This document shows, one piece after another, positions 1-51,928 of a stretch of DNA of 51,928 nt (positions within the stretch are counted from its first letter, which is position 1; each line of letters starts with the position of its first letter). Made by a program: the position numbers and the translations under genes. The stretch lies in the UHGV virus genome UHGV-0019417. One strand, written 5' to 3'. The notes beneath the pieces were generated by a model, which ran no database searches, was not told the DNA's origin, and saw only the letters and a program-made list of their open reading frames with translations. The stretch is from a virus.

Positions 1-79
1 TGTTCCCTATAGCAGATTCGAACTGCTCTACTTTCGTATCCACCCAACTGTGGCTAGGGATATAAGCCTTTATTTAGAC

Positions 80-565
80 TTATTCAATCACGATTTGTCC
101 CGTGGTCTTATCGATATAAAGTTGACTAATTTCTATCGAAGATACGGGCATACCATCCTCGTTAGTCTCTTTTGAGACCTTATGAATCGAGTAGCCGTAC
201 TCGTTCCAATGGTCCGATTCCACTGTTGCCCTAATTTCCATTAAGGCATCTATCGCGGCCTTTTCGGCGCAATAGTGTACATCGGACTTAGTCACAAAAT
301 CACCGTTGCAAGCGACCTCGAAAGTACACTTGCGCACAGGTCGGCTAGTAAAGCTTTTAGCCTTCTTGGCAGCCTCCTTGGCTTCTATAGCCGCCTTTTT
401 GGCTTCTATAGCCGCCTTTTTGGCTTTTTCCATCAATTCATTAGCCTCTTGCTCGGCTTTCTTGGCCATGATTTTGAGTTGTGAATTTTCGGCATTATTA
501 ACACTTTTGTTAACATTCTCGTTGGTCTTTTCGGCTGCCTTCTTTTCTGTTGTTTTAGTAGACAT
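80..565 (-). CDS. hypothetical early protein; Lys/Ala-rich low-complexity N-terminus (KKAAIEAK x2 from a 21-bp tandem duplication) and a globular C-terminal domain
   Basis: 161-aa ORF directly downstream (minus strand) of class-A structured leader repeat 566-680; stop codon abuts another class-A repeat copy. Confidence 0.5.
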   Translation of the reverse strand: MSTKTTEKKAAEKTNENVNKSVNNAENSQLKIMAKKAEQEANELMEKAKKAAIEAKKAAIEAKEAAKKAKSFTSRPVRKCTFEVACNGDFVTKSDVHYCAEKAAIDALMEIRATVESDHWNEYGYSIHKVSKETNEDGMPVSSIEISQLYIDKTTGQIVIE

Positions 566-608
566 AATTTTTAGGTTTTTTATGTTCTAGGCAAAATCGC
601 CTATTGTT

Positions 609-663
609 CCCTATAGTAGATTTGAACTACTCTACTTTCGTATCCATCCAATTATGGCTAGGG
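609..663 (-). ncRNA. class-A tRNA-like structured leader element, divergent copy (a)
   Basis: closing stem CCCTA/TAGGG encloses two hairpins, GTAG-ATTTGAA-CTAC and CCAT-CCAATT-ATGG; other copies have GCAG/CTGC and CCAC/GTGG, so both stems show compensatory changes. Confidence 0.55.
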
Positions 664-760
664 ATTTTGGCTTTATTGCTTTTTATCATTGGACCTTATC
701 CAATAATACAACTTGTGCATTATTTCAAATATCGTTGTGATTATTTTTTTAATCACATTG

Positions 761-792
761 CAAATGTATATGATATTTGCGCTCAAAAAAAA
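761..792 (-). promoter_or_regulatory. candidate Bacteroidota-type promoter (-7 box TACATTTG on minus strand) driving the leftward early operon
   Basis: reverse complement of 761-768 caaatgta = TACATTTG, with a T-rich/TTTG stretch about 15-20 nt upstream on the minus strand; about 190 nt upstream of ATG at 565. Confidence 0.35.
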
Positions 793-1123
793 TATTTCAC
801 TGATTATTTTTCGAGTTTAACCGTATTTTTTCCAATGTATTGATTTTCAATGATTTTGTAAATTGAGCTTTTAACGATTTTCACATAAATTTTATGCTAT
901 AGTACATAAATTTAAGCTTCACATTAACTTTTGCTTTTTTAACTTTTTTTTACACAATTCAAGTTTTGTAATATATCTATACTTTATATAAATTTGAGCA
1001 CTAAAGTGACTTAAAAACAATTCAAATTTAATATCTCACGTCGTCTCTATCGTATTATTTTATTAAAGCTTTAAGTGTATATATCTTATATATTAAAGTC
1101 GCTCAAAAGCGCTCAGAATCATT

Positions 1124-1208
1124 TCATTATTGTTATAAGTTCATTATTGTTATAAGTTCATTATTGTCATAAGTTCATTATTGTTATAAGTTCATTATTG
1201 TTATAAGC
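1124..1208. repeat. five tandem 17-bp iterons TCATTATTGTTATAAGT
   Basis: units at 1124, 1141, 1158, 1175, 1192 with 1-2 substitutions in total; intergenic between early operons. Confidence 0.8.
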
Positions 1209-1212
1209 TCAC

Positions 1213-1263
1213 GACACAAAGCCATAATCGCTGCTAGTTTAACAACAATTATGGCTTTGTGCC
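1213..1263. repeat. 14-bp inverted repeat CACAAAGCCATAAT(19 nt)ATTATGGCTTTGTG; second copy at 2141-2196
   Basis: near-identical element lies 3' of the paralogous minus-strand genes 1281..1493 and 2268..2582; not followed by a U-run, so not a classical terminator. Confidence 0.6.
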
Positions 1264-1280
1264 AAATATGTTAAATAGAT

Positions 1281-1493
1281 TTAGTTTCTATTGATGTAGT
1301 TTTTTATAACACTTTTTATGTTCTTTAGGATTCTATCATAGTTTTTGTTAAGGTCCTCTAAATCTAGTGTACAAATGTTATCATACACTAAACATTCGGC
1401 GATTTCGTGAGTAGTTGTTAGTTTATTTGGTTTATAGTTAGAAAGTGTTAAAAACTCAGCTACTTCGTTAATAAGTGTGTTTATAGTACGCAT
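1281..1493 (-). CDS. hypothetical small early protein; paralog of 2268..2582
   Basis: 70-aa ORF; N-terminus MRTINTLINEVAEFL and C-terminus NLxDLNKNYDxILKNIK shared with the 2268..2582 product. Confidence 0.5.
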   Translation of the reverse strand: MRTINTLINEVAEFLTLSNYKPNKLTTTHEIAECLVYDNICTLDLEDLNKNYDRILKNIKSVIKNYINRN

Positions 1494-1567
1494 AATGCTA
1501 ATATTTGTTAAAAGTTTAGCTACGAGGCTAAAAAGTATTAAAACCTCGTAGCTTTTGTTAATTTTTG

Positions 1568-1810
1568 TTAGTTTTCGTCGTAAATCGTTAAAGCGTCAAA
1601 AATATATTTGCCATTTGCAAAATATGCATAACAATTGTGAACGTCTTTTATGACTAATTCAACACTTTTAACGTTTTCTAGCCAATAAATGTCGATGTCA
1701 TAAAAATCTTTAAGTTTTTTAGCTAATTGTGAAAAATCGCTAAAATCTTCGTACCAATGCAAAAGTTTGTTAACGTCGCATTTTTTAATAATTTTAATTG
1801 TCTTAAGCAT
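1568..1810 (-). CDS. hypothetical small early protein
   Basis: 80-aa ORF preceded on the minus strand by a class-B promoter repeat (TATATTTGCAT). Confidence 0.5.
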   Translation of the reverse strand: MLKTIKIIKKCDVNKLLHWYEDFSDFSQLAKKLKDFYDIDIYWLENVKSVELVIKDVHNCYAYFANGKYIFDALTIYDEN

Positions 1811-1848
1811 AATTTTTAATTTTAGTTAGACTATATTTTTTATTAACT

Positions 1849-1944
1849 ATGCAAATATACTAATAAATATATAAGCATAAAAATTTTTAGGCATAATAAA
1901 CCAAAATAAATTTAAGATTTTTGTTAAATTGTATTCAAGCTAAA
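1849..1944 (-). promoter_or_regulatory. class-B early promoter repeat, copy 1; -7 box TATATTTG is the reverse complement of 1852-1859
   Basis: about 97-bp block roughly 90% identical to 2639-2735; contains TAnnTTTG about 40 nt upstream of ATG at 1810. Confidence 0.55.
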
Positions 1945-1946
1945 GT

Positions 1947-2064
1947 GTGTGAATAAAGCAAGTGATTATGTGAATAAAAGTTGATTTGATAGTAGATAGG
2001 TTAAATAAGCTTAACGCGTGCGTGGCTATGTGAATAAGAGTTGATTTGATAGTAGATAGGTTAA
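1947..2064. repeat. tandem duplication (60-bp period) of ATGTGAATAARAGTTGATTTGATAGTAGATAGGTTAA plus a third TGTGAATAA half-site
   Basis: 37-bp blocks at 1968-2004 and 2028-2064 nearly identical; intergenic. Confidence 0.7.
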
Positions 2065-2267
2065 TTGGTGTTAATAGTTAACAAGAATTATGGCTGAGAG
2101 CTAGGATTTAACCAAATTTAATGTATGGTAACGTTCATTCACGGCATAAAGCCATAATCGCTGCCAATTTAACAACAATTATGGCTTTATGCCAACTTAA
2201 ACTTATTTAACAATCATTATGGCACAAAACCATAACAATTGTTAAATAGGCTTAATGTTAAATAGGT

Positions 2268-2582
2268 TTAATATCCTTCACAATTATTTTCAATTTCAAT
2301 TTTTATGTTTTTTAGGACTTCATCATAATTTTCATTAAGATTTTCTAGACTATGTGAACGAAAGTAATCATTTATAAAAATTTCAGCAATTTCGTGAACG
2401 ACTTTTAATTCCTCTAAATTAAGTGAATAATTTTCGTCGTCATTTAATTTATCGAAAATTTCGTAAATAATTGTTTGATTCAATTTATGTTCTTCGACAA
2501 AAAAGTCAAATAACCATCCCGGAACGTTAAAAGTAATTAAATACTCTTGAACATCGTTAAAAAGTGTGTCTAAAGTGTGCAT
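2268..2582 (-). CDS. hypothetical small early protein; paralog of 1281..1493
   Basis: 104-aa ORF; shared N- and C-terminal motifs with 1281..1493; preceded by class-B promoter repeat copy 2. Confidence 0.5.
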   Translation of the reverse strand: MHTLDTLFNDVQEYLITFNVPGWLFDFFVEEHKLNQTIIYEIFDKLNDDENYSLNLEELKVVHEIAEIFINDYFRSHSLENLNENYDEVLKNIKIEIENNCEGY

Positions 2583-2638
2583 AATTTTTAATTTTTAATT
2601 TTTAATTTTGAACTTTAAGTTTTATTTTTTTATTTACA

Positions 2639-2735
2639 ATGCAAATATACTAATAAATATGTAAGCATAAAAATTTTTAGGCATAATAAATCAAAATAAA
2701 TTTAAGATTATTGTTAATAAGTATTTAAGCTAAAT
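2639..2735 (-). promoter_or_regulatory. class-B early promoter repeat, copy 2; -7 box is the reverse complement of 2642-2649
   Basis: ATGCAAATATACTAATAAATATGTAAGCATAAAAATTTTTAGGCATAATAAA... conserved with copy 1. Confidence 0.55.
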
Positions 2736-3058
2736 GCTGTTAAATTTTGGGCCCATTTGTGAAATAAGGTGTAGGGCCCTGTATATAAGTACTAGTACTC
2801 TGTCGCTCTCTTGCAAAAAAATTTTTAGACTATTCACCAAAATCGCTACAAATCTAAAAAAAATATAAATTTCTATTAAAGGTCAAAATATTTCTCAAAA
2901 ATAAAGCAGGCCCTTTCCAGGCTCGTTAATTTTTGTGAAATCTATCAAAATAAAAAATTAGATTGAATTTAGAATGGTTAAAAAATGTATAAAATAAAGC
3001 AGGCCCCCAGGCAAAAAAGTAGCTTTTGCTATTTACTCTTAGCAAAATTTATAGTTAC

Positions 3059-3525
3059 GAGAAACACAAACTTTTTTGAAAAGTACTGAATTTTTTTTAA
3101 ATTTCGCTCTAACTCATTGATTTTCAATACATTTCTTTTATATGAAAAAAATTCAGTAGAAACAATAATTTTCTTTGTTTCTCTTATTGTTTCTACGTAA
3201 CTCATTGAAAATCAACGACTTAGAGCGAGAGAAACAAAGGAAACAATACTCTCTAAACTTTCAGTGAGTCATTTGTTAAAAATAGAAAATAAATTTTAAC
3301 AATTACGCTCTAGAAAGTTTATAAAGTATTGTTTCCTTTGTTTCTCTTAAAATTTTCGCTCTAACTCATTGAAAATCAATGAGTTAGAGAGAAACAAAGG
3401 GAGAAACAAAGAAAATTCATTGTTTCTCTGAAATTTTTTATAGATTTGTAAAGCGTTGAAAATCAATGAGTTATGAGGCTTTATTGAAATTTTTTTTGTA
3501 CTTTTCAAAAAAGTTTGTGTTTCTC
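3059..3525. repeat. locus 1: about 467-bp imperfect palindrome bounded by 28-bp terminal inverted repeats (GAGAAACACAAACTTTTTTGAAAAGTAC); internal hairpins CTAACTCATTGAAAATCAATGAGTTAG and GAGAAACAAAG iterons
   Basis: 3059-3086 is the exact reverse complement of 3498-3525; multiple copies of CTCATTGATTTTCAA in both orientations; homologous to locus 2 at 28664-28940. Confidence 0.75.
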
Positions 3526-3629
3526 TGCTATACTGCTATTTTGTAAAAATGCTCTACAAATATATAAAATAATCTTAAAAATCTAAAATATATTAAAGCA
3601 ATGTAATTAAAGAAATTTAATATATTTTT

Positions 3630-3663
3630 ACTACAAATTTTAAAAAAAATATTGTATATTTGC
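3630..3663 (+). promoter_or_regulatory. Bacteroidota-type promoter (-7 TATATTTG at 3656-3663) for the packaging operon
   Basis: TGTATATTTGCAT about 25 nt upstream of ATG at 3688; the ATG at 3652 lies inside the box, so the ORF start is re-called to 3688. Confidence 0.5.
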
Positions 3664-3687
3664 ATTATCATTAAAAACAATAAAACT

Positions 3688-4425
3688 ATGAAACAAGAAG
3701 TAGTACACAGCCTAATTTCATCTTTGCTTCCAGAGCACGATGAATTAAATGAAAATTATAATTCTTCTGAAGATTTACAGAATGAAGTCCAACGAGTATC
3801 AGAAGAAAAAATACAAAAACAAAATGCAGCTACTCTGGCAAAATTAAAATTGCAAGAAAAGAAAAATATTGAAAAAATAAAAATGCAGGAAGCCAACCCT
3901 ACTTATGGCTTAAACAAAAAACAAAAAGAAAAACTCGAAAAAGAAAAGCAACAAACTTTACAAAATATAGCAGAACTTGAAGTAATAGAAGATTCACCTG
4001 AAGCACAGAATTTTTTATCAGGTGAAGGCCATTCTGATTTATCACCTTATGCAGGTACAACTAAAAGAGATGTTGTGAAGTTATTAGATTCATTAAATAT
4101 AAACCTTAATTTGTATTTAACTAGAACTGATACATATAATTTACTTTCATGCTTATTGACATGTAATGAAAATCAGTTAAATGCTTTATATAGTAATCCA
4201 CGTGTACCACTTGCAATAAAAACAGTAATAAAGCGATTAAAAGAAGATGCAAAACTCGGTAATGTAGAAACAATTGAAAGATTATGGGATAGAATTTTTG
4301 GTAAAACAAATGCAGCTATGCTTGAATTACCACAACAGAATCAATCATTACCTGGTATTATTCCAAATACAGTAGTTTCTCGTGAGGCTTATATGGTTAT
4401 TCGTGATACAATAATAGGTAAATAA
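3688..4425 (+). CDS. putative terminase small subunit
   Basis: 245-aa ORF immediately upstream of and abutting TerL; has a charged/coiled N-terminal half; assignment by position only. Confidence 0.35.
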   Translation: MKQEVVHSLISSLLPEHDELNENYNSSEDLQNEVQRVSEEKIQKQNAATLAKLKLQEKKNIEKIKMQEANPTYGLNKKQKEKLEKEKQQTLQNIAELEVIEDSPEAQNFLSGEGHSDLSPYAGTTKRDVVKLLDSLNINLNLYLTRTDTYNLLSCLLTCNENQLNALYSNPRVPLAIKTVIKRLKEDAKLGNVETIERLWDRIFGKTNAAMLELPQQNQSLPGIIPNTVVSREAYMVIRDTIIGK

Positions 4426-4427
4426 CT

Positions 4428-6017
4428 ATGGCACAATACAGTAAAACACAACAGAGGTCTTCTCTTGAAAAAATACAAAGCAGCGTTCATAATAAACTTG
4501 CAGGACAGCAGATAGACCCAAAAGAGCTTTTACGCCTAGATATGCTTTCATCACTTGAAAAATATACAAAAGCAATGTTTAAAGCCCAGTATCATCGTTC
4601 ATTTGCTGTCAATGAGCATCACAGGCATATATTTGAAGCATTACAGAATGTGGTTGATGGTAAATGTAAGCGATTAATCATTAACATGCCACCTCGATAT
4701 TCAAAAACTGAAACAGTAATTAAAATGTTTACTAGTTGGTGCTACGCTTTAAACCCAACATGCAAATTTCTTCATTTGTCGTATTCAGATACTCTTGTAA
4801 AAGATAATTCAGCTACGATAAGAAGTATCATGATGGAACCATTATATAAAGTACTTTTTCCAAATTCACAGCTTGAAAAAGAAAAAGGCTCATCAGAACG
4901 ATGGAAAACACTCGCTGGAGGTGAATTCTATGCAGTATCAACACAAGGACAGGTAACAGGTTTTGGTGCAGGTCAAGTTGATGAAGTCGATGAAAGCGAG
5001 CTTACTTATGATGACCTCACATTTGATAAAGGCTTGAATAAAATATTAGGATTGATAGATGCTAAAACCAATTTATTCAATGGTGCAATTCTGATTGATG
5101 ACCCTATGAAACCTGAAGATGCTGATTCTGATATTGTACGTGAACGTATTAACACACGATTTGAAAGTACTATACGAAACCGTGTGAATTCACGTGATAC
5201 TCCTATCATTATAATTATGCAGAGGCTTCATGAAAAAGATTTATGTGGATATTTGATGGAAAAAGAACCTGGTGAATGGACAGTATTATCTATGCCAGCA
5301 ATTCAAATTGATGAAAAAGGTAACAAAAAAGCATTATGGCCAATGAAGCATACAGTAGAGGAATTGGAACGAATGCGTGAAATTAATCCAGTTATCTTTG
5401 ACACACAGTATATGCAAGACCCTAAGCCTAAAGAAGGTCTTATGTATCCGAATGGATTTAATACATATACGCCAGACCAATTACCCAAAGGAGTACAAGC
5501 ATTAAAAAGATGGAATTATACAGATACTGCTGATACAGGCGCAGATTCACTCTGCTCCATTTGCTTTATTGATACACCAGAATTCTTATATATTACTGAT
5601 GTACTCTTCACTAATAAGCCTATGGAATATACTGAACCAAGAACAGCACAAATGTTGAATAAAAATAGAACTGTAAAGGCAAAAATTGAATCAAATAATG
5701 GTGGTAGAGGATTTGGTAGAAATATAAAAAGGATATTACGTGTAAGTCTTAAAAATTTTAGGTGTATAATTGAATTTTTCACACAAACAGAGAATAAATT
5801 TTCACGTATTTATAACTGGTCAGCCAATGTGCAATCAGAAATTCTCATGCCTGAAGGATGGGATAAAATGTGGCCAGGTTTTTATTCAGCAATTACAAGT
5901 TATCGTAAAGATAATAGACGACGGTCTATGCATGATGACGCTCCAGACTGCTTAACTGGATGTTATGAAATGCATATTGCTAGAGATAATAGAAAAGGAA
6001 TAATTCTCAGAAATTAG
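4428..6017 (+). CDS. terL: terminase large subunit
   Basis: 529 aa; N-terminal ATPase with Walker-A-like NMPPRYSKTE, Walker-B-like ILIDDP; C-terminal acidic nuclease motifs (DTADTGADS, HDDAPD); followed by a strong terminator. Confidence 0.85.
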   Translation: MAQYSKTQQRSSLEKIQSSVHNKLAGQQIDPKELLRLDMLSSLEKYTKAMFKAQYHRSFAVNEHHRHIFEALQNVVDGKCKRLIINMPPRYSKTETVIKMFTSWCYALNPTCKFLHLSYSDTLVKDNSATIRSIMMEPLYKVLFPNSQLEKEKGSSERWKTLAGGEFYAVSTQGQVTGFGAGQVDEVDESELTYDDLTFDKGLNKILGLIDAKTNLFNGAILIDDPMKPEDADSDIVRERINTRFESTIRNRVNSRDTPIIIIMQRLHEKDLCGYLMEKEPGEWTVLSMPAIQIDEKGNKKALWPMKHTVEELERMREINPVIFDTQYMQDPKPKEGLMYPNGFNTYTPDQLPKGVQALKRWNYTDTADTGADSLCSICFIDTPEFLYITDVLFTNKPMEYTEPRTAQMLNKNRTVKAKIESNNGGRGFGRNIKRILRVSLKNFRCIIEFFTQTENKFSRIYNWSANVQSEILMPEGWDKMWPGFYSAITSYRKDNRRRSMHDDAPDCLTGCYEMHIARDNRKGIILRN

Positions 6018-6041
6018 TATATAATAAATATATAAAAAAGT

Positions 6042-6081
6042 GTCTCCAGAGCTACTCTGAGCGCTCTGGAGACGCTTTTTT
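6042..6081 (+). terminator. rho-independent terminator after terL
   Basis: GTCTCCAGAGC ... GCTCTGGAGAC 11-bp stem followed by GCTTTTTT. Confidence 0.8.
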
Positions 6082-6164
6082 ATAAAAGTAATAAAAGTTA
6101 TCGTTAAAAATAAAAAGAGTTCTCAGAAATAAATTTTTGAAATTTTAATATTTTTTAAAACTTC

Positions 6165-6199
6165 AGATTTTTATTTTTCAAAACAAGCCTTTATATTTG
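6165..6199 (+). promoter_or_regulatory. promoter (-7 TATATTTG at 6192-6199)
   Basis: TTTATATTTGCGATA about 75 nt upstream of ATG at 6278. Confidence 0.45.
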
Positions 6200-6277
6200 C
6201 GATATACAGTAAACCTAAGCAGCTTTAATAAAAAAATGTTGCTTTTGTAGTATAATCACATTTAAAAATTAAAATTT

Positions 6278-6922
6278 ATGGGACTTAATTGTGGATGCCC
6301 TGCAGGAGCATGCTTAGCTGACCTTAAGATTGCTGAATGCAAAGAAAGTCTGGGGCAGATTCAAAAAATCATCATTCAACGCATTTACAAGTCTACAGGC
6401 GAAAAGAATTCGATTCCTGTTGCTAGTATTTCTAAAAAGACTACCATGTCTCCTTTCTTTGCTGCTAAAGATGGTACAAAAATGGTAGTATCACCCTATG
6501 TACAGAATCCTATTACGACACCTGGTGAAGAGCGTACATTTGGTGGTGGTAATCAAACACTTGGTGGTATTGAAATTGTAATTGGTCGTGAGCCGACTAC
6601 ATTTGAAGGAGTTATCTATCAGGAACAGCAGTCAACCATTAAAACATTGAAGGAGTATAGCTGCGAAAATATCGGAGTTTATCTTATTGATGAAAATGGT
6701 AACATAGGTTGTTTAGCTGATGCTGATACACCAACAGCTTACATGCCTATTCCTGTAGGTAAATTCTTTGTAGGTGATAAAAATCTTGGTGGATATGAAG
6801 AGCCTGATAGCAATACTATTAAATGGAGTTTCTTCCCTAACTGGTCAGATAATCTTGTAATCGTAAAAGCTGATAAGTTTGATTACAATCCTTTGACTGA
6901 CCTCGCAAATGCAACAGCTTAA
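6278..6922 (+). CDS. hypothetical protein (head module)
   Basis: 214-aa ORF between terL and the putative portal, with its own promoter; Cys-rich N-terminus CGCPAGAC; no recognisable motif. Confidence 0.5.
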   Translation: MGLNCGCPAGACLADLKIAECKESLGQIQKIIIQRIYKSTGEKNSIPVASISKKTTMSPFFAAKDGTKMVVSPYVQNPITTPGEERTFGGGNQTLGGIEIVIGREPTTFEGVIYQEQQSTIKTLKEYSCENIGVYLIDENGNIGCLADADTPTAYMPIPVGKFFVGDKNLGGYEEPDSNTIKWSFFPNWSDNLVIVKADKFDYNPLTDLANATA

Positions 6923-7134
6923 TGAGAAAGATTAAAAAAGAAAAAACTGTTATTCTGTGTACACCTGATGGAGAAACGCGTGAGTTTACATTATCACACG
7001 CAGAACGCCTATTAGATATGGGTGATGCTCTAAATGGTGGCTGGAAAATAGTTGAAAACAGTAATTATTATTACGACGAAGAAAATGGCATTAGACTTAA
7101 ATCAGATAAAGCAAATATTGCAGAAACCGAGTAA
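6922..7134 (+). CDS. hypothetical small protein
   Basis: 70-aa ORF; overlaps the start of the next ORF by about 80 nt in another frame. Confidence 0.3.
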   Translation: MRKIKKEKTVILCTPDGETREFTLSHAERLLDMGDALNGGWKIVENSNYYYDEENGIRLKSDKANIAETE

Positions 7135-8866
7135 GAAGCAAACAATCCAAAAGGCTTCACTTCTGCAAAAGCGTCTTAGATTTCATACTGAGACAAATAC
7201 AGCTGTGTCTGATATAAATTTGCCTACTTCAAATTTTATTGATTGGGTAAATCATCTTCTTCCAAAAGATAAGTTTAATACATTTTTACATCTCTTTAAA
7301 TTTCCATTACCAACACCTGCTATTGCTGAAGATGTTTATAGAGATTTAGAGCGAGTATTTAATAGCCGTAATAGCTCATCATCATATCAATTCTCAAACG
7401 GAGAAATGTATGATGATTGGCAAAATTATAAACGAGAAAATCTACATGAACCTGAAATTTGGAAAACCGTAGGTTGGAACAAAATGAAAGTTTCTCCAAA
7501 TTCAGTTCTCATTGTAGATTTGCCACAGTCACAAACATCTCTATATCCAGAGCCATATTTTTACTGGCTTGATATAGAAAATGTTATTGACTATGAAACA
7601 TCTGACGGAACAGAACTAAACTGGATTGTTTTTAAGCAACCAGGTAATATGGTAGCTGTTTTCGATGATACATTTATGAGAGTATACCAGTTAAATGAGA
7701 AGAATGAAATTTCAGGTCTTGTCGTTGAATCGGTTCATAACCTGTCATATTGTCCAGCTCGTTTTTTCTGGTCTACTCCCTTAAATGAAAAGTACAGAGA
7801 TATTAAAAAGAATCCAATAACAAAAGAGCTTTCTAATTTCGATTGGTATTTATTCTTTTCAATATCTAAAAAGCATCTTGATTTGTATGCTCCGTACCCT
7901 ATTTATAGTGCATATGCAGCAGATTGTAACTTTGAGAATAATGAAACAGGTGACTACTGTGATGGTGGATTCTTACGAAATAGCAAGGGAGAGTATAAAA
8001 TACTTGCTGATGGTTCCATTGAGAAATGCCCTTGCTGTAGTGAAAAGCGAATAGCTGGTCCTGGTTCATTTCTCGAAGTTCCAATTCCAAGTCAAGCTGA
8101 AGGTGTTGCTGATTTAAGTAATCCAGTAACAATTACAACAATTGATAAAGACTCATTGGATTACAATGTGAATGAGTGTGATAGATTAAAAAATGAAATC
8201 ATATTATCGATTGTTGGTTCTGATGGAAATGTCAGTGAAAAAGAGGCTATCAATGAAACACAAGTTGCAGCTAATTTTGAAAGTAAAACAAGTGTTCTCA
8301 ATTCATTGAAAACTAACTTTGAATCAGCACAAAAATTTGTAGAAGATACAATATGTAGATTAAGATATGGTGAAGCATTTATATCATCATCTATTAACTG
8401 GGGAACAGAATTTTACGTTTATACAGTAAAAGAGTTGTATGATAAAATGAATCAAGCAAAAAGTAATGGAGCTTCTGATGCTGAATTAGATGCAATTACT
8501 CAACAAATTATAGAAGTTGAGTATAAAAATAATCCATTATTAATGCAGCGAATGCTTTTATTAAAGCAGATTGAACCATATCCACATAAGACACAAGACC
8601 AAATTCTTTCTTTGTATGAAAAAGGATTAGCTGATAAGTATAAAATGCTTATTAAACTTAACTTTTCATCATATATTGATAAGTTTGAACGTGAGAACAT
8701 TAACATTATTGCATTTGGAATAAATATTCCAATTAAGCAAAAAATTGAAATTATATACAATAAATTATTAGAATATGCAAAAGCAGATGACTCAATTGCA
8801 AGCTCTCAAGGCACAGAAGGAGCAGCTGGAAGCCAAGAAGGCAGAGCTACTCAAACTGAAGAGTGA
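7052..8866 (+). CDS. putative portal protein
   Basis: 604-aa ORF downstream of the terminase; size and position fit; acidic low-complexity tail; no motif verified. Confidence 0.45.
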   Translation: MKTVIIITTKKMALDLNQIKQILQKPSKKQTIQKASLLQKRLRFHTETNTAVSDINLPTSNFIDWVNHLLPKDKFNTFLHLFKFPLPTPAIAEDVYRDLERVFNSRNSSSSYQFSNGEMYDDWQNYKRENLHEPEIWKTVGWNKMKVSPNSVLIVDLPQSQTSLYPEPYFYWLDIENVIDYETSDGTELNWIVFKQPGNMVAVFDDTFMRVYQLNEKNEISGLVVESVHNLSYCPARFFWSTPLNEKYRDIKKNPITKELSNFDWYLFFSISKKHLDLYAPYPIYSAYAADCNFENNETGDYCDGGFLRNSKGEYKILADGSIEKCPCCSEKRIAGPGSFLEVPIPSQAEGVADLSNPVTITTIDKDSLDYNVNECDRLKNEIILSIVGSDGNVSEKEAINETQVAANFESKTSVLNSLKTNFESAQKFVEDTICRLRYGEAFISSSINWGTEFYVYTVKELYDKMNQAKSNGASDAELDAITQQIIEVEYKNNPLLMQRMLLLKQIEPYPHKTQDQILSLYEKGLADKYKMLIKLNFSSYIDKFERENINIIAFGINIPIKQKIEIIYNKLLEYAKADDSIASSQGTEGAAGSQEGRATQTEE

Positions 8867-9200
8867 TGATAAGCTTACAGATAAGCAGCAAGAATTATTG
8901 AATGAAATTGCTGTTAAGCTTGTTGACCTTGATGAAGAAATCGAAAAAGCTTTAAGTAACGGCAGTAGTTATGAAGTGCCAAAAGGTACAGAGAACCACG
9001 TACATCTAAGTATTGTAAGAGGTAATAGATTCAGTGCAAAAACTGGTAAAGAAGTAAATCCTCCTTATGTACAGATTTTTTCACGAGGTGAATTTGAAGT
9101 ATTCAAGCAAAGCTTTAAAAATCTTGGATATACAGTTGTTTCTGTACTTCATGACCCTACTGGAGAAGCTAGTAGTTTAATTTCTAAAGATGAAGACTAA
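8775..9200 (+). CDS. hypothetical head protein, coiled-coil N-terminus
   Basis: 141-aa ORF; its first about 30 codons overlap the 3' end of the putative portal ORF in the +1 frame. Confidence 0.4.
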   Translation: MQKQMTQLQALKAQKEQLEAKKAELLKLKSDDKLTDKQQELLNEIAVKLVDLDEEIEKALSNGSSYEVPKGTENHVHLSIVRGNRFSAKTGKEVNPPYVQIFSRGEFEVFKQSFKNLGYTVVSVLHDPTGEASSLISKDED

Positions 9201-9218
9201 TAATAAAACCAAAGCTAT

Positions 9219-10160
9219 ATGTTAACAGTAGAAATTCTTAGACAAAATGCAGCTCTTTCTGGTTTGACAGATGAGCAATTTAATACAATTGCCACAATGT
9301 CACAGAATGATGAAAATACAGTAATCGGTACAAAAATTGGAGCATTGCATGGTGCATATGATGCTGATATTTTAAAAATTACTGGTATTACAAAAAATAA
9401 CGGTGAAAAGAGTTATGATTATGCTAAGCGTGTTCTTAACAATTATAAGGCACAGCTTGGTTCAGTTGATACATTAAAATCTCAGATCGAAACACAAAAA
9501 ACTGAGATTACTAGTTTGAAAGAAAAGCTTGCTAGTAATTCAACTGATGAAACTCTTAAGCAACAACTTTCTGATGCACAGAATAGAGTATCTGAATTGC
9601 AAAAACAGCTGAAAACAAAAGAGACTGAATTTCAAAATTCTAATGAAGCACATAAAAAAGAAGTAAAAGATATCCAAGTAAATTATGCCTTTGCCAATGC
9701 TACTTCTGGTTTGAAATTCAAAGCAGGTATTTCAGATGAGCTACAAAAAGTTTTACTTAATGCAGCTAAAACAGAAATTTTAGCAAAAGGGACACCCGAT
9801 TTTATAGATAATAATGGAACAAAAGTTCTTGTTTATCGTGATACAAATGGCAACATTCTTAACAATCCAGCAAACAGCTTAAATCCTTATACTACAAAAG
9901 AACTGCTTATGCAAACTTCGATTAAGGATGCTATTGATACTGGCATACAGCAAAATGGTAGTGGAACAAAAAATATTACTGGCAATAAAAACAATAATAG
10001 CCCTTTAGACTTATCATCTGCAAAAACACAAATTGAAGCTGATAAATCTATTGAAAGTTATTTGCTTTCACAAGGTATTACAAGAGATTCAGAGCAATTC
10101 TCAGAGCAATCATTACAATTAAGAAATGATAATAATGTTGCTCAATTGCCTATTAGATAA
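9219..10160 (+). CDS. putative scaffolding protein
   Basis: 313 aa, central coiled-coil-like Q/K/E-rich region, directly upstream of the putative capsid gene. Confidence 0.35.
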   Translation: MLTVEILRQNAALSGLTDEQFNTIATMSQNDENTVIGTKIGALHGAYDADILKITGITKNNGEKSYDYAKRVLNNYKAQLGSVDTLKSQIETQKTEITSLKEKLASNSTDETLKQQLSDAQNRVSELQKQLKTKETEFQNSNEAHKKEVKDIQVNYAFANATSGLKFKAGISDELQKVLLNAAKTEILAKGTPDFIDNNGTKVLVYRDTNGNILNNPANSLNPYTTKELLMQTSIKDAIDTGIQQNGSGTKNITGNKNNNSPLDLSSAKTQIEADKSIESYLLSQGITRDSEQFSEQSLQLRNDNNVAQLPIR

Positions 10161-10239
10161 AAATCCATGATGCCAAGATGTAAATGGGTAATGCATAAAG
10201 TGGCACCTTATTTAATAACACAACTTAAATTTTTAAATT

Positions 10240-11331
10240 ATGAGCTTAGTTTTAACTCGTATTCAAAACATTCGCGCTAATTCGAATCTTGATAGGTTTG
10301 AATACCGCCCGAGTCGGTATGGTGCACTTGATTGTTTTATGGAACAGTCTAATGACCCTACTGGCATTCTTACTCCTGAGATTAAAGAAAAAGCACGTGC
10401 TTCAATCGGTAATATCCTTGAAACACCTGTAATTGATTATGATGGAGCTATTAACATAGGTAATACTCGTGAATTAGTTATTGCTGATAGTGAGAATACT
10501 TCAAAGATGGTAACTATCAACTTTGCAACTTATGCATTTGGTTTTACTGTTACTCCTGCAATGTACATGAATAATGAAATCGGTATGCAGCGTGACTTTG
10601 AAACAAAGTTGATGAAGTATGTATATAAACTTGGTCAAAAGCTTGATACTGATGCATTAGCAGCAATTGCTGCAGCAAAAACAGCTGTTATCAATAATTC
10701 ATTGCTGTATGATAAAGCAGGTAATACTATCAATGCTAAGTGGTCAGAACGTGAAAATGTGCTTGGTGATTTAAATGTAATCATGGGCGCAAATGACTTT
10801 TATGGTCAGATTCACTTGATTGGTGATGCAGGCCTTGAAAGTATTGTAAAGAAGCTTGCTCAAAAGGATATTTATAACTCAGTAAATAAGCGAAATGAGT
10901 ATGGTGATAAGATTTTCCACTTCACAAATCATATTGCTGCAGCTGAGAATAAATATGCTCAAGGCTATGCTGTAATGGGTGGTTCACTCGGCATGCTCAC
11001 AAGATTTGAGCGTGACTGCTTGCTTGGTACTGTATCAGGTGATGGTCATGAATGGGGTATTGCAACTTTGCCACTACTTAATTTACCTTGTGGTACTTAC
11101 TTCTATGATAGCGTTGGTAACTATTCGGCTATTGCAGGTGATGCAACTGCTGATATGACACGTACTCGTAAGGAGCATTATGGTTTTGCTGTTGACATTG
11201 CGTTTGTAACTGCCTATAATAGTAAGCCTTCTGGAGTTGGTGCACTGCCCAGTCCTATCCTTGGATTTAATATTTCAAGTGAAGATGCTTCATATGCTAA
11301 GCCTGTATTTGTTGTAAATCAGAAGCCATAG
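10240..11331 (+). CDS. putative major capsid protein
   Basis: 363 aa; locally elevated GC and codon bias; followed by a strong intrinsic terminator, the usual major-capsid context. Confidence 0.45.
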   Translation: MSLVLTRIQNIRANSNLDRFEYRPSRYGALDCFMEQSNDPTGILTPEIKEKARASIGNILETPVIDYDGAINIGNTRELVIADSENTSKMVTINFATYAFGFTVTPAMYMNNEIGMQRDFETKLMKYVYKLGQKLDTDALAAIAAAKTAVINNSLLYDKAGNTINAKWSERENVLGDLNVIMGANDFYGQIHLIGDAGLESIVKKLAQKDIYNSVNKRNEYGDKIFHFTNHIAAAENKYAQGYAVMGGSLGMLTRFERDCLLGTVSGDGHEWGIATLPLLNLPCGTYFYDSVGNYSAIAGDATADMTRTRKEHYGFAVDIAFVTAYNSKPSGVGALPSPILGFNISSEDASYAKPVFVVNQKP

Positions 11332-11406
11332 ACTAAATTAGACTTAGGTAATTAAATGTATTGTAAATTCTAATAACATAATTCTTCTCTGTTATTAGCT
11401 TTGGGA

Positions 11407-11456
11407 CTGAGTGAGGTTTTAAGGTAAAGTGTTACTTTAAACTCACTCAGTTTTTA
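11407..11456 (+). terminator. rho-independent terminator after the capsid gene
   Basis: CTGAGTGAG ... CTCACTCAG 9-bp stem followed by TTTTT. Confidence 0.75.
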
Positions 11457-11472
11457 ATTTAAAATTTAAGTT

Positions 11473-12774
11473 ATGTTAAGAATACAAGAACTACAAAACA
11501 AGTTGCTTCATTTAATTGGATGGGAGCAATACTATAACACATCCGAATTATCTATATCTGATAATTTGACAAAAAGTGAAAGTGGTATATACTTTCAACA
11601 TATACATCCATTGCTTACATTAGATAATATTTCAAGTATTGCACCTGATTTTAGAAATGTAAGCTATGATGAATACAGCAGTGAAATTAACTATAAAAAA
11701 GGTAACATTGTAAAGTACAATGATAATATATATAAAGCTTTACAAGATAACATCAATGTAGAACCGAATGATATAGATAACTGGGTTTTAACAAATCCAT
11801 TTTCAGAATGGCTTGAACAAAAAACAAAAGCGAGCATTACAAAAGCTATTACTCGATTTTTGAATGAAAAATTGGGCAATGGAGCAACAAAAGATTTGGT
11901 TGAAAATAAAGTATTGTTTGATGGAACAGGCCGTATAGTTGATACAATTAAAAATAAAAATAATCTTGTAGGATTTGAAGTTATACCTGTTAGAGCTAAA
12001 GGAGTAGTTACAAAAATAAATAAAATAGGATTACAATTTACTGAGCCAGGTGAATATACAATATATATCATGCATTCAAGTAGTATGATTCCTATGTATA
12101 CATTAAAACTGACAAAACTAAAAAAGAATACATTTGAATGGTTTAATGTAGATGATATCTATTTAAACTATGAAAACAGCTCTGAATCTGGTGGTAGTTG
12201 GTATATATGCTATAAACAGTCAGAAATTCCAAAAGGAAGTCAAGCTATACAAAAAAATTATGATTGGTCTAAAGGACCTTGCAAAGATTGCTCAAGACTT
12301 AATATGATTTTATGGAAAGCTTGGTCTAAATATATAGAAATACATCCATTTTACACAAATGAAGAATTAATTCCAGAAAGTGATGATACGATAAATTTAT
12401 GGGATATTGAAGATAATCAATATACTTATGATACGAATTATGGATTAAACCTTGATATAAGTATAAGCTGTGATTTAACAGATTTTATTATAAATAATAA
12501 ATATGTATTTCAAGATGTAATAGCTAAACAACTAGCAGTTGATATGCTTAGAGAATTTGCTTATAACTCTAATGTAAGAACAAATAGGCATGCTATCAAT
12601 GCTGCTCGTGTTGATATACTATATGAAATTGATGGAGATTCATCATCTATGAAAAAATCAGGTTTAAGTTATCAATTAGATAATGCTTTTAAAGCATTAA
12701 ATATAAGTACAGAAGGTATTGATAGAGTATGCTTGCCTTGTGTAAACAATGGAATAAAATATAGAACTATATAA
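11473..12774 (+). CDS. hypothetical structural protein
   Basis: 433-aa ORF, first gene of the tail-side operon. Confidence 0.45.
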   Translation: MLRIQELQNKLLHLIGWEQYYNTSELSISDNLTKSESGIYFQHIHPLLTLDNISSIAPDFRNVSYDEYSSEINYKKGNIVKYNDNIYKALQDNINVEPNDIDNWVLTNPFSEWLEQKTKASITKAITRFLNEKLGNGATKDLVENKVLFDGTGRIVDTIKNKNNLVGFEVIPVRAKGVVTKINKIGLQFTEPGEYTIYIMHSSSMIPMYTLKLTKLKKNTFEWFNVDDIYLNYENSSESGGSWYICYKQSEIPKGSQAIQKNYDWSKGPCKDCSRLNMILWKAWSKYIEIHPFYTNEELIPESDDTINLWDIEDNQYTYDTNYGLNLDISISCDLTDFIINNKYVFQDVIAKQLAVDMLREFAYNSNVRTNRHAINAARVDILYEIDGDSSSMKKSGLSYQLDNAFKALNISTEGIDRVCLPCVNNGIKYRTI

Positions 12775-12778
12775 AAAA

Positions 12779-13246
12779 ATGCCTCAACAATATTTCAATG
12801 CTTCTTTTAAAAATTTAGCTTACAGATTACGTAAGTTTAAAGATATATTAAAAGAAGAGCTTCAACAAATAATTTTAAATCATGAGCATGAAATACTCAG
12901 CATGATTGCTGAAGACCAAATGTATAATAGAGGTATAACTGGTAAAAATACAGAAATTACACCTGGATATAAAATATCAACAATAAAAAGAAAAAAGAAA
13001 AAAGGGCAAAGAACAGACCATGTTACTTTAAAAGACACTGGATTATTTTATAATAAAATGTATGTTGAGTATGATGAAAATGGATTTTTTATTACATCTG
13101 ACACTCAATATACACAATATCTTATTAAAAAATATGGTTCAGCTATATTCAGATTAACAAATGAAAATTTAAACATCATTATTAAAGAATATATAAGACC
13201 AGATTTACAACAAAAATTAACAACTTTATTATCTTCTAATGATTGA
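12779..13246 (+). CDS. hypothetical structural protein
   Basis: 155-aa ORF, tightly packed. Confidence 0.4.
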   Translation: MPQQYFNASFKNLAYRLRKFKDILKEELQQIILNHEHEILSMIAEDQMYNRGITGKNTEITPGYKISTIKRKKKKGQRTDHVTLKDTGLFYNKMYVEYDENGFFITSDTQYTQYLIKKYGSAIFRLTNENLNIIIKEYIRPDLQQKLTTLLSSND

Positions 13247-13874
13247 TAAAAAATTTAAAATAGAGTTTAAAAAAGAACCTGTATTACTTGATAAGATTAT
13301 ACAAGATTTACAGAAAAGCCTAAAAGCCAAATTGCCTTGGCTAGATACAGCTTTCGGTAGAGCTTATAAATTAGTAGAGCACGGTTTAGAAGGAGATAAG
13401 TTTGTATATCCTGCTGCATATTTAAATAATGCAGAATATATATCATTATTACCAAATGATAATTACGGCAATTTTTCTTGGTTTGATATTTATGACCCGC
13501 AGGAGATTACAACTTTAATGCAATCATTACCACAGTTTAGTTTTTCTGGAGCTATTGTTTTCTGGTATGATTTATCATCTATTTATTCTGATTCACAGTT
13601 TATATATTCAGAAGAAATTAAGAATGAAGTAGTATCAGTTTTAACTACACCAGGAATAATTACATCATCAGGTAGATTAGAAATATCAAAAATTTATGAA
13701 AGATTCGAAAACATATATAAAGGATATTCATTAGAAAAAATATATAATAGTAATTTGTATAAAGGACAAAATATACAATCTATTGACAAACAGTTTTTTA
13801 TGTACCCATATTCTGGTTTAAGAATTGAATTTAAAATAACAACAAGAGAACTATGCCAACGCTATATCAAATAA
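13239..13874 (+). CDS. hypothetical structural protein (possible major tail protein by position)
   Basis: 211-aa ORF, overlaps neighbours by a few nt. Confidence 0.35.
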   Translation: MIDKKFKIEFKKEPVLLDKIIQDLQKSLKAKLPWLDTAFGRAYKLVEHGLEGDKFVYPAAYLNNAEYISLLPNDNYGNFSWFDIYDPQEITTLMQSLPQFSFSGAIVFWYDLSSIYSDSQFIYSEEIKNEVVSVLTTPGIITSSGRLEISKIYERFENIYKGYSLEKIYNSNLYKGQNIQSIDKQFFMYPYSGLRIEFKITTRELCQRYIK

Positions 13875-14131
13875 TTTTAATCTCACTGTTAACTGCTTTT
13901 TTAATTTTATATAGTAATAAAACAGGAATAAGATATAAAATACGTGATTATTTAGATTTACATTATAACAATAAATTTACAAATCTAGTTAGTCGAATGC
14001 TTGATTGTGATTTTTGTTTAAGCTTTTGGTTAAATCTAATAATTGTTATAATTGCTGTAATAATGCTGCAAAATCCAAGATTATTTTTTATTCCTATTTT
14101 TTCAACGCCAATAACTAGAATGCTAATATGA
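13853..14131 (+). CDS. small membrane protein
   Basis: 92 aa with two hydrophobic helices. Confidence 0.35.
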   Translation: MPTLYQIILISLLTAFLILYSNKTGIRYKIRDYLDLHYNNKFTNLVSRMLDCDFCLSFWLNLIIVIIAVIMLQNPRLFFIPIFSTPITRMLI

Positions 14132-14898
14132 AAACATTATATATAAATAATCATGAAATCAAAGTATATGATAGTATAGATGAGTTACCTATTATAAATT
14201 TTCAAAAGTATAATAAATATGTTTTAATAGATTCAGGATTAGGCTCTGATATTGATTCAGTTAATTCTCATATAGCTAATCTTATAGCTTTGTTAAATTC
14301 TGATTTGAAAAAAGCTCAACAGCAACTACAAAATTTACAGCAAAGTCTCTATTTATTAGTATCTGAAATATCACCAAAAAATCTAGCTTTTGCTGCTTTA
14401 ATTCATAGCTTCGATGGCGAAATTGTATCAGATATGTCAGATGAGAACTTGAAACGTATTTTATCATTGATAAATACTGAAAAACAATCAAGTATAGATA
14501 ATATGTTTTCAGAAATTAAAAAAAAACTCTCATCAGAGTTGGAAATCTATTTTCCAAAAGAGTTTTATAATGTTCGCGAAAAAGAGGTTTATGATTTGTT
14601 AAAAAAGCGTACGCTGTTAATTTTAAAAAGCATTATAGAAGATACAGATTATGATGATGAAATAATAGGCATTGATAAAATATTTTTTGATAAGCAAAAA
14701 ATAAATAGCTATAATGGCTCTATGTCAATTGAAGTTTTGAGTGATAAACAGTTTGAAACATCATGTTTATATATAAGCCAAAAATCAAATATAAATGCAA
14801 AAAAGCTTAATGTTTTAGAATATTATGCCGCTTTACATAATTTAAATGAACAAGCAGAAGCTGAAATGAAAGCTTACAGTAGAATCAAAAAACATTAA
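14128..14898 (+). CDS. hypothetical protein immediately upstream of the tape measure (chaperone position)
   Basis: 256-aa ORF; ATGA overlap with the previous ORF. Confidence 0.4.
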   Translation: MKTLYINNHEIKVYDSIDELPIINFQKYNKYVLIDSGLGSDIDSVNSHIANLIALLNSDLKKAQQQLQNLQQSLYLLVSEISPKNLAFAALIHSFDGEIVSDMSDENLKRILSLINTEKQSSIDNMFSEIKKKLSSELEIYFPKEFYNVREKEVYDLLKKRTLLILKSIIEDTDYDDEIIGIDKIFFDKQKINSYNGSMSIEVLSDKQFETSCLYISQKSNINAKKLNVLEYYAALHNLNEQAEAEMKAYSRIKKH

Positions 14899-14903
14899 AA
14901 AAT

Positions 14904-17900
14904 ATGGCTGACGAAGGAAAAATAAAATATAGTGATTTAATACAAGATGATGGTACTTTTGATAAATTGCTTACTTCTATTGAAAATATAAATAAAAGTA
15001 TGCTATCAATGAAAAGTACTATACAATCTATTGCTTCTGATATAGCAAAGAATTTTGGTACTATGACAACGTCTATGTCGCAGTCAAAAGAGGCTATTGA
15101 AAAAGCAACAATTTCTGCTTCCAATTTATCAAATGCCAATAAAGCATTAAATGAAGCACTCTCAAAATCAAATTCTACTTTTAATAATCTAAAAGCAAAA
15201 ATCAGTGATATAAATAGTTTATCTGATAATCAAAAAACTATAATATCATCAATTACTAGTAAATATAATGAAGCAAATGCTTCATTGACTAAATATATAG
15301 AAGATTATAGAAATTTAAGTGAAGCAGAACGTAATGAAGCTGGTGTAGGTAAAGCTATTTTAAATACTATAAATAATTTAAAATCTCAAATATCTCAACT
15401 GACTAGTCAAATGAAAACAGAAGTCAGCCAGATTACTGCTTTGCAAGCTGCACAACAAAAATTAAATTTCTTACGAAGCGAAGAAGGTCAAAAGTTACTT
15501 GCTGTTCGTAAAGAAATTAGTAATATCGTTAGTGGGCGTAGTTCAGAAACACAAAAAGTTGATGCTTTAACTGCTGCACAACAAAAATTGCAACAGGCTC
15601 AAAGCCAAGAATATCAAGAAATACAAAAGCTCAATCAACAAATTAAACAGGCTCAAAAAGAACAGAAATTATTAGCTACTATCAATTCAAGTGCTGAAGG
15701 TTCTTATACTAGACTTGCAGCGCAGTATGAGCTTAATAAAATTAAGCTTAATGCTATGTCAGCTGCTGAGCGCCAGAGTACTGAATCTGGTAAGGCTCTT
15801 GAAGCAGAAACAAAAAATATTTACAAGCAAATGATTGTGTTACAGGAAGCTACTGGTAATCATAGGCTTTCTGTAGGTAATTATGCCAGAACATGGAATG
15901 GACTTGGAAATGCAATGAACCAAGTTATTCGTGAAATGCCTTCAATGGCAGTAAGCATGAATACATTTTTCCTTGCTATTTCAAATAACTTACCTATTCT
16001 TGTTGATGAAATACAGAATTTAAAAGAAAAGAACAAAGCTCTCATTGCTCAAGGTAAACCTGCTCAGTCAGTTATGAAAACAATACTTAAAAGTATTTTT
16101 AGTTGGCAAACTGCAATGATTATAGGTATTACTATTTTGTCTGCTCATGGTAAAGAAATCATTAATTGGATTAGTCATATAGGCGATGCTGCTACAGAAG
16201 CTGGACGTATGTCTATTGCAATGGAGAATGTCAATGAAAAATTAAAAGATACAGATGGTGGATATGCACAAAATATAATTAAGCTAAAAGAATTATCACG
16301 TAAATGGAGTGAACTTCGTACTAATAAAGAAAAAAATCAATTTATTAGAGATAATGCTAATGAATTTAAGAATTTAGGAGTTGAGGTTAAAAATGTAGAA
16401 CAAGCAGAAAACATTTTAGTTAAAAATACTGGAATAGTAATAAAAGCTATGGAATTAAGAGCTAAAGCAGCAGCTGCTACTGCTTTAGCTCAAGAAGAAT
16501 ATAAAAAATCATTAGCAACACAAGCTGAATTTGATTTAATAGCCGATGACAAAAAGAAAGGTGGTCAAGGTGGTCAAGAAACACTTTGGCAACAAATCAA
16601 AGGTACTTTTAAAGCATTATTCCAAGGTGATGTTAAAAAGTTTTTAAAAGTATCAAAATATTCAAAATATGCAACTGGAAATAAAAATGCAACTGGCATA
16701 TATGCAACTAGTTTATTAACAGAAATTGCTGACCAGCGTGAATATGCAAATAGATATTTTGAAATTGCTGAAAAACTTGAAAAACAAGCTGCTGATTTAT
16801 TAAAAGGAATAGGAGCTGATTATCATAAAGACCCAAAGAAAACACCAAAAGGTAGAACCCCAACTGACCTTACAGATACTATTAACAAAAATGATATTGA
16901 TATACGAAAAAAATATGAGCAGAGTATAACTGCTATTACACAAAATGAATATCAAAAGCGTAGGCAAGAAATAGCTACTAATCTTACAGCAGAAATTGGA
17001 GCACTAAAAGAAAAATATCGTAAAAATGAAGAATATGTAAAGAATGTTGGAAAAAAATATAAAGCTTTAACAGCAGAGCAAAAAAAACAAATTGAAAATC
17101 AACAACAACTTATTAAAAAAACAATTGCTAATAATTTAAAGCAGTTATCAATTGAAACTGCTAAAATCAATGCTGAGCAAAAAGCAAATAATATAGCTTT
17201 GCAACGAGAGTTTTTACGTAATTTTCAATATAAAACATCAGTTAGATATGATAATACAGATTATTCAAATTTAAGTGAGCACCCTGATAAATATAATCTA
17301 AATCCAACAGATACATTTGCGTCAAATGAAAAAAACAAAAAAACATTTGATGAAAGGCTGCAGCTTATAAAAGATTCTTTAGGTGATGAACTTAAAACTT
17401 TACAAGATGCTCTTGATGCAGAAGAACAACTTGAATTAGATTTTCATAGACAACAGCAGCAGCAAGGTATTGATGATGGTAATACAGAATTAGATATCCA
17501 AGCAAAATACCAAAAAGAACGTACAGCACTAATTACTAAATATAACCAAATAATATTTAATCTTGATAAGAAAAATATTGATGCCTCACTTGAATTAACG
17601 AGAAAAGGTACAGATGAGCAGTTACGATTACAGTTAGAGCAAAATAAACTTGCTGAAAGTCTAGAGTTGTCTGCTAATAGAGCTCTCCCAGCTGAACAGC
17701 AAGTTGATGATGAAAAAATTAAAAAGAAGTATAAGAAAAATGAAGTCGTCATCAGAGCTAAATTTAATTTGTCTGGCTTTGAACAATTTCAAGAATTTGA
17801 AAAAAATTATTTTAATTTAGCTCAACACACCTCAATTGAAATTGAACGCTTTGAATTACAGCAAGAAAAAGATAGATGGGAACGTCAAATACAGCTTGCT

Positions 17901-18938
17901 AAGCAAGGCGGATTAGATTGGAGTGATGTGCAAATTGAATCTGCTGAATTAGCTGTAAAAGGTATAGATAAAAAACTTAAAAATTTAGGTAAACAAGGAA
18001 GTGTAACAGACATCATAAATAAAATTGGTAAATATGGACTTGGTGGTTCATTACTATCATTTTTAGGTTTTGATGATAACCAAATTTCTGCTTTTCTTGA
18101 TGCTACTGATACAGTAATTGAGCAGCTACAAAATATAGCCCAAGCTGAAGTTGATTTAGCTCAAACAGCTGTAGATAAAGCAAAAGAACGTGCTGATGCT
18201 GCAAAAGAAGCATATGATGCTGAAATTGAAGCTCGTAATAATGGCTATGCTAATAATGTTGCTACAGCTAAAAAAGAATTACAGCAAGAAAGATTAAACC
18301 AACAAAAGAAAGAACAGCTTCTTATAAAAGCACAAAAAAGGCAAGAAGCCATAAATACTGCAGTTCAAGCTTCAAATCTTGTTACAGCTTCAGCTATTCT
18401 TTGGAAAGAAATGTGTCAAGGTACTGGTATTCTTGGTCCTATATTAGCAGTAGCCGCAATTGCTGCTATGTGGGGTTCATTTACTGCTGCTAAAATTAAA
18501 GCAGCCCAAGTTACAAGAGCGCAAAGTCAAGAATATGGTGAGGGTGGTCTTGAGTTTCTTGATGGAGGTTCCCATGCTTCAGGTAATGATATAGATTTGC
18601 AAACAAAAAACAGCAAAGGTAAAAATATGCGTGCTGAAGGCGGTGAAGCTTTAGCTATTATAAATAAAAGACAAACAAGAAGATATAAACGAGAATTACC
18701 CTCTATTATTAAATCATTAAATGATGGTACATTTGAAGAAAAATTCTCAAAAGCTTTTGAACAAGGAGATAGCTTACAGCAATTGAGCATTAATAACACG
18801 AGTTGTAATATTACTGATTTATCGAAAATTGAAAAATTGATAAATGATATAAAAACTCAAAATGAAAATAAGTATATTCAAATGCCTGATGGTTCAATGC
18901 TTGAAATATCAAAAAATGTAAAACGTATAATAAGATGA
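14904..18938 (+). CDS. tail tape measure protein
   Basis: 1344 aa, largely alpha-helical/coiled-coil, Q/K/E/A-rich, with internal hydrophobic segments (IIGITILSAHG; ILGPILAVAAIAAMWGSF). Confidence 0.8.
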   Translation: MADEGKIKYSDLIQDDGTFDKLLTSIENINKSMLSMKSTIQSIASDIAKNFGTMTTSMSQSKEAIEKATISASNLSNANKALNEALSKSNSTFNNLKAKISDINSLSDNQKTIISSITSKYNEANASLTKYIEDYRNLSEAERNEAGVGKAILNTINNLKSQISQLTSQMKTEVSQITALQAAQQKLNFLRSEEGQKLLAVRKEISNIVSGRSSETQKVDALTAAQQKLQQAQSQEYQEIQKLNQQIKQAQKEQKLLATINSSAEGSYTRLAAQYELNKIKLNAMSAAERQSTESGKALEAETKNIYKQMIVLQEATGNHRLSVGNYARTWNGLGNAMNQVIREMPSMAVSMNTFFLAISNNLPILVDEIQNLKEKNKALIAQGKPAQSVMKTILKSIFSWQTAMIIGITILSAHGKEIINWISHIGDAATEAGRMSIAMENVNEKLKDTDGGYAQNIIKLKELSRKWSELRTNKEKNQFIRDNANEFKNLGVEVKNVEQAENILVKNTGIVIKAMELRAKAAAATALAQEEYKKSLATQAEFDLIADDKKKGGQGGQETLWQQIKGTFKALFQGDVKKFLKVSKYSKYATGNKNATGIYATSLLTEIADQREYANRYFEIAEKLEKQAADLLKGIGADYHKDPKKTPKGRTPTDLTDTINKNDIDIRKKYEQSITAITQNEYQKRRQEIATNLTAEIGALKEKYRKNEEYVKNVGKKYKALTAEQKKQIENQQQLIKKTIANNLKQLSIETAKINAEQKANNIALQREFLRNFQYKTSVRYDNTDYSNLSEHPDKYNLNPTDTFASNEKNKKTFDERLQLIKDSLGDELKTLQDALDAEEQLELDFHRQQQQQGIDDGNTELDIQAKYQKERTALITKYNQIIFNLDKKNIDASLELTRKGTDEQLRLQLEQNKLAESLELSANRALPAEQQVDDEKIKKKYKKNEVVIRAKFNLSGFEQFQEFEKNYFNLAQHTSIEIERFELQQEKDRWERQIQLAKQGGLDWSDVQIESAELAVKGIDKKLKNLGKQGSVTDIINKIGKYGLGGSLLSFLGFDDNQISAFLDATDTVIEQLQNIAQAEVDLAQTAVDKAKERADAAKEAYDAEIEARNNGYANNVATAKKELQQERLNQQKKEQLLIKAQKRQEAINTAVQASNLVTASAILWKEMCQGTGILGPILAVAAIAAMWGSFTAAKIKAAQVTRAQSQEYGEGGLEFLDGGSHASGNDIDLQTKNSKGKNMRAEGGEALAIINKRQTRRYKRELPSIIKSLNDGTFEEKFSKAFEQGDSLQQLSINNTSCNITDLSKIEKLINDIKTQNENKYIQMPDGSMLEISKNVKRIIR

Positions 18939-21637
18939 ATGATTTAAAATTTTATATTGGAGTTGAAAGTAATAATACCCTCTTAAATGATGGGTATTAT
19001 TACGATACAAATACTGGTGAATTTAAAGAAATTGATTCTACATATAAAGACGACGTTAGTGTTGTATATTGCAATTTAATAGAAATCAATCAAGCTAAAT
19101 TTATCAACTTCTTAATATCAGATAATACAATTAAATATTTTGATATAGAAGATATTCCTTCTTCAATTAAACCTTTTGGTGAAGGAAAGCTCATTTATAT
19201 GCTTGAATATGATAGTAATAATAAGTTTTTAAAGTGTACAAAGATTGATGAAAGTAAAATGTATAACATATTTATGCCTTTGGGTAATAATACGAAAAAA
19301 GTTGCTTTCCAATTTTGTAATTTTAAAACAAAATATAAAGCGAGTGAAAATTTAAATAAAATAATATTATATAAGCATGAAGCTACTCCACATTATAAGA
19401 ATCTAAAAAAAGAATCTAAAAAAGAATCTAACCAAGAATTTTTTAGAGACAGCATAAGTGGAAAAATAACATTATGGAAAAAAGATTATGATTTTATAAA
19501 TAACCAATCAATCAATAGCAATTTATATTTTTGCATAGTTAAGAATAATGAATTTTTAATCGATTCTGTTTTTAACAAAATTGATTGTAAATATGATGGC
19601 TTTAAAAAAAGTGTAGAATTAAAATTATCTTCACATGATAAGTATAAACAGATTTTAGATAATTATGAAAAAACATTTGATTTAATAAAGCTATCTACAA
19701 AAAAATCAAAAATAACGTTAACAAAAAGAGCTATAGTACAAATCTATATAAAAGGAGAAAGTGTTATATCAAGTTATGCTGGTGGAACATACTGGGAAGA
19801 TGATGTAAAAGATGTTATAACCGATGAAAATGCACTTTTAAAAAAATATTATTTTTCAAAAGGCCCAATGCAGTATGAATATTCAAATAAAAGTATAGGA
19901 TTTTCAGCTGTAATTCAAAAATCTGATACTTGGACTGATAGCAACGATAATACTATAAAATTTATCAAAGTAGCAAATAAAGGTGATGATATTGGTAGTA
20001 TTTTTTTACCTGGAGTAGGCACATATTATATTGAAGGATATGGACCTAGACTATATGATGATACAAATATACAAATTAGAAAAGGCCAACCACAATCAGG
20101 TTATACAAATTTATTTTATGATTTGTATCAAATACAACTTACAATAGGTGGCAAAAAATATTATTCAAGAAAAGCTTATGCTAAATATGATTCTGATGAT
20201 TTTATAATTACTAATCAGTCTAATACTGCTTATCCTATGACAGGTGGCATTTACTTAGGAGATGGCATAATTATAAATTCAATATGGGGAAGATTAATAT
20301 GTGATGTTGACACAGCTTATGGAACACAACTATATGATTTACCGTATGATGATTTTGCTATAAATAGGTCTAACTATAAAAAATGTATAGGTTTAAGATT
20401 TACTGAAAATGAAAACACATTAGTACACTTCGAATACAGCGCTGAATCTTCAGAGGATGCTACTTCCTATGGATTAAATGATTTTGGGACATACTTTGTT
20501 ATGCCTTATTCAATTGATAATAGAAATTACTATCCTGTATGTAAGAGTGCATGGGCTAACACCTCAATATGGGTTTATTTTGGAAATGATGCGATTGGGT
20601 ATACAGCTTTTGAAAATTTTATATCTAAATATTATAAAGAATATACTATAAAAGATGCTATGCATATTGCTGATATTATTTCATCATTATTAAAAGAAAT
20701 AAATCCAGCATTAAGGCATGAAGCTACTTCAGAATATAGCAATTTTCTATACAGTAATGCTAATAACCTAGCTTCATCTAACTATTTAGGTAATTGCCAA
20801 TTATATATAACACAGAAAACAAATATTTTAAAAGGAGAGTATGACCAAGCAGCTCAAAAATCTGAAATTACATTAAAAGCTATTCTTGAAATGCTCCGCG
20901 ATAGTTTCAAATGCTATTGGTTTATTGATAATAAAAACAGATTTAGAATTGAACATATTAGTTACTTTTTAAACGGTGGAAGTTATAACAACTCTAATAA
21001 CGTGCAGCTTGATTTAACAAGTAAAAAAGATATATTTAACAAGCAATTTCTGTTGTATTCTCAATATGAATTAGACTATAGTAAATCTGAATTAAATTCT
21101 CAATATAGCTTTAAATGGATGGATGATTCTACTGATTCAATGGCTAATTTAGTTGTTGACTTTAAGAATAATTATCTATTAGACACAAGTAGTGAAGAAA
21201 TTACTGTAAATAATTTTTCAGCGGATATTGATTATATGTTATTTAATCCAGATAACTTTTCTGACGATGGATATGCAATATTATTAGCAGATAAAAATAC
21301 TAAAAAAGTACCGATTATTAAAAATACACTTTTAAATAACTTATGGAAAAAATTTGAATATATTGTTTATACACAAAATTGGTATATGTCATGGAATAAT
21401 CTCATTCATCATTATTCTTATGATTTACCAGGTAATAGGCTATCTTTAAATAATATTGAGAGCTTACATGTTAATGGTATAAAACATATTTTAAATCATA
21501 ACATAAAAATTCAAATACAAAATTTCGTATTAGATAAATATAGATTAATAAAAACTAAAATAGGTAATGGGCAAATTGAAAGTATATCAACCGACATTGA
21601 TACGCAAATAAGTGAAATAAATCTCTCTTATGATTAA
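18935..21637 (+). CDS. large tail/baseplate protein
   Basis: 900-aa ORF directly after the tape measure (ATGA overlap). Confidence 0.5.
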   Translation: MNDLKFYIGVESNNTLLNDGYYYDTNTGEFKEIDSTYKDDVSVVYCNLIEINQAKFINFLISDNTIKYFDIEDIPSSIKPFGEGKLIYMLEYDSNNKFLKCTKIDESKMYNIFMPLGNNTKKVAFQFCNFKTKYKASENLNKIILYKHEATPHYKNLKKESKKESNQEFFRDSISGKITLWKKDYDFINNQSINSNLYFCIVKNNEFLIDSVFNKIDCKYDGFKKSVELKLSSHDKYKQILDNYEKTFDLIKLSTKKSKITLTKRAIVQIYIKGESVISSYAGGTYWEDDVKDVITDENALLKKYYFSKGPMQYEYSNKSIGFSAVIQKSDTWTDSNDNTIKFIKVANKGDDIGSIFLPGVGTYYIEGYGPRLYDDTNIQIRKGQPQSGYTNLFYDLYQIQLTIGGKKYYSRKAYAKYDSDDFIITNQSNTAYPMTGGIYLGDGIIINSIWGRLICDVDTAYGTQLYDLPYDDFAINRSNYKKCIGLRFTENENTLVHFEYSAESSEDATSYGLNDFGTYFVMPYSIDNRNYYPVCKSAWANTSIWVYFGNDAIGYTAFENFISKYYKEYTIKDAMHIADIISSLLKEINPALRHEATSEYSNFLYSNANNLASSNYLGNCQLYITQKTNILKGEYDQAAQKSEITLKAILEMLRDSFKCYWFIDNKNRFRIEHISYFLNGGSYNNSNNVQLDLTSKKDIFNKQFLLYSQYELDYSKSELNSQYSFKWMDDSTDSMANLVVDFKNNYLLDTSSEEITVNNFSADIDYMLFNPDNFSDDGYAILLADKNTKKVPIIKNTLLNNLWKKFEYIVYTQNWYMSWNNLIHHYSYDLPGNRLSLNNIESLHVNGIKHILNHNIKIQIQNFVLDKYRLIKTKIGNGQIESISTDIDTQISEINLSYD

Positions 21638-21676
21638 TTATTAAAATGCTATAAAAAATATGAATAAACTTTAAAA

Positions 21677-21710
21677 TATTTTTAAGTTATATTCATATTT
21701 TTTATATTTG
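21677..21710 (+). promoter_or_regulatory. promoter (-7 TATATTTG at 21703-21710)
   Basis: TTTATATTTGCAAATAT about 20 nt upstream of ATG at 21731. Confidence 0.45.
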
Positions 21711-21730
21711 CAAATATAAAAATTTTTAAT

Positions 21731-22582
21731 ATGGATAAAATAATTTGCTTATCACCATTGGCTTTTTATGATAATATAAATAAGCAAAGCCATAGAAAAA
21801 GTTATGCATATAACCATATATCTCCTTTGATAATGAATTTAGGTATAATTGATTCATTTCAAATTTGTATTGGTAAGTATGACAAAGCTGTAAAAATAAG
21901 CAACGTGTATTTAGTTAATTATAAAACTAATAAGCAAATAGATATAAAATCAAAGCTAGAAGAAAACGGATTAAAGCTTTATAATAATAATGATTATGCT
22001 TTGATTGAATATCCTGGTTTTTTAAATACGATAGTTGTAGAAGAAGGATTTTATTATTTAAAAATAGTATTAAGCAATAAAAATACATATTTTTCAGAAA
22101 TTTTTTGCTTTACTAATTCTACTGAAAGCCACTTAGAAATAAAATATAACAATCCAAATAGTAGATTTTATCTAAAAAATGGCATTATTGATTTGAGGCA
22201 ATTATCATTTGTAATACGATTACGAACAGAACTTGGTAAACCAGAATACTCATTTGAAGAAGAATCTACAAAAAGATTAGGGTATTCATTTATAGAAAGT
22301 CAAGTTAGTAAAAAAGTATATAAATTCAATGTAGTATTACCAGAATACCAATGTGATGCTTTGAGGCTTATTAGGCTTTGCTCTAATAAAAAATTATCAA
22401 CTTTTGATTCAGAATACGAGCTTATTACTTTTGAAATGGATGTAGATTGGCAAGAACAAGGAGATTTAGCTTCAGTTAATTGCCAATTTGATGTTGATAA
22501 TATTATTTATAATAGTGGCGATATAAGCATTATGAAAGGTGACTTTAATAATGACTTTAACATTGATTTTAAAAAAGATTAA
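21731..22582 (+). CDS. hypothetical tail protein
   Basis: 283-aa ORF. Confidence 0.4.
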   Translation: MDKIICLSPLAFYDNINKQSHRKSYAYNHISPLIMNLGIIDSFQICIGKYDKAVKISNVYLVNYKTNKQIDIKSKLEENGLKLYNNNDYALIEYPGFLNTIVVEEGFYYLKIVLSNKNTYFSEIFCFTNSTESHLEIKYNNPNSRFYLKNGIIDLRQLSFVIRLRTELGKPEYSFEEESTKRLGYSFIESQVSKKVYKFNVVLPEYQCDALRLIRLCSNKKLSTFDSEYELITFEMDVDWQEQGDLASVNCQFDVDNIIYNSGDISIMKGDFNNDFNIDFKKD

Positions 22583-22585
22583 AAT

Positions 22586-23677
22586 ATGACAACTGAAGAA
22601 TTAAAAAAATATATTGATAATAATGTATTCAAGCAAGGTTCAGCAAGTGCTAAAATCCTAGCGCCTTTATTAAATGCTATTACTGATAAATTAAATGAAA
22701 GTAATGATGGCTTAGTTGAAACAAGTCCTATTCTCATTGAAAAAGAGGCCGTTCAAACAGAAACAAATTCAACTATGTATAATGTTACTAATGAACAGCA
22801 AGAAATAAATTCTGTTATAAGAATTGTAAATGAAAATAACCATAATGCAAGAATTGTTGTTTCTGATAATAAGCTAACAATCTTATTTTCAATTATTGAA
22901 TATGCAAATGATAGTGTAACTGCAATTACTCCTGCACATGATGGCTATTATTATTTACATTTAAGTACTGAAAATAACAGCTCATATTTGAATCATTATT
23001 CTTTTATAGAAGCTATTTCTCCTGTTACTGAAGCTGAAATTGAAGTATATAGTAAGCTTTTCAATGCTACATATGATAAACAAAGTAATAAATTCCAAGT
23101 TTTGGTTGGTAGTACACTTTATAAATTGAGTCCTGCTGATATGTTACTAGCAGACCAAGAATATGATAAAGTAGCTAATACTACTAATTACACTGCTATG
23201 TGGGCCAATTCAAAATCAAAATACATAAAATGCCATGAATGGTTTAATGGTTTTTCAACTGACATTGATTTGCACAGCACTTTTTATGGATGTAAAGAAA
23301 CAGAAGCTATAGATTTAAATGTAGATGATGAATTGGTTGTATCAAATTTAACTAATGCTTTTGCTAATTGTGAAAGCTTACAAGAAGTAACTGGTATAAT
23401 TGCTTTACCAGAAAGTGGGTATTCTGTATTTGGAGCATTCAATAAATGCATTAAATTACACTCAATAAAGCTTAAAAATTTAGGATTAGATGTAAGCTTT
23501 ATGCATAGCCCGCAAATAACAGCTGAATCAATTAAATATATTATTGATAATGCTAAACCAAATACTGCATTTACAATCACTTTAAATCCTACAGTTTTAG
23601 AAAAATACAATTCATCACAAGATTGGGCTTATGTACGTTCTAGTGTTGAACAAAATGGTAAAATTAAAATAGCTTAA
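22586..23677 (+). CDS. tail-fibre-like protein
   Basis: 363 aa; N-terminal motif (ILAPLLNAITDKLN) resembles the N-terminus of the next, larger fibre ORF. Confidence 0.45.
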   Translation: MTTEELKKYIDNNVFKQGSASAKILAPLLNAITDKLNESNDGLVETSPILIEKEAVQTETNSTMYNVTNEQQEINSVIRIVNENNHNARIVVSDNKLTILFSIIEYANDSVTAITPAHDGYYYLHLSTENNSSYLNHYSFIEAISPVTEAEIEVYSKLFNATYDKQSNKFQVLVGSTLYKLSPADMLLADQEYDKVANTTNYTAMWANSKSKYIKCHEWFNGFSTDIDLHSTFYGCKETEAIDLNVDDELVVSNLTNAFANCESLQEVTGIIALPESGYSVFGAFNKCIKLHSIKLKNLGLDVSFMHSPQITAESIKYIIDNAKPNTAFTITLNPTVLEKYNSSQDWAYVRSSVEQNGKIKIA

Positions 23678-23678
23678 A

Positions 23679-25208
23679 ATGGGAAATTTTGATACAACAA
23701 AAATGGCTATTAAAAATGTTATCAAAAAAAATAATAACCAAGAAATTACTGGCGATATACTCCAAACTGTATTGATAAATATGCTAAATAATATAGGAGT
23801 AGGATTTATTTTTGGTGGAATAGCCGACCCAACTACTAAACCAGAATCTTTAACAGGCACAAATGCTCCTGTATTTTATATATCAAATAAAGTTGGTACT
23901 TATGTAAATTTTGATAGCATAGTTGTTAATGAAAATGAACTTGCATTTTTAGTTAATGGAAGTGATAAAAAATGGAAAAAATTTTCTATTAACATTCCAA
24001 TAGCAACTATATTAAATGATGGACTATTAGCAAAAAAAGATAAAGCATATATCGAAACTCTTAAGCCGTGGCTTATTGCACATGATAATGTGACGACCAT
24101 TGATGCACTTAATCAAGAGCTTGATGCATTTGGTACGAAAACTGCACAAGGTTTACATGAAATGAAGTGCTTTGGTATTCCTTTATTTGTGACATTCGCA
24201 AACCTTAATGTTGGTGACAGTATATTAATGCAAACGATACAAGGCAGTATTACTTTTAATTCAACAAAAACAAGTATTGCGTCAATCAACACAGTTGGCA
24301 ACTTGACTATTGCAGTTCGTTACTATCAAAGTGGCAAGTGGGGTACATGGAATACTCCATTGTCACAAATCAATCCTCCAACTGCGCAGACTGGCACATC
24401 TGGAACAAAGGTCAATTATGTATATTCGCAAGGTAAGAGCCAAGACACTAAGACTATTATCACATCAAAATTTTGGATATACAAGCACGGCGACTATAAC
24501 CTGTTTCTGCGCTTCAAGCATTGGGGCGCGAATAATGACGAGGCAGAGGAGAATTACAGCCAGGTGCAGCTGCCAAACGCATGGACGGGAAGTAATGGGC
24601 TGTTGCGCCGCGACATATACGCACGCCTTGATGCTTTTGAACTTCGCGAGCAGAACTCTTCTGCTACAGAGGTAAAAATAGTAACCCCGATTTTCACAAC
24701 TGGTGGCACAAGAGAGCTAACCATATCACAAGCTACTACTGCTAAAGCAGGTGTGATGACAGCAAAGGATAAGACAAAGCTTAATAATTTAAAATTTGCT
24801 AAGGTTGTTTATAATTTAGAGGATACTACTTTTCAAGAAGTGGCTGTTGATAAATATCCTTCTAACTCAGAGGACTATGTAGCTGGAAATCATTTTAAAA
24901 TGTATCATACAGCAGAAAAAGATTTACCTGTTGGCACTAACCCAAAAAAAATTGGAATATGGTTTGGTGAATATCTCGGCCCTACTGCTGGATATAGAAG
25001 ATATGATACTAAAAGTATATGTGGAATATCATCAGAAAAATTATACAGCATTACACCCGCTAATGAAAGTTTAAAAGATTATTTATTTGTTGATATTAAT
25101 AAAAACATTGTAACATTAACAAAAAATTCTAATGGCCTCTCTGTAGAAGTTAATAGAACTTTAGAAACATTACTAACAGTGAATGATATAATAAAATTAT
25201 CTAAATAA
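23679..25208 (+). CDS. tail fibre / receptor-binding protein with a GC-rich mosaic central block
   Basis: 509 aa; N-terminus ITGDILQTVLINMLNNIG similar to the previous ORF; 24290-24780 is about 50% GC against about 30% background. Confidence 0.5.
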   Translation: MGNFDTTKMAIKNVIKKNNNQEITGDILQTVLINMLNNIGVGFIFGGIADPTTKPESLTGTNAPVFYISNKVGTYVNFDSIVVNENELAFLVNGSDKKWKKFSINIPIATILNDGLLAKKDKAYIETLKPWLIAHDNVTTIDALNQELDAFGTKTAQGLHEMKCFGIPLFVTFANLNVGDSILMQTIQGSITFNSTKTSIASINTVGNLTIAVRYYQSGKWGTWNTPLSQINPPTAQTGTSGTKVNYVYSQGKSQDTKTIITSKFWIYKHGDYNLFLRFKHWGANNDEAEENYSQVQLPNAWTGSNGLLRRDIYARLDAFELREQNSSATEVKIVTPIFTTGGTRELTISQATTAKAGVMTAKDKTKLNNLKFAKVVYNLEDTTFQEVAVDKYPSNSEDYVAGNHFKMYHTAEKDLPVGTNPKKIGIWFGEYLGPTAGYRRYDTKSICGISSEKLYSITPANESLKDYLFVDINKNIVTLTKNSNGLSVEVNRTLETLLTVNDIIKLSK

Positions 25209-25262
25209 AGCCCTTCGAAGATGCAATATTTTAATTTACTAACTTTTTAAATTTAAACTATT

Positions 25263-26087
25263 ATGAGTGATTTTGAAAAAGTTTATTGCCTCGATGGTAA
25301 TAGAGGCAATGATGCTCTTGCTTATGCAGCAATGGCTAATAAAAACAATGACCCAATGGCTATGGCTGCTATGATGAATGGTGGTATGAATGGTCAATGG
25401 AATAATCCTTTTATTTACCTTGTATGGATGATGTTTGCTCAACGTATGTGGAATAACAACGGTTGTGGGCAGAATCTTCAGTCAGCTGAAATTCAAAGTC
25501 AAATTCAAGCTATGCGTTCACAGATGGCAGATAACCAGAATAGTAATCTTCTTATGGATGCTATTAAAGGTAATGCTTCCTCTATTAACCAGCTCGCTGC
25601 TAATTTGAATTGTGATTTTAATACACTTAACTCTGCAATTTGTGATGTTCGTGGTGGAATCGATAAGCTTTCTGGGCAAGTTGGATTCTCAGCTGAACGT
25701 ATTGTAAATGCAGTTCAGTCTGGCCAAGCTTCGATTGTATCAGCACTACAGAACTGTTGCTGCCAAACACAAAAAGAGATTCTTAATCTTAAAGGCGATA
25801 TGAATCTTGGAATGTGTCAGCAGACTAATACATTACAAAATGCAATTAACTTTGTAAATAATTCTGTAGAACGCGGATTCTCATCTACTGCTTTCCAAGC
25901 ACAGCAAGACAAATGTGATTTGATTCGAGCAGGTCAAGATAATACACAGAGGATTATTGATACTTTGAATCAGCATTGGCAGTCTGATTTGCAGCAGCGA
26001 TATAATGATGCTAGACTTGAGCTTTCACAGCAAAAGCAAAATGCAACTTTAATTGCAGCTCTTAGTAAAACTACAGCTACGGCTTAA
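25263..26087 (+). CDS. hypothetical Q/N/M- and Cys-rich protein
   Basis: 274-aa ORF, motifs NCCCQ and MCQQ. Confidence 0.4.
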   Translation: MSDFEKVYCLDGNRGNDALAYAAMANKNNDPMAMAAMMNGGMNGQWNNPFIYLVWMMFAQRMWNNNGCGQNLQSAEIQSQIQAMRSQMADNQNSNLLMDAIKGNASSINQLAANLNCDFNTLNSAICDVRGGIDKLSGQVGFSAERIVNAVQSGQASIVSALQNCCCQTQKEILNLKGDMNLGMCQQTNTLQNAINFVNNSVERGFSSTAFQAQQDKCDLIRAGQDNTQRIIDTLNQHWQSDLQQRYNDARLELSQQKQNATLIAALSKTTATA

Positions 26088-26099
26088 TTGTTAAAACAA

Positions 26100-26150
26100 A
26101 GTATGGCTAGTATTATATAATGCTAGCCATACTTATAAATTTATATTATT
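26100..26150 (+). terminator. candidate intrinsic terminator
   Basis: AGTATGGCTAG ... CTAGCCATACT 11-bp stem followed by an AT/T-rich tail. Confidence 0.45.
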
Positions 26151-26618
26151 ATGGCACTTCTATTTAAAGACCTACGAGCTAATTATCCATTACATATCTT
26201 GGATAAAAATGAATTAACAATAAAGCAAGGTAAAGTTACATCTGTATCTATTCCAAGAATTGAGCCTACTTGTCCTGGTCAAATGGTTATTGATTTAGGA
26301 ATTGAATTAGATGGTAAATCAGGTTCTTATGTTTTACCAGAAAATCAATCAGTTGCATATGCTAAGAACCTTATTTTGACTACAGAAAAACAAGCTTTGA
26401 TTGCTGAGGTAGAAGCTTTAAAAGCTAATGCAGAGCAGATATTAAATTCTGTAGAATCACAAAAAGAAATTTTAGCTAAATCAGAACAGCTACTTTCTGA
26501 ATTAAATCCGGCTTTTAAAGAAAAACGGGAAACTTCAGAAAGATTAAATCGTATGGAAGATGCAATTGCTAAACTTTCAGAATCAGTTACTAGCTTAATA
26601 AATGAATTTAAAAAGTAA
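26151..26618 (+). CDS. hypothetical protein with a C-terminal coiled coil
   Basis: 155-aa ORF. Confidence 0.4.
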   Translation: MALLFKDLRANYPLHILDKNELTIKQGKVTSVSIPRIEPTCPGQMVIDLGIELDGKSGSYVLPENQSVAYAKNLILTTEKQALIAEVEALKANAEQILNSVESQKEILAKSEQLLSELNPAFKEKRETSERLNRMEDAIAKLSESVTSLINEFKK

Positions 26619-26620
26619 AA

Positions 26621-27040
26621 TTGTATATGTTACATGCTTATATTTTAATAAAAAAGGAACAGCATAATAACTTTAAAGAGTATGTTAAAAAGCATGGATA
26701 TCATTTTACTGATGACCTTGCTGATTATGCTTCAAATTTAATGGAGCCTTATTCTAGTGCTATTCCAAAAATAAAATCATCAGAAATACCGAATTATATA
26801 AATGAAGATATAAGGTTAAAAGCTAAATTTCATAGCTCAAATGGAGATTTAGCATACCTTATAAATATGTATAATACAGATTTTGCTAATACAGGTTTAT
26901 TTTCATCTATCAAAGATTTTGTACATATGGCAGTATCAATTATTAATGATGAAGATGGATATGCTGGAATGATATTTGATAGATGGCTAACAGATATAAA
27001 AGCAAAAGAAATAGAAATTGATTGGAAGAAATACGTATAA
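26621..27040 (+). CDS. hypothetical protein
   Basis: 139-aa ORF. Confidence 0.4.
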   Translation: MYMLHAYILIKKEQHNNFKEYVKKHGYHFTDDLADYASNLMEPYSSAIPKIKSSEIPNYINEDIRLKAKFHSSNGDLAYLINMYNTDFANTGLFSSIKDFVHMAVSIINDEDGYAGMIFDRWLTDIKAKEIEIDWKKYV

Positions 27041-27043
27041 AAT

Positions 27044-27517
27044 ATGCTAGAATTAATCGAAGCACAAAACATAAATGCAATTATGTATTATATATTTATA
27101 AGAATTGCAGTAATACTTATTTGTTGGTTTTTTATGATTTGTGCAAGCCTTGTTGATTTTTGGAGTGGAACAGATGCAGCTAAAGCATGTGGAGAAAAAT
27201 TATTTTCACATGGATTTAGAAGAACAGTTAAAAAGATAGGTGATTATGCAAGAGTAATGCTTTTCTTTTTAATGTTTGATATTTTAGGATGTATGCTTTC
27301 ATTCTATATTTTACCTTTTGCAACTATGCTAGGTACAATAGCTGTTATACTAATAGAAGGAAAATCAGTTATAGAAAACAGTAAACGTAAAAAAGCAAAT
27401 GCAGCAAATATACCTGATGTTATAAACGGTATTGTAAATGCTGCTACTACAGATGAAGGAAAAAAAATTTTTAATCAAATATTACAGTTAGCTACTAAAA
27501 ATGAGAAAAATAAATGA
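27044..27517 (+). CDS. holin-like membrane protein
   Basis: 157 aa with at least 3 predicted TM helices; immediately upstream of and overlapping the endolysin gene. Confidence 0.45.
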   Translation: MLELIEAQNINAIMYYIFIRIAVILICWFFMICASLVDFWSGTDAAKACGEKLFSHGFRRTVKKIGDYARVMLFFLMFDILGCMLSFYILPFATMLGTIAVILIEGKSVIENSKRKKANAANIPDVINGIVNAATTDEGKKIFNQILQLATKNEKNK

Positions 27518-27929
27518 AATAATTTTGCATTGCTCTGCTACGCCAGAGAATAAAAATTTTACAGTTGAAGATATTACAAAATGGCACAATGCTAAAGGAT
27601 GGGATGGATGTGGTTATCATTATGTTATTCATTTAGATGGCACAATACATAATGGCAGGCCTTTACAAAAGATTGGTGCACACTGCTTAGGCCACAATAC
27701 TAATTCTATCGGCATTTGCTATATAGGTGGAGTAGATAAAAATGGAAAACCAAAAGATACTCGTACTGATGCACAGAAAAAAGCATTAATCATTTTAGTA
27801 CATGAGTTACTTGTAAAATATAATCTTAAGCTTTATCAAGTGCATTGCCATTATGAATATGCAGCAAAAGCTTGTCCAAGCTTTAAAATAGAAGATTTTA
27901 AAAAAGATTACCAAAAAATTTTTAAATAA
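27501..27929 (+). CDS. endolysin, N-acetylmuramoyl-L-alanine amidase (Amidase_2/PGRP, T7-lysozyme-like)
   Basis: motifs IILHCSAT, GYHYVIHLDGTIHNGRP, GAHCLGHN, CPSF; Zn ligands H/H/C in canonical positions. Confidence 0.85.
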   Translation: MRKINEIILHCSATPENKNFTVEDITKWHNAKGWDGCGYHYVIHLDGTIHNGRPLQKIGAHCLGHNTNSIGICYIGGVDKNGKPKDTRTDAQKKALIILVHELLVKYNLKLYQVHCHYEYAAKACPSFKIEDFKKDYQKIFK

Positions 27930-28008
27930 TTTAAAAAATTATTCTAGGCTATTCTGAGAGGCTTTATTTTATAAAACGATAGTTTATATTACTTTTATGT
28001 AAAAGCTT

Positions 28009-28047
28009 CCCAGAATAGCCTAGAGTAGCTCTGGGACTATTTTTTTT
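28009..28047 (+). terminator. terminator after the endolysin
   Basis: CCCAGA ... TCTGGG stem followed by TTTTTTTT; a longer 13-bp outer stem CTAGGCTATTCTG/CAGAATAGCCTAG also present. Confidence 0.6.
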
Positions 28048-28060
28048 ATATGTATTTAAT

Positions 28061-28651
28061 ATGAAAGAAAAAATTATATATCTTTGTATATTTGTAGTTA
28101 TCATGATAGCTGCGTTTTTACATGAAAAAAATTATTTAAATACAATACATGAATTAAAGCAAACAAAAATAAGCTTACTTGATTCATTAGAACACTTTAA
28201 AATAAATGATAGCCTAAATGCAGTTACTACCAAATCATTATATTTGACAATAAATGATTTGAAAAAGTATAGAGCTGATGATTATAATTTAATTAAATCA
28301 TTAAAATCTAAAATTGGCTCAAATGAAACAAAAACAATAATCAAACCTGTAATAGAAAATCATACTAGGTTTACAACTCTATATGATACTGTTTATTTAG
28401 ATTCTATTAAAAGCTTCAAGTATAATAATAAATGGACAGATTTAAAAGGAACTGTTTATAAAGATTCAATATATATAGATATTAAAAACAAAGAAGAGTT
28501 AATCATAACAGAAAATCTTATTAAGAAAAAATTCTTGTTTTTTAAATTGCCAGTTAAGTTATTTGGTTACAAATCTAAAAATATATCAGTGATTAGCAAA
28601 AATCCAAATACAAACGTCATAAAAGTTGAGTATGTTAATATATCAAAATAA
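28061..28651 (+). CDS. membrane-anchored protein (N-terminal TM)
   Basis: 196 aa, signal-anchor IIYLCIFVVIMIAAFL; could be a spanin-like lysis accessory. Confidence 0.4.
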   Translation: MKEKIIYLCIFVVIMIAAFLHEKNYLNTIHELKQTKISLLDSLEHFKINDSLNAVTTKSLYLTINDLKKYRADDYNLIKSLKSKIGSNETKTIIKPVIENHTRFTTLYDTVYLDSIKSFKYNNKWTDLKGTVYKDSIYIDIKNKEELIITENLIKKKFLFFKLPVKLFGYKSKNISVISKNPNTNVIKVEYVNISK

Positions 28652-28663
28652 AATTGCAAATAA

Positions 28664-28940
28664 GGAAACAAAGAGAAACAAAGAGAATTTTTATTGTTTC
28701 TCTCTAAAGTGTTGAAAATCAATGAGTTAGAGCAAGAGAAACAAAGGAAACAATAATTTCTTAACTTTCGTGAGATAATATTTTTATACAAATATTAACA
28801 TAGAGGCTACTCTAGAAAGTTTATAAAGAATTGTTTCCTTTGTTTCTCTTGCTCTAACTCATTGATTTTCAACGCTTTAGAGAGAAACAATAAAAATTCT
28901 CTTTGTTTCTCTTGCTCTAACTCATTGATTTTCAATGCTT
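28664..28940. repeat. locus 2: near-perfect inverted repeat (arms about 75 bp) plus an extra tandem half-copy, with GAGAAACAAAG iterons and CTCATTGATTTTCAA hairpins; homologous to locus 1
   Basis: 28672-28747 is about 97% the reverse complement of 28830-28905; 34-bp unit TCTCTTGCTCTAACTCATTGATTTTCAAYGCTTT repeated at 28840 and 28907. Confidence 0.8.
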
Positions 28941-29045
28941 TAACATACTTTAACAAAATAATTTATGTTTATTCACTAAAAAAATTTTATTATTTAATAT
29001 ATAGTCATTACTTTTGCAGTAACAAATTAAAAAAATAAAGCTTAT

Positions 29046-29471
29046 ATGACAACTAACAATTTTACAATCGATGTTAATAAAATCATTGAGCATTATAATC
29101 TAGATAAAGATAAAGTTGCTGAGGCACTTTTTCCTAACAATAGATATAAGAAAATTGCTCTTGATAGAATTTTAACTGGAAAAGCTGTAATAGATGCAAA
29201 TCAGATAAATGCTTTATCTGATATGATAGGAGTATTACCTCAAGAATTATATATGATAAATAATTGGAGAGGAGAATTTGAAGATAAAAGTATTATTCTT
29301 AAACAAAATGAATATACTGCAAAGCTAAATCATAATGGAGCATTTTTATCTTTATATAAAAATAATGATTTGGTATATCAAGAAATAAATGCTTCAAATA
29401 TATCATTAAATGATTTGATTATTTACTTAGATAACTTAATTAAAAAATTACAAAACAATGGAACCCTTTAA
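29046..29471 (+). CDS. hypothetical protein
   Basis: 141-aa ORF, first gene after locus 2. Confidence 0.4.
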   Translation: MTTNNFTIDVNKIIEHYNLDKDKVAEALFPNNRYKKIALDRILTGKAVIDANQINALSDMIGVLPQELYMINNWRGEFEDKSIILKQNEYTAKLNHNGAFLSLYKNNDLVYQEINASNISLNDLIIYLDNLIKKLQNNGTL

Positions 29472-29787
29472 ATTTTCAATTGATGTAAACATTAATCTAC
29501 AAAGTGAATTAGCAGAAGTACTTAAACAATTTATTAAAGCACAATCCACTGCTGCTCCTGCTGCTCCTGCTGCTCCTGCTGCTCCTGCTGCTCCTGCTGC
29601 TCCTGCTGCTCCTGCTGCTCCTGCTGCTGAAATAACTATAAATGATGTACGCAAAGAATTAGCTAAAAAAGTTAATGAGCACCGTACAGAAATTAAAGAT
29701 AAGCTTATAGAATTGGGTGCACCATCAGTAACAAAACTTGATAAATCTAAATATCAGGAAATGCTTAACTTTTTAAATGCACTATAA
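29458..29787 (+). CDS. hypothetical two-domain protein with an (AAP)8 linker
   Basis: 109-aa ORF; 9-bp tandem repeat GCTGCTCCT x8 at 29551-29622. Confidence 0.4.
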   Translation: MEPFKFSIDVNINLQSELAEVLKQFIKAQSTAAPAAPAAPAAPAAPAAPAAPAAPAAEITINDVRKELAKKVNEHRTEIKDKLIELGAPSVTKLDKSKYQEMLNFLNAL

Positions 29788-29916
29788 TTATGCCAAAATC
29801 AAAAATAAAATTGCTAAGAAAAGCTTCTTCAGACTTTAAAAGGTTTTATGAACCGATTATTTTTAGTAAAAAGCTAAATGAAGATATATATTTAATAAAA
29901 ATACAATATAACAGAT

Positions 29917-31146
29917 ATGCCAACTTTGAAAGTAAAGCCTTCATCAATAAAAGCAAAACAGCATTTGGAATTGCATGAAAATAGGCCTCACGCGTTATTA
30001 AGTGCTTCTGGTTCAAGCAGATGGATAAATTGTACACCTTCTGCAAAACTTGAAGAAAAATATGGCAAACAGACAACTTCAGTCTATGCACAAGAAGGAA
30101 CACTAGCACATGAAATTTCAGAGCTATATATTAAGCATGATATACTTCACAGCATTGATGCCGAAGAATTTTCACATCAGCTCGAAATGCTCATGGAAAA
30201 TGAGTTGTTTAACGAAGAAATGTTAAGCGTAATTCCAATATATGTGGATTACTGTGCTTCTGAATACAAATCAGCTAAATCACAGAATAGTGAAGCTATT
30301 ATGGAAATTGAACAAAAATTGGATTTAACTGAATATGTACCAGAATCATTTGGAACTGCCGACTGTATAATTATTAGCGATGGAACAATCGAAGTAATAG
30401 ACTTGAAATATGGAAAAGGAGTTCCTGTATATGCTGATGCAAATAGACAACTAATGCTTTATGGGTTAGGTGCATTAAGAAAGTTTGACGTGATGTATGA
30501 TATACAAAATATCAAACTGGCAATTGTTCAACCGAGAATAAATAATATATCAACTTGGCAAATAAGTGTAAAAGACTTAATGCATTGGGCTGAAACAGAA
30601 TTAAAGCCAGCAGCAAAATTAGCTTTTGAAGGAAAAGGTGAAATAAAAGCTGGTAGTTGGTGTAAGTTTTGCTCAGTTAAAAATCAATGTAAAGCATTAG
30701 CTGAACAGCAATTAGAAATTGCAAAATATGAATTTAAAAAGCCAGAGTTTTTAAGTGACGATGAAATATCAGATATATTAAAAAGAGCGCATAAATTCAT
30801 AGAATGGATTAACAGCATTGAAGAATATGCTCAAACTGAAGCCTACAATGGCAATAAAGTTTGGCCAGGATTTAAAGTAGTTGAAGGCATAAGTAGAAGA
30901 AAATGGGTTGATGAAGAAAAAGTAATTGATACATTATATTCTAGATTCCCTGAACTATCTGATGACCAAATCTTTGATACAAAACTTGTTTCTATATCTC
31001 AGATAGAAAAGTTATTGGGTAAAAAAACAGTTCAAGAAAAATTAGGTGATGTAATTATAAAGCCACAAGGTAAACCAACATTGGTGCCTGATACAGATAA
31101 AAGGCCATCTATCGGTATTGAAGATGCGATTAATGATTTTAAATAA
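29917..31146 (+). CDS. PD-(D/E)XK nuclease, DUF2800/Cas4-like phage exonuclease
   Basis: N-terminal LSASGSSRWINC motif; acidic/lysine catalytic core (DCIIISDG..IDLKYGKG); C-terminal Cys cluster CKFCSVKNQC. Confidence 0.75.
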   Translation: MPTLKVKPSSIKAKQHLELHENRPHALLSASGSSRWINCTPSAKLEEKYGKQTTSVYAQEGTLAHEISELYIKHDILHSIDAEEFSHQLEMLMENELFNEEMLSVIPIYVDYCASEYKSAKSQNSEAIMEIEQKLDLTEYVPESFGTADCIIISDGTIEVIDLKYGKGVPVYADANRQLMLYGLGALRKFDVMYDIQNIKLAIVQPRINNISTWQISVKDLMHWAETELKPAAKLAFEGKGEIKAGSWCKFCSVKNQCKALAEQQLEIAKYEFKKPEFLSDDEISDILKRAHKFIEWINSIEEYAQTEAYNGNKVWPGFKVVEGISRRKWVDEEKVIDTLYSRFPELSDDQIFDTKLVSISQIEKLLGKKTVQEKLGDVIIKPQGKPTLVPDTDKRPSIGIEDAINDFK

Positions 31147-31168
31147 ACTAATTAAAAATTAAAAAAAA

Positions 31169-31717
31169 ATGGAAAACTCAACAAAAGTTATTACAGGTAA
31201 AGTTCGTTTTTGCTATGCTCATGTTTTTGAGCCAGTTACAATGAATGATGGAGATAATCCTAAGTATAATATCAGTATTTTAATTCCTAAGAGTGATAAG
31301 AAAACACTCGACAAAATTAAAAAAGCAATTGAAGCTGCAAAGCAAGCAGGAAAAGCAAAGATTGCTGACAAAAATGGAAAAATTCCTTCAACTATTAAGC
31401 TTCCTTTGCGTGATGGTGATGAAGAACGTTCAGATGACCCTGTTTATGCTAATTGCTATTTTATCAATGCTTCATCAACACGAAAGCCTTCAATTGTAGA
31501 TGCAAATCTTGACCAGATTATTGATAAAGAAGAATTTTATTCTGGTTGTTATGGTCGTGCTTCGATTAACTTCTATGCTTTTAATGTACAATCAAAAGGA
31601 ATTGCAGCAGGTTTAAATAATTTGCAAAAGCTAGAAGATGGAGAACGCCTTGAAGGAGGTTCATCAGCTGAAGATGATTTCGGTGGAGAAAATGCATGGG
31701 ATGATGAATTGATGTAA
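31169..31717 (+). CDS. DUF2815-type ssDNA-binding protein
   Basis: 182 aa; N-terminus TGKVRFCYAHVFEP and acidic C-terminal tail (DDFGGENAWDDELM); conserved partner of DUF2800 nucleases. Confidence 0.55.
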   Translation: MENSTKVITGKVRFCYAHVFEPVTMNDGDNPKYNISILIPKSDKKTLDKIKKAIEAAKQAGKAKIADKNGKIPSTIKLPLRDGDEERSDDPVYANCYFINASSTRKPSIVDANLDQIIDKEEFYSGCYGRASINFYAFNVQSKGIAAGLNNLQKLEDGERLEGGSSAEDDFGGENAWDDELM

Positions 31718-31912
31718 AAAGTCCTTTTTTAATTCCTATATTCTCATTTATTAACCTTTAAAAAACGCATATTGCCGTATGCACTTAATAAGAGACAAGC
31801 CTAAATTTTAAACAACAATGATTGCTATTTTATAAAAAATAATGTTTTATAAATAACAAAAAAAAATAGTGAAGTGTTTCTTTTTTGCAATTATAAAATA
31901 GCAATCATATAT

Positions 31913-31998
31913 GCCTCAGTGGTGAAAGTGGTAGACACGAAAGACTTAAAATCTTTTAAACAGAAATGTTTGTGCAGGTTCGAATCCTGTCTGAGGTA
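31913..31998 (+). tRNA. tRNA-Leu (anticodon UAA), type II with a long variable arm
   Basis: acceptor GCCTCAG/CTGAGGT (G1-U72), D-arm GTG-AAAGTGGTAGA-CAC, anticodon arm AAAGA-CTTAAAA-TCTTT, 17-nt variable hairpin, T-arm GCAGG-TTCGAAT-CCTGT, discriminator A. Confidence 0.8.
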
Positions 31999-32020
31999 CA
32001 AAATTCTAAGATTAATTTAT

Positions 32021-34069
32021 ATGTATAAAGATTTATTTATTGATATTGAAACATATTCATCAGTTGATATTAAATCGTGTGGTGCTTATAAGTATATAGA
32101 ATCACCTGATTTTGAAATTTTGATTATTGGATATGCTTTTGACAATGAAGAAGTGCAATCTATTGATTTAGCTTCAGGTGATGAAATTCCAGAAGAATTT
32201 GAGGAAGCTTTATTTAATCCAAATATAAAAAAGCATGCACATAATGCTGTATTTGAAAGAAATGCTTTTAAAAGAATAGGATATGATATTCCTGTTGAAC
32301 AATGGTATTGTACACTTGTTAAATCAGCATATTGTGGATTACCATTAGGATTGGATGCTGTTTCAAAAGTTCTTGATTTACAAGATAAAAAATTAGATAC
32401 AGGTAAGGCTTTAATAAAATATTTTAGTTGCCCATGTAAGCCAACTAAAGTAAATGGAATGCGTACAAGAAATTATCCATGGGATGCTTCTGAAAAATGG
32501 GATATGTATATTGAGTATAATAAATATGATGTACTATCTGAAAGAGAAATATATAGGTTATTAGAAAAATACGACATTCCAGAATTTGAAAGAAGCCTAT
32601 ATATACTTGACCAAAATATTAATGATAGAGGAATCTTAATTGATACAGAATTAGCAGAATCTGCTATTTATGTCGATGAAAAATATACTGAAATGCTTAT
32701 GAATGAAAGTAAGCAAATCACAAATCTTGAAAATCCTAATTCTGTAGCTCAATTAAAAAAATGGTATGCTGAAAACTATGCTGATATCGTTGATAGTACA
32801 CTTACAGAAAATGATAAAAAGTTTTTAGCTACTGCTAATGGACAAACTTATGACCCAGCAAATCAATCCATGGCTGCTGAATCAATAAAAATGCTTTTAA
32901 AACTAGAAGCTGTACAATCTATTCAAGAATTAGTAACAGTTCTTGAAAATAGACAAAAGTTAGGTCGTTCATCAGTTAAAAAATATTATACAATGCTTAA
33001 CTGTAAAATGTCTGATGAACGTATAAGAGGCACATTTCAGTTTTATGGAGCTAATAGAACTGGTCGATGGGCAGGAAGGTTAGTGCAATTGCAAAACTTA
33101 TCAAAAAATCATACAGATGATATAGATACACCAAGAGAGTTAATACGAAAAAGAGATTGGGATACTGTAAATATGATGTATGGTGATGTTTCAGATATTT
33201 TATCACAATTAGTTAGAACAACATTTATTGCTCCTGATAATATGCTTTATTCAGTAGCTGACTTCTCTGCAATTGAAGCTAGAGTAGTATCATGGTTAGC
33301 TGATGAAGAATGGAGAATGAACGTCTTCAGAGGTGATGGAAAAATATATGAAGCAGCAGGTTCTCGTATGTTTAATGTACCTATTGAAGCAATTACAAAA
33401 GGTTCTGATTTAAGAGCAAAAGCTAAAAATGCAGAATTAGCACTCGGATATGGTGGCTCATTAGGTGCAATGAAACGTATGGGTGGTGATAAAATGGGTA
33501 TGAGTGATGCTGAAATGATGCACATTGTAAAGTTGTGGAGAAATGCAAATAAAAATATTGTAAATCTCTGGTCTGAAATAGAACGATGCGCACATGAAGC
33601 AGTAAGGTATAACAGAAAAGTTATTGGAACTCCACAAAATCTTGAATTTGATTGTAATGGAGATTATTTAATGATAACCTTGCCATCAAAAAGAGCATTG
33701 TATTATTATAAGCCTGTTTTTAAAGAAAAGAAAGTTGGACAAAGAACATCAAAACTTTTGTTTTACCAAGGTATGAACCAGGTAACAAAGCAGTGGGGAT
33801 TGATTGATACTTATGGTGGAAAATTAACAGAGAATATAGTACAAGCTATTTCAAGAGATTTAATTGGCTTTGCAATGAAGAATCTTGAAGAAAATGAATA
33901 TGCTATAACAATGCATGTACATGATGAAGCAATTGCAGAAATACCTGCTGATAATCCAACTGAAAAACTGAATAAAATGATAAAGATTATGTCTCAACCA
34001 CCAGAATGGGCAAAAGATTTACCATTAAATGCAGCAGGGTTTATCAGTAAATATTATATGAAAGATTAA
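32021..34069 (+). CDS. DNA polymerase, family A (3'-5' exo plus polymerase domains)
   Basis: Exo I FIDIETYS; motif A DFSAIEARV; motif B RAKAKNAELALGYGG; motif C HVHDE. The ORF-track start at 31874 overlaps the tRNA; start re-called to ATG 32021. Confidence 0.85.
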   Translation: MYKDLFIDIETYSSVDIKSCGAYKYIESPDFEILIIGYAFDNEEVQSIDLASGDEIPEEFEEALFNPNIKKHAHNAVFERNAFKRIGYDIPVEQWYCTLVKSAYCGLPLGLDAVSKVLDLQDKKLDTGKALIKYFSCPCKPTKVNGMRTRNYPWDASEKWDMYIEYNKYDVLSEREIYRLLEKYDIPEFERSLYILDQNINDRGILIDTELAESAIYVDEKYTEMLMNESKQITNLENPNSVAQLKKWYAENYADIVDSTLTENDKKFLATANGQTYDPANQSMAAESIKMLLKLEAVQSIQELVTVLENRQKLGRSSVKKYYTMLNCKMSDERIRGTFQFYGANRTGRWAGRLVQLQNLSKNHTDDIDTPRELIRKRDWDTVNMMYGDVSDILSQLVRTTFIAPDNMLYSVADFSAIEARVVSWLADEEWRMNVFRGDGKIYEAAGSRMFNVPIEAITKGSDLRAKAKNAELALGYGGSLGAMKRMGGDKMGMSDAEMMHIVKLWRNANKNIVNLWSEIERCAHEAVRYNRKVIGTPQNLEFDCNGDYLMITLPSKRALYYYKPVFKEKKVGQRTSKLLFYQGMNQVTKQWGLIDTYGGKLTENIVQAISRDLIGFAMKNLEENEYAITMHVHDEAIAEIPADNPTEKLNKMIKIMSQPPEWAKDLPLNAAGFISKYYMKD

Positions 34070-34074
34070 GTATT

Positions 34075-36456
34075 ATGAATGTTAAATATGATATAAATTT
34101 AGACATAGCGACTGCTCTTAGTGGTAATAGTAAAAAATGGAAAAATATAAAAACCAAATGGAGTAAGCTACTCGATAAATTATCAAATCCAGTAATTACA
34201 AATGAAACATATAAACAGTTTATTACAGCTACAAAAGCCGAGCAAGGAAAAATAAAAGATGTAGGTGGATACGTAGGAGGGTATTTATTAAATGGAAGCA
34301 GAAAAAAAGAAGCTGTATCATATAAGCAACTCATTACTCTTGATATTGATTTTTCTCACTGTGATTTTTGGGATGACTTTACTATCTTATACAGTTGTGC
34401 AGCATGTATACATTCAACCCATAAATCAACACCTTCTAAGCCTAGGCATAGATTAATAATACCACTAGATAGAGAAGTTTCAGTTGAAGAGTATGAACCA
34501 ATAGCTAGAAAAATAGCAGGAGACTTAAACATAGAGCTGTTTGACCAAACAACATTTGAAGTAAACAGATTAATGTTTTGGCCATCAGTTTCTAAAGATA
34601 CTAAATATTATTTTGAATATCAAGATGGTCCTATTTTAAGTGCTGATGATATTTTAAATTCTTATAATGATTGGCATAACATAAATGAATGGCCACATGC
34701 TAGCTCGATTGAGTCTTCTGTTTTATCAGAAATAAAAAAACAAGAAGACCCATCAGAGAAAAAAGGAATAATTGGTGCTTTTTGTAAAGCTTACAGCATA
34801 AATGAAGCAATAGAAACTTTTTTGAATGATGTTTATGAAGAAGCAGGAGAAGATAGGTATACATATACAAAAGGAACAACTGTAGCAGGCCTTATCGTTT
34901 ATGATGATAAGTTTGCTTATTCTCATCATAGTACTGACCCAGCTAGTAATAGGCTATGCAATGCTTTTGATTTAGTTCGTATACACTTATTTGGCCATTT
35001 AGATTCTGGAACAGAAAAAGATGACAGAAGTAAAAAGAGCTTTAAAAAAATGGAAGAGCTTATCATTAATGATAAGAAGACAAAAAAGCTCATAGCTGAA
35101 GAAAAACTTGTATTAGCTAAATCAGAATTTGGTGAACCAGTTGAGCAAGATAATATTGAATGGACAGAAAGCTTACAGATTAATTCAAAAGGAGATTACG
35201 AAAATTCTTCAATTAACTTAAATTTAATTCTTAAAAATGACAATATTCTTAAAAATGCTTTTGTAACAAACCAATTTGACCACATGCGCTATGTGCTAAA
35301 AGATTTACCTTGGCGTAAACTTGAAAGCTATCCTGATAATATGCTTGATGTTGATTATTCTGGTATAAGAAACTATATTGAGTGTGTATATGGTATTACA
35401 GCAAGTCAGAAAATTGATGATGCAATAGCAATTGAGTGTCAAAGAAAAAACTTTCATCCAGTAAGAGAATATTTAAATAATTTAAAATGGGATAAAGTAA
35501 ATAGAATTGATACACTGTTAATCGATTATTTTGGAGCTGACGACAATGCTTATACAAGAGCTGCTATTAGAAAAGCTTTATGTGCGGCTGTAGCTCGTAT
35601 AATAGAACCAGGGTGTAAATATGATATGGTTTTAATTCTTGTTGGTCCACAAGGAACATATAAAAGTACATTTGTAAAAAAACTTGGTAAAAATTGGTTT
35701 TCAGATACTTTTACGACAGTCCAAGGTAAAGAAGCTATTGAGCAATTATTAGGTTCATGGATTATTGAAATAGCTGAGTTATCAGCTTTTAAAAAATCTG
35801 AAGCTGAAGCTATTAAACAGTTTATTTCAAAACAACAGGATAAGTTTAGACCAGCTTATGCTCGTACTGTTGAAGTTTATAAAAGGCAATGTATATTTTT
35901 TGGTACAACAAATGATACAGATTTTTTAAGAGACCCGACAGGAAATAGACGTTTTAATCCTATTGATATTCACGTTGAAAGAATTAAAAAATCTGTAATT
36001 GATGATTTAACAGAAAACGAAATAGACCAAATATGGGCCGAAGCTTTTGAGCTTTATAAAGCTGGAGAAAAGCTTTATTTTGATGAAGAAGTTACTCAAT
36101 TAGCTAAAACTGAACAGTCAAAGCACTCTGCTACAGATGAACGAAAAGGCGTTATTGAAAATTATTTAAATAAATTATTACCAAAGGATTGGGATAAAAA
36201 AGATTTATATGAACGTAGAACATGGTTGGATGACCCATTGGCAAGTAATGGCGAAATAATACGTGACAGCGTTTGCATATCAGAAATCTGGTGTGAATGT
36301 TTAGGAAAAGAAAAAAATGATATGACGCGCTATAATACAAGAGAAATTAATGATATAATGCGCTCATTAGATGAATGGGAGTTTACATCTTCTACAAAGC
36401 AATTTAACTTTTATGGCAAACAAAAATATTACAAAAGAAAAACTGATTTATGGTAA
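34075..36456 (+). CDS. primase/helicase, VirE / D5-like P-loop NTPase
   Basis: 793 aa; Walker A LVGPQGTYKST; large N-terminal primase-like domain; typical partner of the DUF2800-PolA module. Confidence 0.65.
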   Translation: MNVKYDINLDIATALSGNSKKWKNIKTKWSKLLDKLSNPVITNETYKQFITATKAEQGKIKDVGGYVGGYLLNGSRKKEAVSYKQLITLDIDFSHCDFWDDFTILYSCAACIHSTHKSTPSKPRHRLIIPLDREVSVEEYEPIARKIAGDLNIELFDQTTFEVNRLMFWPSVSKDTKYYFEYQDGPILSADDILNSYNDWHNINEWPHASSIESSVLSEIKKQEDPSEKKGIIGAFCKAYSINEAIETFLNDVYEEAGEDRYTYTKGTTVAGLIVYDDKFAYSHHSTDPASNRLCNAFDLVRIHLFGHLDSGTEKDDRSKKSFKKMEELIINDKKTKKLIAEEKLVLAKSEFGEPVEQDNIEWTESLQINSKGDYENSSINLNLILKNDNILKNAFVTNQFDHMRYVLKDLPWRKLESYPDNMLDVDYSGIRNYIECVYGITASQKIDDAIAIECQRKNFHPVREYLNNLKWDKVNRIDTLLIDYFGADDNAYTRAAIRKALCAAVARIIEPGCKYDMVLILVGPQGTYKSTFVKKLGKNWFSDTFTTVQGKEAIEQLLGSWIIEIAELSAFKKSEAEAIKQFISKQQDKFRPAYARTVEVYKRQCIFFGTTNDTDFLRDPTGNRRFNPIDIHVERIKKSVIDDLTENEIDQIWAEAFELYKAGEKLYFDEEVTQLAKTEQSKHSATDERKGVIENYLNKLLPKDWDKKDLYERRTWLDDPLASNGEIIRDSVCISEIWCECLGKEKNDMTRYNTREINDIMRSLDEWEFTSSTKQFNFYGKQKYYKRKTDLW

Positions 36457-36743
36457 AAATAGAAAGCGAAAAGTTAATCGAAAGAAAATTAGTAGAATCA
36501 TGTAAATTAAATAATGGGCTGTGCATAAAATTATTAAGTAACTTTTTTATAGGATTACCAGATAGAATGTGCTTATTCCCTGGTGGAAAAATAATATTCG
36601 TAGAATTAAAAACAACAGGCCAAAAACCAAGAAAATCTCAAATACTTGTTCACAATCAATTACAAAAATTAGGATTTAAAGTATTTGTAGTCGATACGAC
36701 TGAGCAGATTATAGAACTGATTGATAAAATCATAAAATTATGA
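36450..36743 (+). CDS. VRR-NUC domain nuclease
   Basis: 97 aa; GLPDRMCLFPGGKIIFVELKTTGQKPRKSQ matches VRR-NUC core (PD..E.K). Confidence 0.65.
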   Translation: MVKIESEKLIERKLVESCKLNNGLCIKLLSNFFIGLPDRMCLFPGGKIIFVELKTTGQKPRKSQILVHNQLQKLGFKVFVVDTTEQIIELIDKIIKL

Positions 36744-38131
36744 ATGAAACAAATTTACATACTTACCAAAAAACTTGTATTCAACACATCATAAACCATA
36801 AATTTTGTGGTGTATTTCTTGAAATGGGATTAGGTAAAACAGTAACAACTTTAACAGCAATCAATTCATTAATGAATGATTATTGTGAAATAAATTCTGT
36901 TCTTATCATAGCTCCAAAACGAGTCGCTGAATCTGTATGGCAAGAAGAAGCAGAAAAATGGGACCATTTAAAAAATTTAAGGTTTTCTAAAATAATTGGC
37001 TCTCAACAACAACGAATGCAAGCATTGAGAATAAAAGCTGATATTTATATAATTTCAAGAGATAATGTAGCTTGGTTATGTGCTTTATTCGGAGGAACTA
37101 AACTTCCATTTGATATGATTGTAATCGATGAGTTGAGTAGTTTTAAAAGCTATAAATCACAACGATTTAAAGCATTAAAAATAATGCAACCATATTTTAA
37201 ACGCTTTGTAGGATTAACAGGTACACCAGCGCCAAATGGCTTAATTGATTTATGGCCCCAAATATACTTAATGGATAGAGGAGAACGATTAGGTAAAACA
37301 GTTACAGCTTATAGAAAAAATTTCTTTTCTCCTGGTATGACTAACGGAAATGTTGTTTATTCGTATAATCTTTTGCCAAATTCAGAATACATAATTCATG
37401 AAAGGATAAAAGACATATGCATTTCTATGAAATCAGCAGATTATTTACAAATGCCTATGAGGACTGATAATTTTATAAAGCTAAAAATGCCGGAAAGCAT
37501 AAAAAAGAAATATGATGAATTTGAAAAAGAAAAAGTATTAGAGCTGTTTCAGCATACTGATGAAGAAGTTGAAATAAATGTAGCAAATGCAGCAGCCTTG
37601 TCTAATAAATTATTACAGTTTGCAAATGGAGCTGTTTATGATGATGACAAAAGTGTATTTGAAATTCATCAATTGAAGTTAGAAGCTTTAAAAGAAATTG
37701 TTGAAAACTCAAATGGCAAATCAGTTTTAGTAGCTTGGACCTATCAATTTGATAGGGATAGGATTTTGGATTTTCTAAAAGCCTATAAACCAAGAGAGCT
37801 AAAAAAACCACAAGATATAATAGATTGGAATAATGGCAAAGTTCAAGTTATGTTAGCTCATCCAGCATCAGCTGGACATGGACTTAACCTTCAAGCAGGA
37901 GGTTCAATAATAGTCTGGTTTGGACTTACTTGGTCACTTGAATTATACCAACAGTTTAATGCTAGACTATATAGGCAAGGACAACAATGTCATGTTATAA
38001 TTCATCATTTAATTACTGAAAAAACATATGATGAAGATGTGATTAAAGCATTAAAACAAAAAGATAAAAAGCAAAGTGCTTTAATGGATTGTATAAAAGC
38101 AAGAATTGATAAATATAAAAAGTTATTATGA
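36740..38131 (+). CDS. SNF2-family helicase
   Basis: motif I LEMGLGKT, motif II VIDELS, motif III LTGTP, C-terminal helicase motifs (QFNARLYRQGQ). Confidence 0.8.
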   Translation: MNETNLHTYQKTCIQHIINHKFCGVFLEMGLGKTVTTLTAINSLMNDYCEINSVLIIAPKRVAESVWQEEAEKWDHLKNLRFSKIIGSQQQRMQALRIKADIYIISRDNVAWLCALFGGTKLPFDMIVIDELSSFKSYKSQRFKALKIMQPYFKRFVGLTGTPAPNGLIDLWPQIYLMDRGERLGKTVTAYRKNFFSPGMTNGNVVYSYNLLPNSEYIIHERIKDICISMKSADYLQMPMRTDNFIKLKMPESIKKKYDEFEKEKVLELFQHTDEEVEINVANAAALSNKLLQFANGAVYDDDKSVFEIHQLKLEALKEIVENSNGKSVLVAWTYQFDRDRILDFLKAYKPRELKKPQDIIDWNNGKVQVMLAHPASAGHGLNLQAGGSIIVWFGLTWSLELYQQFNARLYRQGQQCHVIIHHLITEKTYDEDVIKALKQKDKKQSALMDCIKARIDKYKKLL

Positions 38132-38179
38132 TTGAAAATTTAGAAAAAGGTTAATTATTAACTGGTCTTGCTATTGTAA

Positions 38180-38295
38180 AAAAATACAAAAAATCAAGAT
38201 TAATGCTATTTAACTGAATTATTACAAAAATTAACAGAAAAAATTTTATTGCTGAGTAAAAAATTATTATATTTGCAGTGTTAAAATAAAGCAAG
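38180..38295 (+). repeat. 115-bp direct repeat R1 (gene 3'-end fragment plus promoter), paired with R2 at 40010-40125
   Basis: AATACAAAAAATCAAGATTAATG...TTATTATATTTGCAG about 95% identical to R2; in R2 the first 24 nt are the real C-terminus (EYKNQD*) of the DUF3310 gene. Confidence 0.8.
38231..38275 (+). promoter_or_regulatory. promoter with upstream TTAACAG motif (-7 box TATATTTG at 38268-38275)
   Basis: TTAACAG at 38231-38237, exactly 30 nt upstream of the -7 box; same spacing at 40049/40086, 47154/47191, 49045/49082. Confidence 0.5.
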
Positions 38296-38319
38296 TAATA
38301 ATTTTAAAGTTAAGTAAAA

Positions 38320-39261
38320 ATGGAAAGAAAATATAAGCTAACTGATAAGCACATTCAATATAATAGGCACAAACTTTATCGAATACAGGCTCTTAAGTCT
38401 TTCGCTGATGTTAAAGAGGGAGATTTTGGTGGATACATAGAATCAGAGGATAATCTCTCGCATAATGGGACGTGTTGGGTCTATGATAATGCTGTGGTAT
38501 ACGACAATGCTAAAGTATTCGATAGTGCTAATGTATTTGGTAATGCTGTGGTATATGGCAATGCTGATGTACTTAATAATGCTGAGGTTTATAATACAGC
38601 TGAAGTATATGGCAATGCTAAAGTATATGGCAATGCTAAAGTGTATGGTTGTGCTGAGGTACATCGTAATGCTGAAGTGTATGGCTACGCCGAAGTGTAT
38701 GGTAATGCTGAAGTATATGATAATGCTGAAGTATGTGGCAATGCTAGAATCTGTGGTGATGCTAAGATATATGACTATGCTTGGGTCTATGGCAATGCTA
38801 AAATCAGTGGTGATGCTAATATCTATGATTATGCTAGAATCTGCGGTGATGCATATATTTTAGAAAATGCTAAAGCCTGTGACCACGTTAAGGTAAGTGG
38901 ATATGCTGAGATACGTGGCTATGCTAAGGTATACGGTATTGCTAAAGTACGTGGTGATGCTAAAGTATATGGTTATGCTGAAGTACATGGTAATGCTGAG
39001 GTATATGGCCATGCTGAAATGTACGGTAATGCTGCAGTCTGTGAAAATACTGATTACATAGTATTTAAAAACTGGTGGAGCAGCGGGCGATATTTCACAT
39101 GGACACGTAGTAATAATATGTGGAAGGTAGGATGTTTTTATGGTACAGGAGAAGAGCTAATAATGAAAGCATATAATGATAGTAAAGAAAGTGGAAGAGA
39201 ATACGAACGAGTTGTAAAATATGTTGAAAGCATACTTGCTGATGATAATTACGCAGAATAA
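38320..39261 (+). CDS. hexapeptide-repeat (predicted beta-helix) protein with C-terminal globular domain
   Basis: about 30 consecutive xVYGNA(E/K) hexads (aliphatic at i, small at i+4), encoded by 18-bp DNA tandem repeats 38480-39060; C-terminal 90 aa non-repetitive. Confidence 0.6.
   Translation: MERKYKLTDKHIQYNRHKLYRIQALKSFADVKEGDFGGYIESEDNLSHNGTCWVYDNAVVYDNAKVFDSANVFGNAVVYGNADVLNNAEVYNTAEVYGNAKVYGNAKVYGCAEVHRNAEVYGYAEVYGNAEVYDNAEVCGNARICGDAKIYDYAWVYGNAKISGDANIYDYARICGDAYILENAKACDHVKVSGYAEIRGYAKVYGIAKVRGDAKVYGYAEVHGNAEVYGHAEMYGNAAVCENTDYIVFKNWWSSGRYFTWTRSNNMWKVGCFYGTGEELIMKAYNDSKESGREYERVVKYVESILADDNYAE
38480..39060 (+). repeat. 18-bp coding tandem repeat array GTRTATGGYAATGCTRAR
   Basis: about 32 imperfect units in frame within the 38320..39261 CDS. 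Confidence 0.8.
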
Positions 39262-39263
39262 AT

Positions 39264-39641
39264 ATGATAAGAGAACAAGTAAAAGAGCTTCTGCCTATAA
39301 TAAAAGCTTACGCAGAAGGTAAAACAATACAATATTATTATGGAGATGCAGATTGGATAGATATTAATGGAGCTGTTGATTTTAGCGATAATCCTTCAAA
39401 ATATCGCATCAAGCCAGAATCAAAATATCGTCCATTTGCTAATAATGAAGAGTGTTGGAAAGAAATGCAAAAGCATCAACCTTTTGGATGGATAAAATCT
39501 AATGTGGATAAGCATCTTTATTCTATATTAGCAATCACAAACAATGGTTGTGTTCTTATAGATAGGAGTATAATTTCATTTCAACATTTTTATAAATACA
39601 ATACGTTTGCTGACGGTACGCCGTTTGGCTTTAAAGAATAA
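39264..39641 (+). CDS. hypothetical protein
   Basis: 125-aa ORF in the repeat-flanked cassette. Confidence 0.4.
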   Translation: MIREQVKELLPIIKAYAEGKTIQYYYGDADWIDINGAVDFSDNPSKYRIKPESKYRPFANNEECWKEMQKHQPFGWIKSNVDKHLYSILAITNNGCVLIDRSIISFQHFYKYNTFADGTPFGFKE

Positions 39642-39652
39642 AAACAATTACT

Positions 39653-40021
39653 ATGATTGAAGTATTAAACAAAGAAGTAGGAGGCGTGCATTATAAAAAC
39701 ATGAAAATGCAACCAATAGAATTGATTGTAAAAACAGATTTAAATTTTATACAAGGTTGCATAGTTAAATATATAACAAGATATAAAAATAAAAATGGTA
39801 AAGAAGATATTGAAAAAGCTATACACAATGCTCAATTAGCTATTGATTTACATTCAAATGGGCCAGATGATTGTATAAATGAAGGCTATGCGTATTGTAA
39901 AATAAATAAGCTTTCAAATTTACAAACAACAGTAATTATTTCTGCAATGCAAAATGATTATTACAAAGTAATAAAATATTGTTATAATATTTTAAAAAAT
40001 GAATACAAAAATCAAGATTAA
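39653..40021 (+). CDS. DUF3310-family protein
   Basis: 122 aa; N-terminal VHYKNMKMQPIELI matches the DUF3310 HY...QPIE signature common in phage nucleotide-metabolism regions. Confidence 0.45.
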   Translation: MIEVLNKEVGGVHYKNMKMQPIELIVKTDLNFIQGCIVKYITRYKNKNGKEDIEKAIHNAQLAIDLHSNGPDDCINEGYAYCKINKLSNLQTTVIISAMQNDYYKVIKYCYNILKNEYKNQD

Positions 40022-40048
40022 TGTTATCTAACTGAATTATTACAAAAA

Positions 40049-40093
40049 TTAACAGAAAAAATTTTATTGCTGAGTAAAAAATTATTATATTTG
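40049..40093 (+). promoter_or_regulatory. promoter with TTAACAG motif (-7 box at 40086-40093), inside repeat R2
   Basis: same architecture as 38231-38275. Confidence 0.5.
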
Positions 40094-40140
40094 CAGCATT
40101 AAAATAAAGCATTTATAACTTTTAAAATCAAAACAAAAAA

Positions 40141-41910
40141 ATGACTACAAACAACAATTATTTGCTAATTACACTAGGCCACAACTCATCTGCATTATTT
40201 ATTGATAACACAAACGGGTGTGACCAAAAAATTATTGGCTATGAACAAGAAAGACTTTCAAGAATTAAATCTGATAGCCAATTTCCATTTGATGCAATCA
40301 ATGAAATTAAAAAGCATGTACCATTTTCTAAATTAGAGGGATGCCAAATACGAATTTCTCACTGGTTTGATGACTTTCTTCCTTCTAGCAATAAGTATAT
40401 TGGTGAAAATGGATTCAGAATGCTAAAAGAAATTTCTACAAATATTGTAGATACTAATGGCAATGGCTTTACACACCATGACGCTCACGCTTATAGTGCA
40501 TATAATTTTATGCTAGAATCGAATACTGATTTGAAGTATTTTAACAAACCAATATATTGTATTGTAGCAGATGGTTTTGGTAATCAGCAAGAAGTTTTTT
40601 CAATTTACGCATTTACACCAAATATTGATACAAAACCAAAGTGTATTTTTAAATCCTACGGCTATTATCAATCTCTTGGTTTGATGTACCAATTTGCAAC
40701 ATCATTTGTTGGAATGAAAGAAAACCAAGATGAATATAAATTTTTAGGATATGAATCACATATCGCTGAAGTTTTAAGTGAGCAACAAATTGCAATGCTA
40801 ACATCTGTTGCTGAATTTGATTCTGACAAAATGATAAAAAGAATAAAAGAGTGCACAGAAAAAATTCAAATTTCAGATATTGATAAAAATATTGGAATCA
40901 GTATTTCTGATTTAGATAAAGCTCGAGATTTATTCAATCATTTATTCTCAAGAGTTTTTAAACATTTAGGCATTGATAAAGATAATAATATTCATATTTC
41001 AAGAGTTATAATGGGATATTATGTACAATGCATCATAGAATCTGTTATTACTAGCTTTATTGATGAATATGAAATGAATAATGTCTGCGTTGCTGGTGGA
41101 TGTTTCTACAATGTAAAATTAAACAATTCAATACTTGAAGCAATAGATGGTTATTTTAGTGCTATGCCTTTAGCAGGAGACCAAGGAGCAGCAATAGGAA
41201 TGTATGCAAAAGAAGTCGGATTTAATTCTAATATTTCTATTAAGTTTAATACGCTGAATTTTGGTAAAAGAAATTTCTATAATGCAGACAAACTAGTATC
41301 TAAAATAAACAATGCATATTATTTTACAAACAGTAAATATGCAGCTATGGCAATATCAGATTTTATTTCAAATGATTGTATTGTTAATATAATACATAAT
41401 GATATGGAATTTGGTCCAAGAGCATTGGGGCATACTTCAACTTTATTTTTGCCAACAGAAGAAAATGTGGCATTTGTAAATTATATAAATAACAGAAATG
41501 AAGTTATGCCATGTGCACCTATATGTACAATTGGAAGTGCTCATGATTTATTTGACATCTATGAATTATCAAGGACAGTCGGTTCTGATAGATTTATGAT
41601 TTGTACACATAAGTATATGAGAAAATATAATAAGCTTTATGGTGGTGTAATGCATAAAAAACCTTTGATTAAAGATTATACTGGAAGACCACAAATTGTA
41701 ACAAAAAATGAAAATTTCTTATATACAATTCTAGAATCTGTTAAAAAAGATACAGGCTATACATGCTTAGTTAATACTAGTTTTAATGTACATGGCCAAC
41801 CTATTGTATTTGATATACACAGTATTATTCAGAATTTTATGTATCAGCAAGCACAAACTTATACGCATAAATTCAATAAAAAAGTTGTATTGGTAATTAT
41901 TAATGATTAA
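40141..41910 (+). CDS. carbamoyltransferase, NodU/CmcH/TobZ family (Kae1-like N-domain plus YrdC-like C-domain)
   Basis: 589 aa; N-terminus LLITLGHNSSALFID....IIGYEQERLSRIKSDSQFPFDAI matches the carbamoyltransferase N-terminal signature (LG.HDS..AL...G....A..EER..R.K.D..FP). Confidence 0.65.
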   Translation: MTTNNNYLLITLGHNSSALFIDNTNGCDQKIIGYEQERLSRIKSDSQFPFDAINEIKKHVPFSKLEGCQIRISHWFDDFLPSSNKYIGENGFRMLKEISTNIVDTNGNGFTHHDAHAYSAYNFMLESNTDLKYFNKPIYCIVADGFGNQQEVFSIYAFTPNIDTKPKCIFKSYGYYQSLGLMYQFATSFVGMKENQDEYKFLGYESHIAEVLSEQQIAMLTSVAEFDSDKMIKRIKECTEKIQISDIDKNIGISISDLDKARDLFNHLFSRVFKHLGIDKDNNIHISRVIMGYYVQCIIESVITSFIDEYEMNNVCVAGGCFYNVKLNNSILEAIDGYFSAMPLAGDQGAAIGMYAKEVGFNSNISIKFNTLNFGKRNFYNADKLVSKINNAYYFTNSKYAAMAISDFISNDCIVNIIHNDMEFGPRALGHTSTLFLPTEENVAFVNYINNRNEVMPCAPICTIGSAHDLFDIYELSRTVGSDRFMICTHKYMRKYNKLYGGVMHKKPLIKDYTGRPQIVTKNENFLYTILESVKKDTGYTCLVNTSFNVHGQPIVFDIHSIIQNFMYQQAQTYTHKFNKKVVLVIIND

Positions 41911-41916
41911 GCAAAA

Positions 41917-42576
41917 ATGAAAAAGCTATATACTCCATACATTGTAGCTTTTTCTGGTGGTTGTTTTTCTGGTAAAACAACCACCATTAAAAAAATTGCT
42001 GAAAAATTAAGGCAACTTGGCTATACTGTATATGTTTTAAATGAAAATATAAGGGACAAAAATGTATTTAGAAAAGCAGGTAATATAGATAATATTAGGC
42101 AAGACCCGAATTCTTATTTGCTTTTACAAAATGAAATAATAAGAGAAAAAATAGAAAATGAAAATGAAATATTGGGAGTTAAATACACTACTAAAACTAT
42201 AATTTTAGTTGATAGGGCTTTAACTGATTCATTGTTTTATTTATCATGCTATGTTGACAAAGTTAATCTAACACTAGAAAATAAAAAAACATTTAAGCAT
42301 CTGTTTAGTTATATTTATATGATTCTTTTACTCAGTAAAAGGTATGATAAAGTATTAGAATTTAGGCCTATAAAAATTGAAAATATCGATAAATACAGGC
42401 CTAAAGATTTAGAGCATTTGCACTTTTTTGAGTATGAAATGATTCATTGCCTTAACAATAATTTTTTTGATAAAAGCATTATGGAAAAAAATATAAACAT
42501 AAAGCAAGAAAGCTGTATAGATAATTTAGTAAATAATATAATAAGAGATTATGCAATTAAACAACGAACAAATTAA
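41917..42576 (+). CDS. P-loop kinase, deoxynucleotide/deoxynucleoside-kinase-like; candidate modified-dNMP or 5-hmdU DNA kinase
   Basis: Walker A AFSGGCFSGKTTT; DRA lid-like motif (VDRALTD). Confidence 0.5.
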   Translation: MKKLYTPYIVAFSGGCFSGKTTTIKKIAEKLRQLGYTVYVLNENIRDKNVFRKAGNIDNIRQDPNSYLLLQNEIIREKIENENEILGVKYTTKTIILVDRALTDSLFYLSCYVDKVNLTLENKKTFKHLFSYIYMILLLSKRYDKVLEFRPIKIENIDKYRPKDLEHLHFFEYEMIHCLNNNFFDKSIMEKNINIKQESCIDNLVNNIIRDYAIKQRTN

Positions 42577-43333
42577 AAATTTAATAACATCTCCACATTG
42601 GCAAAAAATATTTAAGCAATTATATAATTCAAAAAATTCAGAAAATGATAGCTGTTTTGAGTTAATCGGATTTCAATATTCATTTAACCCACGAAAAAAT
42701 TATATAATATCAAGAAATAAATTAGTTTTTGATATAGAGAAAGCTGCAAAAATGTATTATTGGTATAAAAATAAAAACAGTAGTGATAAATCAATAATTG
42801 ATAGCTTTCCTGAATATGAAAATTGTTTTTATGGAGGAAAATTTTTAAGTAAACAAAAATGCAATTCTAATTATGGAATATATGCATATAATAAAAATGG
42901 ATTAGATTTTTGTATTGAAAAGTTAAAAGCAAATTATAAAACAAGGCAAGCTTGCTTTTGTATAAATAATAATAAAGCAATGTCTTCACCAGATAAACTT
43001 TGTACAAATACAATTCATTTTAATATAAAAAATGAGAGACTGATTATGGTTATACAAATGAGGTCATCAAATTTTTTAACTTTACTTCCTTATGATATTT
43101 TTAACTTTACAATTTTTTATGCTTATGTGTATGAAGCTTTAAGAGATTATTATTTTAATTTGAAAACGTGCGATATTGTAATGCAAATAAACTCATTGCA
43201 CTGTTATACAAAAGATTTAATAAAAGCTATTGGTATAAAAGATTTATCTTATCCAAATAATCTTTTAAGCTTTTCTGTTAAAAAAATAATAAATAATTTT
43301 GAAAATAATTTAAAAAGATGCAACGAACAATGA
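42551..43333 (+). CDS. divergent ThyA-family protein (thymidylate synthase / pyrimidine hydroxymethylase fold)
   Basis: IQMRSSNFLTLLPYDIFNFTIFYA aligns to ThyA QRSxDxFLGxPFNIASYALL; Cys in QACFC aligns to PCH; the residue at the ThyA Asn177 position is not Asn/Asp. Confidence 0.5.
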   Translation: MQLNNEQIKNLITSPHWQKIFKQLYNSKNSENDSCFELIGFQYSFNPRKNYIISRNKLVFDIEKAAKMYYWYKNKNSSDKSIIDSFPEYENCFYGGKFLSKQKCNSNYGIYAYNKNGLDFCIEKLKANYKTRQACFCINNNKAMSSPDKLCTNTIHFNIKNERLIMVIQMRSSNFLTLLPYDIFNFTIFYAYVYEALRDYYFNLKTCDIVMQINSLHCYTKDLIKAIGIKDLSYPNNLLSFSVKKIINNFENNLKRCNEQ

Positions 43334-43839
43334 CACCAGGAAAATTTAGATTTACAAAAGTACGTGATGTAAAATCACCAGTTAGAGGTACAAACTTATC
43401 TGCTGGTATTGATTTTTTTGTACCAAAAGATTTTAAGCCATTTGTTCTTTTGCCACATAAGGATGTGTTAATCCCGTCTGGTATTAAAGCCTCATTTGAA
43501 AAAGTTTGTATGCTAATGGCAGCAGAAAAATCAGGCGTAACAAGCTCAGCTGAAGCAAAAGCTATTTCTAATATGGATGCTAATAATTCATACCAATCAC
43601 CTACAGTTTTAGGAGCAAAGATTGTTGATGCAGATTATCAAGGAGAAATACACATCCACATTATAAATGTAGGTAATAAACCTATTCTTATTGAGCCAGA
43701 CAAGAAAATAGCTCAGTTTATTTTAGTGCCTGTTTTATATTGCGAAATTGAAGAGATAGATTCAGAAAAAGAATTGTTCGCAAATGAATGCTCTTCTCGT
43801 GGTAACAAAGGTTTTGGTAAAGGAACTGGTGAAAATTAA
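43318..43839 (+). CDS. dut: dUTPase (trimeric dUTPase/dCTP-deaminase superfamily)
   Basis: motif I SAGIDF, motif III GAKIVDADYQGE, motif IV IAQFILVPV. Confidence 0.8.
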   Translation: MQRTMTPGKFRFTKVRDVKSPVRGTNLSAGIDFFVPKDFKPFVLLPHKDVLIPSGIKASFEKVCMLMAAEKSGVTSSAEAKAISNMDANNSYQSPTVLGAKIVDADYQGEIHIHIINVGNKPILIEPDKKIAQFILVPVLYCEIEEIDSEKELFANECSSRGNKGFGKGTGEN

Positions 43840-43844
43840 ATGAT

Positions 43845-44297
43845 ATGACAATTGGAAAAGCTTTAGAGTTAGTAGACACTCCTGTATTTTTGCAGAATGT
43901 TGAAAAATACTTAAATAAATGGCTATATTTAGCTAAATTGCCCAATGGGCCGTTAGGAAGATGGCTTTGTGAATATCAGCAAATGGAAGATAAAGGATTA
44001 TTTAAGCCTGCTATCTTTAAAGCTTTTTATAAATTAGAATTGCAAAGCAAGTTAAATATAGGCTTTATAAAAAGTTGTCCAGTTCATTATGTTGGTGTAT
44101 ATGCTATGGATGATACATATTTATATTATAGCTTACGAGAGCATAGTTATAAAATATGTGTTATTACAGGAGAAATAGCATGTGATGATGATGGTGATGA
44201 TTTAATAGGTTTATCTTATGATGAAGCTAAAGAAATTTGTGATTCTATGAATATTGAAGCTGAAGAAAAATTATTTAAAATAATGGTAAATGATTAG
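43845..44297 (+). CDS. hypothetical protein
   Basis: 150-aa ORF inside the nucleotide-metabolism cluster; acidic C-terminus. Confidence 0.4.
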   Translation: MTIGKALELVDTPVFLQNVEKYLNKWLYLAKLPNGPLGRWLCEYQQMEDKGLFKPAIFKAFYKLELQSKLNIGFIKSCPVHYVGVYAMDDTYLYYSLREHSYKICVITGEIACDDDGDDLIGLSYDEAKEICDSMNIEAEEKLFKIMVND

Positions 44298-44949
44298 TCT
44301 AATATGTAAAAATGCTACAGAAGCTTTTGAGATATTGTATGAAACAATTTCAAGAGTTGGCCAATCTACTAATATAGATACAAAAGCTATTTATAATGTA
44401 AGTATTGAAATACAAAATCCAACCGATAGAAATATAACAACACATTGGAGAAAATGGAGTAAAAAATATGCTGAAAGAGAATGGAACTGGTATTTATCAG
44501 CAAATCCTTCTGTACAAGAAATTAAAAAGTTTGCTCCTATGTGGGATAAAATGCACAGCGGAAATAATATTGTAAATTCAAATTATGGCTTCCAATGGTC
44601 AAGAAACAAGCAACTACAAAAAGTAATTGAACAACTACAAAAAAATCCTAATTCTCGTCAAGCATGGATTACTATCTACGATGGAAAAGAAAAAGATAAT
44701 TATGATTTTGATACACCTTGCACATTAGCTGTAGGATTTGATATAAAGCCAAATAGCGAATCAGTTGATATGACAGTGTGTATGAGGTCAAATGATTTAA
44801 TATATGGATTTTGTAATGACCAGTATTGTTTTAGTAAATTACAAGAATATGTAGCTCATCTTTTAAACAGGCCAGTTGGAACATATACTCATTTTGCACA
44901 TGACATGCATATTTATAATAATAAACTTAACTTAAAAAATTATGAATAA
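44290..44949 (+). CDS. ThyA-family enzyme, uracil-type (thymidylate synthase or dUMP hydroxymethylase)
   Basis: YGFQWS, NPNSRQAWITIY, catalytic DTPCTL (PCH equivalent), MRSNDLIYGFCNDQYCF (QRSxD..G.PFN), HIYNN with Asn at the ThyA N177 position; short at 219 aa. Confidence 0.75.
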   Translation: MISLICKNATEAFEILYETISRVGQSTNIDTKAIYNVSIEIQNPTDRNITTHWRKWSKKYAEREWNWYLSANPSVQEIKKFAPMWDKMHSGNNIVNSNYGFQWSRNKQLQKVIEQLQKNPNSRQAWITIYDGKEKDNYDFDTPCTLAVGFDIKPNSESVDMTVCMRSNDLIYGFCNDQYCFSKLQEYVAHLLNRPVGTYTHFAHDMHIYNNKLNLKNYE

Positions 44950-45148
44950 AATAACAAACTCAACACTAGTATTTTGTCTTTGGACTTTAGTAGGTATTAT
45001 TTATTTTCCAATATTTCTTTTAGCATGGTTGCTAAAAATAGTAGCTAGAATATTATTAGCAATTGCTTATTTTGGAATGTTAAACAAACAAATGGGAAAA
45101 ATGGTATTTAAATCAATTTTCTTTAATCCTTATGAACGAACTTTCTGA
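44942..45148 (+). CDS. small membrane protein
   Basis: 68 aa, two hydrophobic helices. Confidence 0.35.
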   Translation: MNKITNSTLVFCLWTLVGIIYFPIFLLAWLLKIVARILLAIAYFGMLNKQMGKMVFKSIFFNPYERTF

Positions 45149-45881
45149 TAAAGAATTAAGTAGCTTCCTGCAAGAATTAAACAAGCAGGAAGCTTCTGAA
45201 CTTCCACAAGATTTGTTAAATGATGATGCTTGGGGATATAGTAGACAAGAAAATAAAACAGGCTTTGTAATATCTACAAAAGCTGAATTAAAAGAAAAAG
45301 CAAAAAAATTACAAAAACAAAAAACTGATTATAATTATAAAAAGAAACAACGTAAACAACAAATAATAAATGAAGCTATAAATTCTTTTGATATAGATTT
45401 ACATGCATTACTGCCTATTCAAGAAAAGAAAAAACTAATAAGCTTATTAACAAATAAGTATACCGAATTGATGGTTAAGCAAGAGCAATATATCAACAAT
45501 AGAGTTAATATGTATTTGCAAAAGCTTATTCCAAACGATGTAATGCGAATGTGGTCAAAAGATAAAGATTTAATGGTACCACTAATTGAGTTTGAGTATA
45601 TAGCTTCAGAAGAATTTGGTAATGGGCTACATTTCAAAATATCAGCTGATGTTCCAATGTATTTTAAGCAAGAAGATTGCATGAATTTACTCAATGAGCA
45701 TTTTGGTGATAGGTTATGGAATATTGATAAAGCTGTAGCTTTCTTTTATAAGTATAAGAATACAAGAACACAACAAGAAGTTAAAATAGCTCAAACCCTT
45801 GTTAGTATAAATACATATTATGATTTATTAAAGAAAAAGCCTTTTTGGTTTGAATTATTACAAAACAATATAGAAAAATAG
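45132..45881 (+). CDS. hypothetical protein
   Basis: 249-aa ORF. Confidence 0.4.
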   Translation: MNELSDKELSSFLQELNKQEASELPQDLLNDDAWGYSRQENKTGFVISTKAELKEKAKKLQKQKTDYNYKKKQRKQQIINEAINSFDIDLHALLPIQEKKKLISLLTNKYTELMVKQEQYINNRVNMYLQKLIPNDVMRMWSKDKDLMVPLIEFEYIASEEFGNGLHFKISADVPMYFKQEDCMNLLNEHFGDRLWNIDKAVAFFYKYKNTRTQQEVKIAQTLVSINTYYDLLKKKPFWFELLQNNIEK

Positions 45882-45884
45882 AAT

Positions 45885-46535
45885 ATGTTAGAAATTTCAA
45901 ATATTAAAGTTTACGATTTAAAAGAATCAATAATTGCTTGTAGAAATGCTATGAGACTAGATATGCCTTCGTACTCTGATGAAGAGTTTAATAAAGGTTT
46001 AGAAAGAGCAAAGAAACTATGCAAATCTGGTAGTGGGCATGCTAATTTTAGAAAAGGTATTCGTGTATCTTTTGATATGAAATATACACAGTATATAACA
46101 AAACAGTTTCAACGTTATCATTTTTTTGATTATGTATCAAGCAGTAGCTTAATGCATAGAATTACAAAAATGGACTTTACAAAATGCTGTAATAAATATG
46201 TCGATGATAGGGTTATTGCAATCATGCAAGAACTAATTTCTGATTATAATATTGGAAAAGAAAAATCAGAAATTATAATAAAGCAAAATTTAACAAAATA
46301 TACTGAAAAAGAAATTGAAAGCATTAAAAATCAGCTTTATACTTCTTGGATGAAAATTATATCTAATTGTCCTATGGGGTGTGAATTATTTACTAGAGTT
46401 TCAACAAACTATGAACAATTAGCTACTATATATAAACAACGTAAAAATCATAAATTAAAAGAAGATTGGGGAACATTTATTAAATTTATAGACAATTTAC
46501 CATACTCAGATGAATTGATAAAATGTACAAACTAG
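45885..46535 (+). CDS. hypothetical protein, possibly ThyX-like (flavin-dependent thymidylate synthase fold), weak
   Basis: GHANF..GIRVSF...TQYITKQFQRY loosely resembles ThyX HASF..GISRV...HQLVRHR...SQRY, but the RHR motif is not conserved. Confidence 0.25.
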   Translation: MLEISNIKVYDLKESIIACRNAMRLDMPSYSDEEFNKGLERAKKLCKSGSGHANFRKGIRVSFDMKYTQYITKQFQRYHFFDYVSSSSLMHRITKMDFTKCCNKYVDDRVIAIMQELISDYNIGKEKSEIIIKQNLTKYTEKEIESIKNQLYTSWMKIISNCPMGCELFTRVSTNYEQLATIYKQRKNHKLKEDWGTFIKFIDNLPYSDELIKCTN

Positions 46536-46966
46536 ATAAATCAAAAGCCGTAGAATTGGATATTTCAAATGATGCTTTTTATTTATTTACAGAAGATGAT
46601 GAACCGATAGATGAATCATGTTATGATGAAATAAATAATTTATATGCAAAATATGAATCATTTGAAATAGAAAAAATAAAAGAATTAAATAACGGCTTAA
46701 TTAAAGTACTGTTAATTCCTTATGTAGAAACAAATCAATCATGGGATTATTTTATTTCTATGTTTAATAACTGGATATTAAATATAAAAATATTATCTGA
46801 AACAGAAGTTTTAATACAGAGTGAACAAGTAAGTACAGGCAAAATCAGTTATTGTGTAAAAGGGCAAATTATAGAATTACATTGTAAAAAATGGATTAAA
46901 TATAAAATTACAGAAACACAAAAAGTTTATAACCAAATACCTTTATTTAAAGCCAATAAATATTAA
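46523..46966 (+). CDS. hypothetical protein
   Basis: 147-aa ORF, last gene before the bidirectional terminator. Confidence 0.4.
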   Translation: MYKLDKSKAVELDISNDAFYLFTEDDEPIDESCYDEINNLYAKYESFEIEKIKELNNGLIKVLLIPYVETNQSWDYFISMFNNWILNIKILSETEVLIQSEQVSTGKISYCVKGQIIELHCKKWIKYKITETQKVYNQIPLFKANKY

Positions 46967-47040
46967 GATTATTTTTGGAATTATTTTTAATTCTGTGATG
47001 ATTTTATTATAAAAACGTATTATAAATCGCCTTTATATTT

Positions 47041-47082
47041 AAAACGTCTCCAGAGCGCTCAGAATAGTCCTGGAGACGTTTT
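47041..47082. terminator. bidirectional intrinsic terminator
   Basis: AAAACGTCTCCAG ... CTGGAGACGTTTT: 9-bp stem flanked by an A-run and a T-run. Confidence 0.7.
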
Positions 47083-47153
47083 AAATCTTTTCATTAGCTA
47101 CTTTTCAATTAAAATTTAAAAATTAATGATTTTAAACAGTTAATTAATAATCA

Positions 47154-47198
47154 TTAACTGTAAAAACTTTTACTATTGCAATATTATTTATATATTTG
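47154..47198 (+). promoter_or_regulatory. promoter with CAGTTAAT/ATTAACTG palindrome (-7 box TATATTTG at 47191-47198)
   Basis: TTAACTG ends 30 nt before the -7 box; ATTAACTGTAAAAACTTTTA nearly identical to 49043-49062. Confidence 0.5.
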
Positions 47199-47233
47199 CA
47201 GTATTAAAAATAATCATTAAAACAGCTTTTAAA

Positions 47234-47566
47234 ATGAAAAATTTAGGACTTATTTTTATTGATTCTCTACAAAGTGTATCAATTGCTAGTATACAGTATG
47301 ACGATAAACAAACTGGAGAATTCAAATTGCAGGATGAATTTTCTGCACAAGGGTATTGGTTTAAAACATTAGACGACATACTCAATAACATTAAAGAAGT
47401 TGACTTTATAAGGCACCAGGTTGAAAGAAAAAATGGAAAAAATATTATAGTTTATTTACAAAGTTATGAACAAAGAATGTATTCACTTCCACCAAAAATT
47501 ATAAATATTGATTATACACCATTTTCATCAAAAATTTATCACATTGATTATAAAACTCTTATATAA
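47234..47566 (+). CDS. hypothetical protein
   Basis: 110-aa ORF. Confidence 0.4.
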   Translation: MKNLGLIFIDSLQSVSIASIQYDDKQTGEFKLQDEFSAQGYWFKTLDDILNNIKEVDFIRHQVERKNGKNIIVYLQSYEQRMYSLPPKIINIDYTPFSSKIYHIDYKTLI

Positions 47567-47577
47567 AAATTATAAAT

Positions 47578-47790
47578 ATGGAAAAGATAACAAGCTTAAA
47601 AAGTATGAAAGCTGAACTTGATTATATTACTGACAAAGTAGCTGATATGATAGTATATATTAACAGCGATGAGTTCGGCAAATTAAATTGTAATGAACAA
47701 GATTATATATTACAACAACAACTCTATATGAATCAATATAGAAGAATTTTAAAAATAAGGGTTGATAAATTGGCAAAAAGAAATGGATAA
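47578..47790 (+). CDS. hypothetical small protein
   Basis: 70 aa. Confidence 0.35.
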   Translation: MEKITSLKSMKAELDYITDKVADMIVYINSDEFGKLNCNEQDYILQQQLYMNQYRRILKIRVDKLAKRNG

Positions 47791-47962
47791 AACATATACA
47801 AGTGCAAATATATCAGAAGATATTTTATTCTGGCTATTTGGCGTAGAATTAGGTTATATTGATTGCAGCATAAATTCTATAGAGGATTTAGCTAATGCAG
47901 TTGATAGCCACCACACAAAAGAAGAAATTTTAGAAATAGCTAATCAACAAATGTATTATTAA
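47762..47962 (+). CDS. hypothetical small protein
   Basis: 66 aa. Confidence 0.3.
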   Translation: MINWQKEMDKTYTSANISEDILFWLFGVELGYIDCSINSIEDLANAVDSHHTKEEILEIANQQMYY

Positions 47963-47966
47963 AAAA

Positions 47967-48254
47967 ATGGAAAAGAATTATATTTTAACTAGAATAACCG
48001 ATATTTCAAGCAACAAAGAAAATAACCTATTGATACATATTTTTAATGAAAATGAAGTAAGGCTTATTTCAATATGCCCCATGTGTGGAGCATCTGTTGT
48101 TATTAAAGTTTCAATGAACTTACTAATGGTAATATTAAGAGCTATTATGTATGATGGGATAAATATAAACACATTACCTTTTCTTTCACCAGAGGAACGA
48201 GAAACATTAAGTTCAGGTATATGTGAATCTTGTTTTGATAAACTTTATAAATAA
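47967..48254 (+). CDS. zinc-ribbon protein
   Basis: CPMCG ... CESCF (CxxC...CxxC). Confidence 0.4.
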   Translation: MEKNYILTRITDISSNKENNLLIHIFNENEVRLISICPMCGASVVIKVSMNLLMVILRAIMYDGININTLPFLSPEERETLSSGICESCFDKLYK

Positions 48255-48507
48255 TAAAAAAATGGAAACAAATCAAATACAAAAACGTTGTAATTCATGT
48301 GAGCGTATTCTTCCTATCTCTGCTTTTGCAGAAGATAAAAGGTCAAAAGATGGTCATCGAGCTTATTGTATGGAATGCCAAAAGCTCAAAAAAGGTTGTA
48401 ATAAAAAGCTTTCAGCATTTACTCCGAGAGATTTAATTGAGGAACTTGCTGCGAGAGGTTATAGAGGCAAATTGACATATACAATAACTAAAACCATATT
48501 AGTATAA
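48223..48507 (+). CDS. zinc-ribbon protein (possible small DNA-binding regulator)
   Basis: CNSCE ... CMECQ four-Cys motif, basic residues. Confidence 0.4.
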   Translation: MNLVLINFINNKKMETNQIQKRCNSCERILPISAFAEDKRSKDGHRAYCMECQKLKKGCNKKLSAFTPRDLIEELAARGYRGKLTYTITKTILV

Positions 48508-48765
48508 ATGTATTTTCCAAAAAAGTATGACAATGAGCTAAATGGATTAGTTGCTCAACTGAATAAACTTTTAGGAGGGCAATTTTTTAAGCTAATTTTA
48601 CACCATTCACAATCTTGTATAATTTATGAATTGGTGCTAATAAAAACTGATAGCCTATTAAATTTATCAATTGATACAAGATATGAATATTCTTTTAAAG
48701 AAATGCGAACATATCTTAATGGTTTAATTCGAGGTATTAAATTAGCTTTAAAAAATAACCACTAG
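48508..48765 (+). CDS. hypothetical small protein
   Basis: 85 aa. Confidence 0.35.
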   Translation: MYFPKKYDNELNGLVAQLNKLLGGQFFKLILHHSQSCIIYELVLIKTDSLLNLSIDTRYEYSFKEMRTYLNGLIRGIKLALKNNH

Positions 48766-48789
48766 TAACAGCATAAAATCCAAAGAAAA

Positions 48790-49026
48790 ATGATACAAAA
48801 GAAATTTTTAATGATGTCCACTAAGAAACTCCAAGCTATCTTGGCAACAGCTAGTGATGAAGACAGAGTAGAAATTCAAGCTCTTATTGAAAAAAGATTA
48901 TTAAATTTATATGACCCAGAATATAAATATACATTTAGAAATATATGGAATATCAATAACATTAAAGGCCTACTAATTCGAGTTAAATTTGCTTTAAAAA
49001 AGTTAATAAAAAATGCACGATTTTAA
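48790..49026 (+). CDS. hypothetical protein; N-terminal 35 aa paralogous to 49143..50225
   Basis: MIQKKFLMMSTKKLQAILATASDEDRVEIQALIEKR against MTQKKFSQMPTKKLQALLATASDEDRVEIQAIIDKR; upstream about 25 nt also duplicated. Confidence 0.45.
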   Translation: MIQKKFLMMSTKKLQAILATASDEDRVEIQALIEKRLLNLYDPEYKYTFRNIWNINNIKGLLIRVKFALKKLIKNARF

Positions 49027-49044
49027 CAGTTTTATTAACATTTA

Positions 49045-49089
49045 TTAACAGTAAAAACTTTTATAGCTATAAAATAGCATGTATATTTG
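49045..49089 (+). promoter_or_regulatory. promoter with TTAACAG motif (-7 box TATATTTG at 49082-49089)
   Basis: TTATTAACA direct repeat x2; TTAACAG ends 30 nt before the -7 box. Confidence 0.5.
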
Positions 49090-49142
49090 CAGTATCAAAA
49101 ATAAATAATAACCGCTAGTAATAGCATAAATTCCAAAGAAAA

Positions 49143-50225
49143 ATGACACAGAAGAAATTTTCTCAAATGCCTACTAAGAAACTTCAAGCTCTTTTGGCAA
49201 CAGCTAGTGATGAAGACAGAGTAGAAATTCAGGCAATTATAGATAAGCGTAATGCTGTTTCAATGCCTGCTACAGTAGAGGCTTCTCTTTCAGAAGAGGA
49301 ACAAAAAGCTGTAGATGAAGCAGCAAGTGATTCTACTACAAAACCAAAGCCTTCACGTAAAAAGGCTCCTCAGCTTACAAATGAACAGCGCATAGCTCTT
49401 GCAGAATCAATGCGTGCAGAAGCACTTCATCATAAGTGTGAGGTTGTTCCTTTCAATACTTGTGAATGGGTTCCTGGTGTTGTTGTAGGAGTTATTGAAG
49501 AGAAGCGTAACAATAAATGCCTTTATGCAATTAAGACAGAAGATGGTCGTCGAGTAGTTAAAGCTTATGGCTCTGACCTTGTTAAAATTCTTGATGAAGT
49601 TGTTGAGCCTGTTAAGAAAGAACGTAAAAGCCGCGTAAAGCTTGATGAAAATGGTAATCCTATTCCTTCTATTGCTAAAGAGCCTCTTGGTGAATGGCTT
49701 CCTGAAGAAATTGAAGCTGCTATTAACGAAGTAATTGCAAACGTAGGTAAGACAATTACTTATCCTAAGGCAGGTGCAATGGGTGTTAAGCTTGAAGGAG
49801 AAGAATCAGGTCGTATTGTATCACTTGTTCCTAACAAGAGACAACATACAATTCTTTATAGAATTGAAGTTGACCAAGAAGATTCTGAAGCTCCCAAGAA
49901 GTATGCTCATAAGGTTACTTCAAATGAAGACCTTAAGATTGCAGATGAGCTTGATGAAGTAGGTGCTAAGATTAATGAAGCTTTTGTTAAGCGCCATAAT
50001 GGGGAGCATAAACCTCGTATAGCTAAAACTCCTGCTGAAGCCCTTGAGTACGCAAAGGTAATGCTTGAAAAAGCTAAAGAGCAACTGAAAAAAGCTGAAA
50101 TAAATGTAGGAAAACGAAATGAAGCTTTTAAGCTTGCTCAAGAAATGTTTGAAAAGTCACAGCAGAATGTTGAAAATACTGATGCTGAAAGTACTGAAGT
50201 TTCAACAGAAGATGATTTGATGTAG
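49143..50225 (+). CDS. hypothetical protein, acidic, in a locally GC-elevated segment
   Basis: 360-aa ORF; GC visibly higher (about 40%) than surroundings; N-terminus duplicated in 48790..49026. Confidence 0.5.
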   Translation: MTQKKFSQMPTKKLQALLATASDEDRVEIQAIIDKRNAVSMPATVEASLSEEEQKAVDEAASDSTTKPKPSRKKAPQLTNEQRIALAESMRAEALHHKCEVVPFNTCEWVPGVVVGVIEEKRNNKCLYAIKTEDGRRVVKAYGSDLVKILDEVVEPVKKERKSRVKLDENGNPIPSIAKEPLGEWLPEEIEAAINEVIANVGKTITYPKAGAMGVKLEGEESGRIVSLVPNKRQHTILYRIEVDQEDSEAPKKYAHKVTSNEDLKIADELDEVGAKINEAFVKRHNGEHKPRIAKTPAEALEYAKVMLEKAKEQLKKAEINVGKRNEAFKLAQEMFEKSQQNVENTDAESTEVSTEDDLM

Positions 50226-50380
50226 TAGTTAATCACAAACAATTGGATTAATTTGTTTTGCTAACATAATTTTAGGTTAAAGCTGACTGCCTGTGAAGGT
50301 CGTCAGCTTTTATTTTGTTTCTTTGTATATAAATTTGGTTTTTATTTATTTTATAATTAAAGAATATATAAAATGAGTTC

Positions 50381-50475
50381 TGTGAGCTACTCTGAGCGCT
50401 CTGGAGATGCTTTTTTATTTTTGACGATAACTTTTATTACTTTTATATAAAAACGTCTCCAGAGCGCTCAAAATA
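50381..50475. terminator. terminator region between the convergent rightward late and leftward early transcription units; contains degenerate copies of the GTCTCCAGAGCGCTC terminator family
   Basis: AGCTACTCTGAGCGCTCTGGAGATGCTTTTTT matches the 3' half of the terL terminator; 50448-50475 matches the left arm of the 47041 terminator. Confidence 0.45.
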
Positions 50476-50571
50476 GCTAATATTTCCAAATATATCTAAT
50501 GTTAAACGAGGTTTTTTATACAAACATAAAAATAAGCCAAGCAAACTATTTTCTAGTATGCTTGGCTTAAA

Positions 50572-50880
50572 TTATATATGCAAAGCAAGTATAAACTGCT
50601 TTGTATTTTTACCATAATTATTATGTGTTTCACTTATTAAACTAACAGGAAAATCATTAATAATTTTGGTAATAAAATTATTTATTTGTTTTTCAACATT
50701 TGGTTTTATAGCATTACTACTACAAAATGTAATAGTAATATCCATATAACCTCCTGGCCCAAATGCTCTAGACCCACAATGCCATGAAACCAAATCTAAT
50801 TTCAATTTTGTACAGAGCTTATCTGCTAAATCTCTAATTTGGTTGTAAGCATTGATTTCTTCTTGAGTTTCATTTATCAT
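50572..50880 (-). CDS. hypothetical small early protein
   Basis: 102-aa ORF overlapping the upstream gene by 11 nt (operon). Confidence 0.45.
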   Translation of the reverse strand: MINETQEEINAYNQIRDLADKLCTKLKLDLVSWHCGSRAFGPGGYMDITITFCSSNAIKPNVEKQINNFITKIINDFPVSLISETHNNYGKNTKQFILALHI

Positions 50881-51166
50881 TGAGCATTTTGTTTATGGCT
50901 AAGTTTGATTTGATTGTTTTCAATAAATCATTCAAATCAAATTTAACATAGTCAATTAAGCCTGGTTCTGTATCAAAGTGAGCTTCATACTTATCTATTA
51001 AAAACAAAGCGAAGTTATATATCGTAAACAAATCTCTAAAGCTTGTATTACTAATAGCCTCGTAAGTCTTAATAATCATATCAAGGTCTTCTTTGCTAAA
51101 CCAACACATCAAATCGACTTGCAAAAATATAGCCAACTTGTGTTTACTTTTCTCATCTAATTTCAT
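50870..51166 (-). CDS. hypothetical small early protein; paralog of 51274..51591
   Basis: 98 aa; shares WFSKEDL..I.K.YEA.S.T.F and INKMLN C-terminus with 51274..51591; preceded by class-A leader. Confidence 0.5.
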   Translation of the reverse strand: MKLDEKSKHKLAIFLQVDLMCWFSKEDLDMIIKTYEAISNTSFRDLFTIYNFALFLIDKYEAHFDTEPGLIDYVKFDLNDLLKTIKSNLAINKMLNDK

Positions 51167-51290
51167 AATTTTAGGGTTGTTTTATGTTCTAGGCAATGTC
51201 GCCTATTGTTCCCTATAGCAGATTCGAACTGCTCTACTTTCGTATCCACCCAACTGTGGCTAGGGATATAAGCCTAATTAGACTTATTAA
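51167..51290 (-). repeat. class-A leader repeat copy (d); tRNA-like core at 51211-51265
   Basis: CATAATTTTAGGGTTGTTTTATGTTCTAGGCAATGTCGCCTATTGTTCCCTATAGCAGATTCGAACTGCTCTACTTTCGTATCCACCCAACTGTGGCTAGGGATATAAGCCT, near-identical to copies b and c. Confidence 0.8.
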
Positions 51291-51591
51291 GCATTTTATT
51301 TATAACATAACTAGGTTTAGTTGCTCTTAACAACCTAGTTAGCTCAAATCTAATAAAATCAAATGCTTCTTGGCTTTCTACGTTAAAGCCCGCATTAACA
51401 TATTGATTTATCAAAAACCAAGCGAAATTACGTGTCTTAGTTTTCGTAGGTGCTTCAAATTTAGTAGAGCTAAGAGCCTCGTATACTTTCATAATAAAAG
51501 CGAGGTCTTCTTTGCTAAACCAAGACATCATATTGACCTCATACACTTTAGTGATAAAAACGAGGTCTTTACGTCCTTCAGTTGATTCCAT
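51274..51591 (-). CDS. hypothetical small early protein; paralog of 50870..51166
   Basis: 105-aa ORF preceded by class-A leader copy (c). Confidence 0.5.
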   Translation of the reverse strand: MESTEGRKDLVFITKVYEVNMMSWFSKEDLAFIMKVYEALSSTKFEAPTKTKTRNFAWFLINQYVNAGFNVESQEAFDFIRFELTRLLRATKPSYVINKMLNKSN

Positions 51592-51715
51592 AATTTTAGG
51601 GTTGTTTTATGTTCTAGGCAATGTCGCCTATTGTTCCCTATAGCAGATTCGAACTGCTCTACTTTCGTATCCACCCAACTGTGGCTAGGGATATAAGCCT
51701 TTATTTAGGCTTTTT
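51592..51715 (-). repeat. class-A leader repeat copy (c); tRNA-like core at 51646-51690
   Basis: identical core sequence to copy d. Confidence 0.8.
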
Positions 51716-51890
51716 TGGTTTTCGTAAAATTTAAGTTTACTTGCCACTTTGAGAATAGCAAGGCGAGTTCCATTTCTTTTTCGTGGTCTGTAAATCGCCA
51801 CTTGAGCCCAATTCCCATGGCTATTTTACATTCTGAATCAATGACTTCACACTTTGTTTCGTAGTAAGCCTTGTTTGTAATAATTTTCAT
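51705..51890 (-). CDS. hypothetical small early protein
   Basis: 61-aa ORF; its upstream class-A leader spans the window junction (51891-51928 plus 1-88). Confidence 0.45.
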   Translation of the reverse strand: MKIITNKAYYETKCEVIDSECKIAMGIGLKWRFTDHEKEMELALLFSKWQVNLNFTKTKKA

Positions 51891-51928
51891 AATTTTAGGT
51901 TTTTTATGTTCTAGGCAATGTCGCCTAT
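51891..51928 (-). repeat. class-A leader repeat copy (b), 5' part; continues seamlessly at window positions 1-88 (tRNA-like core at 5-59)
   Basis: ...GGCAATGTCGCCTAT | TGTTCCCTATAGCAGATTCGAAC... reproduces the copy c/d sequence across the end/start junction. Confidence 0.8.

Follow-up and report, generated by a model that had tools for sequence, protein, structure and literature searches.

Which base, if any, would be modified by a phage locus that places a carbamoyltransferase gene beside a kinase, a dUTPase homolog and two thymidylate synthase-like (ThyA-like) genes? The window (the whole stretch of viral DNA analysed, 51,928 nucleotides) was searched at the domain, residue, structural and gene-order levels, and the block at 40141-44949 was read, at a probability of about 0.72, as a nucleotide-pool and DNA-modification cassette through which 5-carbamoyloxymethyl-deoxycytidine (5cmdC) would replace deoxycytidine in the phage genome. 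An earlier note had proposed that a ThyA-type C5-hydroxymethylase supplies an O-carbamoyltransferase and that the product is a 5-carbamoyloxymethyl pyrimidine, and the carbamoyltransferase clade, the residues of the second ThyA homolog (ThyA2) and the gene linkage make this the best reading here also. All open reading frames (ORFs) that it listed were found in place, including the DUF3310 gene just upstream (Table 1), and its view that the genome is devoid of a DNA methyltransferase held, with no such domain among the 50 ORFs scanned.

Table 1. Features of the locus, in window coordinates
Feature	Position	Strand	Basis
DUF3310 gene	39653-40021		DUF3310 3.9e-8
Predicted 5-hydroxymethylcytosine O-carbamoyltransferase (NodU/TobZ superfamily, phage 5hmC-specific clade)	40141..41910	+	589 aa; Pfam, PHROG, homology
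Thymidylate-kinase-like P-loop nucleotide kinase, predicted 5hm-dCMP (or 5cm-dCMP) kinase	41917..42576	+	Walker A, model
Divergent ThyA paralog (ThyA1)	42551..43333	+	PHROG; lacks Glu58 and Asp169, keeps Cys nucleophile and cytosine-nucleotide-binding residues
Trimeric-type dUTPase homolog (putative dUTP, possibly dCTP, pyrophosphatase)	43318..43839	+	Pfam dUTPase 7.8e-14
Conserved 150-aa protein inside the cassette	43845..44297	+	Conservation in relatives
Predicted dCMP 5-hydroxymethylase (ThyA2, T4 gp42-like)	44290..44949	+	Thymidylat_synt, catalytic residues
Predicted ThyX-fold protein (phrog_6721), cassette neighbour	45885..46535	+	AlphaFold2 model, Foldseek

Carbamoyltransferase and linked hydroxymethylase

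ORF 40141, already named a carbamoyltransferase in the earlier note, contained both Pfam domains (Carbam_trans_N, 1.8e-17; Carbam_trans_C, 4.9e-31) and matched the PHROG 'Nol-like carbamoyltransferase' (1.6e-61). It shares the domain architecture of the TobZ/NodU/CmcH/NovN O-carbamoyltransferases, including HHDxH, DGFG and AGDQG motifs, the metal ligands in TobZ, and GPR and NTSFN motifs, which line the carbamoyl-phosphate/ATP site. It differs from them near the carbamoyl-phosphate pocket (I/G/T instead of W/G/R, at positions equated here with TobZ 408/421/423), in its distance from the solved members (≤64 bits) and in its predicted acceptor, a nucleobase substituent where theirs is a sugar or antibiotic.

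Carbamoyltransferase-dependent modification of a DNA base, for which the earlier note gave no precedent, is on record: a phage enzyme that carbamoylates 5-hydroxymethylcytosine, yielding 5-carbamoyloxymethylcytosine (5cmC), was characterised by Yang et al. (eLife 2021; PMC8670742). That enzyme converts 5hmdC to 5cmdC using carbamoyl phosphate and ATP, is inactive on 5hmdUTP, prefers single-stranded DNA and requires no prior phosphorylation (PMC8670742). ORF 40141 aligned to it end-to-end (31% identity over 579 aa, E 4e-78, 245 bits); cyanophage carbamoyltransferases reached ≤97 bits and differ in the clade-specific motifs and signature residues that the two proteins have in common. The subfamily is discrete, comprising 235 of 5920 detectable relatives at E <= 1e-30 among 1.84 billion representatives. 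These alignments group ORF 40141 in one clade with the DNA-modifying enzyme, at a clear distance from the carbamoyltransferases of cyanophages and bacteria, and the protein may share the carbamoylation activity that others demonstrated for its 31%-identical homolog. Clade states at the equivalents of TobZ 408/421/423 are aliphatic, C or G, and T, the Gly of ORF 40141 being the minority state (24/134 clade members). The identity of only 31% to the characterised enzyme and the Gly in place of Cys at the TobZ G421 equivalent both weigh against the 5cmdC reading.

ORF 44290 (ThyA2) matched Pfam Thymidylat_synt (1.4e-23), and its closest solved relatives were the CMP hydroxymethylase MilA (6.4e-15) and T4 dCMP hydroxymethylase (4.8e-12). 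Residues E58, Y94, R126, C146, T147, R166, S167, D169, D177, H207 and Y209 are identical to those of T4 gp42, so that by alignment ThyA2 carries the complete T4 gp42-like catalytic set; the C-terminal closing tail is missing, with only 10 residues after the HIY motif. The Asn previously assigned to the uracil-specifying position is residue 176, and the residue at E. coli N177 is Asp (motif RSNDLIYGFCND). Because both ThyA-like proteins have Asp and not Asn at this position, the target is predicted to be cytosine. The modified base had been left as 'dT or dC'; Asp177 in both paralogs and the inactivity of the characterised carbamoyltransferase on 5hmdUTP point to the latter, and a scheme of paired ThyA paralogs, one of them a thymidylate synthase, does not apply to proteins neither of which has Asn177. 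The mass shift proposed for detection also needs correction: carbamoylation adds 43.006 Da to the 5-hydroxymethyl base, and the ~73 Da given for this step corresponds to the shift relative to unmodified dC (73.016 Da).

Gene order was conserved among relatives. Cultured Bacteroides fragilis phages and many metagenomic contigs carry the six-gene cassette with its order intact, and 16 of the 18 related loci fetched had identical gene order as far as each reaches. The carbamoyltransferase gene lies beside an Asp177 ThyA homolog in every related locus extending far enough (9/9), as well as in Xanthomonas phage Xp15 and Acinetobacter phage Effie, a linkage already noted by Yang et al. (PMC8670742). 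Neither that study nor other literature found reports 5cmdC in the virion DNA of an isolated phage.

The second ThyA paralog and the 150-aa protein

ORF 42551 (ThyA1) was recognised as ThyA-like by PHROG only (thymidylate synthase, 8.5e-15), with T4 dCMP hydroxymethylase as its top PDB match (2.2e-5). The PCH and N177 positions had been called altered; Thr147 and Asp177 are indeed present, but these are the T4 gp42 residues and Cys146 is kept, and the true oddities are a Met in place of Glu58 and an Asn in place of Asp169. In all close relatives the 150-aa gene (ORF 43845) likewise separates the genes for the dUTPase and ThyA2, and its product gave no match in Pfam, PHROG, NCBIfam or PDB-profile searches. 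Neither the 150-aa protein nor ThyA1 is given a step in the proposed pathway, which counts against the 5cmdC reading, as the final base may not be 5cmC.

Along these lines, 5cmC or 5hmC may be only an intermediate, and the virion base a different 5-substituted cytosine made via ThyA1, which we consider unlikely. ThyA1 keeps the Cys, the phosphate-binding arginines and the cytosine-specifying Asp but not the folate and proton-relay residues; on this view it would attack position C6 of either 5hm-dCMP or 5cm-dCMP and expel the C5-methylene substituent, whereupon another nucleophile would add; carbamate is a good leaving group. Consistent with such a role, the family (n=104) shows a specific pattern of residues and clear signs of purifying selection, position 58 being M/I/L/V in 104/104 members and position 169 Asn in 103/104, with C146, T147, R126, R166, D177 and H207 invariant. 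The ThyA1 gene is always inside the cassette, overlapping both the kinase and dUTPase genes, the 150-aa protein co-occurs with it, and the chemistry has a precedent in the Cys-dependent exchange via an exocyclic methylene established for aGPT-Pplase-type transferases on 5-phosphomethyl-dU (PMC8989533). However, an enzyme that would supply or tailor the nucleophile (PLP, radical SAM, amidoligase) was not found in the cassette, distant phages get by with the carbamoyltransferase, the kinase and a single canonical Asp177 ThyA, and it is just as conceivable that ThyA1 regulates by binding nucleotides or partners ThyA2 without being catalytic.

Kinase, pool enzymes and the neighbouring ThyX-fold gene

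ORF 41917 matched Pfam AAA_28 (7.9e-9) and, weakly, Thymidylate_kin. A Walker A motif (SGGCFSGKT), a conserved DR(A)LTDSxFY resembling the thymidylate kinase (TMPK) DRY motif and a TMPK-like lid arginine were identified. Its AlphaFold2 model (pLDDT 89.4) gave Foldseek top matches in the PDB that were nearly all thymidylate kinases, with deoxynucleoside kinases and NadR next. Similarity to T4 gp1 was not found, and none beyond the P-loop was seen to the 5-hmdU DNA kinase (5-HMUDK) PaMx11 gp49. Because the model matches thymidylate kinases and the sequence is dissimilar to the 5-hmdU DNA kinase, ORF 41917 is most likely a 5hm-dCMP kinase. The earlier suggestion of a 5-hmdU DNA kinase was not borne out, and the Pfam scan of 50 ORFs found no aGPT-Pplase-type transferase.

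That the kinase nevertheless works on DNA and, like 5-HMUDK with 5hmdU, phosphorylates 5hmC already in the polymer as an activating or alternative step alongside carbamoylation seems quite improbable. Its gene adjoins the carbamoyltransferase gene in all but one (14/15) of the related loci reaching past the latter (in L018 the kinase is the gene upstream), and the characterised carbamoyltransferase favours single-stranded DNA. Distant loci of four types encode the kinase as a fusion with a domain resembling family-4 uracil-DNA glycosylases (UDG), whose fold binds DNA and flips bases (L009/L010, L011 and L018 by Pfam; L017, cut at a contig end, by alignment and tblastn); the profile of this domain also matches solved family-4 UDGs, and such a fusion is easier to reconcile with an enzyme acting on DNA than with a pool kinase, a point against the 5cmdC reading as well. 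The domain was not found anywhere in the window, however, and the modelled fold, the DR motif and the lid arginine are those of enzymes acting on free nucleotides; nor does the characterised carbamoyltransferase need phosphorylation beforehand.

Cyanophage carbamoyltransferases are assumed to be auxiliary, with a sugar, antibiotic-like metabolite or cell-surface component as their substrate. A similar role for ORF 40141, with the ThyA homologs alone producing 5hmC DNA, is very improbable: the NodU/TobZ/CmcH superfamily modifies mostly small molecules and PHROGs places this family under 'moron, auxiliary metabolic gene', but the protein's clade argues otherwise, as do the position of its gene within a nucleotide-metabolism/replication module and the recurrence of its Asp177 ThyA linkage on unrelated phage backbones. 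Thymidine hypermodification, the alternative raised in the earlier note, in which 5hmdU would be made, phosphorylated in DNA and substituted, is already contradicted. The P-loop kinase, ThyA-like genes and dUTPase resemble the M6, ViI and PaMx11 clusters superficially, but both ThyA paralogs have Asp177 against Asn177 in the PaMx11 dUMP hydroxymethylase, the kinase is unrelated to 5-HMUDK, no aGPT-Pplase-type transferase was found among the 50 ORFs scanned and the characterised carbamoyltransferase does not use 5hmdUTP.

The dUTPase homolog (ORF 43318) aligned full-length to solved dUTPases, with a ~15-residue insertion after motif II, and scored 74.9 bits against NCBIfam dut, under the equivalog cut-off of 103. 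A MazG-type pyrophosphatase and a dCMP deaminase accompany the carbamoyltransferase in Xp15, Effie and the contigs of Yang et al.; in Effie a different P-loop kinase, thymidylate-kinase-like by eye, lies between the MazG-like and ThyA genes. Neither a recognisable MazG-type dCTPase nor a dCMP deaminase was found in the window, a further point against the 5cmdC reading, and full cytosine replacement would therefore depend on a putative dCTPase activity of the dUTPase homolog.

The suggestion that ORF 45885 is ThyX-like stood at the level of the fold: its AlphaFold2 model (pLDDT 82.6) has a predicted ThyX fold, the best 50 Foldseek matches all being ThyX. Unlike ThyX and the UMP/dUMP methylase PolB, it gave no sequence match to Pfam Thy1 or PDB ThyX sequences, and the RHR signature position reads R-Y-H in a by-eye alignment. 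Homologs elsewhere numbered 2955, but the gene is absent from L001-L018; missing from every cassette-bearing relative, it is not a conserved part of the pathway.

Predicted pathway and relation to known systems

The homologies, catalytic residues, kinase fold and conserved linkage of the genes are observed, whereas the substrate of each protein, the order of steps, the extent of cytosine replacement and any part played by ThyA1 and the 150-aa protein are inferred. On the 5cmdC reading the steps would run as follows. ThyA2 would convert dCMP to 5-hydroxymethyl-dCMP via its Cys nucleophile and methylene-tetrahydrofolate, like T4 gp42. Host kinases may refuse the modified monophosphate; the kinase of the cassette would phosphorylate it, doing the job of T4 gp1 though unrelated to it, and host nucleoside-diphosphate kinase would yield the triphosphate. 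The dUTPase homolog would clear dUTP, and possibly dCTP, from the pool and return monophosphates. From carbamoyl phosphate and ATP the carbamoyltransferase would form carbamoyl-adenylate and pass the carbamoyl to the 5-hydroxymethyl oxygen; its substrate could be either 5hmdCTP ahead of polymerisation or nascent single-stranded DNA.

The T4 pathway comprises gp42 dCMP hydroxymethylase, gp1 dNMP kinase, gp56 dCTPase and glucosyltransferases. The same predicted sequence of ThyA-fold dCMP hydroxymethylase (Cys, Thr147, Asp177), kinase, pool-sanitising pyrophosphatase and decoration of the 5-hydroxymethyl oxygen is seen here, with carbamoyl in place of glucose, a thymidylate-kinase-like fold in place of gp1, a trimeric dUTPase-type pyrophosphatase in place of gp56 (all-alpha, judged by eye from sequence) and an extra ThyA paralog. 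Thymidine hypermodification clusters (5-HMUDK with aGPT-Pplase/amino-acid:DNA transferase; PMC8989533) likewise group a ThyA-like hydroxymethylase and a P-loop kinase with tailoring enzymes in the replication module; they differ in target (uracil, here cytosine), kinase family and transferase, and in phosphorylating the acceptor, whereas here the donor would be activated as carbamoyl-adenylate. The system in sewage and coastal phage contigs (PMC8670742) shares the two-domain Kae1-like and YrdC-like carbamoyltransferase of the same subfamily, a linked ThyA homolog with Asp177 and Thr147, and the predicted product 5cmdC from carbamoyl phosphate and ATP. Where MazG-like pyrophosphatase and dCMP deaminase co-occur there, the window has the trimeric dUTPase homolog, the thymidylate-kinase-like kinase, the degenerate second ThyA and the 150-aa protein, and its phage belongs to a Bacteroides-type lineage with cultured relatives. 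The core of the cassette is a new example of this known system, with one ThyA-like gene (ThyA1) as its odd extra, and the bulky uncharged major-groove adduct that it would place on cytosines would block restriction enzymes.

Gene block and genome layout

The phage genome (51.9 kb, G+C 29.6%, with C making up 13.2% of the plus strand) carries nearly all of its genes on the plus strand, in the order terminase, capsid and tail genes, lysis genes, replication module and cassette block. The replication module encodes a DUF2800 nuclease, an Enc34-type single-strand-binding protein, a family A polymerase, a VapE-type primase-helicase, a VRR-NUC protein and an SNF2 helicase. All ORFs listed in the earlier note were recovered at their positions, and the families it gave them were broadly right. 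Stops and starts overlap from the kinase gene through ORF 46523. With genes running in one direction across the genome, such tight packing is not enough to define an operon. A promoter and terminator scan of positions 39500-47400, which left Bacteroides promoters uncovered, returned counts at chance level (61 against 63 expected, and 1 against 2 for terminators) and says nothing on operon structure.

Coordinates of the features in the phage genome and in the loci used for comparison
Sequence	Feature	Coordinates	Strand	Remark
UHGV-0019417	tRNA-Leu (anticodon TAA)	31913-31999		ARAGORN
UHGV-0019417	Repeat protein	38320-39261		313 aa
UHGV-0019417	DUF3310	39653-40021		
UHGV-0019417	Carbamoyltransferase	40141-41910	+	Both domains, Pfam; 589 aa
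UHGV-0019417	P-loop protein (kinase)	41917-42576	+	
UHGV-0019417	ThyA-like protein (ThyA1)	42551-43333	+	PHROGs only
UHGV-0019417	dUTPase	43318-43839	+	
UHGV-0019417	150-aa protein	43845-44297	+	No match
UHGV-0019417	Thymidylate synthase family (ThyA2)	44290-44949	+	
UHGV-0019417	Paralogous pair, first ORF	48790-49026		78 aa
UHGV-0019417	Paralogous pair, second ORF	49143-50225		360 aa
UHGV-0019417	Minus-strand pair, first ORF	50870-51166	-	
UHGV-0019417	Minus-strand pair, second ORF	51274-51591	-	
L009	Kinase-UDG fusion	9742-11028		
L010	Kinase-UDG fusion	8624-9910		
L011	Kinase-UDG fusion	9532-10863		
L017	Kinase-UDG fusion	9425-10393		Cut by contig end
L018	Kinase-UDG fusion	6009-7460		
L019	Xanthomonas phage Xp15 locus	25868-39487		NC_007024
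L020	Acinetobacter phage Effie locus	23825-37396		MW176033
L030	210-aa protein in ThyA2 position	4387-5019		Metagenomic relative

No DNA methyltransferase domain was detected among the 50 scanned ORFs, as the earlier note had held, which is consistent with base replacement as an anti-restriction strategy. The 150-aa protein gave no signal in Pfam, PHROGs or NCBIfam, or when a nine-sequence profile was compared with the PDB. The G+C content of the genome is lower than that of a related B. fragilis phage locus (33.6%). We infer the host of the phage solely from its relatives.

Several features lie elsewhere in the genome. One is a protein encoded between the genes for the SNF2 helicase and DUF3310. 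Hexapeptide-like repeats (YGNA[EK]V) make up nearly all of it, its gene consisting of about 29 copies of an 18-nt unit in tandem, and it has weak Pfam matches to beta-solenoid, bactofilin and hexapeptide families. The predicted tRNA-Leu shares sequence with the 5' end of the ORF listed for the family A polymerase (GTG start at 31874); the tRNA is a false prediction unless translation of the polymerase begins further downstream. Two pairs of paralogous ORFs were also noted. The 78-aa and 360-aa proteins have near-identical first ~35 residues (…KKLQA-LATASDEDRVEIQA-I-KR), and the minus-strand pair has the common motif …M-WFSKEDL--I-K-YEA-S-T-F.

Carbamoyltransferase and its relatives

Carbamoyltransferase domains have been linked to cytosine-modified phage contigs in sewage and coastal samples, where they co-occur with thymidylate synthase homologues on modified contigs only (Yang et al. 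2021, PMC8670742). One purified enzyme, supplied with carbamoyl phosphate and ATP, converted 5-hydroxymethyl-dC (5hmdC) in single-stranded DNA to 5-carbamoyloxymethyl-dC; it was weaker on duplex DNA, also converted 5hmdCTP and RNA, and was inactive on 5mdCTP and 5hmdUTP (PMC8670742). 5-Carbamoyloxymethylcytosine (5cmC) was thereby discovered by association in metagenomes and then made in vitro (PMC8670742), and the view of the earlier note that no carbamoyltransferase-dependent DNA base modification had been described is mistaken. Neither in Yang et al. nor in the other literature searched was 5cmC found to be reported from virion DNA of a phage isolate. The mass difference of about 73 Da proposed earlier is correct as a shift relative to dC (73.016 Da) and not relative to the 5-hydroxymethyl base, to which carbamoylation adds 43.006 Da.

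The 589-aa protein has the two-domain architecture Carbam_trans_N plus Carbam_trans_C (Pfam 64.3 and 108 bits, both over the cut-offs). It was aligned end to end with the characterised enzyme, the sequence of which was taken from its printed form in Yang et al. (PMC8670742), at 31% identity (245 bits, E 4e-78). The top solved relatives NovN, GdmN and TobZ reached at most 64 bits, and the NodU model 69 bits. Scores against the 50,697 cultured phage records fell into two clearly separated ranges: 271-510 bits for six Bacteroides fragilis phages (48% identity), for Xanthomonas phage Xp15 (35%) and for three Acinetobacter phages (36%), and at most 97 bits for the carbamoyltransferases of cyanophages and jumbo phages. 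Among 1.84 billion representatives, 5920 relatives were found at E ≤ 0.001 and 235 at E ≤ 1e-30.

The motifs TLGHNS, FTHHDAHA, DGFGN, SLGLMYQ-ATSF-GMKENQDEYKFLGYE, GG-FYNVK, MPLAGDQGAA, NRNEVMP-AP, TGRPQ and NTSFN-HG-PI are common to the phage protein, the characterised enzyme and the related loci, and in the alignment these clade motifs are missing from cyanophage S-SSM7 and Ralstonia phage RsoM2USA. W408, G421 and R423 of TobZ were named as the most discriminating positions (PMC8670742); judging from spacing and alignment offsets, they are probably the W, G and R in WxxGxxEFGPRALGNRS. At the positions equated in this way by spacing, the phage protein has I/G/T, the characterised enzyme I/C/T and S-SSM7 W/G/R, while in the 134 clade members the first position is aliphatic, the second C (105) or G (24) and the last T (129). 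The phage protein and the characterised enzyme are thus alike at two of the three positions, and the Gly at the remaining one, equated with TobZ G421, is a minority state in the clade.

The genome also encodes two ThyA homologues with Asp177 within 3 kb, and linkage to an Asp177 ThyA was seen in all nine related loci reaching far enough, as well as in Xp15 and Effie. We conclude, at 31% identity and with the minority Gly as a caveat, that the 589-aa protein belongs to the clade of the 5-hydroxymethylcytosine (5hmC) carbamoyltransferase of Yang et al. A moron function on a sugar or LPS substrate was rejected, and the annotation 'Nol-like carbamoyltransferase / moron' misleads for this clade.

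ThyA-fold proteins of the cassette and its surroundings

Both ThyA-like proteins were aligned with E. coli ThyA and T4 gp42. In the E. coli sequence used, 14 marker residues fell at the positions given in the literature. ThyA2, the paralogue encoded last in the cassette, carries E58, Y94, R126, C146, T147, R166, S167, D169, D177, H207 and Y209, the pattern of T4 gp42; it matches the Pfam family at 83.8 bits, and among solved structures it is closest to the CMP hydroxymethylase MilA and to gp42. The earlier note had read Asn at its specificity position, which is off by one: in the motif RSNDLIYGFCND, Asn is residue 176 and Asp is residue 177. The ThyA residues most tied to modification are 177 (Asn to Asp) and 147 (PMC8670742).

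The C-terminus of ThyA2 ends only 10 residues past the HIY motif. In thymidylate synthases a C-terminal segment closes the active site for hydride transfer, and the short terminus means that this closing segment is missing from ThyA2, which fits a role as hydroxymethylase. The loss of the tail, together with the linkage to an enzyme that requires a hydroxyl group, gives indirect support to 5hm-dCMP, rather than 5-methyl-dCMP or dTMP, as the predicted product. In the metagenomic relative L030, the protein in the ThyA2 position has a precomputed Pfam match to PF26128 (Gad2) and not to Thymidylat_synt.

ThyA1, the divergent paralogue, keeps C146, T147, R126, R166, S167, D177, H207 and Y209, with Met58 and Asn169 in place of Glu and Asp. 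The substitutions are a family trait: all 104 homologues have M, I, L or V at position 58 and 103 have Asn at position 169, with the nucleotide-binding residues and the Cys invariant. Glu58 and Asp169 are central to the proton relay and to folate binding in the ThyA family, and one-carbon transfer by ThyA1 is unlikely given their loss. Although it has the ThyA fold, ThyA1 lacks the catalytic Glu58 and the folate-binding Asp169 and was not classed as a hydroxymethylase.

ThyA1 was found solely in the group resembling Bacteroides phages, in the fixed order carbamoyltransferase, kinase, ThyA1, dUTPase, 150-aa protein and ThyA2. Only one ThyA, canonical and with Asp177, is encoded in the farther carbamoyltransferase loci and in Xp15 and Effie. 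One speculative and rather improbable role for ThyA1 would be that of a new, folate-free ThyA-fold enzyme, in which Cys addition at C6 would serve to exchange the C5-methylene substituent of 5hm-dCMP or 5cm-dCMP and which, with the 150-aa protein, might give a cytosine hypermodification of Bacteroides phages other than, or beyond, 5cmC. Its residue pattern, at odds with folate-dependent one-carbon transfer, makes it a concrete target for enzymology.

ORF 45885, described earlier as weakly ThyX-like, does have a ThyX fold, which was detected by fold comparison only. The likeness does not extend to the sequence: there was no Pfam Thy1 match at E ≤ 0.1, a search of the PDB with the family profile returned no ThyX, the hhalign probability was 5% against ThyX of T. 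maritima (an approximate sequence), and the RHR of the RHR-x7-S signature is R77-Y78-H79 in an alignment by eye. Its family comprises 2955 homologues at E ≤ 0.001, of which the best 120 are at 59-99% identity, and lacks Pfam annotation. ORF 45885 is absent from all carbamoyltransferase-bearing relatives and is therefore a neighbour rather than a conserved part of the cassette. Since neither ThyA paralogue has Asn177, a supply of dTMP by ORF 45885 is conceivable, as speculation.

Kinase, dUTPase homologue and the proposed pathway

Homologues of the kinase were found by tblastn in six B. fragilis phages only among the 50,697 cultured phage records, and 64 were found in a large protein collection, some with a weak deoxynucleoside-kinase domain match. 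The family profile showed nothing past the P-loop against T4 gp1 (1.1 bits), PaMx11 gp49 (2.6 bits, P-loop only) or Effie gp370. As its matches to PDB sequences were limited to weak kinase hits (E 0.04-0.1), a structure model was used. The AlphaFold2 model, built with 44 homologues, had a pLDDT of 89.4 and a pTM of 0.87. In the PDB, Foldseek placed thymidylate kinases at nearly all of the top ranks (E from 1.6e-6, TM 0.5-0.65), with deoxynucleoside kinases and NadR after them. S13-G14-x-C16-x-S18-G19-K20, D99-R100 and R46 are invariant in the 44 homologues, the lid residue R161 is present in at least 90%, and the motif DR(A)LTDSxFY, likewise invariant, resembles the DRY motif of thymidylate kinases. 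At 20 bits, the match to Pfam Thymidylate_kin falls short of the cut-off and does not establish membership of that sequence family. We read the protein as a probable kinase for the modified monophosphate, doing the job of T4 gp1 with another kinase family; the analogy with gp1 is functional, not one of sequence.

A minor alternative is that the kinase acts at the DNA level. Four distant locus types (L009/L010, L011, L017 and L018) encode the kinase as a fusion with a family-4-like uracil-DNA-glycosylase (UDG) domain; a search with the fused domains of L009, L011 and L018 found no UDG-like domain in the phage genome. A 5-hmdU DNA kinase, as the earlier note had suggested, is not borne out, the similarity to gp49 being confined to the P-loop. 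Such kinases are paired with an Asn177 dUMP hydroxymethylase, whereas both ThyA paralogues here have Asp177, and no Pfam family of the aGPT-Pplase-type amino-acid:DNA transferases was present in the 50 scanned ORFs. Thymidine hypermodification was rejected.

The kinase-UDG fusions occur in distant carbamoyltransferase loci with a single ThyA gene, the UDG domain being C-terminal. In L009, L011 and L018 it matches Pfam UDG at 3e-12 to 7e-7 and has the motifs GEAPG and HP[TA]; in L017 it was identified by alignment and tblastn.

The dUTPase homologue scored 52 bits in Pfam (cut-off 22) and aligns over its full length to solved trimeric dUTPases; its NCBIfam equivalog score of 74.9 lies below the cut-off of 103. 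In motif II, KSG stands for the usual RSG, with Lys for Arg, and an insertion follows the motif. Base selection in the trimeric dUTPase family relies on backbone contacts. T4 gp56, which by eye from its sequence is all-alpha and of a different fold, was rejected as a model.

In the likeliest mechanism, with the kinase read as acting on the modified monophosphate, ThyA2 would convert dCMP to 5hm-dCMP, the thymidylate-kinase-like enzyme would produce the diphosphate and a host kinase the triphosphate. The carbamoyltransferase would then place a carbamoyl group onto the triphosphate or onto nascent single-stranded DNA, while the dUTPase homologue may clean the pool. Substrates and order of steps in this phage are what we infer beside the observed homologies, residues, fold and linkage and the activity shown for the homologue by Yang et al. 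(PMC8670742).

In Xp15 and Effie, both cultured phages that infect Proteobacteria, a carbamoyltransferase of this clade belongs to a cassette of another make-up, in the order carbamoyltransferase, MazG-like gene (by eye), in Effie a P-loop kinase that is thymidylate-kinase-like by eye, Asp177 ThyA and dCMP deaminase. The gene adjoining the carbamoyltransferase thus looks MazG-like, a class included in the co-occurrence list for the carbamoyltransferase (PMC8670742), whereas the present phage has a trimeric dUTPase homologue. Both phages are candidates for native 5cmC DNA. The six-gene cassette of the present phage is shared by the cultured B. fragilis phages OP172667-OP172672; a literature search on B. 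fragilis phages or Bacteroides phage carbamoyltransferases returned nothing relevant.

The core of the pathway is already known from Yang et al. (PMC8670742), and the cultured B. fragilis phages with the cassette, the conserved ThyA1 and the kinase-UDG fusions are worth following up. Accessory enzymes swap between lineages, a thymidylate-kinase-like enzyme for the gp1 type and a trimeric dUTPase for the MazG type. Together with OP172667-OP172672, the phage brings the pathway into a gut phage-host system that can be cultivated, where one could measure directly the native modification, how complete it is and how it affects Bacteroides restriction and other defences.

Follow-up and report, generated by a model that had tools for sequence, protein, structure and literature searches.

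The DNA analysed here, referred to as the window, is a virus genome of 51,928 nt (UHGV-0019417) whose minus strand carries a leftward cluster of small genes interspersed with four repeats of about 110 nt. Copy a (51167-51290) ends at the ATG of a 98-aa ORF, copy b (51592-51715) at that of a 105-aa ORF, copy c (51891-51928 joined to 1-88) at that of a 61-aa ORF, and copy d (566-680) at that of a 161-aa ORF; all four had been noticed in an initial annotation, and reading the sequence confirms them. Because copy c crosses the window end without a break, the window is a circularly permuted complete genome, that is, a circular phage genome of ~52 kb, and the same array is unbroken in another contig (L008; ENA ERZ27287240 k141_426718). 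The contigs on record for the ORF105 protein are all genomic assemblies of ~50 kb.

All genes of the cluster lie on the minus strand. ORF161 (80..565), a member of family F0, is the only cassette gene kept in all related arrays, and ORF61 (51705..51890) is without a family match. ORF105 (51274..51591) and its paralogue ORF98 represent a tandem duplication between identical repeats, and the operon closes with ORF98 and the overlapping ORF102 (together 50572..51166), which follow one another without an intervening element. A long GC-rich hairpin between convergent genes (50385..50478), seen on reading the sequence, probably marks the operon end; in Rfam its long perfect pairing yields solely spurious microRNA-precursor matches. 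Pfam and PHROGs searches with eight small leftward ORFs returned nothing significant. The suggestion that these are early host-takeover or anti-defence genes is unproven, five of the encoded proteins having no significant family match, and the Acb2/Tad1 hairpin match of ORF102 is below threshold (E 0.07) and does not count as evidence of an anti-defence role.

Within each repeat, a 60-nt core is predicted to fold as a tRNA-like clover with a 6-bp acceptor helix, a D-like arm, a stub, a canonical T-arm and the tail A-CAA. The core previously quoted, the AGGCGACATTGCCT hairpin and the CCCTAAAATT leader were all found. A covariance model built from the four window cores (R1) recovers precisely four sites in the window at 92-96 bits, on the minus strand at 51207..51266 (copy a), 51632..51691 (b), 1..60 (c; unbroken at 9604-9663 of L008) and 605..664 (d, the first element, in the 5′ leader ~90 nt past the promoter); the first three score 95.6 bits and the last 92 bits, and a genuine tRNA-Leu comes next at 17 bits. 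The T-arm 15-mer occurs in the window three times exactly and once with three mismatches, against 0.8 occurrences expected. For copy b, the predicted fold of the core has an energy of -18.6 kcal/mol (z -2.55), and the complete 131-nt intercistronic unit folds with a z of -3.13.

Two details of the initial annotation had to be revised. The copies with identical cores are a, b and c, which share identity across ~110 nt, and not b, c and d; copy d diverges by six substitutions. Four of the six form two compensatory pairs, one in the D-stem and one in the T-stem (C-G to U-A in each), and the other two fall in loops; the probability of at least two doubly hit pairs arising by chance is 0.005. In place of the 13-nt single strand that had been described, a 3-bp stem with a GAAA tetraloop (UAC-GAAA-GUA) is predicted, so that the modelled core is a four-way clover in which a stub, invariant among the copies, replaces the anticodon arm. 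The element combines the 12-bp acceptor/T-stem stack, the T-loop GTTCRANYC and the D-loop GG of a tRNA with the loss of a complete cloverleaf presenting an anticodon: the window retains the GAAA stub, and in relatives the arm is gone. ARAGORN calls tRNA-Leu (31913-31999) alone in the window and passes over the repeats. The Rfam tRNA model (RF00005) matches neither the repeats, even at E<=10, nor the elements of relatives, and Rfam, at gathering as well as at permissive thresholds, yielded nothing relevant and no family that fits the element.

The core is framed by two predicted hairpins. In copies a-c the upstream hairpin, hp1 (AAGYCTAAWTAAAGGCTT), an addition to the initial annotation, lies around or against the stop of the ORF before it: on the minus strand, it contains the TAG of ORF105 in copy a (AAGTCTAATTAGGCTT, 51270..51285), holds the TAA of ORF61 in its loop in copy b (AAGCCTAAATAAAGGCTT, 51695..51712), and begins in the TAA of ORF161 in copy c (AAGTCTAAATAAAGGCTT, 64..81). 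In several lineages the element is preceded by a hairpin with a stop codon in or beside its loop, and this extends to an unrelated 62.7-kb contig (L171). The downstream hairpin, hp2, is followed by the leader, also on the minus strand: copy a at 51167..51204 (hp2 51191-51204, with one loop base changed in the near-identical strain L008), copy b at 51592..51629 (hp2 51616-51629, leader AGAACATAAAACAACCCTAAAATT) and copy c at 51891..51928 (hp2 51913-51926, with an A-rich leader reaching the ATG of ORF61). In copy d, hp2 (AGGCGATTTTGCCT, 589..602) begins 5 nt past the acceptor-like helix and differs from that of copies a-c in loop bases only. In the window hp2 is confined to the four repeats, and its sequence is conserved beyond what a mere protective hairpin needs.

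Upstream of the array, at 745..768 on the minus strand, lies its single Bacteroidetes-type promoter, a -7 box (TACATTTG, 768-761) followed by a conserved CAATGTGATTAAAAAAA. Promoters of Bacteroidetes use the sequence TAnnTTTG, which in this AT-rich genome occurs 115 times against 100 expected, barely over chance; only the extended motif is informative. The extended motif occurs once in the window and recurs upstream of the arrays in relatives L011, L047, L059 and L015-L017; the intercistronic stretches of the window, L011, L047 and L059 are free of -7 boxes. In BF503P1, a phage isolated on B. fragilis with a TerL 69% identical, the same promoter is present three times in a leftward gene cluster, and a search of this genome with covariance model R2, filters off, did not find the element. 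No phage RNA polymerase or RNA-processing enzyme was detected among the proteins scanned; host enzymes would therefore be used.

Relatives were gathered via TerL, which lies 3.7 kb from the array. Nucleotide searches of GenBank phages gave no match to the array and only a tRNA-sized match to a 12-kb stretch, and the neighbouring 360-aa protein, used as a search anchor, yielded no confirmed relatives. In IMG/VR, the exact linker motif GGATACGAAAGTAGAG gave seven matches, every one a chance occurrence in coding sequence, and the degenerate 3′ half GTTCRAATCYRCTATAGGGA gave zero; the long form seen in the window therefore has no close copy there. The presence of B. fragilis phage isolates among the relatives, together with the TAnnTTTG promoters, points to a gut Bacteroides-type host. 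Host assignments from the MAG bins of TerL relatives (Clostridia, Christensenellaceae, Porphyromonadaceae) are inconsistent and probably binning artefacts.

Related phages carry versions of 45-65 nt in the same slots, and the part that they share is a 12-bp acceptor/T-arm minihelix with its T-loop. Among 32 distinct elements from TerL-related phages, both partners vary in 11 of the 12 pairs of this helix, with a covariation score of 0.783 against 0.204. Helix cells are paired in 96.6% of cases, as against 66.7% in shuffled elements and at most 53% with slid partners, a percentage that is inflated because the alignment was partly selected for pairing. Taken with the compensatory changes in copy d, this strong covariation across related phages, maintained between lineages at 66-82% TerL identity, bears out the view of the repeat as a structured RNA module. 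The loop, G-TTCGAnT-C, is near-invariant; 28 of the 31 linkers listed have a GG among their first 14 nt, in 24 of these at element nt 10-11; and the tail, N-CAA, is also the tail that follows the genuine tRNA-Leu of the window and the tRNA-Asn, -Arg and -Met of related contigs. The lowest-energy fold of the short forms has an alternative closing helix in place of the acceptor helix.

All 52 element copies examined lie on the coding (sense) strand of the flanking genes, 0-34 nt from the upstream stop, which abuts or overlaps the element in 23 of them; of the 51 copies followed by an ORF, 50 have the next ATG 22-44 nt downstream. Genomes hold 4-7 nearly identical copies. Stem sequences often differ within one genome, and some adjacent array genes lack an intervening element. 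The module T-arm...CAA-GGCAATAnTGCC-leader-ATG was found in 49 viral contig stretches. In three contigs (L170, L176 and L205) a genuine tRNA-Asn, recognized by ARAGORN and Rfam, fills the element slot, and one gene downstream of the slot, orthologous between contigs (53-64% identity), has tRNA-Asn ahead of it in L170, an aberrant 89-nt tRNA in L188 and a minihelix in L190. A real tRNA in this slot, if co-transcribed with its neighbors as proposed below, would have to be excised by tRNA-processing enzymes, and its excision would fix the ends of the adjacent mRNAs.

We propose, with somewhat better than even confidence, that the elements are degenerate tRNAs kept as RNase P/RNase Z processing signals and, jointly with this, that host RNA polymerase transcribes the leftward cluster of small genes as one operon, starting from a single promoter. 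Among the functions listed in the initial annotation, such processing "punctuation" is the best fit to the presence of one promoter per array, to elements that abut stop codons and to genuine tRNAs in the same slot elsewhere. The parts retained appear to be those that tRNA end-processing enzymes read: the 12-layer coaxial helix of acceptor and T-arm, a canonical T-loop, a GG that could dock on this loop to form an "elbow", and an N-CAA 3′ context. The anticodon arm would have been reduced to the stub in this phage and deleted in relatives. Host RNase P would cut at the 5′ edge of the element, and RNase Z or an equivalent 3′ activity would cut past the discriminator-like base; excision of a tRNA-like RNA of ~45-60 nt would then convert the polycistronic transcript into single-gene mRNAs. 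The upstream product would end in hp1, around or against its stop codon, the downstream product would start 3-5 nt ahead of hp2 and continue into the A-rich, Shine-Dalgarno-less leader, and the two hairpins would shield the new ends from exonucleases. The cleavage itself, the enzymes responsible and the protection by hp1 and hp2 are what we infer from sequence.

Several features sit less comfortably with processing. In 13 of 52 copies the last A of a UAA stop is nucleotide +1 of the helix; cleavage by RNase P at the canonical position would deprive such a message of an intact stop codon, which counts against this proposal. The usual preference of bacterial RNase P at position -1 is U. Here the base is A in 26 of 27 distinct elements, and T or G in the genuine tRNAs of these loci; the invariant A could signal a different enzyme, or 5′ cleavage that is avoided. 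Also weighing against processing are the array genes that adjoin without an element, the alternative closing helix favored in the short forms, and a sequence conservation of hp2 in excess of what protection demands.

Some of these features lend themselves to a second explanation, in which the fold is an uncleaved cis-acting module that stays in the mRNA and aids the gene on one side, either as a 3′ tRNA-like cap that stabilizes the upstream message (with a cut on the 3′ side only) or as a structure that recruits ribosomes or other factors at a constant distance ahead of each start lacking a Shine-Dalgarno sequence. The invariant A, unlike the base in real tRNAs of these loci, is in keeping with it, as are the tight spacing to the next ATG and the stops that abut or overlap the helix, a better fit to a 3′ UTR structure than to a 5′ cut. 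The first copy lies in the 5′ leader, where there is no cistron to separate, an observation that speaks against processing and is readily accommodated by a cis-acting module. We nevertheless consider such a module unlikely: the slot is held elsewhere by genuine tRNAs, which need excision to function as tRNAs, the features retained are exactly those of recognition by end-processing enzymes, and hp1 ahead of the element is left unexplained. We also know of no bacterial precedent for an uncleaved cis-acting tRNA-like module, which we count against it.

It is less probable still that the released tRNA-like RNAs are themselves the product, acting as acceptor/T-arm mimics that titrate or decoy readers of the elbow and acceptor, such as tRNA-targeting defence nucleases, the CCA-adding enzyme or modification enzymes. 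Multiple near-identical copies in an operon under a host-type promoter would suit this role, as would the retention of elbow and acceptor features without the decoding part. A decoy has no need, however, of strict intercistronic placement or flanking hairpins, some relatives manage with zero copies, no defence-related protein was identified nearby, and release of such RNAs would depend on the same processing step that we favor as the main explanation.

Three further explanations seem to us very improbable. The first places the function in DNA, the repeat being a duplicated promoter/operator in which hp2 is a palindromic protein-binding site and TTGCCT-17-TAAAAT a sigma-70-like promoter for each gene. 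A sigma-70 scan does find TTGCCT/TAAAAT (9 of 12 positions) in two repeats, and hp2 is a near-perfect, sequence-conserved palindrome of a kind that also crowds the non-coding region of BF503P1. Sigma-70-like matches are, however, at chance level in the scan (11 found versus 11.4 expected), and the TTGCCT/TAAAAT match is not kept in relatives; the -10-like box finishes a single nucleotide ahead of the ATG, which would place the transcript start inside the gene; and the TAnnTTTG box is absent from the repeats. Covariation along a 12-bp helix whose T-loop is strand-specific is the mark of an RNA, and within the window hp2 is present in the four repeats alone. For hp2 alone, a DNA-level reading may apply.

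The second, that the repeats serve mainly as PeSL-like recombination modules supplying homology for shuffling, duplicating and exchanging cassettes, has to be judged against the variation in the arrays. Comparison across relatives, which had been suggested as a check for cassette shuffling, revealed that gene content differs and is reordered between arrays while the elements persist, making recombination at the repeats plausible as a side effect, and the ORF105/ORF98 duplication between repeats identical over ~110 nt is of the sort that homology would promote. Homology alone leaves unexplained the compensatory changes, the tRNA-specific loop, the strand bias and the stop and start distances, and is at odds with stems that differ within one genome; a recombination role is probably a by-product. 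The third, that these are decaying pseudo-tRNAs with no present function, draws on the existing series from genuine tRNA to minihelix and founders on a helix kept by compensatory change, a near-invariant T-loop and elements that have multiplied within genomes.

The closest parallels to the processing that we propose come from organelles. In plant mitochondria, RNase Z and RNase P generate mRNA 5′ and 3′ termini that coincide with the borders of t-elements, the t-element can be detected after its excision, and termini elsewhere are marked by stem-loops (Forner et al. 2007, PMC1920247). The t-element motif GGTTCRANYCC (PMC1920247) is matched in full in many relatives, and by AGTTCGAATCT of the window in all but the first and last letters. 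T-elements and phage elements alike adopt a non-canonical tRNA-like fold that combines an acceptor-like stem with a conserved T-arm motif and lies beside coding regions, and the phage elements share the placement of t-elements on the transcribed strand. T-elements are organellar, scattered singly and without shared ancestry with the phage elements; the latter form regular operon arrays of 45-60-nt units in a fixed frame of hp1 and hp2, apparently replacing per-gene promoters. In animal mitochondria, genes abut tRNAs without spacers, excision of the tRNAs frees the mRNAs, and stop codons can overlap the tRNA 5′ end, as they do the element 5′ end in 13 of the 52 copies examined. The punctuation marks there are functional tRNAs, whereas the phage elements cannot decode, and incomplete stops are finished by polyadenylation; we know of no such stop completion in Bacteroidota.

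Other tRNA-like RNAs offer partial analogies. Elements of the mascRNA type in MALAT1 and MEN-beta are cut by RNase P and RNase Z, making an mRNA or lncRNA end and freeing a small RNA of ~60 nt, and resemble the phage elements in their tRNA-like fold with a poorly developed anticodon arm; they are eukaryotic and nuclear, occur once per transcript, and leave an upstream end under a triple helix where the phage has a hairpin. The tRNA-like domain of tmRNA and the YrlA modules, like the phage element, mimic the acceptor and T-arm, have an analogue of the D-loop and lack an anticodon arm. An identification as tmRNA was discarded, as it requires a tag frame and pseudoknots and neither ARAGORN nor Rfam reported a tmRNA. 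YrlA/Y RNA, which requires a Ro60-binding stem and usually has an rsr neighbor, was likewise set aside: there was no Rfam match, and no TROVE/Ro60 domain among the scanned proteins, which included a subset of the small ORFs. Host RNase P is also known to cut non-tRNA RNAs, including C4 RNA of P1/P7, M3 RNA of phi80 and polycistronic mRNAs of E. coli, some of which are encoded by phages and some of which lie between cistrons. Each of those is a single, idiosyncratic site that has no mimic of the T-loop/elbow, in contrast to the repeated module described here.

Two analogies drawn earlier concern mobile or shuffled genes. The T4-type PeSL resemble the present repeats as short sequences between small phage genes of uncharacterized function that are tied to gene shuffling, but a PeSL consists of an early promoter plus a stem-loop; no repeat contains a TAnnTTTG box, the sole extended motif lying upstream of the array, and the analogy fails because the repeat unit carries no host-type promoter. 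The likeness to integron attC arrays does not hold either, there being no integrase domain among the scanned proteins and a tRNA-like fold instead of a bulged attC hairpin with R/L boxes. A tRNA-derived attP, which would be identical to the 3′ part of a host tRNA gene and lie near an integrase, was considered as well and rejected: the acceptor helix has both its strands, and these covary instead of staying fixed, the copies are multiple, and no integrase was found.

The broader reading, to which we give slightly less than even chances, is that tRNA genes have become minimal cut signals in a widespread group of gut Bacteroidota phages, with arrays of minihelices and protective hairpins allowing one promoter to yield many stable monocistronic mRNAs by way of host RNase P and RNase Z. 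This would be a bacterial and phage counterpart of mitochondrial tRNA punctuation, interchangeable in evolution with per-gene promoters, and the excised mini-tRNAs might also act on host factors that recognize tRNAs. We found no precedent for tRNA-like punctuation in phages in the literature searched, and if the elements are processed as proposed, this would be, to our awareness, the first such system in a bacterial virus. The path from working tRNA through crippled tRNA to a 45-nt minihelix would then isolate the minimal substrate that tRNA end-processing enzymes read in vivo, and the conserved hp2 and the invariant A at -1 are pointers to further recognition factors.

In practical terms, the element would provide a compact natural part for multi-gene expression in Bacteroides, and it would supply the annotation of gut phage genomes with a new marker for operon structure and for "orphan" intergenic repeats. 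Bacteroidota do not rely on Shine-Dalgarno-led translation, and their mRNA processing is poorly known; processing of these elements as proposed would give insight into how genes are expressed from long transcripts in this group.

Copy c of the repeat runs unbroken across the ends of the window (51891-51928 into 1-88), the array is contiguous in ENA contig ERZ27287240 k141_426718 (51,973 bp; comparison contig L008), and we read the sequence as a complete phage genome that is circularly permuted. The initial annotation described four minus-strand repeats of ~110 nt, each followed by a small ORF, and these are indeed present at 51167-51290 (a), 51592-51715 (b), across the window ends (c) and at 566-680 (d), ending at the ATG of ORF98, ORF105, ORF61 and ORF161, respectively. 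ORF102 overlaps ORF98, and the repeat is absent between these two genes. The grouping of b, c and d as near-identical was mistaken: a, b and c have identical 60-nt tRNA-like cores, and the core of d differs at six positions. With their own covariance model the four cores score 92-96 bits, and the rest of the window scores at most 17 bits. ARAGORN and Rfam place no known RNA family on the repeats, and the sole real tRNA in the window is a tRNA-Leu(TAA) at 31913-31999. ORF105 (51274-51591, minus strand) and ORF98 (50870-51166, minus strand) are paralogues flanked by identical repeats, which, to judge from sequence, indicates a tandem duplication. ORF161 contains a perfect 21-bp tandem repeat (378-426) encoding a repeated KKAAIEA motif within an N-terminal part rich in Lys, Ala and Glu.

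Read 5′ to 3′ on the minus strand, the unit comprises an upstream hairpin (hp1), a 4-nt spacer, the core, A-CAA-T, a downstream hairpin (hp2), a leader and the ATG. Hairpin hp1, AAGYCTAAWTAAAGGCTT, contains the preceding ORF's stop codon or directly adjoins it, and is missing in copy d, where the upstream gene is also absent; hp2 reads AGGCGACATTGCCT and is separated from the ATG by an A-rich leader of 24 nt. RNAfold predicts a four-way clover for the core (-18.6 kcal/mol, z -2.55), with a 6-bp acceptor helix (TCCCTA/TAGGGA), a D-like arm (CCAC-AGTTGG-GTGG) and a T-arm (AGCAG-TTCGAAT-CTGCT). An anticodon arm is lacking, as originally proposed, although the single strand thought to replace it is predicted to form a 3-bp stem with a GAAA tetraloop. 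The full 131-nt unit is predicted to fold as hp1, clover and hp2 (z -3.13). Four of the six differences in copy d form two compensatory pairs of changes, one in the D stem and one in the T stem, each turning C-G into U-A; the other two are loop transitions, one of which leaves a purine at the T-loop position that corresponds to R57. Six random substitutions give at least two doubly hit pairs in 0.5% of trials.

Nucleotide searches found no close relative. Searching with the large terminase (TerL), whose gene is 3.7 kb away from the array, yielded ~50-kb phages (63 viral and 80 metagenome loci), the nearest isolates including the Bacteroides fragilis phages BF503P1 and BF486P2 (69% TerL identity). 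We infer a Bacteroidales host from these isolates, from the TAnnTTTG promoters and from the origin of the contigs in gut and rumen; MAG labels in the genome collection are inconsistent as to host. In a separate plus-strand cluster (40141-44949), genes for a carbamoyltransferase (40141-41910) and for AAA_28/thymidylate-kinase-like (41917-42576), dUTPase/dCTP-deaminase-like (43318-43839) and thymidylate-synthase-like (44290-44949) proteins suggest hypermodified DNA bases; the apparent BF503P1 counterpart of the last, by position only, is annotated as a dCMP hydroxymethyltransferase.

Many relatives carry weaker matches to the model, several per genome, whose strand and region agree with those in the window. 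Their elements are shorter (45-65 nt), a typical one being ACCCTA-TTTGGAACTAAG-GCAGAG-TTCGATT-CTCTGC-TAGGGT-TCAA. All versions have in common a minihelix, in which the acceptor and T stems together make 12 layers, along with the T-loop and an N-CAA tail. The region from acceptor to T stem varies, being an 11-nt strand, one or two small hairpins, or the D-arm and stub of the window, and usually includes a GG (in the first 14 nt of 28 of 31 linkers, and at element nucleotides 10-11 in 24). In an alignment of 32 distinct but related, hence non-independent, elements, from which the variable linker was cut to fix columns, pairing at the 12 positions is maintained with covariation, the pattern that the initial annotation proposed to look for in related phages. 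Paired cells amount to 96.6%, against 66.7% ± 1.6 in 500 shuffles (none as high), the observed percentage being inflated because most sequences were chosen by a pairing-demanding scan or a structure-aware model. Independent of that selection are the variety of pair types (one T-stem pair, for example, occurs as AU, GC, CG and UA) and the drop to 32-53% when partners are slid by 1-3 columns from the true register. Both sides have changed in 11 of the 12 pairs, with 113 doubly changed cells (control, 32.6) and a covariation score of 0.783 (control, 0.204). Since the T-loop is readable on the coding strand only and all copies are so oriented, the sequences argue that the selected object is an RNA.

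Placement relative to genes follows rules, too. Among 52 copies examined, the upstream stop codon lies 0-34 nt before the element in every one except the first-leader copy, whose upstream 'ORF' is probably spurious; it abuts the helix in 10, and in 13 the last A of UAA is helix nucleotide +1. Elements whose upstream stop is not adjacent usually follow a hairpin that has this stop in, or close to, its loop, a layout seen in the window, in contigs L015/L016, L055, L120 and L122, and in the unrelated 62.7-kb contig L171. Of the 51 copies that have an ORF downstream, 50 have its ATG 22-44 nt beyond the discriminator-like base, and hp2, typically GGCAATAnTGCC, begins 3-5 nt past the discriminator in most copies, not all.

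Genuine tRNAs can occupy the same slot. A scan of IMG/VR for the module's 3′ half, TTCGAnTC-N12-CAA-N0-6-GGCAATAnTGCC, returned 49 stretches, mostly in ~50-kb contigs of this phage group and also in others. A tRNA-Asn(GTT) precedes CAA-hp2-leader-ATG in L170, L176 and L205 (ARAGORN; Rfam 49-57 bits), an aberrant tRNA of 89 nt, its anticodon arm unreadable, does so in L188, and a minihelix in L190 and L171. Because the downstream genes of L170, L188 and L190 are orthologous (53-64% identity), one gene has a tRNA in front of it in one phage, a crippled tRNA in another and a minihelix in a third. To function, a tRNA has to be released by RNase P together with a 3′ activity, and if co-transcribed with its neighbours, as the common layout suggests, its excision would set their mRNA ends; the tRNA-like versions retain just those parts read by tRNA end-processing enzymes. 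C-A-A also trails the discriminator of the window tRNA-Leu and of tRNA-Asn, tRNA-Arg and tRNA-Met in related contigs, none of which encodes CCA. The tRNA-Leu (plus strand) lies within the replication operon on that strand, and its trailer, A/CAAAA with A as discriminator, matches the element tail. L170 also has an Rfam RT-17 RNA match (2772-2868, minus strand; 44 bits, exceeding the gathering score).

On the plus strand just after TerL, L059 (11744-11813), L010 (5276-5345), L047 (11740-11813), L077, L078 and L116 carry another, larger tRNA-like element, CCTCGT...T-arm...ACGAGG-GCCA/GCTA (70-90 nt), in which a long hairpin replaces the anticodon arm. It lies directly 3′ of a TATATTTG promoter in the structural-gene operon leader, is not called a tRNA by ARAGORN or Rfam, and in L047 is immediately followed by a real tRNA-Met; the counterpart site in the window (6200-6277) has a simple hairpin only.

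In BF503P1, leftward genes have the conserved promoter TAtATTTG-yAATGTGATaAtAAAA upstream (three occurrences), and even an unfiltered model search found no tRNA-like element in that phage. In the window the extended motif has a single occurrence (768-745, minus strand), which precedes copy d by ~90 nt; the arrays of L011, L047 and L059 likewise have it once upstream, and it also lies upstream of elements in L015-L017. No -7 box is found inside the intercistronic units. A sigma-70-type scan matched TTGCCT-17-TAAAAT in two repeats, and we consider a promoter of this type in the repeat unlikely: only 1 nt separates the -10-like box from the ATG, the match is not kept in relatives, and such matches occur at chance frequency (11 found, 11.4 expected). 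With one promoter per array, and no phage RNA polymerase or RNA-processing enzyme among the proteins scanned, the array looks like a single operon transcribed by the host, its elements apparently standing where a relative has separate promoters. Just upstream of the array promoter, an AT-rich region of ~600 bp without genes (680-1280) holds recurring words containing GAGCGC and 5.2 tandem copies of the 17-bp unit TTCATTATTGTTATAAG (1123-1211), which could be replication-origin iterons or a regulatory site. Long GC-rich hairpins sharing the word CTCCAGAGCGCTC, one at the array end between convergent genes (50385-50478) and one 3′ of the terminase gene (about 6040-6075), are probable transcription terminators; a similar hairpin follows TerL in relatives (L059, ~11575-11605).

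We lean towards the view that the elements are tRNA-like processing signals excised by host RNase P/RNase Z. These enzymes, or equivalents, would cut the operon transcript at both borders of each element, yielding a small tRNA-like RNA and monocistronic mRNAs whose 3′ ends would bear hp1 and whose 5′ ends would bear hp2 a few nucleotides in. Hairpins at or near mRNA ends are the classical arrangement for protection from exonucleases. There is good support for the structure, the placement and the derivation from tRNA; cleavage itself we only infer.

Other readings fare differently. The proposal of a recombination module agrees with the varying content and order of cassettes among related arrays and with the ORF105/ORF98 duplication between identical repeats, and recombination probably does occur at the repeats, but it leaves the structure of the element unexplained. 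Two further readings are less probable: that the element is cut on its 3′ side only, or not at all, and acts in stability or translation, and that the released tRNA-like RNAs have a role of their own. Several features that fit excision poorly sustain both. Of 27 distinct elements, 26 have A at base -1, including those without a stop codon next to them (nearby real tRNAs have T or G); stop codons overlapping the helix would be truncated by a 5′ cut; and the first-leader copy has no genes to separate. The sequence of hp2 is conserved across phage groups and resembles palindromes of the BF503P1 control region, which suggests a protein bound there. That region (L073, about 9300-9660, minus strand) is packed with hp2-like palindromes, TGCCA-N-TGGCA / GGCAATATTGCC, a word that a phage DNA- or RNA-binding protein may recognise. 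Finally, an alternative helix that pairs the linker with the discriminator region is predicted to be thermodynamically preferred in short forms, and it shows one co-change (GGAAC/GTTC vs GGTAC/GTAC).

Excision by tRNA end-processing enzymes would have precedents, as animal mitochondrial tRNA punctuation and the MALAT1 mascRNA operate alike. The closest documented system is the plant mitochondrial t-element: tRNA-like folds, identified by a T-arm motif that the phage elements share, lie at mRNA ends that RNase P and RNase Z generate, and the excised element has non-templated C/A (PMC1920247). Rfam 15 has no family for the phage elements, and the full-text literature searched, with incomplete coverage, does not describe tRNA-like elements between cistrons in phages or Bacteroidota. 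Processing signals of tRNA-like form are known; the host system and the modular architecture appear new, and the evolutionary origin of the elements is evident.
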